64,000 bases of DNA from an uncultured delta proteobacterium (GTDB lineage Bacteria; Desulfobacterota; Binatia; UBA9968), in contig CAVWLW010000006.1 in assembly GCA_963755715.1 (NCBI GenBank), positions 1 through 64,000 on the forward strand, given 5' to 3'. Under the pieces are notes generated by a model. That model made no database searches, was not told the origin of the DNA, and worked only from the letters and a program-made list of their open reading frames with translations. This document shows, in pieces, positions 1 through 64,000 of this stretch. The position numbers were made by a program, and so were the translations under genes. Every line of letters begins with the position of its first letter. The stretch's first letter is position 1.

Positions 1-681
1 ATTATCGTGGATTCAAGCAATGCAGCACATCGTTTTCTCGGGCGGCGTTTCCGAGCATGTTTACAATCGGGATCCGAAAGCCTACGGCGATATTGGGCCG
101 GTGCTCGGTAAGAACATGCGCGAGTATCTCAAGAAGCTACCCAAGGACGTTTTGCGCGAACCCATCGAGGGTATCCGCGCTACGGTCATCGGCGCCGGCG
201 AATACACGATCCAAGCCAGCGGCAACACCAGCTACGTTTCCAACGAAAAAGCGCTGCCGATCCATGGTCTGAAGGTGATTCAAGCGCCGATTCGCGACGG
301 CGAATCCGTAAGCGAAGCGCTAAAGCAGGCGCTGCGTAAGTTCGATCTGCCCCATTTCACATCCGGCTTGGCTTTGTCTCTGACCGTGAGCGGTGTGCCG
401 GATCATCAGTCCGTCGGGCGAATTGCCGAAGGTGTGGCGCATATTCTAAAGACGCCGATGATCCAAAATGTCCACTCTATCTGACCTTGGACCTCGACAT
501 CGCCAAGTCGCTCGGCGGCATTCTCAAAGATGAGTGCCATGTGACGCGGGATATCATCGCTATCGACGGCATCGAAGTCGGCGACTTGGATTACATCGAT
601 ATCGGCGAATGCTTGGGCATCACCGAAGTCATTCCCGTCACCGTCAAGTCGCTGATGTTTCCGACCACCCATGCCGATTAG
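1..681 (+). CDS. EutA-like reactivating factor (ASKHA ATPase), 3' part; frameshift near 448
   Basis: FSGGVSE, IRATVIGAGEYTIQASGNT and the C-terminal IDGIEVGDLDYIDIG...IPVTVKSLMF are typical of EutA. One extra A in CTAAAGAC joins ORFs 20..484 and 487..681 (ILKDADDPKCPLYLTLDLD). Confidence 0.8.
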
Positions 682-710
682 TTGAGTTCCGATTCGTTCG
701 TTTACTGTTG

Positions 711-743
711 AAAGGCCTCGCTCCATGCGGGGCCTTTGTTTTT
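711..743 (+). terminator. Rho-independent terminator
   Basis: AAAGGCCTCGC-TCCAT-GCGGGGCCTTT stem followed by GTTTTT. Confidence 0.7.
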
Positions 744-872
744 CGAGGAGTTGGTGATCCTGATTTGCCATTGCCGCGCCGGGACCATCCTGCGGTCGAT
801 TTGTTTCGATTTTCAATGATGATATGAGTTGATGAAACAATTTATCTGGGAGGAACGCGTAATTTTAAGGCG

Positions 873-1997
873 ATGCCAACGGAACGAAAAATGTGGAGTA
901 AAACATTTACCCACGATGAGTGGATGGAAAGCCAGGGCATCCCGATTCATCGCGGTTATTACATCGAGGATTTGAGAACGTTGCAGCTCGGCTGGTGGGA
1001 CGCGCGCCAGTGCAATTCCGCTTTTATCCAGCTCGTCGGCCAGGAAGGCATTACCTCGGCTCGGGTGACGGAAATTCCACCGGGGAAAACTTTACCTCCG
1101 TTGAAATTCGCCCTCGACGAGATCGTCTATGTTGTCGAAGGCCGCGGGCTTACGACCATATGGGCCGGCGAAAAACGGCCGAAGAAAACCTTCGAGTGGC
1201 AGAAACACAGCATGTTCCTCGTGCCGCATAATTATACGCACCAGTTCGCCAATATGCAGGGGGACAAGCCGGTGCGTTTACTCCAGTACAACTACATGCC
1301 GCTGACATTGTCCGGCGTGCGCGACGCGAATCTTATTTTCGGGAATTCGTACGAGGGCTCCGACATCCAGAACGAGATGGATTTCTACTCTGAAGCCAAG
1401 ATGATCTCGCAAGACAGCCTGGATGAATCGTGGGGCCGGCGCGCCTATTGGTACGGCAACTTTTTTCCCGACATGCGCGCCTGGGACAAGCTCGACGCCA
1501 ACGTCCGGCGCGGCGCCGGCGGGCGGAGCGTTTACATCCAATTTGCCGACTCCGAAATGTCCTGCCACATGTCGGTTTTCGATGCGCGTTTATATAAAAA
1601 AGCGCACCGCCACGGCCCGGGTCGCGTGATCGTCATTCCCGCCGGCGAGGGTTACTCGATCATGTGGGAGGAAGGAAAAGACAAAGTCGTCGTGCCCTGG
1701 CACGAAGCGAGTTGCTTCACGCCGCCAAATAAATGGTTTCACCAGCACTTCAACGCCGGCGGCGAACCCGCGCGCTATCTGGCGCTCCACCCGCCGAGGC
1801 AGTTTCTCGGCCACGCCGAAAAAGTCGAAGACCGCGCCAAAGATCAGATCGAGTACGTCAACGAAGATAAATGGGTGCGCGAGAAATTCGAAAGCGAACT
1901 GGCGAAGCGAGGCTTGACTACGCTGATGCCGCCGCAGACATACACCGACCCCGACTTCGAGTGGAACTGGAAGCCGTTTTTGAAGAGCGCGAAATAA
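873..1997 (+). CDS. Bicupin protein (gentisate dioxygenase-like fold)
   Basis: Two cupin repeats. The C-terminal one has AHRHGPG...GEGYS...WFHQHFN (3-His site); the N-terminal one is degenerate. Confidence 0.75.
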   Translation: MPTERKMWSKTFTHDEWMESQGIPIHRGYYIEDLRTLQLGWWDARQCNSAFIQLVGQEGITSARVTEIPPGKTLPPLKFALDEIVYVVEGRGLTTIWAGEKRPKKTFEWQKHSMFLVPHNYTHQFANMQGDKPVRLLQYNYMPLTLSGVRDANLIFGNSYEGSDIQNEMDFYSEAKMISQDSLDESWGRRAYWYGNFFPDMRAWDKLDANVRRGAGGRSVYIQFADSEMSCHMSVFDARLYKKAHRHGPGRVIVIPAGEGYSIMWEEGKDKVVVPWHEASCFTPPNKWFHQHFNAGGEPARYLALHPPRQFLGHAEKVEDRAKDQIEYVNEDKWVREKFESELAKRGLTTLMPPQTYTDPDFEWNWKPFLKSAK

Positions 1998-2160
1998 TCG
2001 TACGAACCAAAACCGGCTGCCGTCGAGCCGGTCAGGAACTCCGGAAGTTGTAATCGCTTTGCGTCATCCGTCTCCCCCGGCCGTTGGGATCCTCGGGCTG
2101 GGACCGATGTTCCGGTCGATACGTTTGTTCGATGATCGAAGAAATCGCGATTACGACCGG

Positions 2161-2770
2161 CTAGTCGCTTATCCAGCGAAGACCGCGCGCCCTGAGGGTT
2201 CGATCGACCCTGGCGTGGTAGAGCTTCATGAGCCGAGCCGCCACGAGATCGCCTTCGATAATTCGCAGCGCGCATGCGATGGCTTGCAAGGTTGCCATCC
2301 TTTCCGGCCGGCTTTGAGCGCGCAGCTGAAAGGTTCCGCGGTTCGGCGTGCTGATCTTCACTCTCGGAATATTTCTTAGTTCGGGGTGGCGGGAATGAAT
2401 CTTTCGAGCCTGGCGCCAGGTGCCATCCGGCACGATCAGCTGGATCGGCCGCGAATCCCGGCAGACCAGTTCCCGATCGAGCTCCAGCGCATCGGCGCTC
2501 GGATAAAACAATAACGACCGATAATTCCGGCGACAATAGACCGCTCAGATCGAGCGCTTCCCGGCTTTCACCGCGAATGCGCACCTCGCTATTGACCAGA
2601 GATTGATGCGCGAGCAGACCGGTATTGCTGCTCCGCGAGAGCTCGCGGTGATGGATCACCAGCGAAATCTTCGTGCGCAGATCCAAGCGCGGCACCTCGG
2701 CGCACATGCACAGCGTAAGCGACGCGCCGCACACCGAGCAGCGCTGTTTTGCTTTTCCGATTCCAGCCAA
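2161..2770 (-). CDS. DTW-domain tRNA-uridine aminocarboxypropyltransferase (TapT/YfiP family); frameshift near 2520
   Basis: N-terminal CxxC...CxC and ELSRSSNTG in ORF 1844..2770; LFYPS and LIVPDGTWRQARK in ORF 2161..2511; start uncertain. Confidence 0.85.
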
Positions 2771-3066
2771 CTGTTACAATCCTTGATCGGTATATATCCT
2801 CCCAGACGCCACGATGCCATTCGGTCATGCTGCTACTGAGATCGTCTACACGTTTTCGTTCAGGTTCATCGTCTGTTCAGAAAAGTCTGTTCGACGGGAG
2901 CGAGTAGTCGTCGCGCGGCAAACTTGATCCAGGTGAAGCCGGAAGCTGTAGTTAGTAAGGAGCGGCCCGCAGAAAGATAGTCAAAGGGGTATAACACTTG
3001 GTTATAGCCCTAGCTTTTGAGTACGAGAATTCGGCTTGGTTGTAGTAGCTGTGATATATTAGCCGA

Positions 3067-6000
3067 GTGAAGCGACACGCCCTAAATAGCCCGATAGTAT
3101 CGCCGAGAGAATTTCTGAGAGAGCGTCGTCCGGAACGCTTCTCAGACTTATATTCAGGTTGTGAAGCCTCAGCTTGATCGTTCCCAGCTTGAGTATTTCC
3201 TCGCGACACTTACAAATAGGAGTCAAGAGAACGAATTTGAAGCCTTTGCACGCGGGGTCGCGGAACGCCTTATCTGTCCCAATTTGCTCCCACATACCGG
3301 ACCAACTGGCGGGGGTGATTCAAAGGTGGATTCGGAAAAGAACTGTTCCTGCAGCCGACACTCTGATGATCTCGGTTGGTACAGCGGAATCGGACGCGAG
3401 GCTGGACATGAGCGATGGGCATTTGCTTTTAGCGCCAAAAGGGAGTGGCGGTCAAAGGTTAAGACTGATGTAGCTAAGCTGGTTGGGACGGATCGTGGTT
3501 ATAAGAAGGCGTTTTTCGTTACAAATCAGTATGTTCGTGATCGGGATCGCGCTAGCATAGAAGATGAGCTCAGCCGAAAACACGGTATCGATGTTCGAAT
3601 ACTGGACCTTACATGGCTCCTCGACAAATTCTTCGATAATCAGCTCGAAGGACTTGCGATCGAAACACTCAAAATTTCGAATTCCCTTCGCCCCGAAATA
3701 CAAAGAGGTCCTTGCGATACAGAACGGGAGCTTCGTTTAGCCGAACTTGAGACTGCGATTCAGGAGCGCCTTCAGACGGGGCGTATCATTCCTGAGTTGA
3801 TAGCGGATGCTGTGGAAACAGCGAAAATCGCCCGTGAACTCGATCATTCTCGGACGGACGTAGACGGCCGTTTTTTTCGAGCTAAGGAATTAGCCGACAA
3901 ATTGGGCTCCCAACATGAAAGGCTGGACTGTGCGTACGCATGGGCATGGACGACATTTTGGTGGTACGAGGATTACAAACGTTATGCCGAACTGGTTAGT
4001 GAGGCATTTGAGATCGCTCGCGCCAGTGAGAACTCGTATCACCTTGAACTTCTCGCAAACCTTTGGACGTGTCTTCATACGGCGGTTCATCAATGCGGAC
4101 TCAATGTATCTGAAGCTGAATTCGATCTGCGGAGCGCTGATCTTCTAGATGCACTCGACGGGGTTGGTGCCAATGACGAGCGGCCGAGTAATGCGCTTTA
4201 TGCCCAAACGCTTGCGATCCAAACGCGACTACTACTCGAACCGGAGAACAGCGATGTGCTGCTGCGAAACCTTAAAAGCACGATTGAGCGCACTCAGCCA
4301 CTTATCGGCTACCCTTTCGATACTACGGCAGAGCTAGTCCGCGAAATGGCCCCGGCATTTGGCCATTCGATCTGCGTATGACAATCTTTTTGAGTCAGTG
4401 GTGGCTATTGCTGGAGAGCGTAAAGGCGATGTTACAGCAGCACGCATGCTTCTTGGTCGCGGCGTTCAACTACTCCAGAAGGATCAGCACCTAGACGCGC
4501 TTCGGTATATTGGGCGTGGATTGGGTCGCCTCTATAAGGAAGAAAGCCGCGATGACCTTATTCGTGCGCTGTACCTTGCCGGTTCCGCTTATGCAGAGAC
4601 CGGACTTCTCTGGGCAGCACGAGGCAGTTTTTTGAATGCTGCCTCAATCGCAACAAACGACTACCACAAGTACCGGAAACTTTCGCATCGTCAGGTCGGA
4701 TGCTATGAGCGGCTCAAATGGATCGAACTGCAATTGGGACGCTTGTCTCAGGCTTTAGAGTGGTACGAACTCGCTACTATGGGTGCAAAAGCCTTAGACA
4801 AAGAAGGGCAGGAATCCAGCGCCGATTTTTTTAACGCTATTGTGGGTATCTTGTTCCTGAAGGCAGATGTTGGGGCACTACGCAGCATAGAGCGCCTGCC
4901 GGACACGCTTGAAGAAATGGGTCTTTTTATGTCGAGGGCTGCTTTGCTTCACTCGCTTGGGCATGCTCACGAACTCCCTAATGAGCTTCTTGGGAGCCCG
5001 GAACAAGATCCCGAAGCATTCTTCATGAAGTGGCGCGATCAGCCGGCGAGCGGCGAAATTCGGGGGCTTTCGCTTGGCATAGGCGACACGACCACGCTCG
5101 AATCGGACATGTTGGGCTGCCATGTCACTGTTGTTCATGATAATAAGTCGCCCGCCATTGAGATGGCGGAGACTGTGCTCGCCGCGATGGAAAGTCTCGT
5201 CTCTACGTGTCTAAACGCGCGACTGTATACGCACAAGCCTCTTCTGCGCGCATTTGTGAAAGTATCAGAGTCCCCGGAAGCACCGTTTTCTTTTCGCTTC
5301 GCGGAAGAACTTGGACGACCGGTCTTTTACATCAGCTGCCGTCCGTTCAATCCACACTCGCTGACACTGGACGAACAAGCAGGGATCAAAGAGCGTCTGA
5401 TGAACCTTGTCATAGAAATGTTCGCTCGGATCATATTTATTCCAGCAGAGAATTGCGCATTAGAAGATCTAATTCGTGAAGATAGAGCGCTTCAGAGAGC
5501 GCTCTATTTTACCGGGAGCTTCGTCACAATAGGTAACATACTCGGAAACAGGCCTAAGACGTGTATACATCAGTGGGTTGACGTAGATACCAAATTGTAT
5601 GCACTTGCACGATCAGAGAAATGGGACGCCTCGCAACCTGGTGGGACGTCGGAGCAAGCAGCGGTTCAAGTCCCGGCTATGGACGCCCGCCCAGCGGATG
5701 ACAAAAGAAATGATCTACCAAAAGCAAAAAAGCACACTCAAGTACGTACTATGTCCTATATCAGAATACCGCTTTGGAACCGGGCCGGCTGGAGCGGTGT
5801 GTTTTTCATTACCGCGGCGGAAGACACAAGTGAGCCGCCTGTCATGGGACTGGTGTTCAAAAATGCCGCAGCAGCCGTAGATATTTTTACAGGATTGCAG
5901 GAGGACCTCGGCGAGGAAGATGTTCAAGATGGACTGCGAGTCAGCGTTATACGAGGGATTTCGGCAGAGAATTCCGCGTGGTATCGCGTCGTAATCGGAA

Positions 6001-6377
6001 CGGATTGGTCCGCACTAAAAGCTTCGACAAATGCACAACTAACGTACGCTATGATGGTGTCGCGAGTCCAAACAATGACTCCGAGTTCACCTGTCAACTT
6101 GGAGCGTTTCCTCGCCAAGTACGAAAGAGCCGGAGCCTACCACCTAGCCGCAGCACCTATAGACGAGCACGGCCGGCTCAAGGGTATCGGAACAATCCGT
6201 GTGAAAAAAAAGAAGCTTCACATTAGACAGGCTTGGGAAATCGGTCCTAACGACCCAGACGTGGCGGGAATTCGCGAAGACGACGAACCTCTAATACCCG
6301 CTGATAGGAAAAATATACCGGTGCTGCGACTGAAAGAACACATGGGAGCAATGCGCGCCCGGATGAACAAGCAGTAG
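3067..6377 (+). CDS. Large protein with an N-terminal restriction-endonuclease-like (PD-(D/E)xK/Mrr-type) domain and a helical TPR-like region; split by indels
   Basis: GTG 3067 frame gives SPREFLRERRPERFSD and shifts near 3150 into FEAFA...GGGDSKVDSE...WAFAFSAKREWRSKVKTDV. ORFs 3161..4381 and 4359..6377 overlap. Codon usage is more AT-rich than in neighbours. Confidence 0.65.
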
Positions 6378-6925
6378 CAACTAACAACCGCTTAGTATGC
6401 TCTTTTCTCGATTCGGTGCGAGAGTCGACACCGATTGGGGGGTATTTTTAGAATCGCTCGTTTGAGGTTCTTCGCCGGTAATCCGCCGGCGAGAATACGG
6501 CTATTCCGGCTTTTCCGGAAACAGCCCCGGCATCCACCGCCCTGCCAGTGTCGCTGGGAACGCGAGGCGTAGCGGCGCACGTGGGCTTTCAGACGTAAGC
6601 ACCCCTTTGTCGACGAGTGAAGAAACCACACGGCGCGCATGGCGCTCGCCGGTGCCGAGGATCTTGGCGGCGTCGCCGCGCGGCAGCTCAATGACGACGT
6701 GACCGCTGAAATGTCCGGTTCTATGTCCGGTTTAAAACTCTCCATACTGATTAAATATCATATAGTTAGGAATATTTACAAGAGAATTATACCGATGTTA
6801 AGACCGCTTTTCAGCCGCTTGCATATTGCGCGAACCATGGGATTTCACTGACCGGATTTCTTTGACAGCTCCTCGCGGTGTGTTATTCCACATTGAATCA
6901 AATTTCCTAAAGACAGGTTGCACCG

Positions 6926-7903
6926 ATGGCGAAACTCAAACTCACTCTCGCGTGCTGGGACTATGACCGCACCCGCCCGCTCATCGATGGCCGTGTCCAG
7001 GCCGAAGGCATCGATTTAGACATCAAGGTCTTGCGTCCGCGCGAGACCTTTCCGCGAATGCTGGAGGACAAAGAGTTCGAGGTTTCGGAGCTGTCGCTTG
7101 GCTCTTACGCGAGTTTGATAGGGCGCGGCGATTGCCCTTTTGTCGCGCTGCCGGTCGCGCTCTCCAAGATCTTTCGACACTCGTGTATTTACGTACGGAC
7201 CGATGCGGGGATCCGGACGCCGCAGGACCTCCGGGGCAAACGGGTGGGAACGACGCAGCTCGGTTCTACCGCCACCATCTTCATGAATGGCATGCTGCGA
7301 CACGAATACGGTGTGACCCTGGAGGATATTCACTGGTTCATCGGCGGAATGACAACGCCGACCCAGCGACCGTTGATTCCGTTGAAGCTGCCGGACAAGA
7401 TCAAGGTCGAGTTTCTGCCAGCGGACCGGACACTGGAGGGAATGCTGGAGAGCGGCGATCTTGATGCGTTGCTCGCGATCTTTATCCCGTCCATCTTTGA
7501 GAAGGGATCGTCTCGCATAGCTCGCCTGTTTCCGAACTACTATGAGGTAGAGCGAGACTATTATCGCCGCACCGGCATCTTCCCGATCATGCATACGGTG
7601 GTGCTCCGCGACGATATTTATCGCGAGCACCCGTGGGCGGCGCGGAACATTTATCGAGCCTTCTGCGAAGCTCGCGATCTGGCGGTCGACGGACTCTACG
7701 ACACGGACGCGCTGCGCCTTTCGCTTCCTTGGTTGATCCATCACGTCGAGGAGACCTGGCAAGTGTTGGGAAAAGATTTCTGGGCGTACGGGCTGGAGCC
7801 GAATCGGCCGGCGCTGAAGGCGATCGGCCAGTATGTTTACGAACAGGGTCTCTCGCCCCGTATCGTCAGTCCTGACGAGTTGTTCGCAGCGGACGTGGAG
7901 TGA
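6926..7903 (+). CDS. 4,5-dihydroxyphthalate decarboxylase-like protein (PBP fold)
   Basis: LTLACWDYDRTRPLIDGRV, EVSELSL, FRHSCIYV, TGIFPIMHTVV, FWAYGLEPNR. Confidence 0.8.
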   Translation: MAKLKLTLACWDYDRTRPLIDGRVQAEGIDLDIKVLRPRETFPRMLEDKEFEVSELSLGSYASLIGRGDCPFVALPVALSKIFRHSCIYVRTDAGIRTPQDLRGKRVGTTQLGSTATIFMNGMLRHEYGVTLEDIHWFIGGMTTPTQRPLIPLKLPDKIKVEFLPADRTLEGMLESGDLDALLAIFIPSIFEKGSSRIARLFPNYYEVERDYYRRTGIFPIMHTVVLRDDIYREHPWAARNIYRAFCEARDLAVDGLYDTDALRLSLPWLIHHVEETWQVLGKDFWAYGLEPNRPALKAIGQYVYEQGLSPRIVSPDELFAADVE

Positions 7904-7938
7904 TGAGTGGATGAACGGCACCCGCGGACGCCTGAATG

Positions 7939-7990
7939 TCTCCCGCAAAGCATGTCCTGAGCGAAGTCGAAGGAGCGCCAAGGCGCGAAG
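7939..7990. repeat. Small REP-like intergenic element (nested)
   Basis: TCCTGAGCGAAGTCGAAGGA (7955-7974) lies inside TCTCCCGCAAAG...GCGCCAAGGCGCGAAG; both resemble short palindromic intergenic repeats. Confidence 0.45.
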
Positions 7991-8092
7991 TGAACCAAAC
8001 CGTCCTTGCCACGACGCTGCGCCGTAGAATAGGATAAGACTCTGTTTCGGCCCAGGTGTTCGTGATTCGAGGAAATCTACGAGGGACGCGCG

Positions 8093-9400
8093 ATGTTCGA
8101 CCCTAAAAATCTGATCATAGACAATCCGGACGAAGGCGTATTTCGAGTCCATCGCTCCGCCATGACGTCGCTCGAAGTTCTTCGGATGGAGCAGGAGCGG
8201 ATCTTCAACAAATGCTGGCTGTATTTGTGCCACGAATCCGAAGTCGAGAACCCGGGCGACTACCGGCGCCGGAACGTAGCGGGGAGGCCGCTTTTCTTCA
8301 TCCGCGGCAGCGACGGCAAGCTGCGGGTTTTTCTGAACACATGCACACACAGAGGCGCGCTGATTTGCCGGCACGACCAAGGGCATGCCGACGTTTTGCA
8401 GTGCTTCTATCATGCCTGGAGCTTCAACAATCAGGGCGATCTCGTCGGCGTGCCGGACGAGGCCGGCTACCCTGACAGTTTCAATCGAGCGGCGATGGGC
8501 CTCAAGCCGCCGCCGCGGGTGGAAAGTTACCGCGGTTTTGTCTTTGTCAGCTTCAATCCCGATGTCGAAGAGCTCGTGACTTATCTCGCGGGCGCTCGGG
8601 AGTATCTGGACCTGATCGTCGATCAAGCCGAAAAAGGCATGCGGATCATCTCGGGTTCCAATCGATATTCGATCAAGGCCAACTGGAAGCTGCTGGTCGA
8701 GAACAGCTTGGACGGATACCACGTCAGGCCGACTCACAAGACCTACTTCGAATATGTAAACAGCCTGGGAATCAACACCAGCGGCGTGCAAACCGCATTC
8801 AGCCGGCCGGCCCTCGTCCTCGGCAACGGTCATGCGGTGGAGGAACACGACGGCATCAGGGGCCGGCCCATCGCTCGCTGGAGCCCGCTCTTCGGGGAAG
8901 AGAACAAGGAGGAGATCGCCGCGATCCGCGCAGGACTGGTGCGAAAGTTCGGCGAGCAAAAGGCTCGGCATATGGCCGATATCAGCCGCAACCTCCTGGT
9001 CTATCCTAATCTCCTCATCATCGATTCCATCGACATCACGGTAAGAATATTTTGGCCGATGACTCCTGACCTAATGGACGTGACCGCCTGGCAGCTCGCC
9101 CCTCGAGAAGAAAAGCCCGAGCTCCTCGCGCGCCGGCTGGACAATTTCCTCACTTTCCATGGGCCGGGAGGATTCGCGACACCCGACGACGTCGAAGCGA
9201 TCGAATCCTGTCAAGCGGGTTATAAGGCCGAGGGGGTCGAATGGTCCGAACTATCCAGAGGCATGCACCGGGAAGCTATCGCCGAGGACGAGCTTCAGCT
9301 CCGCGCGTTCTGGCGCCAGTGGTTCGGCCATATGTCAGGGATGGGGACGGTTGAAACAAACGATCCGGTGATCAGGCAGAGGGCGGCGCTCGCCCGCTAG
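8093..9400 (+). CDS. Rieske aromatic ring-hydroxylating dioxygenase, alpha subunit (p-cumate/benzoate type)
   Basis: Rieske CTHRG...CFYHAW; ANWKLLVEN, DGYHVRPTH, GPGGFATPDD. Confidence 0.92.
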   Translation: MFDPKNLIIDNPDEGVFRVHRSAMTSLEVLRMEQERIFNKCWLYLCHESEVENPGDYRRRNVAGRPLFFIRGSDGKLRVFLNTCTHRGALICRHDQGHADVLQCFYHAWSFNNQGDLVGVPDEAGYPDSFNRAAMGLKPPPRVESYRGFVFVSFNPDVEELVTYLAGAREYLDLIVDQAEKGMRIISGSNRYSIKANWKLLVENSLDGYHVRPTHKTYFEYVNSLGINTSGVQTAFSRPALVLGNGHAVEEHDGIRGRPIARWSPLFGEENKEEIAAIRAGLVRKFGEQKARHMADISRNLLVYPNLLIIDSIDITVRIFWPMTPDLMDVTAWQLAPREEKPELLARRLDNFLTFHGPGGFATPDDVEAIESCQAGYKAEGVEWSELSRGMHREAIAEDELQLRAFWRQWFGHMSGMGTVETNDPVIRQRAALAR

Positions 9401-9414
9401 CAACGAAAGCAATC

Positions 9415-9927
9415 ATGCCGGAAGCAAGCTCCACCGGAAACGATGGCAGCGCACCCACTTTGCGCGAGACGGTGGAGGAGTTTCTTTACCGGGAGGCGGC
9501 TCTACTGGACGCCTGGCGGCTGGATGAGTGGTTGGCACTTTTCACCGCCGACGGCAGATATCTGGTCCCGACCACGGATCTCCCGGAAGGAGATCCTCGC
9601 AAAGACCTGGTTTTTATCGACGACGACATGGTGCGGCTGCGCGCTCGCGTGGAAAGGCTGAAGAGCCGCCACGGTCACAGAGAATATCCTTCGTCGCGCA
9701 CCCGGCACTTCATTTCCAATATACGAATCAAAGTAGAAGACGGCGCCATCGTCGCGACTTCCTCGTTTATCGTCTATCGTTTCCGCATGGGAGAATCGAG
9801 TCCCTATATCGGTTGGTACGAGCACAGACTGAAACGGGTAGACGGAGAGCTGAAGATCCATCACCGGAAAGCCGTTCTCGATCTGGAAGCGCTGAGCGAG
9901 CACGGAGCCGTGAGTATTATCCTGTAG
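9415..9927 (+). CDS. Aromatic ring-hydroxylating dioxygenase, beta subunit
   Basis: VEEFLYREAALLDAWRLDEWLALF, RTRHFISN; directly follows the alpha subunit. Confidence 0.9.
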   Translation: MPEASSTGNDGSAPTLRETVEEFLYREAALLDAWRLDEWLALFTADGRYLVPTTDLPEGDPRKDLVFIDDDMVRLRARVERLKSRHGHREYPSSRTRHFISNIRIKVEDGAIVATSSFIVYRFRMGESSPYIGWYEHRLKRVDGELKIHHRKAVLDLEALSEHGAVSIIL

Positions 9928-10052
9928 CAGGCTGTTGAAAAAGGCCCACCTGCTTCGTTGCGCTCGATCGCCTCGCTCCAACTTATCGGTAAATACGCCT
10001 TCGCTCGTCGATTTCTCGCGCGCCTCGCATCTGGACCTTTTTGAACAGCCTG
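9928..10052. mobile_element. MITE-like element (~125 bp) with terminal inverted repeats
   Basis: CAGGCTGTTGAAAAAGGCCCA ... TGGACCTTTTTGAACAGCCTG (19/21 inverted match) between convergent genes; no coding capacity. Confidence 0.7.
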
Positions 10053-10096
10053 GATCAGAGTGTCAGGAGGATCGAAAGAATCACCGGCAGCAATCG

Positions 10097-11002
10097 TTAT
10101 TTGACCTTCGGCAAGACTTTTTCGCCGAAGAGATCGAGTTGTCTTGGATCCGGGTCGGCCAGGCCGATGATCAGGGTGTCGAGGCCTTTCGACAGAAAAG
10201 CGCCGATGCGGTCGATGATCGCGCTCGGCGCTCCCACCAGTGACGTGTTCGCCACGTCGACGCGCAGGCGGCCGTAGTAGCGCATCACATAGTCTTCGAC
10301 AGTCTTCACGGCTTTGTTTTGATCGTCGTCGATGGCCATGAACGTCAATCCGGCTTTGTTGATTTTATTTGGGTCGCGTCCGGCGGCTTTGGCATAGCCA
10401 GAGATCTTTTCCCAGGTTGCGGGAAAATCCGGGATCGCCGAGCTGCCGCAGATAAAACCATCTGCCCAGGTGCCGGCGCGCTTGAGCGCGACTTCGGCGC
10501 CGCCGCCGGTCCAAATGGGCGGATGCGGCTTTTGAATTGGCTTCGGGCCGACCGTAAGATTCTCTACATTGTAGAATCTGCCTTTGTGGGTGACGTTGTC
10601 TTCGGTCCAAAGGCGCTTCATTAGCTGTACCTGTTCGACCGCGCGGCTGCCGCGATGCTCGAATGGAATCTCGACGGCTTTGTAATCGTTTTCGCGACTG
10701 CCGAACCCAAGGCCGACGGTTAATCGGCCGTTAGAAATAAAATCCAAGGTAGAAATAATTTTGGCGACGTGGCTGGGATGGCGAAGATTAGCGAGCAGGA
10801 CGGAAGTCCCAAGACGGATCTTCTGTGTGGCTCCGGCCGCGGCGGCGAGGACCGTCAACGGTTCGAGATTGTCATAGACGATCCGATCGATCGTCCACAT
10901 GGAATGACAACCCATCGCCTCGCATTTTTTGGCGAAGTTCACGACGTTTTCTGGTTTCGTTAATGGCGCCGGGTTAACCCAGGCGAGACCGATGTTGGCC
11001 AT
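10097..11002 (-). CDS. LLM-class flavin/F420-dependent oxidoreductase
   Basis: EPLTVLAAAAGATQKIRLGTSVL, TLDFISNGRLTVGLGFG, PKPIQKPHPPIWTGG. Confidence 0.9.
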   Translation of the reverse strand: MANIGLAWVNPAPLTKPENVVNFAKKCEAMGCHSMWTIDRIVYDNLEPLTVLAAAAGATQKIRLGTSVLLANLRHPSHVAKIISTLDFISNGRLTVGLGFGSRENDYKAVEIPFEHRGSRAVEQVQLMKRLWTEDNVTHKGRFYNVENLTVGPKPIQKPHPPIWTGGGAEVALKRAGTWADGFICGSSAIPDFPATWEKISGYAKAAGRDPNKINKAGLTFMAIDDDQNKAVKTVEDYVMRYYGRLRVDVANTSLVGAPSAIIDRIGAFLSKGLDTLIIGLADPDPRQLDLFGEKVLPKVK

Positions 11003-11112
11003 GGCGTTGTTTCCTTTCAAATTCCACGTCGGCCCTCAAAATAGACCAGCCATCGGCCCCTTTTCAAGTTTAGGGCTCTACGATATACCAACTCGACAAG
11101 GAGGAAATAAAA

Positions 11113-11547
11113 ATGGAAGCATCGACATTCAAACTGAAGACCCCGCACATCACCGGCGGGCGCAGTCATATTCCTCTTGCCCAAACTGAGAATATGACGA
11201 TCGGGCTCAATTACTATGTCCCCGGCCGAAAAAATAAACTGCACACGCACCCGGGCGAAGATCATACTTTCGTCGTGATTGACGGGCAGGCGACTTTCTA
11301 CAATAAGGATCATCAGCCGACGGTGCTTAACAAGGGCGAAGGCATCCTGCTGCCGGAAAACCATTACTACTATTTTGCCAGCACCGGTGATAAGCCGCTC
11401 GCCTTGTTCCGCGTGAGCGCGAAGAAAGGCAACAAGCCGAAGGTCGTCCGCGTCGATGCCGAGGGCAACAGGAGACAAGATGAAGAAATTGATTTTATCG
11501 TCGTCGATGGACAAGTGGTTGAGGGACAATATTGGGAGATGAAATAA
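11113..11547 (+). CDS. Cupin domain protein
   Basis: LHTHPGEDHTFVVIDGQATF; strong SD (AAGGAGG). Confidence 0.8.
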   Translation: MEASTFKLKTPHITGGRSHIPLAQTENMTIGLNYYVPGRKNKLHTHPGEDHTFVVIDGQATFYNKDHQPTVLNKGEGILLPENHYYYFASTGDKPLALFRVSAKKGNKPKVVRVDAEGNRRQDEEIDFIVVDGQVVEGQYWEMK

Positions 11548-11553
11548 GCATCG

Positions 11554-12708
11554 ATGAAGATCACCGACGTTCAGACGATCCGATTGCGCGCGGCGATTCC
11601 CGCCGACGGACAAGTGTTCAGCCGTTCCGGTGTCAGAAGCACGCGCTCCACGACGTTGGTGCGAGTCGACACCGACGAGGGTATCTCTGGAATCGGCTCT
11701 GCTTCCGGTAACGGCGAACTGATCGAAGTGATCGTCGCCAAGGTCATTAAACCGCTGCTCGTCGGCATGGATCCGACGGAGATCGATGCGATCTGGGATA
11801 GAGTCTACGTGCGCGGCGGGCATAAGGAATTCGGCACGCGCGGCATCGGCGTCGTCGCCCTGAGCGGCGTCGACATCGCGCTGTGGGATATCCTCGGTAA
11901 AGCGCGCGGCGTGCCGCTCTACCAGCTTCTTGGCGGGAAGTGTCGCGACAAAGTTCCAGTTTATGCCACGGCGCTTTATCCCGAAGAACCTTCGAAGGTC
12001 GCTCGACGCGCGCGCGGTTTTGCCGATCAGGGGTTTCACGGCGTGAAGATCAAAGTCGGTTTCGATCTTGATCAGGACATTCGCATCGTACGCGCGGTAC
12101 GCGAAGAACTGGGCAAAGATTTTATCGTCATGACCGACGCGAATCAGGGCTACAGCGTCGACGTGGCGCTCAAAGCCAGCGATGCGTTTGCCGACTGCGG
12201 CGCCTACTGGCTTGAAGAACCTCTTTTTGTCGAGGACATCGAAGGCCACGCGATCCTTCGTGAAAAGAGCAAGACACCGATTGCGGTCGGCGAAAACTTG
12301 CACATGTGTTATGCGTTCGAGAATTTCATCATGCGCGGCGCGGTAGATTTCATTCAGCCGGATGTGGCGCGCGCAGGTGGTATCACGGAGATAAGAAAAA
12401 TCACGGCGCTAGCGGCGCGGCACAAGGTTCCCGTGTCGTTTCACACCTGGGGCGACGGAGTTGCCCTTGCCGCCAGTGTCCATTTATCGGCGGCGCTCAA
12501 AGATTGCATCGTGATGGAGCTCGATTACACTTACAATCCATTGCGCGAAGAATTATTGCGCGAGCCGTTCAAAGTGCAAAACGGTTTTCTGATCCCACCC
12601 GAAAGACCCGGGCTGGGCATTGAGCTCAATCCAAATGCTCTTGAGCGCTTTGCTTTTTCCGGCAGCGAAGATCTCGCCATTCGGCAGAAAACGTTGGCAA
12701 CCGGCTGA
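11554..12708 (+). CDS. Mandelate racemase/muconate lactonizing enzyme family
   Basis: SGVDIALWDILGK, KIKVG, DANQ, WLEEP, AVGEN, QPDV, FHTW. Confidence 0.92.
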   Translation: MKITDVQTIRLRAAIPADGQVFSRSGVRSTRSTTLVRVDTDEGISGIGSASGNGELIEVIVAKVIKPLLVGMDPTEIDAIWDRVYVRGGHKEFGTRGIGVVALSGVDIALWDILGKARGVPLYQLLGGKCRDKVPVYATALYPEEPSKVARRARGFADQGFHGVKIKVGFDLDQDIRIVRAVREELGKDFIVMTDANQGYSVDVALKASDAFADCGAYWLEEPLFVEDIEGHAILREKSKTPIAVGENLHMCYAFENFIMRGAVDFIQPDVARAGGITEIRKITALAARHKVPVSFHTWGDGVALAASVHLSAALKDCIVMELDYTYNPLREELLREPFKVQNGFLIPPERPGLGIELNPNALERFAFSGSEDLAIRQKTLATG

Positions 12709-12898
12709 CAGTCTACTTTCCGAAAATTAGTTCAGCATCTTTTTCGTTTCGAGCTGATCGTCAAATTCGACTGGACGGTCCGTTGAGGATTTCTGTCCAG
12801 CGTTCGAATAATACCGTTTCTGACGCACTGCTGCTTTTCGATCTTGATCTCCCAGGAGCTTCTGGTAATCCGCACGAGAATTCTCGTCAAGTTTCTAA

Positions 12899-12913
12899 TG
12901 GCATGGCGCTTGC
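12899..12913 (+). promoter_or_regulatory. sigma54 (-24/-12) promoter
   Basis: TGGCATGGCGCTTGC 40 bp before ATG 12954; perfect palindrome ACGAGAATTCTCGT at 12874-12887. Confidence 0.7.
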
Positions 12914-12953
12914 GCCGTCTTCCTGAGTTTCAATTTTCATTCGGGAGGGGCGC

Positions 12954-14610
12954 ATGATTAGACGTTATTTTCGTCGTTTGACCAAGCGATTGCCGGCGCT
13001 GGTTGCGCTGGTAACTTTGCTGGCATTTCAAACCGCTTCGACGATTCCAGCGTGGGCGATGAGTTCCGTTCGCGGTGGCGCGTTGCCGCAGCCGTTGCCG
13101 CTTTTTCCGACCGACAACTGGTGGAATCTCGATATCAGTAGTTGGCCGGTGGATGGAAATTCGGCTAACTACATTTCGTTCATCAACAACGGCGGCACGC
13201 GGCGTTTGCATCCTGACTTTGGCGGTAACGACACCAGCACGGCGAACGGAATTTACGGCATGCCGTACGCGGTGGTTACCGGCGTCACGAGTGCGGATTT
13301 GCAAAGCGTGCAGTTTCAATATTGGGATGAGAGCGACGGCGTGAATCTGAACACCGGCGCAAGTTTTTCTTTTTATCCGATTCCTCCCGAGGCGATTACA
13401 CAGGCACGCTGGATTGAAGGCGGCGATCCCGGCAACATCGACCGGCGCAGCAGCCAGGATCGCCATCTCCTGATCGTCGATCGCGATCGCAATTATCTCT
13501 ACGAGCTTTACAACGTTTTCTACGACACGACACAGGCAAAATGGTTCGCCGGTTCGGGAGCTTTTTTCGACATGAATACGAACCATCGGCGGCCTGATAC
13601 CTGGACATCGGCCGATGCGGCGGGTTTGGCGATCCTGCCCGGGACTTGTCGGTACGACGAAGTTTACGATCCGGCGGTCACTGAGATTCGTCACGCATTG
13701 CGCGTGACGGTGCGCGCGACCAACGGTTACGTTTATCCGGCGTCACATCGCGCCGGCTCGACTTCCGGCGCATTGCCGATGGGCGCGCGGCTGCGCTTGA
13801 AGCCGGGGATCGACATCACCCAGCGCACCAGCGATCTCAATGTTCAGAGAATCTTTCGCGCGATGCAAAAGTATGGACTGATCGTCGCCGACAACGGTTC
13901 GGATATGTATATCAGCGGCACCTACGACACGCGCTGGAACAACGATATTCTCAATCCGGCATTCAGCAACCTGACGGCAAACGATTTTGAAGTGATTCAG
14001 CTCGGATACAATCCGGCGCCGGCGGCACCGGCGAGTCTGAGTTCTCTCAGCTTGAATCCCTCGACGGTGACCGGAGGCCAAACAGTGACGGGAACGGTGA
14101 GTTTGACGGTGCCGGCGCCTTCGGGTGGCGCGCTGGTCAATTTATCAAGCGCCAACCCCGCGGCCACGGTGCCAAGCTCCGTTACCGTGCCGTTTAATAG
14201 CTCGTCCGCGAACTTCACCGTGAATACAACTTCGGTCAGTGCTACCACCGCTGGAAACATCACGGCGGTTTATGCCGGGGTTAGCAAGTCGGCAACCCTC
14301 ACGGTGAATGCAGCGGTGCCCGCTGTGCTTTCATCGCTGACGCTGAATCCGTCGAGCGTGGTCGGCGGCTCGACTTCGGTCGGGACGGTGACTCTAACCA
14401 AGCCCGCGCCGGCGAGCGGCGCGATTGTCACGCTCACGAGCTAATAAGACGGTCGCGACGGTCCCGGCAAGCGTCAACATTGCACCGGGCGCGAGTTCAG
14501 CGACCTTTAACATCGTCACCAAAACGACCAATAAGAAAGTCACGGTGAGTATCGGCGCAAGTTATGGTGGTATCACTAAGAGCGCAACCTTAACGGTTGT
14601 TAGAAGATAG
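12954..14610 (+). CDS. Secreted protein: uncharacterised N-terminal domain plus two Ig-like repeats; frameshift near 14440
   Basis: Signal peptide; two repeats of LSSLxLNPSxVxGG...SATLTV; ORF 14425..14610 completes repeat 2. Confidence 0.75.
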
Positions 14611-14634
14611 ATTTTTAAAGCGGTCTTTCAGCGC

Positions 14635-14673
14635 AAAAGAGCCCGGCTGGGTTATCAGCCGGGCTCTTTTTTT
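14635..14673 (+). terminator. Rho-independent terminator (bidirectional)
   Basis: AAAAGAGCCCGGCTG-GGTTAT-CAGCCGGGCTCTTTTTTT. Confidence 0.9.
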
Positions 14674-14769
14674 ATGCACCCAAGCTCCGCCGCGGTGCCA
14701 TGCCTGGCACGCTGGATCACTTGCTAATTAGTTGCCTTCAGCCTCGGAGTTGTTAAGATTAGTCGCTTC

Positions 14770-16146
14770 ATGTACGAGGAAACCACCATAGCCGCGATTG
14801 CGACGCCGCCAGGCGAAGGCGGGGTGGCCATCATTCGAATCAGCGGGATGGATGCGGAAAAAATCGCGGCGAGAATTTTTCATCGCATGCGCAAAAGCAG
14901 CACTGGCCAGCTCGAATCGCACCGGCTCTATCATGGCCAGATTCGCGATCCGCGGTCCGGCCAAGTGCTCGATGAAGTCTTACTCACGATTATGCGCAAT
15001 CCGCGCAGCTATACAGGGGAGGACGTCGTGGAAATTCACTGTCACGGCGGCGCGTTCGTGGTAAAGCAGATTTTGGCATTGATCCTAACCGAAGGCGCGC
15101 GACAGGCCGAGGCCGGAGAATTTACCAAGCGCGCATTTCTCAACGGGCGGCTCGATCTTGCGCAAGCAGAAGGGGTGCTGGATCTGATCCGCGCGCGCAC
15201 CGACAAGGGCGCGGCGCTGGCGCTCAATCAAAGCGGCGGCGCACTGTCGCAGCGCGTTGACGAGTTGCGCGAAGCGCTGCTCAATGTATTGGTTCAAGTG
15301 GAAGCCGCGATCGATTTCCCTGAAGAGGAAATAGAGCTCCTGCGGCACCATGAGCTGGTCGAAAAAATTAACGCCTTGCGGCTGACGATAAATGATATTT
15401 CGGCAACTTACGATTGGGGAAGGCTCTTTCGTGAAGGCGCCAGGGTGTGCATCTGTGGGCGGCCGAACGTGGGCAAATCCAGTTTGCTCAATGCCCTGCT
15501 TGGCGAGGATCGGGTGATCGTTACGCCGATACCTGGCACCACCCGCGATGTAATTGAGGAGTCAATCAATTTAAACGGCTTGCCGGTGGTGGTCGGAGAT
15601 ACCGCCGGCATCCGCGAGACGGAGGATCAAATTGAGCGGATGGGGATCGACTTCACGCGCCAGCATCTGGACAAAGCCGACGCAGTTATTGTCGTCCTCG
15701 ATGGTTCCGAGCCGCTCGCTCGCGATGACGAGACTTTACTCCTCTCCGTGAAACACAAAAAAGTCCTCCTGGCGATCAATAAGAGCGACCTACCTCAGAC
15801 GCCGTCCGCAGACGCAGTGGCGCAGCTCGATTGCCCGAGCAAGATCTTTATATCGGCAAAGACGGGCGCCGGGATCACTCAACTAAAAGAGCATCTCAGG
15901 AATCTGCTTGTTGACTCGGAAGTCGAAACGCCGGTCGTCATCACCAACTTGCGTCATCGCAGTGCTTTACAACGAAGCGCAGAAGCGTTGGCCCAAGCAG
16001 CGGCGGCAGTTGATGAAAGATACGCTCCAGAGTTTGTCGCGATCGACCTCAACGAGGCGCGTGAAGCGCTTGAAGAAATTACCGGAATAATCAAAAGTGA
16101 TGATATTTTAGAACGTATTTTTTCTAATTTTTGTATTGGAAAATAG
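14770..16146 (+). CDS. mnmE: tRNA modification GTPase MnmE
   Basis: TIAAIATPPGEGGVAIIRISG, SYTGEDVVEIHCHGG, GRPNVGKSS, DTAG, NKSD, C-terminal FCIGK. Confidence 0.97.
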   Translation: MYEETTIAAIATPPGEGGVAIIRISGMDAEKIAARIFHRMRKSSTGQLESHRLYHGQIRDPRSGQVLDEVLLTIMRNPRSYTGEDVVEIHCHGGAFVVKQILALILTEGARQAEAGEFTKRAFLNGRLDLAQAEGVLDLIRARTDKGAALALNQSGGALSQRVDELREALLNVLVQVEAAIDFPEEEIELLRHHELVEKINALRLTINDISATYDWGRLFREGARVCICGRPNVGKSSLLNALLGEDRVIVTPIPGTTRDVIEESINLNGLPVVVGDTAGIRETEDQIERMGIDFTRQHLDKADAVIVVLDGSEPLARDDETLLLSVKHKKVLLAINKSDLPQTPSADAVAQLDCPSKIFISAKTGAGITQLKEHLRNLLVDSEVETPVVITNLRHRSALQRSAEALAQAAAAVDERYAPEFVAIDLNEAREALEEITGIIKSDDILERIFSNFCIGK

Positions 16147-16205
16147 CATAATATATTTAATTATACAAAAAGTAAAATATTATTAAGTAATGGTCGACAG
16201 CCAGC

Positions 16206-16219
16206 GTTTCACGTGAAAC
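16206..16219. promoter_or_regulatory. parS centromere site
   Basis: Perfect GTTTCACGTGAAAC palindrome 1 bp before the mnmG ATG. Confidence 0.9.
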
Positions 16220-16220
16220 T

Positions 16221-18102
16221 ATGAATGAATCAAGTATCTACGACGTAATAGTTGTCGGTGCTGGTCACGCCGGCATTGAGGCCTGCCTAGCCGCGTCACG
16301 GATGGGCTGCAAGACCTTGATGCTGACTTTGAATCTCGACCACATCGGTCAGATGTCGTGTAATCCGGCGATAGGCGGCATAGGTAAGGGTCATCTCGTC
16401 AAGGAGATCGATGCTCTTGGTGGTGAAATGGGCCGAGCGATTGACGAGACTGGTATCCAGTTCCGCATGCTCAATACCAAGAAGGGTCCCGCCGTGCGCG
16501 CATCGAGGGCGCAGGCCGATAAGGCGCTTTACCGCCAGAGAATGAAAAAAGAGCTGGAGAGTTGCCCGGGTCTTTCGTTGCGTCAAGGTAGCGTGGAGTC
16601 GTTGATTGTCGAAGATGGACTGATAAGAGGCGTCGAGACACAAATCGGCGAGAAATTTCTGGGCCGCCGAGTGATCCTGACAACGGGAACTTTCCTTAAG
16701 GGGCTCATTCATGTCGGCGATCGAAATTTTTCCGCAGGACGTTCCGGAGACTTTGCGGTTCACGGCTTGAGTGAGTCATTGGTCAACTTGGGTTTTAAGG
16801 TTGGTCGATTGAAGACCGGCACTTGTCCGCGTTTAGACAGCCGCACCATCGACTATTCAAGCTTAGAGGTACAATACGGTGATGAAAACCCCGTGCCGTT
16901 TTCATTCACCGAGCGATGGGATCAAGCAACGTCAGGTGCCTTGTCATATTACTTACACCAATAACCAAACCCACGAGATCATCCGTTCGGCGTTGCATCG
17001 ATCGCCGATGTATTCGGGTGTTATAAAGAGTCGAGGACCGCGGTATTGCCCGTCGATTGAAGATAAGATCCATCGATTCGCCGATAAGAGCAGGCACCAG
17101 ATTTTTCTCGAACCCGAAGGATTAGACACGGTTGAAGTTTATCCGAACGGTCTATCGACGAGCTTGCCGTTGGATGTCCAGATCGAGATGGTCCGATCGA
17201 TTCAAGGTTTGGAAAAGGCGGAAATCATGCGCCCTGGGTATGCGATCGAGTATGACTATTTTGAGCCGACCCAGCTTTATCCGACTTTGGAAACCAAACT
17301 GGTTCGAGGGCTCTACCATGCCGGCCAAATCAATGGCACAACCGGCTACGAAGAAGCCGCGGCTCAGGGCATCATGGCCGGCATCAACGCAGTTCTCAGT
17401 ATACGTGGTGACAAGCCGTTGGTCCTTTCGCGCGAACAGGCTTACATCGGAGTGTTGATCGATGATTTGGTTACGAAGGGAACTGACAACGAACCCTATC
17501 GGATGTTTACCTCGCGGGCTGAATATCGCTTGTTGCTGCGCGAGGATAATGCCGATCTACGATTGACCGAAATCGGCCATGATATCGGCTTGGCTTCCGA
17601 TTCGCTCTGTCACGGAGTAAGTAACAAACGGCAGGCGGTTGGCGATTTAGTTTCTTACTTGGAGCAGAATCTACGCGTGCCAGACGATTGAAACCAATTC
17701 AATATTAAATCGTTCGCGTCCGTGCCGCTGCGCAATCAGGCGACCTTAGCTCAGATATTGCGCCGCCCGGAGATATCGCTTGCGCAGATCAGAATGCTGC
17801 ATCCCGATGTGCCGCGTTATTCTCAGGATGTGGATGCCCAGGCTGAAATTCAATTGAAGTATGAAGGCTACGTAACTCGACAGCTCGATATCGTCGAGAG
17901 ATTTAAGAAAATGGAAAACGCGCAATTGCCAGTTCATATCGACTATTCCAAGATCAGTGGGCTTTCACGCGAGGTCTGTGAGAAATTGTCCAGGGTGAGG
18001 CCTCAGTCCATCGGTCAGGCATCACGAATTCCGGGTATAACACCAGCAGCAATCTCTCTCCTTTCTTTTTACGTTAAGAAGAGAAGTGCATCCCACGCTT
18101 AA
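16221..18102 (+). CDS. mnmG: tRNA uridine-5-carboxymethylaminomethyl synthesis enzyme MnmG; frameshifts near 16910 and 17680
   Basis: [76 protein letters not shown] across three ORFs. Confidence 0.95.
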
Positions 18103-18123
18103 TTAGTGTTCGCAAGTTCCTCA

Positions 18124-18137
18124 GTTTCACGTGAAAC
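18124..18137. promoter_or_regulatory. parS centromere site
   Basis: Perfect GTTTCACGTGAAAC between mnmG and parA. Confidence 0.9.
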
Positions 18138-18231
18138 GGAATAATTTGCTTTTAATTCGGCTCCGTTTGTGGTAAATCTTTGATATCTTGACGATAGTTT
18201 AGTAACTATATTGAAATATAAAGAGAATATT

Positions 18232-19026
18232 GTGGGCTACGTGATTGCGATTGCGAATCAAAAAGGTGGTGTTGGGAAAACCACAACAGCGATCAACCTC
18301 GCTGCATCGTTAGCGCTCGAGTCGAAAAGGACGCTGTTGGTGGACATCGATCCTCAGGGCAATAGCACCAACGGCCTCGGCGTCGACCGATCCGTCCTGA
18401 CGTCGAGTCTTTACCATGTGCTCGATGGCTCCCGCTTCATCGGTGAAGTTTTGTGTCGGACCGAGCTGCCCCAACTACTCCTGATTCCGGCGAGCAAGGA
18501 TTTGGTCGGCGCCGAGGTTGAGTTGGTCGGCGCGGACCGCCGGGAGTATCGATTGAAAGATGCGCTTTCGACCCTCGCATCTCATTATGACTATGTCTTT
18601 CTCGACTGCCCGCCGTCTTTAGGGCTGCTGACGCTCAACGCATTGAGCGCGGCGGACCTGTTGCTGATTCCGATTCAAAGCGAATATTACGCTCTCGAAG
18701 GTCTGAGCTCTATTCTTGAAACCCTGAGCTTGGTGCAAAAGAGTTTCAATCCGGCGCTGCGGCTCGGCGGTATCGTGATCACGATGTTCGACAGTCGCAA
18801 TCGCTTATCGCATCAGGTGGTCGAAGAAATTCGCGCGCATTTCCCGGACAAGCTTTTTCGAACGATCATTCGCCGCAACGTGCGCCTGAGCGAATGCCCG
18901 AGCTACGGCAAGCCGATTTGTTTATATGACCCCGGCTCTACTGGAGCCCAGGATTATCGTGATTTAGCCAAGGAGTTGATTAACCGTGGAGAACACAATG
19001 GCGATGCAGAAAAAGGGCTTGGGTAG
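18232..19026 (+). CDS. parA: Chromosome partitioning ATPase ParA/Soj
   Basis: [36 protein letters not shown]. Confidence 0.95.
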
Positions 19027-19879
19027 AGGCCTCAGCGCTCTAATACCGAGCGCCGAGCTCAAAACGGAATCGCGAGCGGAACAGACGCCGCCGGAGATTG
19101 CTGTCGATCGAATCACACCGAGCCCATTCCAGCCGCGGCGCAGTTTCGATGAAGCAAAGATCGAAGAGCTGGCCAGCTCGATTCGCAATCAGGGGATCAT
19201 TCAACCCCTCGTCGTCCGCCCCAAGGGCGACGGCTTTGAGCTGATTGCCGGCGAACGGCGCTGGCGCGCCGCGATGAAGGCCGGCTTGAGCCGAGTGCCG
19301 GTGGTGATCCGTGAAGCCAGCGATCACGAGGCCTTGCAACTCGCTCTGGTGGAAAATCTCCAACGGGAAGATCTGAATGCCATCGAAGAAGCTAACGGTT
19401 ACCGGCGCCTGCAAGAAGAGTTTCAGTGGAGCCAGGAAGAAATGGCCGAGAGAGTCGGCAAGAGCCGCCCGGCCATTGCCAATTCTCTGCGGATGCTGTC
19501 GTTGCCCGCCGAAGTGCAGCAGGAAGTTGTCGCGGGTAATCTGCCCGCCGGTCAAGCGCGCGCTTTGCTCGGCCTACACACCGAAGCCTTGATTATTTCG
19601 GCGAGCCGCGAAGTCATCGCGAAGGGACTTTCCACGCGCGAAACAGAGAAAATGGTCCGCCTTCTGCTTATCGGACGCAAACGACGACGCCAAGTTTCCC
19701 TCATGGATCCTGATTTAAAATCGATCGTCGAAGAACTACAGCGCGCTCTAGGCACGCGCGTCCGACTGGTTCCCAAGGCGCGCACGAGCAAGGGCAAGAT
19801 CGAGATTGAATATTACACCTTGCCGGATCTCGACCGGATTATTCAATCGATTACAAAAAGCAGCACGGCCGGTGCGTAG
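18998..19879 (+). CDS. parB: Chromosome partitioning protein ParB/Spo0J
   Basis: [49 protein letters not shown]. Confidence 0.95.
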
Positions 19880-19927
19880 AATGTCTGTGGGAGAATTACT
19901 TGGCCTATTTTCTAATCACGTGAGCCT

Positions 19928-21987
19928 CTAGCTTTGCAATAGCGATTTGAGCTCGGCGGGATTCGTTACGGGTGCGGAACAAGTAAAATTCTGACAGAGA
20001 TAGGCGGTGGGTTGGCCGTTCACCTGAGTTTTTCCGCGCAGAAGCGGCGAAATATCTTCGAGTGCCTGCTCGGCGCCGACAAGTTGCAACACTTTGTTCG
20101 GTAAATAAATCCGGTGGACTTCAGCCAAAAGGGCTTTTGTCCGCGGATCATCAGCGTTGCCGACGACGACAATCTCTTTGGGCGGATTAAGGTGCTGATC
20201 GACGGCACAGAGCATGTGCGCGAAACCAAAAGGCTGGTTTTCCATCACATCATAGTAAGAGCGCAGGACCTTTTCGGCGCGGGCGCGATAATCATCCTGG
20301 CCGGTGATGTGGTGAAGGCGGAGCAGCAACTGGGTCGCCATCGCGTTGCCCGAAGGGAATCGAAGCGTCAAAGATCGGTTTTGCCCGGCTAATAAGTTGC
20401 TCGTGCGATTTGCCGGTATAGAAAAAACCTCCCTCCTCCTCGTCCCAAAACTCGCGCAGCATGATCTCATTGAGTTGCAGCGCGCGGTCCAAAAACGCGC
20501 GATCCAGTAGCGTCTCGTAAATATCCAGCAGACCCACCGCCAGGAAGGCGTAGTCGTCCAAATAGCCGAGAAGTTTTGCCTGACCGTCTTTGTAGGTGTG
20601 CAGTAAAAAGCCGTCGCGGAACATCTTGTCGAAGATAAACTCGCTGGTTTGAGTCGCCGCTGTGATGAACGCCTTATCGTCGGAGATTTTGATCGCCGCA
20701 GCGAGCCCGGAAAGCGCCAGACCGTTCCAAGCAGTGATAATCTTTTCGTCGCGAAACGGTTTGCTCCTCTTTTCCCGCTCGGTGAAAAGTTTAGTTTTTG
20801 CTTCGGCGACGAGCGTTTCGATCACCGATTTTTCTTTGCCGAAATATTTAGATCGCCTGCTCGATGGTCAAGATCGGATGCAGGATATTTTTTTCTTCGA
20901 AGTTTCCCTGCTCGCTGACATCGTAGATGCGGCAGAAAACTTCACCGGCCTCTGTGCCGAGGAGCCGGTTAATTTCATCGGCAGTCCAGACGAAGAATTT
21001 CCCTTCCTCGCCCTCGCTATCGGCATCTTGAGTCGAATAAAACCCGCCTCCGGCCTGAAACATCTCGCGCAGCAGATAGCGCGCGGTTTCTTCGACCACC
21101 GATTCAAAAAGAGGCTCGCCGGTGATCGCGTACGCGTGCGCATAGATGCTGAGAAGCTGGGCATTATCATAGAGCATCTTCTCAAAGTGGGGCACCAGCC
21201 ATTTCGCGTCCACCGAATAGCGATGAAAGCCGCCGCCGAGATGATCATAGATGCCGCCTTGAGCCATTTTGGTGAGCGTGTGAACGATCATTTCCAGATA
21301 GCGTTCATTTTTCGAGTGATGAAAATGGCGCAAGAATAACTCGTACACCCCGGCATTGGGAAATTTTGGTGCTTGGCCCAAGCCGCCGTTGTCGGAGTCA
21401 TAAGCGCGGGAAATCTTTTCACAACTTGCAGCGATGATGTCCGGGGAGAAATCTTTGTCGCTCTGATGTGTCTCCGACATGCGTTGAAGAGCGGCGAGAA
21501 TTTCGCCAACGCTCTTTTCGACGTCCGCCGAGCGTTCTCGATAAGCTTGGGATACGCCGAGCAGGATTTTCGGAAATCCCGGCATGCCCTGTCGATCTTC
21601 CGGCGGAAAATAGGTGCCGCCGTAAAAAGGCTTGCCGTCAGGCGTCAAAAACATTGTCATCGGCCAGCCACCGCGGCCCGTGAGCAGCTGCACCGCGTTC
21701 ATATAAATCTCGTCCAAATCGGGACGTTCCTCACGGTCGACCTTAATGCTGATGAACAGGTCATTCATCAGGGCCGCGATTTGTTCGTTCTCAAACGACT
21801 CACGCTCCATTACATGGCACCAGTGACAGGCCGAGTAACCGATACTCAGGAGAACCGGTTTGTTCTCGCGTTTTGCTTTTTGAAATGCTTCGTTGCCCCA
21901 GGGATGCCAATCGACGGGATTATGCGCGTGCTGAAGCAAATAGGGGCTGGTTTCGTGAATTAAGCGATTGCTATGGGCAGCTGTCAT
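19928..21987 (-). CDS. Thioredoxin-domain protein YyaL/SSP411 (DUF255); two frameshifts
   Basis: [73 protein letters not shown]. Confidence 0.92.
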
Positions 21988-22156
21988 TGAATGATCGCCT
22001 TTTCGAGTTGAAGCTATCGTTAAGCTAGCACGAACCGGGGTCTTCCTAAACTAAGCTCGGCGAAATCTTTCTCAACTCAGAAAATTCCATTCCGGTGAAA
22101 ATGTTAGTTCAGCTGCGCAAATCCCTTGCAATGGATTTGGCTGAGATTATTCGCGG

Positions 22157-22453
22157 TTACGGTTGGTTTGGCGCGCATAGACTGCGAGAGCCGTAAAAAG
22201 GACCGAGTCTGTTTTGCCCGAAGCAAGATTGACGGTCAAGCGATTGTTTCCAGAGGTCATCCAGTCGCGCTGCGACGCGATCGAGAGCGCAAGAGCGATA
22301 TTCCTGCATCCAGTCGTAAACCATCAGATCGTAAAGCGTGAATCGATGCAGCGAGGCGAGTTCGACGAGAAACAAACCGAATAAGAGCAGAGAAGCCAGG
22401 AGCGCGCGCTGTTCGCGGAAAAACCGAGTGACGGAGATATGCTGATTTTCCAC
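22157..22453 (-). CDS. Small membrane protein, possibly a truncated remnant
   Basis: One hydrophobic helix (LLASLLLFGLFLVEL); the C-terminal part looks non-coding. Confidence 0.3.
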   Translation of the reverse strand: MENQHISVTRFFREQRALLASLLLFGLFLVELASLHRFTLYDLMVYDWMQEYRSCALDRVAARLDDLWKQSLDRQSCFGQNRLGPFYGSRSLCAPNQP

Positions 22454-22622
22454 GTTGTTGAGCCTTCCGCTATTTACCGAGGAATTGGCTGGGCGATAGA
22501 TCGATTTTTCACTTCTTCATGCTGGATTCTACCGGCAGATAGATCGGCGAAAATATTTCAAGGCGCCAAAGTGATTGTTGAAAAGGCGAGCTTTGATGGA
22601 ATCTGTGAAACTCGCGCCGCAC

Positions 22623-22826
22623 TTAACGAATCTTCACATCGAGCGCGACCGGGCCTTTGTCCCCTTTTCTAACTTGAAACTGCACGGAGTCGCCTTCGTT
22701 TAAGTCTTCGATCTGAGCGCGCGGCGCAAGACTGCCGCGATGAAAAAAGACGTCTTCTGTGCCATCGTCAGGAGTGATGAAACCGAAGCCCTTTTGCTTG
22801 ATGATTTTTTTTATCGTCCCTGTCAT
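22623..22826 (-). CDS. Cold-shock domain protein
   Basis: MTGTIK, KGFGFI (RNP1), DVFFH (RNP2), KGPVA. Confidence 0.93.
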   Translation of the reverse strand: MTGTIKKIIKQKGFGFITPDDGTEDVFFHRGSLAPRAQIEDLNEGDSVQFQVRKGDKGPVALDVKIR

Positions 22827-22932
22827 ACTTATCTCTCCTAATAAATCGCCGCTGGCCAATCGTTGTTTTTCCGATGTGCCTGGCGCGGCCTACCGAGCAT
22901 GGAACCTCTAACTTCATATATCTAAAGTCGCC

Positions 22933-24009
22933 TTGAGTTCAATTGCTTATTACATTACGGGACACGGCTACGGCCACGCCGTGCGCTCCAATCTCGTCAT
23001 CCAAGCCCTGCTGCACGCGGCATCGGATTTAAAAATCTTCGTTCGAACCACGGCGCCACAATGGCTGTTTCACGGTCAAGCCGCGCGGGTTGTTTATTCC
23101 TCGCAAGCGATTGATGTGGGCATACTGCAAAGAGATAGCCTGGAGATGGATCTCAAGGAAACGCTCCGTGCCTGTCGCGCTTTACACGCGAAAATCCCGC
23201 TTCTAATAAAGGAGGAGGTCGAATTCATAAAAAAACATGGCATTTGTCTGATCGTCGGAGATATTCCGCCGATCGCTTTCGAGATCGCGGCGCGCGCCAA
23301 TATTCCATCAGTTGCGTTGACAAATTTCACTTGGAGTTGGATCTATCGTACTTATCTAGAAGCCTATCCGGCGTTTCTTCCACTGATCGAGGAGATGGAA
23401 AGTTTCTATCGCAAAGCGACATTGGCTTTGACTCTACCCTATCCCGGCAATCTGGAAATTTTTCCGACACAGGCGTCGATTCCCTGGGTCGCCCGCATTT
23501 CGCCACTGAACAAACGGCAGGCGAAGGCCAAATTCGGTCTGCCGGATTCTCTGCCGAGTATTCTTTTGAGTTTTGGCGGCCTCGGGCTCAAGCGCTTGCC
23601 ATGGGAGAAACTGAAGCAGCTTCGCGAATATTATTTCGTTGCAACGGACGGCGAGGCGCAGCGGCTTGACAGCAATTTGTTGATCCTACCCGACGGGCAG
23701 CGTCGTTACCAAGACCTGGTTCGCGCCGCCGACGTGGTCATCACAAAACCGGGCTATGGTATCGTCGCCGATGTCCTCGCCCATCAAACATCGATACTCT
23801 ACACGGACCGCGGTGAGTTTCGCGAATATCCGCATTTGGTTCAGGCTTTAAGTGACTTGGCGACGGCCGAGTTTATTCGGCAGGATGATTTGCTTTTTGG
23901 CGATATCGCGCCGAGCATCGCCCGACTGCTGAACAAAGATCAACATTGGCCGGCGGTGCCGTTGAATGGTGCTGAGATGGCAGCTAAGAAAATTCTCGCG
24001 CTTATGTGA
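22933..24009 (+). CDS. GT-B glycosyltransferase-like protein (resembles the arabinokinase N-terminal domain)
   Basis: YYITGHGYGHAVR, GDIPP, LLSFGGLG, DVVITKPGYG, RGEFRE. Confidence 0.75.
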   Translation: MSSIAYYITGHGYGHAVRSNLVIQALLHAASDLKIFVRTTAPQWLFHGQAARVVYSSQAIDVGILQRDSLEMDLKETLRACRALHAKIPLLIKEEVEFIKKHGICLIVGDIPPIAFEIAARANIPSVALTNFTWSWIYRTYLEAYPAFLPLIEEMESFYRKATLALTLPYPGNLEIFPTQASIPWVARISPLNKRQAKAKFGLPDSLPSILLSFGGLGLKRLPWEKLKQLREYYFVATDGEAQRLDSNLLILPDGQRRYQDLVRAADVVITKPGYGIVADVLAHQTSILYTDRGEFREYPHLVQALSDLATAEFIRQDDLLFGDIAPSIARLLNKDQHWPAVPLNGAEMAAKKILALM

Positions 24010-24097
24010 CGAGTCTCACTAGAAAGCAACGAGATCGACGGCCGCTCGCTGCCGTTTGACACCCTTGGCTGATTCCTCCAAACTTGCTTTGGAAAGT

Positions 24098-25036
24098 ATG
24101 GCAATTGAAAAAGTAATATTGGCGACGCCGCGCGGCTTTTGTGCCGGCGTCGAGATGGCCATCGAGACTGTCGAAAGGGCGCTCCAGCGTCATGGCCCGC
24201 CTCTCTACGTGTTTCATGAAATCGTCCACAACTTGCACGTGGTCCGCGAATTTACCGATCGTGGTGTTCGCTTCGTTCAATCTGTCGATGAAGTGCCTGA
24301 CGGGGCAAAGCTTATTTTTAGCGCACATGGAATTGCTCCGGCCGTATGGGAGCAAGCCAAGAAAAAAAATCTGCAAGTCATCATCGACGCCACCTGTCCG
24401 CTGGTGGAAAAAGTTCATCGCGAGGTCCGCAAATTTGCCGCGCAAGGCTACTGGATCATTCTCGTGGGCCATGAAAAACATGACGAGATAGTCGGCACGA
24501 GGGGCGAAGCGCCGCGACATATCCGGATTGTTGCCAATGTTGACGAAGCCAGAAAGGTCGATATTCCCGACCCCGAAAAAGTTGTCGCATTGACCCAGAC
24601 TACTTTGAGCGTGGATGATACGCGTGAAATCACCGATGCTCTAAGAGAAAGATTTCCCAAGCTCATCACCGCCGCTAAACAAGATATCTGCTATGCGACG
24701 CAGAACCGCCAAGACGCCGTCAAAGAACTTAGCAAAGAAGTTGACCTGGTTTTAGTGATCGGCTCGCGCAATAGCGAAAATTCCAATCAGCTATGTAAAG
24801 TCGCCAAGAGCCACGGCAAAGCCGCTTACTTGATCGACGATTGTCGCGCGATCGATCGCGCCTGGCTGGTGGGCATCAAGCGGGTTGGCATCACCTCTGG
24901 CGCGTCGGTGCCGGAGCGCCTGGTTGAGCAGGCAGCAGAGTTTTTTCAGCAAGAGGGCGCTGAGATTAGCCATCTCGGCTTCAGCGAAGAAAACATTCAC
25001 TTTGCACTCCCCGATGAGATAACGAGCGTTCCTTGA
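24098..25036 (+). CDS. ispH: 4-hydroxy-3-methylbut-2-enyl diphosphate reductase
   Basis: PRGFCAGV, EIVHN, SAHG, DATCPLV, TQTTLS, DICYATQNRQ. Confidence 0.97.
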   Translation: MAIEKVILATPRGFCAGVEMAIETVERALQRHGPPLYVFHEIVHNLHVVREFTDRGVRFVQSVDEVPDGAKLIFSAHGIAPAVWEQAKKKNLQVIIDATCPLVEKVHREVRKFAAQGYWIILVGHEKHDEIVGTRGEAPRHIRIVANVDEARKVDIPDPEKVVALTQTTLSVDDTREITDALRERFPKLITAAKQDICYATQNRQDAVKELSKEVDLVLVIGSRNSENSNQLCKVAKSHGKAAYLIDDCRAIDRAWLVGIKRVGITSGASVPERLVEQAAEFFQQEGAEISHLGFSEENIHFALPDEITSVP

Positions 25037-25122
25037 TCGTTTCGCGAGTCTTCCGCACGCCGTCCGTCGCCGCTCCGTTCAGCGCATTTTTCTTACATCT
25101 TAAGTGAATCCCAATTTGTCCT

Positions 25123-25158
25123 TGCCTATAAATTAAGCGATTGCCTATTTATAGGGCG
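25123..25158. promoter_or_regulatory. Tandem NtrC-like enhancer sites
   Basis: TGCCTATAAATTAAGCG and TGCCTATTTATAGGGCG (TGC-N11-GCx) ~75-110 bp upstream of the sigma54 promoter of amtB. Confidence 0.6.
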
Positions 25159-25231
25159 GCATGGCCTTCATCACAACCACCACGTTCGATTCAACTGATT
25201 GAAAAAAGAAGTATTTCAATGATCGTGTTGA

Positions 25232-25246
25232 TGGCATAACCGTTGC
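25232..25246 (+). promoter_or_regulatory. sigma54 promoter of amtB-glnA-PII
   Basis: TGGCATAACCGTTGC. Confidence 0.8.
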
Positions 25247-25317
25247 GTTAAGCATCCAAAATCACTTTCAATTCCATTCAATTGCTCAAGTATTACGCAC
25301 AAAAAGGAGGGTCGATT

Positions 25318-26718
25318 GTGAGCTATCGATGCATAGAATGGCGGGTTATTTTTATGGCATTATTGATTTGTTTAACCACGCCGCTGCTAACTTCCGCGCA
25401 GGACACCTCGCAAACCTCCCCAACCGCCCCATCCGTCACAGCCCCCAGCGCGCCGCAAGCTCCAGCGCCTTCCGCTGCCACGCCTCAAGCCAAGATCGAC
25501 AAAGGTGATACGGCGTGGATGCTCACGTCTTCTGCGCTGGTTTTGATGATGACAATCCCTGGCCTGTTTCTTTTTTATGGTGGCTTGGTTCGGCGGAAAA
25601 ATGTTTTAGGCACCATCATGCATAGCTTTATTATTGTCGCTGTCATCACCATCCAATGGGCCTTGTGGGGCTACAGCCTGGCATTTGCGCCGGACATCGG
25701 CGGCGGATGGCTCGGAGGCTCGGAATGGTTTGGTCTGCGCGGGGTCGGGCCTGAGCCGAATGCCGACTACGCCGCCACTATCCCGCACGCTGCTTTCATG
25801 ATTTATCAGATGATGTTTGCCATCATCACGCCAGCGTTGATTACCGGCGCGTTCGCTGAGCGCGTCAAGTTCAGCTCGTTTCTTGTTTTCATTATTCTTT
25901 GGGCCACGTTTATCTACGATCCGCTCGCCCATTGGGTTTGGGGAGTCAAGGGTTTGCTGCGGGAGATAGGCACATTGGATTTCGCCGGCGGCACCGTCGT
26001 CCATATCAGTTCGGGAGCGTCGGCGCTTGTCGCCGCCATCATGTTTGGGAAACGGATTGGCTACGGCCAAGAGGCGATGCCGCCACATAATCTGCCGTTC
26101 AGCGTGATCGGCGCGGGTCTGCTGTGGGTCGGATGGTTTGGTTTCAACGCCGGCAGCGCTCTGGCCGCCGATGGCTTGGCGACTTCGGCGTTTGTATCGA
26201 CGCATCTCGCTACTGCGGCCGCAGCGCTTTCTTGGCTCGCAATGGATTGGCTTCTTCGCGATAAGCCAACGGTCTTGGGTGCCGCGAGCGGTGCGGTAGC
26301 CGGTCTCGTAGCGATCACTCCCGGGTCAGGCTTCGTCGGCCCCATCTCTGCCATTTGGATCGGTATCGGCGGTGGCATATTCTGTTCAATCGCCTGTAGT
26401 TTGAAACCCAAACTTGGCTATGACGATTCATTGGACGTGGTCGGAGTGCATGGCGTCGGCGGCACCTGGGGAGCGCTTGCCACCGGTCTTTTCGCTTCGA
26501 AAGCGGTTAACGCGGCCGGCAACGACGGTTTATTCTTCGGCAACCCCGGGCAGCTTTGGATTCAGTTCGTTTCCGTTGTCGTTACCTTGATTTTGGCTTT
26601 CGTTGGGACTTACATCCTTCTTTCCATCGTGAAGGCGATAATGGGACTTAGAATCGCTCATGACGAAGAACGAATGGGCTTAGATTTGAGTCAACACAAC
26701 GAACGCGCCTATGAATAG
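25318..26718 (+). CDS. amtB: Ammonium transporter
   Basis: GDTAWML, FYGGLVR, DFAGGTVVH, WVGWFGFNAGS, DDSLDVVGVHG; GTG after AGGAGG. Confidence 0.96.
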   Translation: MSYRCIEWRVIFMALLICLTTPLLTSAQDTSQTSPTAPSVTAPSAPQAPAPSAATPQAKIDKGDTAWMLTSSALVLMMTIPGLFLFYGGLVRRKNVLGTIMHSFIIVAVITIQWALWGYSLAFAPDIGGGWLGGSEWFGLRGVGPEPNADYAATIPHAAFMIYQMMFAIITPALITGAFAERVKFSSFLVFIILWATFIYDPLAHWVWGVKGLLREIGTLDFAGGTVVHISSGASALVAAIMFGKRIGYGQEAMPPHNLPFSVIGAGLLWVGWFGFNAGSALAADGLATSAFVSTHLATAAAALSWLAMDWLLRDKPTVLGAASGAVAGLVAITPGSGFVGPISAIWIGIGGGIFCSIACSLKPKLGYDDSLDVVGVHGVGGTWGALATGLFASKAVNAAGNDGLFFGNPGQLWIQFVSVVVTLILAFVGTYILLSIVKAIMGLRIAHDEERMGLDLSQHNERAYE

Positions 26719-26811
26719 TTTGCTGCGTCATCAAAGTAGTTGTCTGCGCAAGAATATGATAACAAAAGTGAGTTTAAAAATTTTCACCACTACAAAGAGA
26801 GGAGCAACTCC

Positions 26812-28232
26812 ATGTCAGTGAAAGACGCCTTAGAGATGGCGAAGAAGAATAAGGTCGAGATCGTGGATTTGAAGTTTGTCGATTTTCCCGGGTTATGGCA
26901 GCACTTTTCGATCCCGGCAGCCGAGTTATCCGCCGAGCTGTTCGAAGAAGGGTTGGGGTTTGACGGTTCCAGCATACGCGGATTTCAATCGATCAATGAA
27001 TCCGACATGATTTTGCTGCCCGACGCCGACACCGCCATGATGGACCCGTTCACCGAACACTCCACCATCAGCTTTATCTGCAACGTCCTCGACGCCATCA
27101 CCCGCGAGTCCTACACCCGAGACCCGAGATACATCACCCAGAAAGCCGAGAAGTATTTAAAGTCCACCGGCCTAGCCGACACCAGCTACTGGGGCCCCGA
27201 GATCGAGTTTTTTATCTTCGACAGCGTGCGCTTCGACCAAAACCATCATGAGGGCTACTACCATATTGACTCGGTCGAAGGCTTTTGGAACTCCGGCAAA
27301 GGCGGAGACCAGCCCAATCTCGGCAACAAGATTCAGATACAAAGAAGGCTACTTCCCCGTCCCCCCCATGGACCAGTACCAGGATCTAAGATCCGAGATG
27401 GTGTTAAATTTAGAGAAATGCGGAGTCAAGATCGAAGTCCATCACCACGAAGTCGCCACCGGCGGCCAGACTGAAATCGACATGCGCTTTGACACCATGA
27501 CCAAGATGGCCGACAAGGTGCTGACGTATAAATACGTGGTCAAGAACACCGCCAGGAAGAGAGGCAAAGTGGTCACGGTCATGCCCAAGCCCTTGTTTCA
27601 AGACAACGGCTCCGGCATGCACTGCCACCAGAGTCTGTGGAAAGCCGGGAAGAATATCTTCTACGACAAGAAAGGCTACGGGTTGATCAGCGACACCGCC
27701 CGATACTACATCGGCGGGTTGATTAAACACGCCCACGCGCTCTGCGCCTTTATCGCCCCCACGACCAACTCCTATCGAAGATTAGTCCCCGGCTACGAAG
27801 CGCCGATCAATTTAGTCTACTCGGCCAGAAACCGCAGTGCCTGCGTGCGTATACCCATGTACTCCACCAGTGAGAAGGCCAAGAGACTAGAGTTTAGGAC
27901 CCCCGATCCCAGTGCCAATCCGTACTTTGCCTTCCCCGCCATGCTGATGGCGGGACTGGATGGGATCAGAAACAAGACTGAGCCGCCCAAGCCGATCGAC
28001 AAGAACTTATACGAGCTAGAGCCCGAAGAGGCGGCCAAGGTGAAATCGATGCCGGGGTCGTTGGATCAGGCGCTCGATGCTTTGGAGAAGGATCATGAGT
28101 TTCTGTTCAGAGGGCGACGTGTTTACCAAGGACGTGATCGAGACCTGGCTGGAGTACAAGAGAAAGGCTGAGGTCGATGCCATCCGCCTGCGCCCCCATC
28201 CTTGGGAGTTCGCTCTGTACTTCGATATATAA
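26812..28232 (+). CDS. glnA: Glutamine synthetase type I (GSI-beta); frameshifts near 27330 and 28105
   Basis: [40 protein letters not shown], adenylylation loop DKNLYEL, end [13 protein letters not shown]. Confidence 0.96.
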
Positions 28233-28655
<423 letters not shown>

Positions 28656-28697
28656 CTCTTTTCGCGCATTCATTCGAAAATTACGCTGATACAGTCG

Positions 28698-28725
28698 CGG
28701 TAACGATCATCTCTGATCGTTACCG
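28698..28725. terminator. Hairpin between convergent genes
   Basis: CGGTAACGATCA-TCTC-TGATCGTTACCG. Confidence 0.55.
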
Positions 28726-28737
28726 TCGAGGCCAAGA

Positions 28738-30333
28738 CTAATTCTCTTCTTTTTCCCCGGGCTGTTTGCCCGGTTCGAAACCGCCGACCTCGTGGTAGAC
28801 AACTTTCTTTTCTTCCTCGAAAGCCCGCACGGTGGGCACTTCACCCGGTAGACCGAGTTTTTTCCACTCGCCGGCCACCTTGTCGTAAATTTCTTTGCGC
28901 AGCGCGGTGCGCTTGGAGAACACCGGCAAATGACGGTGCTCTTTGCAGGCGTTGATCAGCGCCTTGGAGCCGTAGGGGCGCTTTTCCGGTGGATTTTGCG
29001 TCGGATCGAGCCATGTGCTCCAGGTATTGCGCAGCACGTCAATGTCGTCGATCGGATTGCAGCGGCTGCTCATCGCCCAAATCACTTGGTCCATATCGGT
29101 CGGGTCGATATCTTCATCGACCGCGATGATCCACTTGGTGTAATAGGCACCGCCGGGCACCTGCGCCGCCAGCGCCAAAGCCTGCGCCGCATGACCCGCA
29201 TAGCGCTGTTCAAGCGCGATCACCGTCATACCGAAACCGCCGGCGCCGGCCGGGTGCGCATAAACGCCTTGGATTCCCGGCACGCCGAGTTTATCCAAAT
29301 CGTCCCAGATGCGCGCGGAGCGGATGATCGAGAAAAAGCCACTTTGCTCATTCGATGGATAATCGGCCATGAGCGCGTTTGTCAGAATCGGCTTGTTGCG
29401 ATAATGCACGGCGGTCACTTCGACCAACGGGCAACCGGCTTCAGGTCTGCCGTAGTAACCGGGAAATTCACCGAAAGGTCCTTCGCTCTTCACTGAATTC
29501 GGTTTGATGATGCCTTCGATCATGAATTCCGCATTCGCGGGCAGCAATAAATTCGTCGTCTTGCCTTTGACGACGGGAATTGGCTCGCCTTTGATGCCGC
29601 CGAGAAATTCATATTCGGAAACGTTCTTAGCAAACGTCTGCGACCCAACCACCATGAACAAGGGATCGATTCCCCAGGCGGCGGCCACTTCAACCGGCTT
29701 TCCCTGTTGCCACGAGCGCGTGATATGCAAACGCGCATCTTTTCCTGGCGAAAGATAAAGGCCGGTTTCGTTCTTTCCCTGGATCATCATGCGATAGGTG
29801 CCGACGTTGAGATAGCCGGAGTCAGGATCGCGCGTGATCACGCAGTCCGCGGTGCCGGCGTAGCGCCCGCCATCCAATGGCCAGTGCTTCGGGATCGGCA
29901 ATTGGGTTAAATCGATCTGATCGCCCGTCAGCGTATTCTCATAAAATCCCGCTTGCGACTGTCCTACTTCGCGCGGTGGTGTGCGGTGTTTGAGTTTGTC
30001 TTTGACCCGATTGATCAAGGCTACGATCGGCGTATCGGGCGGTTCTTCCATTGTCAGGGCGATGCGCGAAATGCTCGGCCCGAGAATGTTCCACAGGGAG
30101 CGCGCTTTGAACGGGCTTTTCTCGTAGCCCTTGATGTTGTCAAAGAGGATCGCCGGCGAGGGCTTCTGCTTGGCCACAAGGTAACCGATGGCGCTCATTT
30201 CTTCGTCGCAACTTACCGCTTCTTTGACGTGAACCAGCTCGCCCAATTCTTCGACCCGCTGAAGCCATTCACGTAGATCTTGGATAGGCTTTTTCGTCGT
30301 AGATTCAGTCACTTTTTCTTCCCGTTTCGCCAT
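28738..30333 (-). CDS. UbiD-family (prFMN-dependent) decarboxylase
   Basis: DLREWL, DGGRY, NVGTYR, EGPFGEFPGYY, IAVDEDIDP. Confidence 0.92.
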   Translation of the reverse strand: MAKREEKVTESTTKKPIQDLREWLQRVEELGELVHVKEAVSCDEEMSAIGYLVAKQKPSPAILFDNIKGYEKSPFKARSLWNILGPSISRIALTMEEPPDTPIVALINRVKDKLKHRTPPREVGQSQAGFYENTLTGDQIDLTQLPIPKHWPLDGGRYAGTADCVITRDPDSGYLNVGTYRMMIQGKNETGLYLSPGKDARLHITRSWQQGKPVEVAAAWGIDPLFMVVGSQTFAKNVSEYEFLGGIKGEPIPVVKGKTTNLLLPANAEFMIEGIIKPNSVKSEGPFGEFPGYYGRPEAGCPLVEVTAVHYRNKPILTNALMADYPSNEQSGFFSIIRSARIWDDLDKLGVPGIQGVYAHPAGAGGFGMTVIALEQRYAGHAAQALALAAQVPGGAYYTKWIIAVDEDIDPTDMDQVIWAMSSRCNPIDDIDVLRNTWSTWLDPTQNPPEKRPYGSKALINACKEHRHLPVFSKRTALRKEIYDKVAGEWKKLGLPGEVPTVRAFEEEKKVVYHEVGGFEPGKQPGEKEEN

Positions 30334-30364
30334 CGATCCATCCTCCAAATGTTAAAAGAATATC

Positions 30365-31111
30365 CTAGAGCCGCGCGCTTTTGGGCAGCAACGATTTGAA
30401 ATAAGCAAAAGCATCATAGGAGCGAAACGTCATATTTTCTTTCATATAGTCGATTTCGGACTGCGGCATGATTGCCGGCTTGCCGACGCAGCTCGCGATG
30501 AACTGCATATAGGCGGTCCGCTCCAAATAAATGGCGTGAATCGTAGCATATTCCAAGCTATCGCCACACACAACAATGCCGTGTCCTTTGAGCAACATCG
30601 CGGTACGATCACCCAAGGTTTGACATATTTCTTTGCCATCCTGAACCGTGTAAATAAGCCGGGGACTCGGAAAAATCGGCGTCTCTGGAGCGAAGACGGC
30701 TGCCTGATTATAGATCGGCAGGATCGGCGTGCCCGCCACGGAAAATGCCGTGGCGATCGTCTGGTGCGTGTGCACGACCGAATTGACCTCGGGTCGCGCT
30801 TTATATATCGCCGCATGGATCATGGTTTCGCGCGGCGGATTTTTCAACTTGGTAACCGTTCGTTTATTACCCGCTTGTGAGTAGTTTTGCTCGCAGACTT
30901 CCATGTACTCGTCGATATCGACTTCGATGATGTGTTTGGGCGCGATCTCGCCAAGCGGGGCCAATACGGGCTTGATAAAAAATTTGCTGGTGCCCGGTAT
31001 TCGCGCGCTGACATGGCCGTGATAATCGGCCAAACCCTGGTAAAACATGATGCGGTTGCCTAAGGCAACTTTCTTTTTTAATTCATCGAGGTCTTTCTTG
31101 CTGCTCTTCAC
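30365..31111 (-). CDS. Class II aldolase/adducin family protein
   Basis: GHVSAR, ETMIHAAIYKARP, VVHTH, LLKGHG. Confidence 0.9.
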   Translation of the reverse strand: MKSSKKDLDELKKKVALGNRIMFYQGLADYHGHVSARIPGTSKFFIKPVLAPLGEIAPKHIIEVDIDEYMEVCEQNYSQAGNKRTVTKLKNPPRETMIHAAIYKARPEVNSVVHTHQTIATAFSVAGTPILPIYNQAAVFAPETPIFPSPRLIYTVQDGKEICQTLGDRTAMLLKGHGIVVCGDSLEYATIHAIYLERTAYMQFIASCVGKPAIMPQSEIDYMKENMTFRSYDAFAYFKSLLPKSARL

Positions 31112-31132
31112 TTCAGTCCCCTTTCCTGCTTG

Positions 31133-32062
31133 TCACGATGCGCGTCGTACAGGATCCCCGGGAGCGACGGATTCATCGGCGGCGTTGTCCCATGCGCGGA
31201 TATTCATCCAATTCCACTGATCTGGATATTTGCCGATGGTTTGCTCCAGCCACTGGGTCATGCGTAGGGTATTTTCTTGAACCTCTGCTTTGCTCTTCCC
31301 CGACCGATCGAGCTCCAGCTCGGGTTCAATGATCAACTTTAGGGTATCGTCGGGCTGTCGAATCAGACAGGCCGGGATCACCGCAGCGCCGGTTCTTAGT
31401 GCCAGTGTCGCCGGTCCGCGGCGCGCGATCACGGTCCGGCCAAATAACGGAACTTGAACTCCTTTGCCTTGTCGGTACTCATCGGCGATGACCACGGCGA
31501 TCTGATTGCTGCGCAAGATCGTGCTGAGTTGTCTTAGCGCTTCACGACGTGGCCGGGCGTGAATCGTGCGCTGTTTCACCTTTAATCTATATCTGTCCAT
31601 AAGCTCGGCGAAACGACCATCACGCGGCTGATTTACCAAAACAAAAGTTGGATAGCCTTCGAGAGCCAGACGGGTTCCGAGAACAAAAAAATTTCCTAAA
31701 TGAGCGCTCAGGACCAGCACTCCCATCCCCTTGTCGATAGCGGCGTCAAGGTGTTCCCGGCCGACGATCGGGATCGCCGCTCGTACATCGTCGTCCGATG
31801 ACTGCAGCACGACCCCGATTTCGACACAATCGCGAAAAAAATTGCGGAGCGAACGGCGCGCTATCTCGGCAATTTCGCCGTCGTTTAGTCGATGACGATA
31901 AACCGCCGCGATGTTGCTGATCGAGCGAGTGCGAAACCCTTTAAATAATCCAAATCCCAGCCGCGCAATCTGATCGGATGTGCGAAACAACCATCGCTGC
32001 GGTAAAAGTCTAACCACCACCGCAACCGATCGTGAAAGCACATTGGGTGCTAAAGGAAGCAA
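31133..32062 (-). CDS. Lipid A lauroyl/lysophospholipid acyltransferase (LpxL family)
   Basis: LSAHLGNF, IAD, VPLFG, YPDQWNW. Confidence 0.85.
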   Translation of the reverse strand: MLPLAPNVLSRSVAVVVRLLPQRWLFRTSDQIARLGFGLFKGFRTRSISNIAAVYRHRLNDGEIAEIARRSLRNFFRDCVEIGVVLQSSDDDVRAAIPIVGREHLDAAIDKGMGVLVLSAHLGNFFVLGTRLALEGYPTFVLVNQPRDGRFAELMDRYRLKVKQRTIHARPRREALRQLSTILRSNQIAVVIADEYRQGKGVQVPLFGRTVIARRGPATLALRTGAAVIPACLIRQPDDTLKLIIEPELELDRSGKSKAEVQENTLRMTQWLEQTIGKYPDQWNWMNIRAWDNAADESVAPGDPVRRAS

Positions 32063-32345
32063 CGTTACGAGTCAGCCAAGCGGTCATTAATTTTCAAACA
32101 ATTTGCCAGTGCAATACCGGCTCAGGGATTCCGAAGTACGCCAATCTACGATACTTTTTTCTCCGTCGCAAGAGCAGGAATAGCCTGTAAAAAACTTCGA
32201 TCCATGAAACCGGATAAATCAAAAAAGTTCTGTAATTACTATGACTTAGCCGTTTTTTCTGGCACCGGAATGAAGCCACGGCTGTTTCTATTAAAGTGGT
32301 TGTATGGTAATAAAATTTAGCCCCCTCTGAATTCGGACCTGTACC

Positions 32346-32723
32346 ATGAAAATGATCCTGCCGCCGATCAAAGAACGCCGTCTAGTGGATCGCCTGCTTT
32401 CGGCGTTTTTCCGTGATTACAAGGCCGTGGCTTTCAAGAAAGCCATCGCAGTGTTATGCCGCTTCTATCATTTAAAAAATCCTCAAGTCGAGTGGTTTGA
32501 ATATATCGACTGGGGCAAGACCGCCGGTAAGACTTATGAAAACGGCCAGATTTATTTGGTCCATCCGGAAAACTGGAAGAAGGGGCGCAAGTACAATTCA
32601 GAACGGCGCTGGATCAACACGGTCTACCACGAGATGGGCCACTTCGTTTTTTGGGCAGACGCGGAAAACAAAGCCGATATGTTCGCGTCGCGAATGGTGC
32701 GTGGCGTAAACCATCACCGATAA
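32346..32723 (+). CDS. Small hypothetical protein with HExxH motif
   Basis: VYHEMGH...ENKADMFA; 125 aa. Confidence 0.65.
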   Translation: MKMILPPIKERRLVDRLLSAFFRDYKAVAFKKAIAVLCRFYHLKNPQVEWFEYIDWGKTAGKTYENGQIYLVHPENWKKGRKYNSERRWINTVYHEMGHFVFWADAENKADMFASRMVRGVNHHR

Positions 32724-32771
32724 GGACGGTCGGATTTTACGTCCTTCCTGTTCTCCAGACTCGACGTTCAT

Positions 32772-35609
32772 ATGGAATACAAAGACACGCTGAATTTACC
32801 GAAGACGGATTTTCCGATGCGGGCCAACCTGCCTCAGAATGAGCCGAAACAAGTCGAAAGGTGGCAGCGCGAAGGAACTTATTTCCAAATTCTTGAAGCC
32901 AATCAGGAACGGCCTAAATTTATACTGCACGACGGTCCGCCGTATGCGAACGGCAACATCCACATCGGCCATGCGCTCAACAAGATTCTTAAGGACATAA
33001 TCGTTAAATACAAAGCGATGACCGGCAACGCTGCGCCGTATGTTCCCGGCTGGGACTGTCACGGTTTGCCGATCGAGCTACAGGTCGAAAAGAACATTGG
33101 CAGAGCGAAAAAATTGGCGCTCAGCAAGGCGGAGATTCGCCGTCTCTGCAAGGAGTATGCGGAAAAGTATATCTCGATTCAGCGCGATGAATTCAAACGG
33201 CTCGGCGTGCTCGGCGATTGGGAACGGCCGTATCGAACCTTAGACCCGGCCTACGAAGCGCAAGAAGTTCGCGAGCTCGGCAAGATAGCCGCTTCGGGCG
33301 CGCTTTATCGACAAAAAAAACCGGTGTACTGGTGCGCATCCTGTGTGACCGCGCTGGCGGAAGCCGAAGTCGAGTACGAGGACCACACCTCGCCGTCAAT
33401 CTACGTCAAATTTGCCGTGAAAGATTCGCAAGGATTATTCCCTGTCGATCCCGTCAGAGGAACGTTTTTTGTGATCTGGACGACGACCCCTTGGACTTTG
33501 CCGGCCAATCAAGCGATCGCGGTCCACCCAAAATTCATGTACCGGCTCGTTAAAACTCCAAAGGGCGAACTCATCATTAATCAAGAGCTGATTCCCAGCG
33601 TGATGGAGGCTTGCGGCATTGCGCCTGAAGAATATCAGACTACAGGGGGCGCATGGCCCGGCACCGAGCTCGAAGGCATCGTTTGCCGTCATCCCTGGAT
33701 CGATCGCGATTCGAAAATTATTCTCGGCGACTTTGTCACGCAAGACCAAGGAACCGGCTCCGTCCATATCGCTCCCGGCCACGGCCAAGAAGACTACGAA
33801 GTAGGTTTGCGCTACGGCTTGCCGGTTGTGGCACCGGTGGATGCGGAGGGCAAATTTACTGATGAAGCCGGCGACCTTAAGGGCGAGTCGGTGTTCAAAG
33901 CTGATCCGCGCATCATTCAAAAATTAACCGAGCACGGCGCGTTGCTCAAAGAAGAAAAGCTGTCGCACAGTTATCCCCATTGTTGGCGCTGCAAAAATCC
34001 GGTGATCTTTCGCGCCACCGAGCAGTGGTTCATTTCGATGGAGACGAAGGGGTTACGGCAAAGCGCGCTCGACGCGATCGAATCAGTGCGCTGGATTCCG
34101 CCTTGGGGCAAAGATCGCATTCGCGGCATGCTCGAAAGCCGGCCGGATTGGTGTATTTCGCGCCAGCGTTCCTGGGGCGTGCCGATTCCAGCGGTTTATT
34201 GCCGAAAGTGCAACCGAGCGGTTTTAACCCAAGAACTCTGTAATCATGTCGCGGCGATTTTTGAAAAAGAAGGCTCGGACGCTTGGTTTATCCGGCCGGT
34301 CGACGAGTTGGTGCCGGTAACTCTCACCTGCCCTGATTGCGCTGGTCATGATTTTGCTCGCGAAGAAGATATTCTGGACGTCTGGTTTGATTCGGGCGTG
34401 AGCTGGGCATCGGTCGTCGAGCAAGATCCACGTTTAGGCGGCAGAGCCGATCTCTATCTCGAAGGCAGCGACCAGCACCGCGGTTGGTTTCACACCGCAC
34501 TGCTCACTTCCTTGGCGACGCGTGGTCGCGCGCCTTACGATAGCGTGCTGACCCACGGCTTCACTCTCGATGGCAAGGGCCGCAAGATGTCTAAGTCTTT
34601 GGGCAACGTGATCGCGCCGCAGGAGATTATGAAAAAATCCGGCGCGGAAATTCTCCGTCTCTGGGTGGCGGCCGAGGACTTTCGTGAAGACGTGCGGATT
34701 TCGGATGAAATCCTCAGCCGCTTGGTCGAAGCCTATCGGCGCTTGCGTAACACGGCGCGTTTTTTGATCAGTAATCTTTACGATTTCGAGCCGGATAAAG
34801 ACGCCGTTCAAACTGCTCAACTCGACGAAATGGATCGCTGGATTCTGCAGCGGACACAAAATGTGCTCAGTCGCTGCCGCGAAGCTTACGACAATTACGA
34901 ATTCCACGCGGTGTATCATACGCTCAATAATTTTTGCAGCGTCGATTTAAGCGCGCAATATCTCGACATCGTCAAAGACCGGCTGTATTGCGAAGGAACA
35001 AGATCGAACACCCGCCGGGCGGCGCAGACGACGCTCTATCGGATTCTCGACACCTTGGTCCATTTGATGGCGCCCATTTTGTCTTTTACGGCGGAAGAGA
35101 TCTGGAACTACATGCCGGACAAAGAGCGGCGCGCCGGAAGTGTTTTTCTCTCGCGCATTCCCGAGCCCGATACCAGTCTCGGTGATGCGCAGCTCGCAGA
35201 AAAATGGGACCGGATCTTCCGAGAACGAAGCGAGGTACTCAAAGCGTTGGAACAAGCGCGCGCCGCGGGAATCATCGGTCATTCGCTCGATGCCAAAGTC
35301 TCGTTCGAATCGCGCAATGGCGATCGCAACTCGATTTTAACGGGCCTTGTCCTAGATGATCGCAATCGATTACAGGATCTTTTGATTGTTTCACAAGCGG
35401 ATATCCTTGGCGATTCTCTCGGCGCAGCCGGAGTCGAGGCATCGGTGTACGAAGCTACTCAACTCAATTGCCGGATCCTGGTGCGCAAAGCGGACGGTGC
35501 GAAATGCACACGCTGCTGGAAATACGACCCCGCAGTGGGCAAAGATCCAACCCATCCGACCGTTTGCGCACGTTGCGCGTCGGTGCTCAATGCCGGAGAA
35601 GCGGCTTGA
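32772..35609 (+). CDS. ileS: Isoleucine--tRNA ligase (type 1)
   Basis: [39 protein letters not shown]-terminal CxRC..CxRC zinc finger. Confidence 0.98.
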
Positions 35610-36106
35610 GTGCGAAAAAATGGCAGCTCGTCGGCACTTGGCTGATTTTGATTGTCGTTCTTGATCAGCTCACCAAGATCATCGTCGACCGCACGATACC
35701 GCTGCATCACTCGATCCCAATCATCGATGGCTTGTTCAGCCTGACTTACGTGCGCAATACCGGCGCCGCATTCGGCATTTTCGCCGGCAGCCATGAAGCT
35801 TTTCGTTTGCCCTTCCTCGTGCTGGTTTCCGCTCTAGCCATCGGCTTCATCATCGTCATGCTGCGGCGCCTGCGCGAGCAAGAAACCGGGCTGATAACCG
35901 CGCTCGCGTTTATTCTCGGCGGCGCCGTTGGGAATCTGATCGATCGGGCTTTGCATGGCGAAGTGATCGATTTTTTGGATTTCTATTGGTCGAACTATCA
36001 CTGGCCGGCATTCAATCTCGCCGACAGTTTCATCACCGTCGGAGTGGCGATCACGATTTTTTATTTAATGAAAGCGAAAGGCGAAGATCCTTTCGCTCCC
36101 GCCTAG
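35606..36106 (+). CDS. lspA: Lipoprotein signal peptidase II
   Basis: [34 protein letters not shown]; overlaps the ileS stop. Confidence 0.95.
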
Positions 36107-36438
36107 CTTTCCTGTTTCAAGGCAACTATCGTCGCGCCCCAGCTGCCGACCTCAAGCGGCGCGTCATGAAATGAATCGACGCCGGGATGTTTCTGCAATA
36201 GCGAACGCACGATATTGCGCTGCACGCCTTTGCCTTTGCCGTGGATCAAGCGCACTTCGCGATAACCAGCTTGTTTGCATTGTTCGAGATATTCTTCGAC
36301 GACGCTCGGAATGTCTTTGGGCCGAAAGGGATGGAGATCAAGAGTGTCGGTCAGCGGAATGGTCACGGGTTCGCCGAAGGGAGAAGCCGTATCGCCAGCA
36401 GAGCCATCTCTTTCTTTTTCCTGGTCGCGCTGCGCCAT
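36103..36438 (-). CDS. Stand-alone Smr/MutS2 domain protein
   Basis: LDLH, LIHGKGKG, WGAT. Confidence 0.9.
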   Translation of the reverse strand: MAQRDQEKERDGSAGDTASPFGEPVTIPLTDTLDLHPFRPKDIPSVVEEYLEQCKQAGYREVRLIHGKGKGVQRNIVRSLLQKHPGVDSFHDAPLEVGSWGATIVALKQES

Positions 36439-36501
36439 AAAAAAGAGGGCAAGAAACTGTTCCTGCCCTCCCTCAGTGTTAATCGGAATCTAGCGTTTCA
36501 G

Positions 36502-37515
36502 CTAATCCCAACGTTTGTCGCCTTTCAAACGGCCGCCGGCTTTTGCCAACGCAGCTTGGACGATCGAGACGTCGACGAGTTTTTCGTAGCTTGGTTTATC
36601 ATCTGCTTTGATCGTGCCTAACTCCACTTGCTTGTTGACCGTCCACTCGACCATATCCTTTGGCAAGCCGTCGTTCACCGGCCAGGCGCCCGCGTTCGCT
36701 AAGATGTCGTACGTTTGCGCCACGGCGTCACCGTCCTGCTGCGTGTATTTTGTCGCGATTTCTACGACCCTGGCTTTGTTATTGTAAATGTAACGGTTTG
36801 CCTTGATGAGCGCCGCCATGATGTCGATGTAAAGTTGGCGATTATTCGCGATCTCTTTTTCCGGCGCGATGTAAGCGGCGTAGAGCCACTTGGGCAGCGG
36901 CTCCCAGAGATTGACCAGAATATTGAGCTCCGGTTTTTTCTTTTTTGCCACGATCGCTTGGTCGACATGAAGAATCGCCGTGTCGATTTGATTGGTCAGC
37001 AATCCCGGCACGCGGCCTTTGGTGCTCACCGGTATGTATTGCACGTCCTTGGGCGTGAGCCCGCAAGTCGCCAGCACCGCGCGGCTCATGACTTCGTTAA
37101 ACGCGCCGACTTCCTGAATGCCGATTTTTCGATCTTTGAGATCCTTGCAACTCTTGATGTCGCCTTGCACTAACATCGACTGAGATAATCGATGCGAATA
37201 GCTGCCGAGCACTTTGGTGCCGGCGCCTTTGGCCGCAGCGATGATCGCCGGATCGGAGCTCGTGCCGGTGATATCCAGGCCGCCGGCGACGCTGCCGCGC
37301 AGAGTCTGCGTGCCGCCTTCGAAGGTGACGAACTCCACGTCGATATTATTCTCGGCAAAGAAACCCAGCTCCTTGGCGACGTAGGGCGGAATATGAACCA
37401 CATTGGGAGGCGTGACGGGCACGCCAAAGACAACTTTTCGTTTGGTCTGCGCATCGGCGGAGCGCTCCAAATCCATACAGTTGCGAGCAGCCAGAATCAG
37501 CAAAGCTTTTTTCAT
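36502..37515 (-). CDS. ABC transporter substrate-binding protein (NMT1/THI5/SsuA-like)
   Basis: YVAKELGFFAENNIDVE, DLKDRKIG; the signal peptide may carry an indel. Confidence 0.88.
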   Translation of the reverse strand: MKKALLILAARNCMDLERSADAQTKRKVVFGVPVTPPNVVHIPPYVAKELGFFAENNIDVEFVTFEGGTQTLRGSVAGGLDITGTSSDPAIIAAAKGAGTKVLGSYSHRLSQSMLVQGDIKSCKDLKDRKIGIQEVGAFNEVMSRAVLATCGLTPKDVQYIPVSTKGRVPGLLTNQIDTAILHVDQAIVAKKKKPELNILVNLWEPLPKWLYAAYIAPEKEIANNRQLYIDIMAALIKANRYIYNNKARVVEIATKYTQQDGDAVAQTYDILANAGAWPVNDGLPKDMVEWTVNKQVELGTIKADDKPSYEKLVDVSIVQAALAKAGGRLKGDKRWD

Positions 37516-37529
37516 AAGACCTCCTTTCC

Positions 37530-38288
37530 CTATTCCCGTTCGTCAAAATTTCTCCACGGCGCGATGCGCCCCTCGATCCACTTGGCGAGTGACATAAGCC
37601 CAACCCCTAATATCATAACCACCACGATCGGAACAAAGAGCTTGTCGGTCTCGAAGGCATTGGCGTAGCGGACGATCATATAGCCCAAGCCTGTGACCGA
37701 TGTGTAAAATTCCGCGACGATCATGCCGACCAGTCCGCGGCCGATCGCCAGCCGAATGCCAACGACAATGAACGGCAGCGCGGATGGGATGATCAAATGG
37801 CGCCAGAGCTGGGCTTCGCTGGAGCAAAACGAGCGGGCGACTTCCTGCAGATTGCGATCGACGTCTTTGACACCTTGATAGGTGTTAATCAGAATCGGGA
37901 AGACCATGAAGAGAAAAACGATGATGACTTTCGCCGGTATCTTAAAGCCGAACCAAAGCACGATCAGTGGCACCATCGCCACCATCGGCATCGAATAAAG
38001 CGCATTGACATAAATATCCGTCGCCCACTCGACCAAGGCATAGCGCCCCATCACCACGCCAAGAAATACGCCGACGATCACCGCGAGAATCGAAGCATAA
38101 AGCAAAACCAAAAGGCTGGCCTGCATGTAGCTTTGCAATTCGCCCGAACCGGACAAGATCGATGAAACGCGCGGAGCGATCGCGAGCGGATAGGTAAACA
38201 AGATCGGATTCACGCGCCGCCCGTAATATTCCCACAGCGCCAGAACTAGGAGAAGCGAAAGCAGACGAACTTTAGCGCGCCGGCTCAT
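37530..38288 (-). CDS. ABC transporter permease (SsuC/TauC-like)
   Basis: Hydrophobic; EVARSF, LIIPSALP, IVAEF. Confidence 0.9.
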   Translation of the reverse strand: MSRRAKVRLLSLLLVLALWEYYGRRVNPILFTYPLAIAPRVSSILSGSGELQSYMQASLLVLLYASILAVIVGVFLGVVMGRYALVEWATDIYVNALYSMPMVAMVPLIVLWFGFKIPAKVIIVFLFMVFPILINTYQGVKDVDRNLQEVARSFCSSEAQLWRHLIIPSALPFIVVGIRLAIGRGLVGMIVAEFYTSVTGLGYMIVRYANAFETDKLFVPIVVVMILGVGLMSLAKWIEGRIAPWRNFDERE

Positions 38289-39069
38289 GGGCGATTTCTC
38301 CTTCGGGGTTTTGCTCTTGTTCCGATTTGAGCATTTCCCAGATAGCGTTTCTAAGCTCGATGTAGCGCGGATGAGCTCGGACCGTAAGAATTTTTCGCGG
38401 CCGTGGAATATCGATGGAAAAAATCTCTCGAATCCGGCCGGGCCGGCACGACATAACGACGATGCGGTCGCCTAAAACGATTGCTTCGTCGATGCTGTGG
38501 GTCACAAAGATCATGGTTTTCCGTTCGGTTTCTAATAGGCGCAGCAGCTCTTCCTGCATCAGTTCTCTGGTTTGTGCGTCGAGCGCGCCGAACGGTTCAT
38601 CCATGAGCAGCACCGACGGATTGATCGCCATGGCGCGCGCCAGGCCGGCGCGCTGCTGCATGCCGCCGGAAAGCTGGTGCGGGTAGGATTTTTCGAACCC
38701 CTTGAGCCCGATTAGAGTGACGTAACGCTTAACGAGCGCCGAAATATCCTCGCGCGATTTGCCTCTGAGCTCCAAGCCATAGGCAATGTTTTCTTCCAAG
38801 CGCTTCCAGGGAAAAAGACCGAAGTGTTGAAACACGACGGCGACATCAGGCCGCGGTTGGGTCACAAGCTGGCCGTCGATCAGCACCTCACCGCGGTCAC
38901 GGCTGATAAGACAATCGATGATTCGCAGTAAAGTTGTCTTGCCACAGCCGCTCGGCCCTAAAACACAGAGGCTTTCATTGGGGGCGACTTCAAGGTCGAT
39001 ATCTTGCAACGCCACCACCGCTCCGCCGCTGTAAGTCTTGGTGAGATTCCGGATGACGATTTTGTTCAT
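38272..39069 (-). CDS. ABC transporter ATP-binding protein (SsuB/TauB-like)
   Basis: GPSGCGKT, LSGGMQQR, LLMDEPFGALD, FVTH. Confidence 0.95.
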   Translation of the reverse strand: MNKIVIRNLTKTYSGGAVVALQDIDLEVAPNESLCVLGPSGCGKTTLLRIIDCLISRDRGEVLIDGQLVTQPRPDVAVVFQHFGLFPWKRLEENIAYGLELRGKSREDISALVKRYVTLIGLKGFEKSYPHQLSGGMQQRAGLARAMAINPSVLLMDEPFGALDAQTRELMQEELLRLLETERKTMIFVTHSIDEAIVLGDRIVVMSCRPGRIREIFSIDIPRPRKILTVRAHPRYIELRNAIWEMLKSEQEQNPEGEIAHEPAR

Positions 39070-39076
39070 GGAGAAA

Positions 39077-40274
39077 TTATGCTTGGGGGTTCTCAAGCAG
39101 TTTCTTGACGTTTTGCAAAAAGCGCGCGGCCATGGCGCCGTCGACGATCCGATGGTCGGCTGACAAGGTGGCGGTCATCATGGATTTGATCGCGAACATT
39201 CCTTCTTCAACAATCACTCGCGGCGCCACGCGCCCGACGGCCAGGATCGCTGCCTGGGGCGGGTTGATGATCGCGGTAAAGCTGTCGACGCCGAGCATGC
39301 CGAGATTCGACACCGTAAACGTGCCGCCCTCATAATCGAGCGGGAAGAGTTTTTTATCTTTGTGCTTTGTCGGCCAATGCTGGCGGCTCTGCGCCGCGAG
39401 CTCCGTCAGCGACAAGCGGTCGGCATTACGAATCACCGGCACCACAAGTCCTTCGTCGAGGGCGACGGCCATGCCGATGTTGATCTCCGATTGAGAGTTT
39501 GATCCCCTGCTCCGTATAAGTTGAATTGATCAACGGGAAATCTTTCAGGGCGCGCGCGCAGGCGCGTAGAATAAAGTCGTTGATCGAAGGGACGATCTCG
39601 TCACCGCGGCTCTTCCACTCGCCGCGCAGCGCGCCGACCGCGCTCATGTCGATATCCATGCTGATGTAAAAATGGGGCGCGCTCAGTTTGCTTTGCGTCA
39701 TGCGCTCGCCGGCGATGCGACGCATGGGCGTAAGCGGTATGATTTTCTCAGCTTCAGGAATCGCCGGTCTGTGCGGCAATTCGGTAGTCGACGCCCGCAG
39801 CACATCATCGGCCAAAACGCTTCCCTCCGGACCGCTGCCTTGGAGAGAAGCGAGGTTCACTCCTTTTTCTTGTGCGATTCTTTTGGCGGCCGGCGATGCG
39901 AGCACGCGGCCGCGATTCGGTGTCATTGATGCTGCGGACGGAGTCGTTTTTGGCGCCGCCGGCGGAGCGAAGATCTTTGCCTTATTCGGCGTCGGTGTTG
40001 GCTCGGGTGATTTTGCCTCGGTCTCCGGTGACTCGCCCGGCGCTAGGATCAAAGCTATTCTCTGCCCCACGGGAACTTCGTCGCCAGCCTGGGCGATCAC
40101 GTGAGCTAAAACGCCGGAGGCCGGCGCTTCGATTTCAACCGTCGCTTTGTCGGTTTCGATTTCCATGAGCGGCTCGCCTTTCGACACCGATTGGCCTTCG
40201 GCTTTGAGCCACTTGAGCAGCGTGCCGGTTTGCTGTGCGACGCCGAGCGCGGGCATGATTACGTTGGTGGGCAT
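39077..40274 (-). CDS. Dihydrolipoamide acyltransferase E2; frameshift near 39480
   Basis: Lipoyl ETDKAT, E3-binding ASPAAKRIA...GSGP, GTFTVSNLG, catalytic DHRIVDG. Confidence 0.92.
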
Positions 40275-40297
40275 GGTTGTCGTTTGTCTAATGGCTG

Positions 40298-40321
40298 AGG
40301 GCGACCGCCGGTCGCCCCTAC
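40298..40321 (-). repeat. GTAG-family REP element
   Basis: Minus strand reads GTAG-GGGCGACCGGCGGTCGCCC. Confidence 0.65.
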
Positions 40322-40339
40322 AAAATTCTTATCGCGCGC

Positions 40340-41656
40340 CTAGGATTTTATCCGTTCCAATGCGCCGGGGTTATTCAGATTCGATTGCGTCTCGCGCGTC
40401 GTTGAAAGCTCGCCGCCGGTGGTGAAGTAATGGGTGCCGGCGACTAGCAATTTTTCCGATGGAAAGCGGGTGATGACTTCGCAGCCGTCTTTAGTTACAA
40501 CCACTTCTTCTTCGAGCCGGGCAGCGGACCAGCCGTCGGACGCAGGCCAGTAGGTTTCCAGCGCAAACACCATTCCTTCTTCGATCACTTCGGGATGATC
40601 GAGCGAGACCAAGCGGCTGAAGATCGGTTTCTCCCAGATCGAAAGACCCACCCCGTGACCGTATTGGAGCGCGAACGCGGCTTCTTCGTTGGCAAAGCCG
40701 AACTCTTGCGCTTTCGGCCAGAGCTTGACTACGTCGGCCGTGGTGATTCCCGGTTTGACGATGCTGATGGCGGCGTCCATGTAGTCGCGGCTGCGTTTGT
40801 AAGCGTCGACCATCGCCGGAGAGGCGCTGCCGACGGCGAAGGTCCGATAGTAGCAAGTGCGATAGCCATTGTAGCTGTGTAGGATATCGAAAAACGCCGG
40901 ATCGCCGGGACGAAGCACGCGGTCGGTGTACACATGCGGGTGCGGGCTGCAACGCTCACCGGAGATCGCGTTGACGCCTTCGACATGTTCCGAGCCGAGA
41001 TCGTAAAGAACTTTACTGACGACACCGACGCATTCGTTTTCTTTCACTCCCGGTTTCATGAAGCGATAGAGCTCGTCATACGCGGCATCGACCATCATCG
41101 TCGCCGTGTTGAGCAGTGTGATTTCGTCTTGGGTTTTGATTTTTCTGACTTCGTGCATGAGCTGCTGGCCGTCGACGACTTTCATGCCTTGAGCTTGGAG
41201 AGCGAACAGCACGGGCATCTCGATCACGTCGACGCCGACCGGTTCGTTGTGCAGCCCGCGTTTTTCCAATTCCAGCTTGATTTTTTTTGCCACGTCTTCG
41301 GCCAAGCCGGAGCCTGGATGGGTCGCGCCGCGTAAGGTGGAGATGCCGGCGCGCGAGCGCTCGCCGAGCCAGGGGCAATAGATCTGATGATGGCGGGCCG
41401 CGGAGCCGAAGTCCCACAGGATCGGCTCATCGTCCTGCGCCAACAGCGAGAAGCGCACCAGTTTGTCCATCGCCCACGTGCCGATGTGCGTGGCGGTGAT
41501 GTAACGAATGTTGTTCATATCGAAGCAGAGCAGGGCGCCAAGCTCCGATTTTTTCAGCGCCGCCTTGATGCGGTTCAAGCGATCTTGGCGCAGCCGCTCG
41601 ACGTTGACCCGTCCTTCCCAATCGACGGCCATCAGGCCGAAGGTCTTGAGGCCCAT
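40340..41656 (-). CDS. M24 (Xaa-Pro peptidase/creatinase) family hydrolase
   Basis: RKIKTQDEI, DILHSYNGYRTCYYRT, GHGVG, EGMVFALE, RLEE. Confidence 0.88.
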   Translation of the reverse strand: MGLKTFGLMAVDWEGRVNVERLRQDRLNRIKAALKKSELGALLCFDMNNIRYITATHIGTWAMDKLVRFSLLAQDDEPILWDFGSAARHHQIYCPWLGERSRAGISTLRGATHPGSGLAEDVAKKIKLELEKRGLHNEPVGVDVIEMPVLFALQAQGMKVVDGQQLMHEVRKIKTQDEITLLNTATMMVDAAYDELYRFMKPGVKENECVGVVSKVLYDLGSEHVEGVNAISGERCSPHPHVYTDRVLRPGDPAFFDILHSYNGYRTCYYRTFAVGSASPAMVDAYKRSRDYMDAAISIVKPGITTADVVKLWPKAQEFGFANEEAAFALQYGHGVGLSIWEKPIFSRLVSLDHPEVIEEGMVFALETYWPASDGWSAARLEEEVVVTKDGCEVITRFPSEKLLVAGTHYFTTGGELSTTRETQSNLNNPGALERIKS

Positions 41657-41732
41657 GATTACTCCTTTCGTCTCGGCTCTAGAGTCTTATGTATCGAGTT
41701 GAATACAAGACGCGAAACCGTAAACGCCGGAC

Positions 41733-42806
41733 TCATGTTTTTCCGCATAACTGGTGCGCCATTTGCGCTACGGTTTCCGGCGTCGGCACGGTTTGGTCTT
41801 CGAGCACCGGCGAGAACGGCACGGGCACGTCCATGGCGCCCATGCGTTTCACCGGCGCGTCGAGATAATAAAAGGCGCCGTCGGCGATTATAGATGCGAT
41901 CTCCGCCGTGACGCCGTAGCTTTCGTAGCCTTCGTCGACGACGATCGCCCGGCTGGTTTTCTTGACTGATTCGATCAGCGTCTGCTTGTCCAGCGGCAAC
42001 GTGGTTCTAACATCGACGACTTCGGCGCTGATGCCGGTTGCCTCAAGCGATTGCGCTGCGGCCAACGCGACGTGAACCATGCTGCTCGTGGCGACGATAG
42101 TGATATCGCGCCCAGCGCGCTTCACATCGGCGACACCTAACGGAATCGTGTATTCCTCCGGCGGCACCGGTCCCTTCAACTGGTACATCATTTTATCTTC
42201 GAAAAAGACCACCGGATTGTCGTCGCGGATCGCGCTCTTGAGCAAACCTTTGGCGTCATACGGTGTGGCTGGGACGACAACTTTCAACCCGGGAATATGG
42301 CTGACCCAGGCATGCAAACTCTGGCTATGTTGCGCGGCAGAGCGGCGCGTGGCACCGAGGGTCGTGCGCAAGACCAGCGGCACTTTGAGCTTGCCGCCGG
42401 ACATGTAGTGGATCTTCGCGGCTTGATTGACCAACTGATCCATCGTCAAGGTGAGAAAATCGCCGAACATGATGTCCACGACAGGGCGCATGCCCGTCAT
42501 CGCCGCGCCGACCCCGATGCCGGCGATGCCGGCTTCCGAGATCGGCGAATCGATCACCCGCTTGGTGCCGAATTCCTTCGCCAGCCCGGAAAGCACTTTG
42601 AACGGCGTGCCCGCTTCGGCGACATCCTCGCCGATGATAAAGACCGTCGGATCGCGGCGCATTTCCTCGGCCAACGCTTCATTGATCGCTTGCGCGAATG
42701 TGATCTCGCGTGTTGCTGCACTGACAAGGGTCGACTGCGATCCCTCACCCTTGCCCTTTTCCAGCCGCCGCGGCAAGGAGGACGAGGGGTGTCTAGGCGT
42801 AGACAT
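41733..42806 (-). CDS. ThDP-dependent 2-oxoacid/acetoin dehydrogenase E1 beta
   Basis: AINEALAEEMRRD, GEDV, DSPISE, DQLVNQAAK, AAQHSQ, PYDAKGLL. Confidence 0.93.
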   Translation of the reverse strand: MSTPRHPSSSLPRRLEKGKGEGSQSTLVSAATREITFAQAINEALAEEMRRDPTVFIIGEDVAEAGTPFKVLSGLAKEFGTKRVIDSPISEAGIAGIGVGAAMTGMRPVVDIMFGDFLTLTMDQLVNQAAKIHYMSGGKLKVPLVLRTTLGATRRSAAQHSQSLHAWVSHIPGLKVVVPATPYDAKGLLKSAIRDDNPVVFFEDKMMYQLKGPVPPEEYTIPLGVADVKRAGRDITIVATSSMVHVALAAAQSLEATGISAEVVDVRTTLPLDKQTLIESVKKTSRAIVVDEGYESYGVTAEIASIIADGAFYYLDAPVKRMGAMDVPVPFSPVLEDQTVPTPETVAQMAHQLCGKT

Positions 42807-43800
42807 GCTGATCCACCTCGTCAGCATCAGGGTAAGGAGTCGCCAGGGCGAAGGTCACCGCCTGTTTAATTTCTGCAGCGACTTCAGTCTCGATTCGGCC
42901 GAGGAGATGGCCGTCGGCTAATTTGCTTTTGGTGAGCCACTGAGCGAAGACTTTCACCGGATCGCGTTGCGTCTTCCACTCTTCTTCCTCCCTCTTCGAT
43001 CGGTAGTAAGCTCGATCGATGTCGCCGACATGGTGACCGTGAAACCGATAAGTATTGCATAGTAGGAAAGCCGGACCGCCGCCGCGCCGCGCCTGCTCGA
43101 CTGATTTTTGCGCGGCGGCGTGGACCGCTCTCACATCCTGGCCGTCGATTGATTCGGTGTGAATACCGAATGCTTCGGCGCGCGCGGTCAGCCCGCCCGC
43201 CGTGGTTTCGCTGTAGTGCGTGTATTCGTTGTATTGGTTGTTCTCGCAGGCATAAATGACCGGCAGCTTCCAGAGGGAAGCCATGTTCATGGCTTCGTAG
43301 AGCAGTCCCTGCCCCAAAGCGCCGTCGCCAAAAAAACAAACGGCTACTTGATCGCTGCCGCGCATTTGCGCAGACATGGCGGCGCCGGTTGCCATTCCGG
43401 CGCTGCCGCCGACGATGGCGTTGGCGCCGAGATTACCGGTGTCTTGATCGGCGATGTGCATGGAGCCGCCTTTGCCGCGGCAATAACCGGCGGCTTTGCC
43501 CAAGAGCTCGGCAAACATTTTGTCCGGCGCCGCGCCTTTGGCGATGCAGTGGCCATGGCCGCGATGTGTGCTCGTGATGTAATCGTCTTGACGAAGCGCT
43601 TCGCACACGCCCACTGCCACCGCTTCTTCGCCGATATAGAGATGCGCGAGCCCGGGCATCTTAGCGCCGAGATAGAGCTGATTGACCTCTTCTTCGAAGA
43701 GGCGGATTTTCACCATCTGACGATAGAAATGCAGCCAGCGCTCATCGCGCGCGACGGCGGCCTTCGCGGCGGTCGGTTTAGCTTTCTTGGATTGGGCCAT
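42793..43800 (-). CDS. ThDP-dependent 2-oxoacid/acetoin dehydrogenase E1 alpha
   Basis: HLYIGEEA, STHRGHGH, GKGGSMH, GDGA...ENN, YRFHGHHVGD. Confidence 0.93.
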   Translation of the reverse strand: MAQSKKAKPTAAKAAVARDERWLHFYRQMVKIRLFEEEVNQLYLGAKMPGLAHLYIGEEAVAVGVCEALRQDDYITSTHRGHGHCIAKGAAPDKMFAELLGKAAGYCRGKGGSMHIADQDTGNLGANAIVGGSAGMATGAAMSAQMRGSDQVAVCFFGDGALGQGLLYEAMNMASLWKLPVIYACENNQYNEYTHYSETTAGGLTARAEAFGIHTESIDGQDVRAVHAAAQKSVEQARRGGGPAFLLCNTYRFHGHHVGDIDRAYYRSKREEEEWKTQRDPVKVFAQWLTKSKLADGHLLGRIETEVAAEIKQAVTFALATPYPDADEVDQHVYA

Positions 43801-44750
43801 CAGAGTGTCACCGCAAAATCGAGTATTGCAGATCGATCCGGAACTATCTGAGTATTCAACTCGCTTTTCTCAGTCTTTACTCCCGCCATTCGCGCCAGCG
43901 CTTCGAACAAAATGGCAAAATCTTTTTCCGCCAGTCCCATGCCGCGCGCGGTCGTGAGCATTTCATTGGTAATCGCCGTGGACGGCAGCGGGACGTCGAG
44001 CTGGCGGCCCATTTCCAGCGCGAGAAGCAGGTCTTTTTGCATCATATTGACATCGAACCAGGCTTCATCGGGCATGTTGAGAACGAACGGCCCACGGTAT
44101 TTCACCATCGGCGAGGCAATCACGCTATTGAGCAAGACTTCGACTGCCGTTGCGCGCGCGATACCGCTCTTTTGCGCCAGCAGCACTCCCTCGCTAAAGG
44201 CTAGCATTTGCACGGCGAGGCTCAAGTTGGTTGCGATCTTCATCGAAACGGCAAGGCCATTGGCGCCGACGTGAGTCACCTTGGGACCGATCGCTTGCAG
44301 GATCGGCAGCGCGCGTTCGAACGTCTGAGGATCGCCGCCGACCATGATGGATAGCTTGCCTTCTTCGAGAGTGATGACGCTGCCGGATACCGGCGCATCG
44401 AGCATCTGCGCGCCCTTGGCTTCGACTTGCCGGGCAATTTCGCGGCTTGCCGCCGGGCTCACCGTGCTCATATCGATGTAAATCTTCCCTGGGGCGAGAC
44501 CGGCTAAAATCCCGTTCGGACCGCTGGTGATCGTCTGGAGCGCCTCGGTGTTTGTGACCATTGAGAAAATAATCTCGGCCGCCATCGCGACGCTGTGCGG
44601 CGATTCGCCCCACTGCATGCCGGCGTCCAACAAACCCTGCGCCTTGGACTTAGTGCGGTTATATCCGATCACCGAATGGCCCGCCGCCAGGAGACGCTGC
44701 GCCATCCGGCTGCCCATGACACCGAGACCAACAAAACCTAGATTTGCCGT
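43800..44750 (-). CDS. Beta-hydroxyacid dehydrogenase (3-hydroxyisobutyrate/tartronate semialdehyde reductase family)
   Basis: ANLGFVGLGVMG Rossmann motif upstream of the tracked ORF, DMSTVSP, LDAPVSG, catalytic KIATN. Confidence 0.9.
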   Translation of the reverse strand, partial: TANLGFVGLGVMGSRMAQRLLAAGHSVIGYNRTKSKAQGLLDAGMQWGESPHSVAMAAEIIFSMVTNTEALQTITSGPNGILAGLAPGKIYIDMSTVSPAASREIARQVEAKGAQMLDAPVSGSVITLEEGKLSIMVGGDPQTFERALPILQAIGPKVTHVGANGLAVSMKIATNLSLAVQMLAFSEGVLLAQKSGIARATAVEVLLNSVIASPMVKYRGPFVLNMPDEAWFDVNMMQKDLLLALEMGRQLDVPLPSTAITNEMLTTARGMGLAEKDFAILFEALARMAGVKTEKSELNTQIVPDRSAILDFAVTL

Positions 44751-44874
44751 AAAGCCTCCCCTAGAAGTAAATCGTATAGCTGATGTCGAGATCTTTTTGT
44801 ATAGCGATTTTTAGAGGCGGGGGCTAGGCCGATCTTGGCTGCGCTGCGCAAGTTCGGCGCGGAGAAGCAGCGTC

Positions 44875-47346
44875 TTAGAGCTCGCGATGCCGACCGATTT
44901 CGATCTCGTCGTTTACCGCTAATCGATCGAGAACTTCCGCCAAGGTTTCATACTTGGCCGGCTTGGTGAGATGGGCGTCAAAGCCGGCTTCCTTGGTGCG
45001 CTGACGATCCAACTGATGGCCCCAACCGGAAAGCGCGATCAAAAAAATCCGCTTCCCCCAGGGTTGTTCGCGGATTAGACGCGCGACGTCGTAGCCGTTG
45101 AGTTTCGGCATCGCAAGGTCAAGTACTGCCACGTCCGGTTGAAATTCAGCGGCGGCTTCGACGGCTTCGATGCCGTTTTGCGCGATCTGTACTTCGTTGC
45201 CGTCTTGTCGCAACAGCCGCGCGAGGATCTCAGCCGATTGGGGAAAATCATCGGCAACGAGGATGCGGCGGCGGGGCCGGCTCACCGCGCCGTTGCCATG
45301 AGCCGGTTCGTAACGATCGGCAATCGAGTGTTCAGGAAGCGCGCGCAAATGGACGATGAATTCGCTGCCGCGATTGACGCCGTCGCTGCGCACTTCGACA
45401 TGGCCGTCGTGCATTTCGACCAATCGATGAACCAGCGTGAGACCGAGACCAAGCCCGCCTTCGGCGCGCGTGAACGAGCGGTCGACTTGATAAAACAATT
45501 CAAACAAATGGGGCAAATTTTCAGCGGCAACTCCAATGCCTGTGTCTTTAACGCGGACGACGACCGTATCGCCCGCCTGTTCGACGTTTAACCAGATGTG
45601 TCCGTTGTTGGGCGTGTACTTCGCGGCGTTGTTCAATAAGTTCATGAAGACCTGGGTGAGCCTGACGCGGTCAGCTTCCACGTAGATGGACTGCTGCGAC
45701 ATCGCGATCGCAAGCTCGTGTTGCCGCTGGTCGATCAGCGGGCGGCTCGATTCCACCGCCGCCCGGATTACGTCACCCAGGTTCACCGGCTCTTTTTGCA
45801 AAATGAGCTTGTCGCGCGTAATTCGGCTCACGTCGAATAGATCATCCGTCAACCGGGTAAGATAATTGACTTGTCTCTCGATGATGTCCTGTCCCCAGTG
45901 CGGATCGGGTTCGGGTGAGCCCGGGGTATTTTGTAGCGTGCTGACATTACGGATCAGCGACAACGGATTGCGCAGCTCGTGGGCCAAGGTTGCCAGGAAC
46001 TCGTCTTTGCGCCGATCGGCGTCGCGCAGCGCGGCATCGCTCTCGCGTAGCGTCATATCCAGGCGCAATTTTTCGACGGCCAGCCACGTGCGTTCAGCGA
46101 CGATATTGGCCAGGGTAATTTCTCGTTCGCTCCATTCGTGCGCCTCGCTGGTGGCGACGACCAGTGCCGAAACCAGGCTGCCATCGCGCAGCAGCGGGCT
46201 TAAAACCAGGCTGCGGGCCCCGTGTTTTTGGTAGGCTTTGCTGTCTTGCGCCGTGCGCTCGTCGCTGTGGATATCGGCAATCGCGATGATCTGACCTGAG
46301 CTGGCCGCCGCCTCGATAACGCCTGAGCTGAACGCGGTCAGCGGGTAAGAGCCGACTAACGACGGCACATGAGGATGGTAGTCGCGCTGGACGGTAAGCT
46401 GGTCACGGTCCGTATCGATCTCCACAAAACCACACCGGCTCGCTTTCAAGTGTTCGCCGAGGGAAACGGCGACCGCCCACAACAATTCGTCGGCGTCGGC
46501 TGCGAAGCGAATCCCTTCGCCGAGATCGAGCAAAAACAGCGTGTCCGCTTCCGCTTGCTTACGCCGCGTCACGTCTCTGACCGCGACGTTTACCCCAAGC
46601 AACTCGCCGGCGTCGTTGTGCACCGGGTAATAACTGCACAGCCAGTGGCTCGGTTCTTTTCGACGAATGGGATGAGTGCCTTGAACCTCTTCGTCAACGA
46701 CGGGCTGACCCGTTTCAATGACGCGGCGGTAATGAGCTTCGACGGCATCGGCGAGCTCCGGCATCGCCTCGCGGACGGTTTTGCCGATGAAATAGTCGGG
46801 CGACTTTCCGCTCAATTCCGCCAGCGCGTTGTTGATCGAGACGTAACGCAGGTCGCGATCGACAAAACACAAACCGACCGGCGCCGAGGCGTAAATCGTA
46901 TTTAATTGGGCCAGCCGTTCGTTGGCCACTCGTTCATTCACGCGCATCACTTCTTGAGCGTGGCGATGGCGCAAAACCAGGATCGTTACGATCCAAATCA
47001 TAGCGATCGCCAAGATGTGGTTGAAAAGGTAAACCCAATGGGGCACGCCGACTAAGAGCGACGATAAAAAATAGTCGACGATCATCAGCAGGGTGCAGGT
47101 TGCCGCCGCCCAGATTTTTTCGCGGCTATCAGGCAAGCCGATGACGAGAAGCAGGCCGGCGGCGTAGTAGACCGGCAGCGCGAGATCGTCCGGAGTCGAT
47201 ACATCAATCGAAAAGATGGCGAACAGCAGCAAAAGTACCAACAACCACAACAGCGATCGGGAGGTGGCCAAAGGGGCGCGTTCCGGCTTTACCGGAGTGC
47301 CAAAATCGGTGCTTGAAAATGAGGATTCCGTAATCTCTTTTGTCAT
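44875..47346 (-). CDS. Hybrid sensor histidine kinase (TM-PAS-GAF-HisKA-HATPase-REC)
   Basis: KDEFLATLAHELRNPL, NLLNNAAKY, DTGIG, GLGLGL, receiver LVADD...LDLAMP...KP. Confidence 0.95.
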   Translation of the reverse strand: MTKEITESSFSSTDFGTPVKPERAPLATSRSLLWLLVLLLLFAIFSIDVSTPDDLALPVYYAAGLLLVIGLPDSREKIWAAATCTLLMIVDYFLSSLLVGVPHWVYLFNHILAIAMIWIVTILVLRHRHAQEVMRVNERVANERLAQLNTIYASAPVGLCFVDRDLRYVSINNALAELSGKSPDYFIGKTVREAMPELADAVEAHYRRVIETGQPVVDEEVQGTHPIRRKEPSHWLCSYYPVHNDAGELLGVNVAVRDVTRRKQAEADTLFLLDLGEGIRFAADADELLWAVAVSLGEHLKASRCGFVEIDTDRDQLTVQRDYHPHVPSLVGSYPLTAFSSGVIEAAASSGQIIAIADIHSDERTAQDSKAYQKHGARSLVLSPLLRDGSLVSALVVATSEAHEWSEREITLANIVAERTWLAVEKLRLDMTLRESDAALRDADRRKDEFLATLAHELRNPLSLIRNVSTLQNTPGSPEPDPHWGQDIIERQVNYLTRLTDDLFDVSRITRDKLILQKEPVNLGDVIRAAVESSRPLIDQRQHELAIAMSQQSIYVEADRVRLTQVFMNLLNNAAKYTPNNGHIWLNVEQAGDTVVVRVKDTGIGVAAENLPHLFELFYQVDRSFTRAEGGLGLGLTLVHRLVEMHDGHVEVRSDGVNRGSEFIVHLRALPEHSIADRYEPAHGNGAVSRPRRRILVADDFPQSAEILARLLRQDGNEVQIAQNGIEAVEAAAEFQPDVAVLDLAMPKLNGYDVARLIREQPWGKRIFLIALSGWGHQLDRQRTKEAGFDAHLTKPAKYETLAEVLDRLAVNDEIEIGRHREL

Positions 47347-47595
47347 TTGTCTCCAAGCGGATGGTTGGTGCCAAGATCAAACGCAAGTGTATCAAACCCG
47401 CTCATGGCCGTACAGGGGAAAACGATCCACCTAGGATCTCGTCCGTCAAAACGATTCGCTGTAGGAGCAGAACCAGTCCATCTCGGTGCACCGACCGAGA
47501 AAACTTGGCGGTGAGGCTAGCCGAGGTCGTTACTCCTTGACAACCCATGCTGCGCCATTGATAGATGGCAACAGAAATATCAAAAGGAGATCTGC

Positions 47596-49194
47596 ATGGC
47601 AGGCAATAGCGCGTATTACAAAGATTTTCGCGAACATTTAAATGCGCTTGAGAAGCGCGGCAAATTGGTTCGCATCAGCCGCGATATCAATAAGGACACT
47701 GAACTGATGCCGCTGGTGCGCTGGCAATTTCGCGGTTTGGACGAGCGCGAGCGCAAGGCGTTTATTTTTGAGAATGTCATCGATTCGAAAGGGCGCCGCT
47801 ACAACATGCCGGTGACGGTGGGCACTTTGGCCGCGACCACAGAAATTTACGCCATCGGCTTGATGTGCGAGCCGGATCAGATCCATGAGCGCTGGACCCA
47901 AGCGCAGCTCCAGCCGATCGAACCTGTGGAAGTCGCAAGCGCGCCGGTACAGGAAGTAGTGTGGCAGGGACGGGATTTGCTGAACGGCCACGGCCTCGAC
48001 ATGATCCCCGTGCCGATTTCCACGCCGGGGTTCGACAACGCGCCCTATCTCACGTCCGCCAACTGGATCACCAAGGACATCGAAACCGGCATCTACAACA
48101 TCGGCAACTATCGCAGCCAGATCAAAGCGCCCGATCGCGCCGGCGGTTTTTTCGTCTCCCAGCACATGGGCCAGCACTGGCGCAAATGCAAAGCCAAGGG
48201 CAAGCGGCTCGAGGCCTGCATCGCCATCGGCGTGGTGCCGAGTATCGCTTATTCGGCGACGGCAAAGATTCCCTACGACTTTGACGAATATCGTCTGGCC
48301 GGCGGTCTCGCCGGCGCGCCCATGGAGCTGGTTCAGGCGAAAACGGTTGATCTGCTCGTGCCGGCGACGGCGGAAATCATCATCGAAGGGACCATTCCCA
48401 CCGACGTCATCGAACCCGAAGGGCCGTTCGGCGAATATCCCGGCTACATGGGCCACCGCTCGGTTTCGCCCTTTCTCGAAGTGAGCTGCATCACGCACCG
48501 GCGCGACGCCATTTATACGGCGCTGATGAGCCAGTTTCCGCCCAGCGAGTCGAGCAAGATCAAGCACACCGGCACGGAAAAAATTATTTACAAATTCCTG
48601 CGCCACGACAGCGGCAACGCCGCCGTGCTCGACGTCGCGCTGCACGATGAAGTGAGCGGCAGCGGGCAGGCCTACTGCGTGATAAAAATGCGCCACGGCA
48701 GCAAAGTCGACGCTTGGCGCGCGCTCAACGCTTCCGCGGGTTTCACCGGCGCCTACGGCAAGGTTTGCGTCGCGGTCGACGAAGACGTGGACATTCGCGA
48801 TCCGGCGATGATCAACTGGGCGATCTGTTACAACATGAGACCCGACGAAGACGTAATCATCGCCAAGGGCAAACCGCCGGGACTCGATCCTTCGACTTAT
48901 CCGCCAGGCCGGGAAAGCGAAGACAAGCGGCCCACCTGGACCTCGTCGCTCCTGATCAACGCCGTGCGGCCGTGGCCGTACACTCCGGTATCGCTGCCGA
49001 AAAAAGAATTCATGGAGCGCTCCAGAAAAATCTGGGAGGAACTCGAGCTGCCGCCGCTGAAACCGCGCATGCCATGGTACGGCTACAGTCTCGGCGTGTG
49101 GACCGACGAAGATGAAAACGAGGCCGGCATCGCGGCCAAGAGCGACTATTTCGAAACCGGCAAAAAGCAGACCGGACTGAGGAAGAAGACCTAG
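47596..49194 (+). CDS. UbiD-family decarboxylase
   Basis: DFREHL, NIGNYR, EGPFGEYPGY, VAVDEDVD. Confidence 0.92.
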   Translation: MAGNSAYYKDFREHLNALEKRGKLVRISRDINKDTELMPLVRWQFRGLDERERKAFIFENVIDSKGRRYNMPVTVGTLAATTEIYAIGLMCEPDQIHERWTQAQLQPIEPVEVASAPVQEVVWQGRDLLNGHGLDMIPVPISTPGFDNAPYLTSANWITKDIETGIYNIGNYRSQIKAPDRAGGFFVSQHMGQHWRKCKAKGKRLEACIAIGVVPSIAYSATAKIPYDFDEYRLAGGLAGAPMELVQAKTVDLLVPATAEIIIEGTIPTDVIEPEGPFGEYPGYMGHRSVSPFLEVSCITHRRDAIYTALMSQFPPSESSKIKHTGTEKIIYKFLRHDSGNAAVLDVALHDEVSGSGQAYCVIKMRHGSKVDAWRALNASAGFTGAYGKVCVAVDEDVDIRDPAMINWAICYNMRPDEDVIIAKGKPPGLDPSTYPPGRESEDKRPTWTSSLLINAVRPWPYTPVSLPKKEFMERSRKIWEELELPPLKPRMPWYGYSLGVWTDEDENEAGIAAKSDYFETGKKQTGLRKKT

Positions 49195-49233
49195 CTGATC
49201 TAAGCCGTCAACGAGATCTCATCATTGTGATTT

Positions 49234-49686
49234 TTAGAAAAGCGCCGGAATCCAGCGTTTGACGGACGCCAAGTATTGTTCATACGGTTGGCCCAAACGC
49301 TGAACCAATTTCCGCTCGTCGCGGCAAACGCGGAGGTGAAACCAAACCGCCACGGCGATCGTGATAAGCGCGGCGAGCCAGGATCGCAACGTTAGCGTCA
49401 GACCGCTCAAAAATATGATATGGCCGAGATACATGGGATTGCGGCTGTAGGCGTACGGCCCGGTGTTGACGAGGCGATCGGGCGGTGTTTCCAGCCCAGG
49501 TCCGCCGCCGCCATGTTTAATCCGGTAGCGGCCGCAGAGACGATACTGCAAATAACCCCAGACGAGCAGCGGAGAAAACCAAAGGTTGGGCGCGAAATTT
49601 CCGCCGTGGAGAAGTAACTCCCATAACAGCGCCAAGAGCGGATAAACGATGAAAGTTCTAATCGGCGTGCGGCTTAAAAAACGCAT
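49234..49686 (-). CDS. Isoprenylcysteine carboxyl/phospholipid methyltransferase family membrane protein
   Basis: LVNTGPYAYSRNPMYLG, ERKL...Y..Y...VKRWIP. Confidence 0.85.
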   Translation of the reverse strand: MRFLSRTPIRTFIVYPLLALLWELLLHGGNFAPNLWFSPLLVWGYLQYRLCGRYRIKHGGGGPGLETPPDRLVNTGPYAYSRNPMYLGHIIFLSGLTLTLRSWLAALITIAVAVWFHLRVCRDERKLVQRLGQPYEQYLASVKRWIPALF

Positions 49687-49789
49687 GATTTTTGATCTCG
49701 TGAAACTTGTTGCCAATGTTCATACGGTGCCCACCGTCATCCCTCCACTTGACTAATACATCTTCAGATTAGCGCAGCCCAGGTTAAAA

Positions 49790-50542
49790 ATGGCATTCGA
49801 CCTCACCTATCTAGTCGTCGGCATCGCTCTGCTCCTCGCCGCGTTCGTCAAGGGCGTCACCGGGCTCGGGTTTCCGCTGATCGCGACGCCCACGGTCGCG
49901 CTGCTTTTGGATATCCGCACCGCGGTGACCGTATTGATCTTGCCCAACCTGTTCATGGATTCGGCGCAGGTGATCCGCGACGGTTTGCCTTACGAGATCT
50001 TCCGGCGCTTTAAAGCGTTTATCGCGCCGACCATCGTCGGCGTTTTCCTGGGAACTCTGGTGCTGGTCAAGACACCGTTGTGGATCCTCAATCTTTTTCT
50101 CGGCGTGATGGTGCTGATCTTCGTGATTTCGAACCTGCTCAAACTCGATTTCACCGTGTCGCCGCAACAGGAGAAATTTCTTTCGCCGCTATTTGGCTTT
50201 CTCAGCGGTTTTCTAAACGGCGTGACCAATGCCGCCGGGCCGGCGTTGGCGATCTATTTTTACAGCCTCAAGTTGGAAAAGCGTGCCTTCGTGAAATCGA
50301 TGGCGACGATCTTTGTCACCACTAAACTCACGCAGTTGGTGGCGATCTCGACATGGAATTTGTTCAACTGGTATACCTTGAAACTATCCGTGCTCGTAAT
50401 CTTGTTTACCCTTGTCGGTTTTTATGCCGGCATCAAAGCGCAAGACCGGATCGATCAAAAAAACTTTAATCGCGGCTTGCTGGCGCTGTTGGCTTTCGTC
50501 GGCGTGATTTTGATCATCCGTGCCGTTACGCAAGATGCCTGA
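49790..50542 (+). CDS. TauE/SafE family membrane protein
   Basis: AAFVKGVTGLGF; ~8 TM helices in two repeats (GFLNGVTNAAGP). Confidence 0.85.
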   Translation: MAFDLTYLVVGIALLLAAFVKGVTGLGFPLIATPTVALLLDIRTAVTVLILPNLFMDSAQVIRDGLPYEIFRRFKAFIAPTIVGVFLGTLVLVKTPLWILNLFLGVMVLIFVISNLLKLDFTVSPQQEKFLSPLFGFLSGFLNGVTNAAGPALAIYFYSLKLEKRAFVKSMATIFVTTKLTQLVAISTWNLFNWYTLKLSVLVILFTLVGFYAGIKAQDRIDQKNFNRGLLALLAFVGVILIIRAVTQDA

Positions 50543-50545
50543 TGA

Positions 50546-51655
50546 CTAAACGTTTGGCCAGACATTATGGGCGGTGTTTACCACTAGCTCGAGTTTTCGC
50601 CTTTGCTCATGCGGAGCAATGCGGTTGCCAATGATAGACGAAGCAAAACCGCATTGAGGACTCAGACCCAGTCGGTCTTTGGAAATATACCGACTCGCTT
50701 CGACAATTCGTCGTGACAATAATTCGTCGGCTTCGAGATCCGCTTTCTTCGTCGTCACCAGTCCTAAGACGACGAATTTGTCATCCGGGACATCCTGCAA
50801 GGGTTCGAAGGAACCGGATCGAGCGTCGTCATACTCCAGTAGCAATCGCTGGGCATTAACGCGACGAAACAAACCGCGGCTGATCGCTTCGTAGCCACCT
50901 TTGGACAGCCACCGACTGCCCTGGTTACCACGTCAAACGTGAAACCCGAACGTAACATCGTGAAAGCCCGTCATCACAGCATTATCCAGCTCGATACCAA
51001 AGGAAAGCCACTTGTCGAAGCTCCAGCCGAGCCCTTCGTAGAAACTGCGAGTACTGGGATCGAGTAATAAGCCGTAATGCGGGGCGTCGATCTGAATATA
51101 GGTCGCGCCGAGGCGGACAAGCTCGGTAACTTCCTCGCGCAGAATCGCGACAATGTCATTCAGGAAATCATCGAGCGTCGGATAGGCATCTCGGGAATAC
51201 TTCGGCGACCAGAAGTTCGCCCACAAGCCGGGACTCGGAAGCGTTATCTTGGGAATTCGATTCGTTTTGTTCTGCAGGTAAGAAAATTCATCCGCCGAGA
51301 GAGAACGAAGACGCTTGAGCTTCGCGATCGCGCCGAGGCGACGGGGTCGGCGTTTCTTCTGCACGCCCTGCTCGTCATACCACTCTCCCCAAAGAAAAGC
51401 GTCGAGGTCAAACTCGCCAAGCCCAGCGACCGCCGCGGTCATTTGGCTCTGAAATGACTGGCGACGCATCTCGCCATCGGTGACGATCTCCAGACCGACG
51501 CTCTCTTGCAGCGAGACAGCTTCATCGACGGCGCCGTCTTCTATTTCTTTGAATTGTGTCGCAGTGATCGTTCCGATCGCAAGGTCTTTCTGCGCTGCGA
51601 GTAGGCTTGCCGGTCGAAGCAAGCTACCGATCACATCGGCATGAGCGGTGATCAC
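50546..51655 (-). CDS. Cobalamin-independent methionine synthase II family; frameshifts at ~50880-50940
   Basis: ADVIGSLLRP, TDGEMRR, IQIDAP, LLEYD, LGLVTTK, LSPQCGFAS. Confidence 0.88.
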
Positions 51656-51723
51656 GATTTTACGCAGGCCAACAAGAAGCTCCGGGTCAATCGGCGCGCG
51701 TGCAACCCGAAGTGAGTAAATTG

Positions 51724-52446
51724 TTACAGTGCCGGCGCGTACAAGTTATCCGGCAAACTGCGGATGTAGTCGATGGTTTCTTTGAGCGAGATCACGTCGG
51801 CGTATTTCATCGCCATGTCGAACAAGTTGATCTTGTGCGACGCTTGGCCGCGGTCGAAAACGCATTCTTCGACCACGGAAACTTTCATATTATACGAAAA
51901 TGCGTCGATGACACTGGCGCGCACGCAGCCGCTGGTGGTGGTGCCGGTGACGATCAGGCTGTCGGCATGGACTTCGTTCAGCATGCTCATGAGCGGCGTG
52001 CCGAAAAAAGCGCTGGGCTTTTGTTTGTGTACGACAATATCACCCGCCTGGGGCGCGATCTCTTGGACAATTTGATTGGCTTTCTCCCATTGCGCGGTCA
52101 TGTCTTCCGTGGTTCGGTTGCTCTTGGCCGCCCAACCGCCAACCAACACCGTGCTGTTGGCGCGATTCTCCTCGGCGGTGGTATAAAACGTCGGCAAATG
52201 TTTTTTACGCGCTTCGGTGAGCAACTCGCGGATGTGATAAACCCCGTCCCATCCTTCCTCGCCGCAACTCGTGCGGAAACGTTTGACCGACTCGAGAATC
52301 GGCTCGGGCCTGTCGCCGGTAAAATTGTAATTGACATCGATGATCAGCAGCGCCGGGCGCTGACCGAAACCGGCTTTCTTGCCAAACCCTGAGAGCGCAA
52401 AGACCTCTTTATCGCGTGAAGTGAGAATATCGTCCCAGCTCGACAT
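51724..52446 (-). CDS. Isochorismatase-family cysteine hydrolase (N-carbamoylsarcosine amidase/maleamate amidase-like)
   Basis: RPALLIIDV, KQKPSAFFGT, TTTSGCVRAS. Confidence 0.9.
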   Translation of the reverse strand: MSSWDDILTSRDKEVFALSGFGKKAGFGQRPALLIIDVNYNFTGDRPEPILESVKRFRTSCGEEGWDGVYHIRELLTEARKKHLPTFYTTAEENRANSTVLVGGWAAKSNRTTEDMTAQWEKANQIVQEIAPQAGDIVVHKQKPSAFFGTPLMSMLNEVHADSLIVTGTTTSGCVRASVIDAFSYNMKVSVVEECVFDRGQASHKINLFDMAMKYADVISLKETIDYIRSLPDNLYAPAL

Positions 52447-52567
52447 ACGCTGCTCCTTTGTTTGGTTTGTACTTCCGGATGTTCATAACAAACCGCCGAC
52501 GATGTCAAGACGATGGTTGCGCTTACTGCATTGACGCTGGTTCGGTCAATACTCTATAAACGACAAC

Positions 52568-53125
52568 ATGCGTACAAAAATTTTTCGCGCGAAGGTTTTT
52601 TTCGGTGCCGTTCTGATGATCGCAAACGGGTGCGGCTCATCCGTTGCGGTCTGGACGGATGGCGAAGTACCGTTTGTCCGCTCAACGCCGGAGGTCATCG
52701 ATCGCATGCTCGACCTGGCGCGGGTGAAACCGAGCGATCTTCTTTATGATATTGGCAGCGGCGACGGCGCGATCGTTATCCGGGCCGCGAAGAAGTACGG
52801 CGTAAAGGGCGTCGGTATCGAAATCGATCAGGGCCTGGTAGCGAAAGCACGCGACAATGCGTTTCGGGAAAATGTCCAGGATCTTGTGGAATTTCGCGCC
52901 CAGGATGCATTCACGGTCGATGTGTCGGCGGCGACGGTGGTGACGCTGTATATGCTACCGGATTTCAATGCCAAGCTCCGGCCGATGCTCGATCGCCAGC
53001 TAAAACCCGGCACCCGAGTGGTCTCCCACGATTTCGACATTCCCGGCTGGGTACCCGATAAGGTGGAAACGGTAAAGGGCGACTTTATCCACGATCATAA
53101 AGTATTGCTGTTCGAGATCCGCTAA
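52568..53125 (+). CDS. Class I SAM-dependent methyltransferase
   Basis: VPFV, YDIGSGDG, GIEID, LKPGTRVVSHDF. Confidence 0.9.
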   Translation: MRTKIFRAKVFFGAVLMIANGCGSSVAVWTDGEVPFVRSTPEVIDRMLDLARVKPSDLLYDIGSGDGAIVIRAAKKYGVKGVGIEIDQGLVAKARDNAFRENVQDLVEFRAQDAFTVDVSAATVVTLYMLPDFNAKLRPMLDRQLKPGTRVVSHDFDIPGWVPDKVETVKGDFIHDHKVLLFEIR

Positions 53126-53138
53126 AAAGCGGGTGCAA

Positions 53139-54284
53139 TCAAAATCCCGCTAACTTATAAAAGCGCGCCGGATTGGTTTCCAAAATTTTTGTTTTGGCGG
53201 CCTCGCTGATATCTTTTCTTTCGCGCAATGTCTTTTCCGCGAAACGCTCCCGGTCGCCGTGCGGCATATCGGAGCCGAACAAAATTTGTCCGTCGCCCAC
53301 CAACTCGATAACTTGCGGCAAGAGTACGTCTTCGATTTCCGCGCTGAAATAAAGATTGCCCTTTTTGATGTATTCCATCGGCTCGATTTTCTGGATCGGC
53401 GCGGTGCGCGAGACGACATTGACGAGATTTTTCCCCGAGTGCTGAAAGCGGTGATGCAGTCTTTCGAGGATGAAATGCACCCATAAACAGCCGGCTTCGA
53501 GATAGACCACGCGCAGGCTCGGGAAGCGATCGAATATGCCGCCGCTCATCATCGACACCAAACCCATGAGCACCGGCATGGAAAACGCGATGACGCCGGA
53601 AGGGTAAATGTGTGTGTACAAATTATTAATCGACGGGCAAGCCCAGCCGACGTGAACCGCGAGGGGTAAGTCCGCTTCCGTCACCGCTTCGTAAAGCGGT
53701 AGCAGGCTCGGATCGTCGAGCAAACGATCTCCGGCGGTGCCTAAAATCATCATGCCCACCGCGCCCAATTTCTTCGCTTCTTTCACTTGACGCACGGCCG
53801 CCGGGACGTCGATCGAGATTGACCACGCCCACCCACTTGAGCCGCTCCTGACCCGATAGAACATCGCCGAGCCAACGATTGTAAGCGTCGCACATGGCGG
53901 TCACGTAGTCCGGATTGCAGCTCAGCGGATAGGCGAGAAAGAGCGTCGGATACAGAACCTGGAGCCAGATGTTTTCTTCGTCCATGATCTGCAATCGCTC
54001 TTTTAGGTTCGTGAGCTCCATGCTGCCGAGAGTGTCGGGCTTGCGCTGCGCGTGGCGCACCGGTTTACCTTGATAGCTGGTCGGTGTGCCGAGATTGTTG
54101 CAGCCGCGGCCGACGCGGCGCGGGAAAAGCTGCTCGTCGATCATCCAATAGGCAAGACCGTCTTCCGTGCCGGGGACCACTTGGGGGCGTTGTGCGCGGA
54201 AGGCAGGAGCAAAATATTGATCACTGAAGGTTATTGGATTTTCTTCGACATGACCGTCGGCATCGATAACGCGCACTTTGGCAT
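53139..54284 (-). CDS. Amidohydrolase_2 family protein; indels near 54280 and 53820
   Basis: VIDADGH, VLYPT, LAVHV, YLEAG, FGSDMPH. Confidence 0.88.
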
Positions 54285-54382
54285 CCTCCGTTCAAATGAG
54301 CTGGTTCGATTGTTACAAGCTTCGTAACGGCGATTCAACCGGGAGGTTGGCGCAAAAAGATTTGGCAGAGGTCGGAGTCCCT

Positions 54383-55390
54383 TCAGCGATACAAAGCGTC
54401 GATGAAGCCGCTCGATTGCAATTGCCGCACGAAGGAATCATCAAAAAATTTTCTTGGCTCGCTGTCTTTCGCCTTGGGAATTCTGGCGGCGAGATCGTCC
54501 AAAACCGACCTCATCGCTTCGACGGTCGTGAGTGGGACTTTGAGCATGTATTTCTGCACGTCGACGTCGTACGATTCGGCCAGCGCCGCCGGATTCGCCG
54601 TCCGTAAATACTTACCCATCACTTTGAGCGCAAAAGTCTTGTCTCGTTTGGCGCGCGCGATCGCTTCGGTTTGCGCCGTTACGTAACGGCGCACCAGATC
54701 GGCATCCTCGCGGATCAAGCGGCCGCGCGTGGTGATACCGGTGAACGCATAAGGAATTCCCAGCGCGGCGACATCGAGCAATGCATGATGGCCGAGCTTC
54801 AGCGCTTGGGTAATCGCGGGATAGGAAAGGATTCCCGCTTGAATGCGATTGCCCTGCAGCGCCGCGACCATGGATTCCATGCCGCCGACCTGGACGATAG
54901 CGACGTCTTTTTCGGGCACGAGGCCGAAATGGCGCAGCGCCAGGCGCGCCCCGACGTCGATCGAAGTACCGAAGCGCGTGATGCCCAAGGTCCGGCCCTT
55001 CAGCTGCTCTGCCTTTTCGACTTCCGGCCGAGCGATCAGTTGCTGCACGAGAGATTCCAACGTCGTACCAACGACGATGACATCGGCGCCGCCGAGGGCT
55101 GCGCTCGCGGTGGTACCGCCAGAGATCTGCAAGAACTGCACTTCGCCGGCGATCAAAGCGTTCATGCCTTCAACGCCGGTGGGCGTGGCAATCACTTCCA
55201 CGTCCAGGCCATGTTTGTTGAAGATGCCAGCTTCGCGCGCGATCCAGGGCGGACACATCGATGAAGAGAGCGAAGTAAAAGCCATGCGCACTTTGCGCAA
55301 CGGCGGAGACTCAGCGGCGTAGGCGCCAGGCAGCACTGGACCTAAGACGATGAGAAAAATAGTGAACAAAACGAAAGGACGAATCTTCAT
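54383..55390 (-). CDS. Orphan ABC substrate-binding protein (NMT1/THI5-like)
   Basis: Signal peptide, WIAREAGIFNKHGLDVE, LKGRTLGITRFGT. Confidence 0.88.
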   Translation of the reverse strand: MKIRPFVLFTIFLIVLGPVLPGAYAAESPPLRKVRMAFTSLSSSMCPPWIAREAGIFNKHGLDVEVIATPTGVEGMNALIAGEVQFLQISGGTTASAALGGADVIVVGTTLESLVQQLIARPEVEKAEQLKGRTLGITRFGTSIDVGARLALRHFGLVPEKDVAIVQVGGMESMVAALQGNRIQAGILSYPAITQALKLGHHALLDVAALGIPYAFTGITTRGRLIREDADLVRRYVTAQTEAIARAKRDKTFALKVMGKYLRTANPAALAESYDVDVQKYMLKVPLTTVEAMRSVLDDLAARIPKAKDSEPRKFFDDSFVRQLQSSGFIDALYR

Positions 55391-55581
55391 TTTATCGCTA
55401 GCAAAAATTGTTTGGCGGCTTCTCGCGCCACTTTTGCTTGGCTTCACGGTGACAAGCTTCTCCGCCGTAACTTAGTCGAATATCTTTTCGCTGACAAACA
55501 GATACGGCAGAGGAAAAGCAGATGAGGAGCAAGATTGAGCGGCCTTACTCGAAGCTCAAAGACGGAAAGCCTTCTCAGGCC

Positions 55582-56844
55582 TCAGGCCGCGGGAGGAATA
55601 GCGATCTTTTGTCCGATATAAATGTAATCGGGGTTGACGATAACTTTCCGGTTAGCTTCGTAAATCTTTGGCCACTTCAACGGGCTGCCATAAAACCATT
55701 CGGCCAAATCGCTGAGGGTATCACCTGCCTTCACGGCGTAGTCCACTGGCTCAACCGGCAATCTCGGCGGCTTGTCAGCGACCACGATCGGCTTGGTTTT
55801 GTACAGACGATCAATAAATCCAGAATTATCCAGTTCTTTGACAAATGACAGGTCGACAAACTGCTCCGGCCGAGCTGTCTTTGCTTCGGGCTCCCTTCCA
55901 CCTACTTCTCGAAGGATGGCGTCAATTCCTTTCAGCGTCGGATACGGCTTCGCGGGGACAAGAGCAAGTCCGATATCCGCGTGTATCTCCTTCAAAGCCT
56001 CGGCATTGTTGGTCTTGAGATACTTTGCCAGAACGGTTAGCGACTCCTGCCGGTTGGTTTTGTAGTAATGAATACCTTCCACATAGGCTTTCATGACATT
56101 GCGGACAAGGTCAGGCTGGGATTTGATCAATGCCCGAGTCGTTGCTAATCCCGTGTGCTGATACTCGAGGCCGAGCATTTTAAGGTTGGCTAGAACGCGA
56201 AAGCCCTTTGTTTTCGCATGGAGACTCTGAGGAACTTCCAGCATCACCCCTTGGACCTTTCCTGTCTCAAGCGCGGCGAACCGGTCCGGCTGCGTCCCGA
56301 TCTCAAGAATTTTTACATCCTTATCCGGGACTAAACCATACTTATCGAGGGCGAAGCGAATCGCAAAGTCCGAAGAACTCCCATACCGGCTCACCGCCAG
56401 GGCCTTGCCCTTCAATTGATCCGGTCGTTGGACGGTCTTGTCAACGATGAATTGATAATTCATCGTGTTCAGGATCCCGGCGATCATCACGATGTCCGCG
56501 CCCTTGAGGTTACTCTGGATAACCCCAGCGCCTGCCATCTGTGCAAAGGCCACGTCGCCTGACGCGAGGGTTTGTGCGGCCCGGCTTCCTCCTTCCACAA
56601 GCACGAGCTGCACGTTCAAGCCATACTTGCTGAAGAAACCCTTTTCGTAGGTCACCCACAAAGGCGCCATGTTACCCGAAATAGAGCTATAAGCTATGAT
56701 AACCTTCGACAAAGGGCGCTCCGCCGTTTTTTCCGCAGGGTTGGCCAGAGCAGGAGTGAGGAGTCCTATTGCCCAAAGAAAAATGACAATGCCAACCCGC
56801 ACGTCTCGCATTCTCCGCCGGGTAAAGTCCGATTGCGAAAACAT
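55582..56844 (-). CDS. NMT1/THI5-like substrate-binding protein fused to a C-terminal LysM domain
   Basis: LWVTYEKGFFSKYGLNV, LKGKALAVSRYGS; LysM YAVKAGDTLSDLAEWFYG...IYEAN...NPDYIYIGQKIAIP. Confidence 0.88.
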   Translation of the reverse strand: MFSQSDFTRRRMRDVRVGIVIFLWAIGLLTPALANPAEKTAERPLSKVIIAYSSISGNMAPLWVTYEKGFFSKYGLNVQLVLVEGGSRAAQTLASGDVAFAQMAGAGVIQSNLKGADIVMIAGILNTMNYQFIVDKTVQRPDQLKGKALAVSRYGSSSDFAIRFALDKYGLVPDKDVKILEIGTQPDRFAALETGKVQGVMLEVPQSLHAKTKGFRVLANLKMLGLEYQHTGLATTRALIKSQPDLVRNVMKAYVEGIHYYKTNRQESLTVLAKYLKTNNAEALKEIHADIGLALVPAKPYPTLKGIDAILREVGGREPEAKTARPEQFVDLSFVKELDNSGFIDRLYKTKPIVVADKPPRLPVEPVDYAVKAGDTLSDLAEWFYGSPLKWPKIYEANRKVIVNPDYIYIGQKIAIPPAA

Positions 56845-56883
56845 AACTCCGCTAAGTCGGCTGTGTGCGCATCTGCCGCGATC

Positions 56884-57627
56884 TCATCTCGCGACTCTAT
56901 TCTCAACTGGGGTGTTCAGTTCGGCCGCGCTTGCGTCAGTCTTGTCGGTCCGCTCGCCGATGGGCGCAATAATGGCGCGCACGAGAAAAACAGAGAGAGC
57001 GACAGTAACGAGAAGCACGAGGACGATTAAGCCAACAAAGCGAAGCAGGACTGTGTTGATCTCTGTTTTCACGCCCTCTGCCCATATTCCCAGATGGGCT
57101 GTCCCTAGTTGTCCTTCAAGAACCGGTACACGGGTCTCGTATACGGTGTTTCCTTGCAATGTCACGACCCGCGTGCCGATTTGTTTTCGCTCGTCCGGCG
57201 TCAACGTTCGCATAAGCTCTGGAGGGAACGGCCTCATGCTATGGCCAACGATCTGACCGTTAGTATCTTCGATAAAGGCGTATGCCACTCCCTCCAATCG
57301 GGCGTACTTTGTGAGCAACGCGTAAAGGTCCAGAATATTTTTGCCTATGACAGGGCCTGCGGCTGCGTCACTTAAGTTAGTTGCTATGGCCAATGCCCGC
57401 TGATCAATTTCGCTCCGCAGCGCGCGGTCTATGAATTGATTCGCAATGACTATAAGAAGAAGCCCAAAAGCGAGCATCACAGCTGCAACAGTCCCAGTAA
57501 TTTTCCATGCGAGGCGCGAAGATAGTCGTGGGAGCGCGATTTCCTGATCGGTGCTACTGCGAAAGACCGCTGCTCTTGAGTCACTATTTTTTGCTGCTTG
57601 GATTAGGGCATCATAAATTTTGCTCAT
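56884..57627 (-). CDS. Two-TM membrane protein with a periplasmic Cache/PDC-like domain and a degenerate HAMP
   Basis: TM1 (VAAVMLAFGLLLIVIA), VAYAFIEDTNGQIVGHS...YETRVPV...GTAHLGI, TM2, then IIAPI...LNTPV and stop. Confidence 0.7.
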   Translation of the reverse strand: MSKIYDALIQAAKNSDSRAAVFRSSTDQEIALPRLSSRLAWKITGTVAAVMLAFGLLLIVIANQFIDRALRSEIDQRALAIATNLSDAAAGPVIGKNILDLYALLTKYARLEGVAYAFIEDTNGQIVGHSMRPFPPELMRTLTPDERKQIGTRVVTLQGNTVYETRVPVLEGQLGTAHLGIWAEGVKTEINTVLLRFVGLIVLVLLVTVALSVFLVRAIIAPIGERTDKTDASAAELNTPVENRVAR

Positions 57628-57641
57628 ATCCTCTCCGCTGG

Positions 57642-59240
57642 CTAATAAGTCGTATCTGCTTTACCTAATGGGTCGACACCGTTTGCCCTGCTGACGAAGG
57701 CGAGCCACTGCTTGCCCAGTCCGGCCTCCCAGGTTTGCATCGCCTCTTTAAGATTTTTCAACTGGACAATCTCGACCCGCTGCAGCAAAAGATCGTCCGA
57801 AACCCTGCTCGGTGTGATCGCCACTTGATATCCCTCGTTGCCCAAGACGCGGGCGTGTACCCGGGCGTCCGCTCCGTTGTAAAAAGATGCCACGATCAAA
57901 TGATACGAACCATCGGATTGTTCCCTTAACAATGTCTCCTCCGAGAGCGGCACGAGTAAGAGTTCCTGTCCCGGCATGACCCGGTTAAGGTTCTGGATCT
58001 TCGGGTTGAATTCTTTGATGAGGTCCATACCGAGAACCGCACTGGGGCCGTACGTTTCGCCGGCAATTTTTTGGATGGTAGAGCCGGGCTGAATGGTAAT
58101 GCGTTGGTACTGCCGTTTAGAGCCAACTTCTGCACGGGGCTTTTGCGGTAAGGCTTGTGGCGGTAAGGCTTGTGATTGACTGACCGGCACAACCCAATTG
58201 AGATTGTGCCTCAAGGAGTCCAGGCCTCTTCCAGCAATGCTGAACACCGTTCGGGAATCGATAACCGATGCTATGCCGATCAGAAGGAACATCACGAAGA
58301 AGGTGCCAGCGCCGGCTCTCATCAGACGTGTCGCGAAGTGCCGAGGAAGTTCATTGGGTACCTGAGGCAGGGAGGTTTCCTCTTTGACCTTCGGCGCCAA
58401 CAGAGCGGGAACGTCGCGTATCTCGGTGACAGTAGGGTCCAGCTCGAGGTCGCGCGCAACTCGGTCGATTTTATCCGCGTAAACACGTTGTTGCGACTCG
58501 GCGTAGGCGCTAATTAGCGCATTATCGCAGATGATGTTTATGACGCGGGGAATTCCTTTCGAATAATAGGCGATCCGTTCAACCGCGTCAGGATGAAACA
58601 GATCCTTGCCCTCATAGCCGGCAGCCACGAGCCGAGAATCAATGTAAGGACGTACTTCGTTATCCATAAGAGGGTTGAGGCGGCATTGCACGGCGACGCG
58701 CTGCTTAAGTTGTCGGAGATGGGGTTGAGCCAGTTTTGCGTGAAGCTCAGGTTGACCCATCAATACAATTTGGATCAGTTTCTCCTGATCGGTTTCCAGA
58801 TTCGAGAGCAGTCTTAAGTTTTCCAAAACCTCGTCGCTCAGGTTTTGAGCTTCGTCGATTAGCATCGTAACTGTGTGTCCCTGATTGAGCTGCTTGATCA
58901 AATAATCATTCAGTTCCAGCAACATCGCTACTTTGCTTTGATCTTTCGATGTTAAGCCCAGGTCCTGAAGTGTGAGCTGGAGTAATTCAGGAAAGCTTAA
59001 ACAGCTATTAAATACAAAGACCGAATGGACGGTGTCCGCCAAGTTGCGCAATAGTCTACGGAGCAAGGTGGTTTTTCCTGTCCCGACCTCGCCGGTAATG
59101 ACAATGAAACCCTTTTTGGCCTCGATCCCATAGCGCAGGGCAGCAAACGCTTCTAGGTAGAGAGGATTGGTATAGAAAAAACGGGGATCAGGGGTAACGC
59201 TAAAGGGTGATTCTCGGAATCCAAAGTAGCTATTGTACAT
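57642..59240 (-). CDS. ExeA/GspA-family AAA ATPase with TM, LysM and SPOR domains
   Basis: MYNSYFGFRESPFSVTPDPRFFY, GEVGTGKT, IDEAQNL, GIPRVINIICDNAL; LysM IQPGSTIQKIA...NP...PGQEL; SPOR YHLIVASF. Confidence 0.88.
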   Translation of the reverse strand: MYNSYFGFRESPFSVTPDPRFFYTNPLYLEAFAALRYGIEAKKGFIVITGEVGTGKTTLLRRLLRNLADTVHSVFVFNSCLSFPELLQLTLQDLGLTSKDQSKVAMLLELNDYLIKQLNQGHTVTMLIDEAQNLSDEVLENLRLLSNLETDQEKLIQIVLMGQPELHAKLAQPHLRQLKQRVAVQCRLNPLMDNEVRPYIDSRLVAAGYEGKDLFHPDAVERIAYYSKGIPRVINIICDNALISAYAESQQRVYADKIDRVARDLELDPTVTEIRDVPALLAPKVKEETSLPQVPNELPRHFATRLMRAGAGTFFVMFLLIGIASVIDSRTVFSIAGRGLDSLRHNLNWVVPVSQSQALPPQALPQKPRAEVGSKRQYQRITIQPGSTIQKIAGETYGPSAVLGMDLIKEFNPKIQNLNRVMPGQELLLVPLSEETLLREQSDGSYHLIVASFYNGADARVHARVLGNEGYQVAITPSRVSDDLLLQRVEIVQLKNLKEAMQTWEAGLGKQWLAFVSRANGVDPLGKADTTY

Positions 59241-59411
59241 TGATTCCAGCCTTCCTCTTGTTAACGTAGCTGTGTGTTTAGCGTCTGCCTGAACCTGTAA
59301 ACCGAGCCGCACAACCTCATCGGCTTTATTTCACGGCGTCATGTTCAAGAGATTCTTTGATGAAAAGGAGATTGACTGCGCAAGGTCGTAGTAAACCGTG
59401 GCTTTTCTCGA

Positions 59412-59426
59412 GCAAGGCAAATGCCA
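59412..59426 (-). promoter_or_regulatory. sigma54 promoter of the ExeA-like operon
   Basis: Minus strand TGGCATTTGCCTTGC. Confidence 0.65.
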
Positions 59427-59715
59427 ACGGGACAAGTTGCTGATTTCTAATAGGTAGAGTCTTAAAAGCTGGAGGCATTTTCAAACGCGAGCCTAGCGGG
59501 CTTTATCATACACTAGGATAGGTTTTGGCAGGGGACTCATGACTCGGCTGGAAATAGTCTTAACTGAATTTAGGACTTCCGTCCTCTCTCTCTTTGGGAA
59601 ATGGTCGCCTAAGGATGAGTCCCTCCTATACGATTTAATTTCGCTGTTTGTCAAACAGCCGCGAATGAATCGGCCAAACCAGCAATAAAATAAAAGACTA
59701 GAACGAGATTTCAGA

Positions 59716-60720
59716 TCACTGCCAGCCGTAGAAGCGCTTGGCATTCTCGCCTAAGACTTTGGCCTTGGCTGACTCCGAGATGTCCTTGCGGCCGCGGATG
59801 GTCGATACCACGTGCGGGAAGATGCCATCCCAATGCGGATAGTCGGAGGCAAAGACGATCTTGTCCTCGCCGATGCGTTCGATGACGTAGGGCAAAGTTT
59901 CCTCTTCCGGTTCCATGGCGAAGAACCAATTGCCGTGCTTGACGTATTCGCTGGGCTTGTTTTTACAGAGCGGCGCTTCGATCTTGCCGCGTTTTTCCCA
60001 TTCTTCATCCATCCGTTCCATCCAGTACGGCACCCAGCCCACGCCGCATTCGAGAAACGCGATGCGCAGCTTGGGAAAGCGCTCGGCAACGCCGCCGTAC
60101 ATCAGGCCGGCGAACTGGATAAAAGTTTCCACCGGCCGCCCTATGGTGTGCATGAAGATAAAACTATCGAAGCGGACTTCTCCCGCCGGTCCCTCACGCC
60201 GATTGTGCACGCACAGCGGCACGTTGAGGCGCTCAAGCTCTTCATAGAGCGGCCAGAAGGTTTGCGCGCCCAAGTGCTCCTTCATGCCTTGAGTGGCCAC
60301 GGCGATTGACGCCAAGCCGAGCTTGGTGACGGCGCGATTAGCCTCCGCGACCGCCGCTTTCGGGTCCTGAAGCGGCACCAACGCAACGCCCTTCAGACGC
60401 GGGCTCTGACTGCATACGTCTGCGATAAAATCGTTGTAGGCGCGCGCGTAAGCGATCGCGTAATCGCGCTCGATCATGCTGTTGACTGAGAAGCTGCTGG
60501 TGGGAAAAAGCACCGAGAGATCAATCCCCTCTTTATCCATGTCGGCCAGGCGCGTCGGCAGATCATTTTTTTCCAAACCACCGAGCGATCCGCCCATGTT
60601 GGTATCCATTCCGTCGGAAGGCAAAAGACCGCCGGTGCGTTTTGAATAGGGCTCCGGCAGCCGTTTTCGTATGTCGATATCTTTTTCGACAATGTGACCG
60701 TCGGCATCGATCGTGTTCAT
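59716..60720 (-). CDS. Amidohydrolase_2 family protein
   Basis: TIDADGH, SVLFPT, LCVH, FLECG, FASDYPHWD. Confidence 0.92.
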   Translation of the reverse strand: MNTIDADGHIVEKDIDIRKRLPEPYSKRTGGLLPSDGMDTNMGGSLGGLEKNDLPTRLADMDKEGIDLSVLFPTSSFSVNSMIERDYAIAYARAYNDFIADVCSQSPRLKGVALVPLQDPKAAVAEANRAVTKLGLASIAVATQGMKEHLGAQTFWPLYEELERLNVPLCVHNRREGPAGEVRFDSFIFMHTIGRPVETFIQFAGLMYGGVAERFPKLRIAFLECGVGWVPYWMERMDEEWEKRGKIEAPLCKNKPSEYVKHGNWFFAMEPEEETLPYVIERIGEDKIVFASDYPHWDGIFPHVVSTIRGRKDISESAKAKVLGENAKRFYGWQ

Positions 60721-60895
60721 GCAGAATCCTCCTGACCGAATTGAAGCAAACAAATAGCTGACGTGAGAAAGCTTAGTCAGAGGACTGCATCGGTGTCAAC
60801 CGGAAGCGCTGCGGAGTGTTGCGCAAAATACTTCGAGGGAACTCGGAGTGAAAACTCGTCGAGTTCCCTCGAAGGAGTAGCTGGAAGTGCGGCTC

Positions 60896-61216
60896 CTATC
60901 GCCGTCGCGCGTTCGGCAACGGCGCGGCCGCTTCATTCATGGCAAAGGCTTCGACGTCTTGTTCTCTTAGATCGCGGGTCTTTTCCACTTCCGCCTCGCG
61001 CGCGGTCAGCACCCGCACCTGGCCTTGCGCCAGCGGTTTTGCATAGGTTTTAATGAGCCACACTTTGCCAGTGAAGCGATTCATTTTGTAGGCGGTGTCG
61101 ACGGGTCCGCTCGGCGGAGTGATGGTGTACACTCCGCCGAGCAGGAAAGCGACCAGGAGCACCAGCACAGTGCCGGCGCTGGCCCACATGATTTTTTCGG
61201 TTGTAATCGAATTCAT
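60896..61216 (-). CDS. Small membrane-anchored hypothetical protein
   Basis: N-terminal TM; YKMNRFTGKVW; SD GGAGG. Confidence 0.7.
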   Translation of the reverse strand: MNSITTEKIMWASAGTVLVLLVAFLLGGVYTITPPSGPVDTAYKMNRFTGKVWLIKTYAKPLAQGQVRVLTAREAEVEKTRDLREQDVEAFAMNEAAAPLPNARRR

Positions 61217-61247
61217 CTTCGATCCTCCCGGAAGACAAAATCAGAAA

Positions 61248-61604
61248 TTAATATTCGCTGCGTTGGCGCTGCAGCCGCTGAATATCCTGCTGGTTGCGGT
61301 TGATCTCGGCCTGATTGCGATTGATCTGCTGCTGTTGCTGGTAGTTGGTGATCTCATGCCCCTGCAATTGGTCGCCAACCAAAGCTCCTGCGCCTAAGCC
61401 GAGCGCGCCGCCGATGGCCGCTCCAGCAGCTGGATGACCCACCGCCGAGCCGATGATACCACCCGTCGCGGCACCGCCCAACGCGCCGATGCCTGCGCCT
61501 TTCTCGCGCGTACTCAAAGGACCGCCGGCGCAACCCGTCAGCAGGAGCGCTCCAGCCAAAACCGTAATACCCGTGCTTTGCACAATCGTTTTGTTAGTAA
61601 ACAT
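61248..61604 (-). CDS. Glycine-zipper lipoprotein (OsmB/YMGG-like)
   Basis: Lipobox LTGC; GAGIGALGGAATGGIIG...GAAIGGALG; Gln-rich coiled tail. Confidence 0.85.
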   Translation of the reverse strand: MFTNKTIVQSTGITVLAGALLLTGCAGGPLSTREKGAGIGALGGAATGGIIGSAVGHPAAGAAIGGALGLGAGALVGDQLQGHEITNYQQQQQINRNQAEINRNQQDIQRLQRQRSEY

Positions 61605-61647
61605 ATCATCCTCCCATTCGTTCCATCTAATATTGGACGGTTAAAAC

Positions 61648-61938
61648 TTATTTGCTTTGTCCCTTTGGCTTTCCGTTCTTCGATCTCGCATCGTCTGTCC
61701 GATTGTCTTTGTCGTGCTGTTTGTGACGCTCGTCGGCGCGTACCCAACCCTTGTCCGGATCCGCGGACCACTGCGAATTGGTATTGAACGAGCCCTTGGA
61801 GCTCATGTGCTCGGCACCCTTGCCGCCACGCTGGTTTGCGTCATTTTTACCCGTTGACGCGGCGCCGACCGTCGAGAGCGTAAATGCCAGCAACGCGTGA
61901 AGAGGTATCACCGCAATTAAATACTTCGGCGGTTTCAT
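61648..61938 (-). CDS. Small secreted hydrophilic protein
   Basis: Signal peptide followed by a charged low-complexity region; SD GAGG. Confidence 0.65.
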   Translation of the reverse strand: MKPPKYLIAVIPLHALLAFTLSTVGAASTGKNDANQRGGKGAEHMSSKGSFNTNSQWSADPDKGWVRADERHKQHDKDNRTDDARSKNGKPKGQSK

Positions 61939-61953
61939 AAAAGCCTCGCATCT

Positions 61954-62139
61954 TTAAGCTTTGGCCGCAGTATCAACCGTAGCAGGTCGTGTAAACGCTT
62001 CGTGCAACGGTTTTAACTCGACCTTCGAAATATTCTCGTTTAGGTGCCGCACCATCTCGGTCAGAATCGCCAAAATGGCCATATGATTCGGTGCATTCAT
62101 CGAAATCTCCTCGGACGACTTTTTCGTAGTTTTTTTCAT
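61954..62139 (-). CDS. Small hypothetical protein (alternative start 62100)
   Basis: First ORF after the sigma54 promoter; SD-like sequences precede both ATGs. Confidence 0.45.
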   Translation of the reverse strand: MKKTTKKSSEEISMNAPNHMAILAILTEMVRHLNENISKVELKPLHEAFTRPATVDTAAKA

Positions 62140-62172
62140 GAGCTTAATTTCTCTCCGTTCACAGACTAAACC

Positions 62173-62187
62173 GCAATCGCAATGCCA
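62173..62187 (-). promoter_or_regulatory. sigma54 promoter
   Basis: Minus strand TGGCATTGCGATTGC. Confidence 0.75.
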
Positions 62188-62362
62188 AAAGAAAAATCTT
62201 GTAATTTTAATGGCTTAACACTCTATTGATATTCGCGGACTGGTAAAAATGGCGGGATTGGGGAGAAATTACCCTAGCGTGGGTAAGGGTCGAAAAGTGA
62301 CAGCGACGCAACAGTAACCGCCGCAGCGGTATGCTAGATAGAGCTGAATTAGAGCGCCGAGA

Positions 62363-63049
62363 TTACCTGAGCGCACGCAGGGCGTGAATGCGCTCGGATG
62401 TCGCAGGATGAGTCGACAATAGACCGCCGCCGCTATTGCCATTGCGTTGCACCAGCCACTCCAGCGTATTCAACATAGTCTCTTTGGAATAGCCGGCGCG
62501 CTGCAGCAGTGTCACGGCATGGCGATCGGCCTGGGCCTCAAGCGGACGGGTATAACTGTTGGTAATCAAAGTGCCGGCGATCGGCGTCACCGCGCTGCTG
62601 CCGGGTATCAGTTGCTCTAAGAGCGCGACGCCGATGTTTACGCCCGCACCGACGACCTGGGCTTGCGCCGGATGGCCGAGATCTTCGTGGGCAATTTCAT
62701 GGGCCAAAACGCCGCGCAGTTGATCATCGCTGGCTTGGTTCAATAATCCAGTGGTGACGTAGTATCGTCCGTCGCCTGCGCTGGCAGCATTGATCGCCGG
62801 ATCGTCGACGATCGAAACGCGAATATCATCGGTTGCGATTCGATGATTGGTCACGCGCAGCAGTGGCACCATCACATAGCGTAGCCGGTCGAGCTGTTGC
62901 TCGGCCTGCGTCGAGTAGTCGTAACGCCGCGCGCGCTCTTTGCGGATCGCCTCTGCGTCGGGCGCCACCGCGGCGCTAAGCAAAACAGCCAACGATAGCG
63001 TTAGCAGCGTTGGTTTCTTCAGCCCAAAAATTTTTTGCCAAACACTCAC
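62363..63049 (-). CDS. M48 family zinc metallopeptidase, exported
   Basis: INAAS, VTTGLL, LRGVLAHEIAH, EAQAD, LSTHPATSERI. Confidence 0.92.
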   Translation of the reverse strand: MSVWQKIFGLKKPTLLTLSLAVLLSAAVAPDAEAIRKERARRYDYSTQAEQQLDRLRYVMVPLLRVTNHRIATDDIRVSIVDDPAINAASAGDGRYYVTTGLLNQASDDQLRGVLAHEIAHEDLGHPAQAQVVGAGVNIGVALLEQLIPGSSAVTPIAGTLITNSYTRPLEAQADRHAVTLLQRAGYSKETMLNTLEWLVQRNGNSGGGLLSTHPATSERIHALRALR

Positions 63050-63086
63050 AAATTTCCTACGTGGCCAATTTTTACTTAATCAAAAC

Positions 63087-63101
63087 GCAATGCGCATGCC
63101 A
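63087..63101 (-). promoter_or_regulatory. sigma54 promoter of the M48 gene
   Basis: Minus strand TGGCATGCGCATTGC. Confidence 0.75.
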
Positions 63102-63184
63102 CGTCGCCAACGTAAAGAAATTGATCGTTTGCGCTCGCTGGAGAAACAACCGATGGCGCAAAAATGTTAAGTGCGTGGAAAAAA

Positions 63185-64000
63185 TTACTCTTTCGAGTAC
63201 AAGGCGAGTTTAGCGTTCAATGTTTTGGGGGTGATGCCGAGCAACTGGGCCGCCTGAGTCTTGTTTCCGCCGGTAGCGCCGAGCGCGCGTTCGATGGCTT
63301 GACGTTCGGCTTCGGCCAGAGACATGGGCGCAAGATCGGACGGCTCATCGACGACGTTTGTCAGACAATACTGCTGAAAATCTTTTGCCGTGAGATCGGG
63401 GCCGGGGGCGAGCACGGTGAGGCGTTCCATGGCGTTGCGCAACTCGCGAACGTTGCCCGGCCAGCTGTGCGCTTGCAGTGCTGCGGCCAAGTCACCCCCC
63501 CAGGGCGAGACCGTACGTTGATACTTCGCCGCAAAAGTCTCGAGAAAGTAGCCGGCCAGCAGTGTGATGTCTTCGCCGCGTTCACGCAGCGGCGGCAACT
63601 CCAGGTGAAAAACATTCAATCGATAAAAAAGATCCTGGCGTAGCTTGCCCTCTTTAACCGCGCTCGCCGGTTGGCGGTTGGTGGCGGCGACGACCCGAAC
63701 CGATACGGGCAAACTCTTATTGCCGCCGATGCGGCGGATTTGCCCTTCTTCAAGCACGCGCAGAAACTTGGGTTGGATCTCCAGTGCCATCTCGGTAATT
63801 TCGTCTAGCAAAAGCGTGCCGCCGTCGGCTTGTTCAAAGCAACCCAGGTGGCGGTCGACGGCGCTGGTGAACGCGCCTTTTTCATGGCCAAAGAGCTCGC
63901 TCTCCATCAACGTCGGTGAAATCGCCGCACAGTTGAGCGCAAGAAAATTGCCCTCGCGCCGCGCCGAGAGATCGTGCAGCGTCTGCGCCACCAGTTCTTT
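63185..64000 (-). CDS. sigma54-dependent transcriptional activator (bEBP, Fis HTH); 5' end outside the window
   Basis: [57 protein letters not shown]. Confidence 0.95.

Follow-up and report, generated by a model that had tools for sequence, protein, structure and literature searches.

The locus consists of three neighbouring genes on the minus strand that code for a GspA/ExeA-family AAA+ ATPase (57642..59240), an sCache protein with two transmembrane (TM) segments (56884..57627) and an NMT1-type solute-binding protein with a LysM domain (55582..56844). They lie in a window of 64,000 nucleotides, which is the whole stretch of DNA analysed here, from an uncultured soil bacterium of Candidatus Binatia, a group of uncultured bacteria that is abundant in soil. 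ORF calls confirmed the initial annotation of three co-directional genes separated by gaps of 14 and 39 bp, and a GGAG-type ribosome-binding site is found at each gap. The window has 62 ORFs; we scanned the 59 outside the triad and found no T2SS, secretin, pilus or polysaccharide-export gene, as the initial annotation had also stated. The same scan of the window returned no exosortase, PEP-CTERM protein or EPS gene.

The longest ORF of the ATPase gene runs from a GTG and encodes 556 residues (57642..59312 (-)). The ATG at position 59240 (MYNSYFGF...) is the start used in the database protein P0121 (532 aa, 100% identical) and in all orthologues. The AAA_22 core (PF13401, E = 1.1e-27) maps to 58731..59117 (-), or residues 66–194 of the 556-residue ORF, and its Walker A motif GEVGTGKT, its Walker B motif DEAQ and a G.PR..N..CDN signature are invariant in 12/12 aligned relatives. 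The top NCBIfam match is the XrtA/PEP-CTERM-associated ATPase family TIGR03015, which covers the core at model positions 1–267 of 269 with 299.9 bits and does not reach its cut-off of 324.5; the orthologues score between 234.9 and 298.6 bits, all of them under the same cut-off. A single TM segment at 58260..58316 (-) (residues 333–351, hydropathy peak 2.24) separates the predicted cytoplasmic ATPase from approximately 200 predicted periplasmic residues.

This periplasmic part most probably folds into a LysM-like domain (57954..58106 (-)) followed by a SPOR-like domain (57714..57929 (-)). The Pfam LysM match (E = 0.015, 15.7 bits) stays below the cut-off of 20.9, and Pfam SPOR did not match the copy in the window. 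One orthologue (L008) passes the SPOR cut-off of 21 with 21.6 bits, and many homologues have a precomputed PF05036 match. In the AF2 model, which has a pLDDT of about 90 over the LysM-like domain, this domain superimposes on the CBM50 domain 7r1l (TM score 0.86, rmsd 1.3 over 49 columns) and also matches the LysM domain 6q40; the SPOR-like domain matches the SPOR domain of RlpA (6i05, TM score 0.71, rmsd 2.4 over 70 columns). These Foldseek matches have a probability of 1.00, yet E-values of just 0.025–0.13. PF01471 was absent from the best 25 of 33 Pfam families matched by the full-length protein, and did not match when the C-terminal 200 residues were scanned alone. Hence, of the ExeA-type ATPase with TM, LysM and SPOR domains that the initial annotation had described, the ATPase and the TM segment are borne out, whereas LysM and SPOR fall below Pfam thresholds in this copy. 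Structure models and orthologues point to a LysM-like plus SPOR-like C-terminus, which we predict to serve as a peptidoglycan anchor.

The second protein (247 aa) matches sCache_3_2 (PF17203, E = 1.9e-8) with 34.9 bits over a cut-off of 28.4, and its PDC fold lies between two TM segments, which substantiates the earlier description of a 2-TM periplasmic Cache-like protein. It starts with a cytoplasmic tail (MSKIYDAL...) and, after the periplasmic PDC/Cache fold, ends behind TM2 with a remnant of HAMP helix 1, with no output domain. Pfam HAMP did not match this protein, and its C-terminal tail aligns just with helix 1 and the connector of HAMP-bearing homologues. sCache_3_2 was the sole family matched; GspB/T2SSB gave no match. 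The best Foldseek matches of its model are the sensor domain of WalK/YycG (9a5d at 1e-7, 5is1 and 4ywz; E-values of 1e-7 to 5e-5), with merely 11–19% sequence identity, KinD, LuxQ (periplasmic domain 3c38, E = 3.7e-4) and CitA. Among 20 representatives picked by hand, 11 are histidine kinases and one is a GGDEF protein, all with the same N-terminal Cache-HAMP arrangement; the more distant relatives of the Cache-HAMP module are thus ordinary sensor kinases.

The third protein (420 aa) carries an N-terminal signal peptide, an NMT1/SsuA-type binding domain and a C-terminal LysM (55594-55740 (-)). Both domains named in the initial annotation exceed their Pfam cut-offs (NMT1, E = 1.1e-26, 94.5 bits versus 20.5; LysM, E = 2.6e-7, 30.9 bits versus 20.9), and SsuA_fam, at 92.3 bits, does not reach its cut-off of 163.5. 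The binding domain resembles TauA (5e-8), and the LysM resembles those of Kbp and TsaP. LysM is present in 10/10 aligned orthologues, which have a mean column identity of 62% (alignment A3). Neither in the window nor in the 11 loci that encode the LysM form does a permease or ABC ATPase gene adjoin the triad. A paralogous NMT1 protein without LysM (54383..55447 (-), 36% identity to the LysM form) is encoded 134 bp downstream; we found no terminator-like site between the two genes, and the paralogue is retained in L002 only.

Approximately 186 nt upstream of the ATPase ATG lies a sigma54-type -24/-12 element of the form TGGCAT-N5-TTGCT (TGGCATTTGCCTTGCT, 59411..59426 (-)). The -24/-12 promoter claimed at the outset is thus present with exact spacing, GG-N10-GC within TGGCA..TTGC hexamers, although the pattern is no rarer in the window than chance would have it (2 matches versus 1.84 expected). 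An element of this type also precedes the ATPase gene in 5/10 other loci tested, at -183, -187, -187, -119 and -114 in L002, L001, L003, L007 and L008, respectively, with varying spacers, and falls inside a conserved block of alignment A5. This conservation in position fits a sigma54 promoter, from which the triad would be transcribed; sigma54 dependence is predicted from sequence. An NtrC-type activator of sigma54, truncated at the edge of the window (63185..64000 (-), Sigma54_activat 1.5e-52), is a candidate regulator of the two local -24/-12 promoters and may be linked to the triad in this way. Its full-length orthologue in L002 combines REC, AAA and HTH domains, and a histidine kinase is encoded upstream.

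The initial annotation had proposed synteny in related genomes as a check on the three genes. We compared 15 related loci, nearly all from Binatia MAGs, with flanks of at most 8 kb on MAG contigs throughout, and found all three genes in 9/15, down to about 43–50% identity. The triad is a lineage marker of Candidatus Binatia. ATPase and Cache genes adjoin or are fused in 11 of the 15 loci (12 with L006, whose contig then ends), and Cache and binding protein genes adjoin in 11 as well. The latter adjacency is kept to 43% identity, even where another partner replaces the ATPase (L010, L015). No binding protein is encoded in the available sequence of L003 and L008, nor does one follow the Cache gene in L011. 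A HAMP domain is found in L009, in L012–L015 and in the ATPase fusions described below. A second check concerned whether homologues always sit with T2SS or EPS genes, and they do not. Two of 14 loci scanned have such a neighbourhood: a TadA-like ATPase adjoins in L009, and a Wza/Wzc EPS operon surrounds L015. The scan of these 14 loci returned no secretin, and 13 of them lack EPS genes. In L015, the genes for a Cache-HAMP protein and a LysM binding protein stand between an RfaH-like antiterminator and genes for Wza, Wzc and GDP-mannose dehydratase; there is no ATPase gene in this locus. A NarL/LuxR-type regulator is encoded upstream in L005 and L006.

Natural fusions connect the same partners. 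All 16 longer homologues of the Cache protein, from several sources, are AAA_22-Cache-HAMP fusions; they form one clade, each about 47% identical to the query. P0270 is a further, more divergent ATPase-Cache-HAMP fusion. P0278 joins Cache-HAMP to NMT1-LysM with consistent topology; it is a single representative and may stem from artefactual read-through. A sister subtype has a soluble ATPase that lacks any wall-binding part. Such ATPases in L012 and L014, together with the fusion in L013, have a helical module of about 75 residues in common, which also occurs in a PATAN protein of L010 and in two copies in a Wzc-like kinase of L015 (blastp 1e-8 to 1e-17 across the carriers). Every carrier is encoded beside Cache-HAMP. 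The module, which has no Pfam family, is docking-like and marks different Cache-HAMP partners; by analogy, it may have a role in recruitment. An HMM of this module matched nothing in the window or in L001–L009 and L011. Since the Cache protein of the window has no full HAMP and its ATPase no module, the case for a coupling route here would come from analogy and from the N-terminal tail, which is invariant.

With domains, gene order, fusions and promoter element as observed, we turned to the question of what the three proteins may do together. We propose that they form one envelope-spanning signalling unit with receptor, tethered co-receptor, ATPase effector and a surface machine as output, a reading to which we assign an even chance. 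The 2-TM Cache protein would be a receptor whose own output has been lost, and the NMT1 protein, held at peptidoglycan by LysM, would most likely be its periplasmic co-receptor. The ATPase, fixed to the wall by its LysM-like and SPOR-like domains, would act as cytoplasmic partner and effector. The state of the ligand may cross the membrane to the ATPase, and nucleotide-dependent assembly of the ATPase may then control a cell-surface machine encoded elsewhere, with polysaccharide export or pili as our best guesses. What we infer from these observations are the contacts, the ligand, the output and the way in which the signal runs. The triad is probably a previously undescribed envelope signalling unit. 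Against this reading, the binding protein is missing in some loci (L003, L008 and downstream of Cache in L011), and we know of no signalling role for GspA-family ATPases. The initial annotation had suggested an ExeAB scaffold repurposed for sensing or wall remodelling. Sensing is favoured by the ATPase-Cache-HAMP fusions, the sensor-kinase relatives and the shared module; wall remodelling has no direct support.

The triad could instead be a structural assembly factor of the GspAB type and no sensor at all. A wall-anchored ATPase and its membrane partner would help an outer-membrane channel encoded elsewhere, either a secretin or a Wza-like exporter, through peptidoglycan; the Cache fold would replace the GspB homology region, and the LysM binding protein would be an extra scaffold. 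The layout of GspA, with cytoplasmic AAA+ ATPase, one TM segment, periplasmic wall-binding region and an adjoining bitopic partner, agrees with this idea. The same is true of the natural A-B fusions, which are described for GspAB in the available parts of PMC9239104 and PMC4098917 and occur here too, and of the TadA-like ATPase in L009 and Wza and Wzc in L015. However, secretin, T2SS and pilus genes were not found in the window and such genes adjoin in just 2/14 scanned loci, GspB/T2SSB does not match the partner, whose relatives are HAMP-bearing sensor kinases, and the sister-subtype ATPase is soluble without a wall-binding part. We consider this explanation unlikely.

No other family matches the ATPase nearly as well as TIGR03015 (299.9 bits; orthologues 235–299), which raises the question as to whether the protein is the XrtA-associated ATPase of this lineage, detached from its usual context, and the triad acts in exopolysaccharide production only. 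The EPS genes around the Cache-HAMP and LysM binding protein genes of L015 and the NarL/LuxR-type regulators of L005 and L006 are in line with such an accessory role. Against it stand TIGR03015 scores that are all under the cut-off of 324.5, the window and 13/14 loci in which no EPS gene was found, the lack of exosortase and PEP-CTERM genes in the window, and the missing ATPase in L015 itself. This makes a pure EPS accessory rather improbable. The adjacency of the binding protein could also be meaningless if this protein merely delivered a sulfonate- or pyrimidine-like solute to an ABC transporter. Its family is NMT1/SsuA, with TauA, SsuA and ThiY as kin, and the window encodes several other NMT1 binding proteins, one of them with permease and ATPase genes (36502-39096). 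But no such genes adjoin the LysM form here or in the 11 other loci, the fusion to LysM is confined to this clade, and adjacency to Cache persists to 43% identity, also with a replaced ATPase. An ordinary uptake protein is therefore very hard to credit.

Returning to the envelope-spanning signalling unit, we tentatively extend it to a modular receptor class in Binatia and relatives, a generalization that we hold somewhat less probable than not. An output-less Cache(-HAMP) protein would read a peptidoglycan-tethered binding protein and recruit an interchangeable GspA-like ATPase, PATAN protein or Wzc-type tyrosine kinase, either through the 75-residue docking module or, in the subtype of the window, through the N-terminal MSxIYDAL tail. 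The output of this ligand-gated receptor would be an assembly ATPase instead of a kinase or cyclase, and the receptor would link chemical sensing near the wall to the construction of surface structures. By analogy with LapD, the signal could also run inside-out, such that the state of the ATPase determines what the Cache domain retains on the periplasmic side.

To our knowledge, the sole role of GspA/ExeA-type ATPases is to help in secretin assembly, and their PEP-CTERM-associated relatives have no assigned role. If a GspA-type ATPase is indeed wired to a ligand receptor, the whole family gains a testable function as a regulated assembly switch. The triad resembles GspA/ExeA-GspB/ExeB of type II secretion in Aeromonas and Vibrio in its AAA_22 ATPase, one TM segment and predicted periplasmic peptidoglycan-binding region. 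The adjoining gene for a small inner-membrane partner and the natural fusions are also common to both, as far as the available parts of PMC4098917 and PMC9239104 describe them. In contrast to GspA, which according to the available part of PMC9239104 has a periplasmic PG_binding_1 (PF01471) domain and a cysteine-peptidase-like domain, the ATPase of the triad would bind the wall by a LysM-like and a SPOR-like domain. Its partner, a 2-TM Cache(-HAMP) receptor, takes the place of the protein with the GspB homology region, and the triad adds a LysM-tethered binding protein, with no secretin or T2SS genes nearby. The XrtA/PEP-CTERM ATPases (TIGR03015) are the top-scoring family for the core, but the score is below cut-off, the window has no exosortase/EPS context, and the additional TM, LysM-like and SPOR-like tail lies outside the model.

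An output-less Cache_heme-HAMP receptor was very recently described to dock a Ser/Thr kinase encoded next door (bioRxiv 10.64898/2026.05.25.727664, as far as available). If our proposal is correct, new partner types join this finding that such receptors signal through docked enzymes. Periplasmic Cache, TM segments, HAMP, the lack of an own enzyme and the adjoining partner gene are alike in both. The C-terminal helical modules of that kinase are also reminiscent, by description, of those in the sister-subtype partners (two in tandem in the Wzc-like protein). Unlike that receptor, as described in the available part of the same source, the Cache proteins here have no heme motif, and their partners are an AAA+ ATPase, a PATAN protein and a BY-kinase instead of a PknB-like kinase; the pair in the window has neither a full HAMP nor the module.

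WalK (YycG), a sensor of cell-wall metabolism, comes closest to the Cache model in structure and is found in a cell-wall context as well, but is a full histidine kinase with low sequence identity to the Cache protein. It is unusual in itself for a solute-binding protein to be tethered to peptidoglycan, and this suggests that sensing is spatially fixed at the wall. LuxP-LuxQ is a binding-protein-dependent sensor in which, as here, the genes for a periplasmic solute-binding protein and a membrane sensor of the PDC/Cache type are neighbours. In contrast to this system, the binding protein of the triad is predicted to be held at peptidoglycan by its LysM, and the sensor carries no kinase of its own.

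The triad occupies positions 55582–59426 of the minus strand as an intact set of three co-directional, close-set genes, as the initial annotation had described. They encode a GspA/ExeA-type ATPase (57642–59240), a Cache protein (56884–57627) and an NMT1-type binding protein with LysM (55582–56844). A ribosome-binding site of the GGAG type lies in each of the two gaps, which measure 14 and 39 bp. The longest form of the ATPase ORF begins with a GTG at 59312. Comparison places the start at the ATG at 59240 (MYNSYFGF), which is shared by every orthologue and by P0121, a database protein of 532 aa that is 100% identical to the window ATPase.

The same annotation had placed a −24/−12 promoter in front of this set. 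The element, TGGCATTTGCCTTGCT (59411–59426, minus strand), lies about 186 nt upstream of the ATPase ATG and has the exact spacing. Its pattern count in the window is not unusual (2 matches vs 1.84 expected, with ≤1 mismatch). Real evidence for the element comes instead from its conservation across loci: it also precedes the ATPase gene in five of ten other loci (L001, L002, L003, L007 and L008), where the spacer bases differ, and was not found with ≤2 mismatches in L005, L006, L012, L013 and L014. No riboswitch emerged in the long leader when 55400–59800 was scanned against Rfam (0 matches at E ≤1). Upstream of the triad, the same strand carries genes for an amidohydrolase, three small ORFs including a glycine-zipper lipoprotein, an M48 peptidase and an NtrC-type sigma54 activator truncated at the window end. 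A second −24/−12-like element (TGGCAT-N5-TTGCG, 63086–63101, minus strand) precedes the M48 peptidase gene, between the activator gene and the peptidase/lipoprotein set. It is conserved in L002 (at 2740–2755), which suggests that envelope proteins form a small sigma54 regulon here. Assignment of the activator as a PEP-CTERM-box regulator was rejected (score 380.2 vs 502.6).

The core of the ATPase is an AAA_22 domain (Pfam, 1.1e-27). Its best curated family, the XrtA/PEP-CTERM-associated ATPase TIGR03015, scores 299.9 bits and thus stays below the cut-off of 324.5; by sequence, MuB is its only match in the PDB (4.6e-9). In PADLOC, the ATPase drew only P-loop-level matches (best 1.1e-5), whereas the Cache protein and the binding protein drew none, from which we conclude that the triad is no known defence system. 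The predicted TM segment of the ATPase stands (residues 333–351 of the 556-aa ORF) and is followed by 200 periplasmic residues. The LysM and SPOR domains also ascribed to it fall below the Pfam threshold in the window copy, LysM with 15.7 bits against a cut-off of 20.9 and SPOR with no match, but find support in orthologues and fold. The orthologue at L008 reaches 21.6 bits for SPOR, and PF05036 is precomputed on many of 263 homologues of this region. An AF2 model of the C-terminus, built from 8 orthologues, has a pLDDT of ~90 over residues 45–180 and resembles the RlpA SPOR domain 6i05 (TM 0.71, probability 1.00) and LysM/CBM50 7r1l (TM 0.86, probability 1.00). Because the E-values of these fold matches are only 0.025–0.13, with none reaching 0.001, we call the domains LysM-like and SPOR-like.

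The second gene indeed encodes a 2-TM periplasmic Cache-like protein, with an sCache_3_2 domain between the two TM segments. The best fold match to its model (pLDDT 71.8) is the sensor domain of WalK/YycG (1e-7 to 5e-5), followed by KinD, LuxQ, CitA and DcuS among 23 matches with E ≤0.001; the sequence profile has no PDB match below E 0.34. The cytoplasmic N-terminus reads MSxIYDAL, with M1, S2, Y5, A7 and L8 invariant in 18/18 sequences. This tail may resemble GspB N-termini, a likeness that forms no part of our argument. The short tail after TM2 aligns with HAMP helix 1 and the connector of longer homologues. There are 623 homologues of similar length, and searching 1.84 billion representatives with a profile yielded 2264 at E ≤0.001 and 76 at E ≤1e-30.

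The reading of the third gene as encoding an NMT1-type binding protein with LysM holds: behind a signal peptide, the product has a binding fold of the NMT1/SsuA type (Pfam, 1.1e-26) and, at its C-terminus, a LysM (2.6e-7). Among solved structures, TauA, SsuA and ThiY are closest to it; its LysM is most like that of Kbp or TsaP. A complex prediction of residues 38–355 with Cache residues 60–207, run on their own alignments and without controls, gave ipSAE 0.00/0.00 and a mark of 0.32, values that speak neither for binding nor against it. A paralogous NMT1 protein without LysM is encoded downstream of the triad.

Scanning genomes at one per species yielded 15 related loci, all on MAG contigs with flanks of at most 8 kb and labelled Candidatus Binatia or "Deltaproteobacteria", apart from one Pyrinomonadaceae and one Syntrophobacteraceae; L001 is 96–99% identical to the window. 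Binatota predominate in the Atlas clusters of both the Cache protein and the NMT1+LysM architecture. Synteny is maintained, with all three genes present in 9/15 loci (L001, L002, L004, L005, L007, L009, L012, L013, L014). ATPase and Cache genes occur without the binding protein in the available sequence of L003 and L008, and Cache and binding protein genes without the ATPase at L010 and L015. Contig ends cut L006 and L011, the latter without a binding protein downstream. The flanking genes vary between the 14 loci compared (L001 was omitted as near-identical to the window), and all-against-all blastp of the locus ORFs revealed no fourth conserved gene beyond the triad and antisense shadows. 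The L003 contig, binned as Pyrinomonadaceae, has genes 66–69% identical to Binatia ones. It lacks the LysM binding protein and contains a separate LysM protein upstream (1–555, minus strand), a terminase-nuclease-like ORF (5024–6061, plus strand) and, downstream, an FtsN-like SPOR protein (7945–8727, plus strand).

An ATPase of this type could be read as part of a secretion or polysaccharide-export machine. As initially reported, no T2SS, secretin, pilus or polysaccharide-export genes occur among the 59 window ORFs besides the triad (Pfam; greedy list of 62 ORFs). Surface-machine genes adjoin only L009, where a neighbour is TadA-like (355 bits vs a cut-off of 373), and L015, with the order RfaH-like antiterminator, Cache-HAMP, binding protein, Wza-like, Wzc-like and GDP-mannose dehydratase; the homologues are thus not always found with T2SS/EPS genes. 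Elsewhere in the window, several broken housekeeping genes represent assembly errors or pseudogenes: mnmG/gidA (16221–18102, plus strand; three ORFs, one frameshift and an in-frame TGA at 17689–17691), an E2 acyltransferase (39077–40274, minus; two overlapping ORFs), a split amidohydrolase (53139–54276, minus; whole in L002, 381 aa) and glnA (27248–28171, plus; N-terminal part missing). The genes mnmE, mnmG, parA and parB stand in a row at 14770–19879 (plus), an arrangement usual near the chromosomal replication origin. Five long ORFs (406–672 aa) have no Pfam match at E ≤1e-5; they lie at 3161–6377 (plus), 7016–8971 (minus), 11017–12303 (minus) and 12954–14444 (plus).

The loci fall into two types. 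Type A (window and L001–L009) combines an ATPase with TM and wall-binding tail with a Cache protein bearing the MSxIYDAL tail. Type B (L012, L014) has a soluble ATPase ending in a helical domain and a Cache protein with full HAMP and without the N-terminal tail. Both types coexist in single MAGs (L007 with L014; L004 with L012). At L013, a type B ATPase and Cache-HAMP form a single 761-aa protein, and longer homologues of 641–847 aa from several sources contain AAA_22, sCache_3_2 and HAMP in 16/16 cases. Since these fusions form one clade, all ~47% identical to the query, we read them as one fusion event seen repeatedly. Their linker consists of ~30-aa acidic repeats (…ETETNETE.KMGDRSEAPE…; L013 6450–8735, P0241–P0256) in varying copy number, so that lengths step by 30 residues (641, 671, 701, 731, 761 aa). 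Pfam scans covered 20 of 150 listed Cache representatives, selected on length and not randomly. Of these, 11 are histidine kinases, one is a GGDEF protein, three have only PAS or GAF after Cache-HAMP, two have extra N-terminal TM segments and one (P0270) is a further ATPase fusion. In P0262, an opening MSKIYDAL leads into a PATAN domain that is fused to Cache. In P0278 (725 aa), Cache-HAMP continues into NMT1-LysM, and the signal anchor of the binding protein serves as the third TM segment, giving a sound topology; this single representative may be the second and third genes naturally fused, or a read-through.

All-against-all blastp and alignment also uncovered a helical module of ~75 aa that is absent from Pfam and has no PDB sequence match below E 0.19. 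Four kinds of protein share it. It forms the C-terminus of the ATPases at L012 (2562–2789) and L014 (7740–7970), stands just before TM1 of the L013 ATPase fusion (7782–8039), ends the DUF4388/PATAN protein directly upstream of Cache-HAMP at L010 (1251–1484), and forms a tandem pair at the C-terminal end of the Wzc-like kinase at L015 (14499–14741 and 14829–15086). Wherever the flanks of a type B locus can be read (L010, L012, L013, L014, L015), a module carrier, whatever its enzyme, is either fused to Cache-HAMP or encoded next to it or within its gene cluster. Searched with an HMM of the six copies, neither the window nor the type A loci yielded the module.

Descent marks the Cache(-HAMP) protein as a receptor. 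Gene order and fusion give good support to its pairing with the ATPase; for its link to the LysM binding protein, support comes from gene order (11/15 loci, with the sequence downstream of the Cache gene visible in 13/15) and one fusion. In the simplest model, receptor and wall-tethered binding protein, as co-receptor, would act on the AAA+ ATPase as effector. Surface structures are the target suggested by the PATAN and Wzc partners and by the two informative neighbourhoods. In the window subtype, coupling could use the N-terminal tail or TM contacts, or depend on the anchoring of both proteins at the wall.

The literature searched contained no description of the triad gene set, no paper on TIGR03015, no ExeA linked with HAMP/Cache and no GspA linked with the PEP-CTERM/exosortase ATPase. 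According to a 2026 preprint (bioRxiv 10.64898/2026.05.25.727664), an output-less Cache_heme-HAMP receptor binds a Ser/Thr kinase encoded next to it, and the kinase docks by a pair of short helical bundles at its C-terminus, which rest on HAMP. The combination of module and Cache-HAMP in our loci is parallel to that pair in its arrangement.
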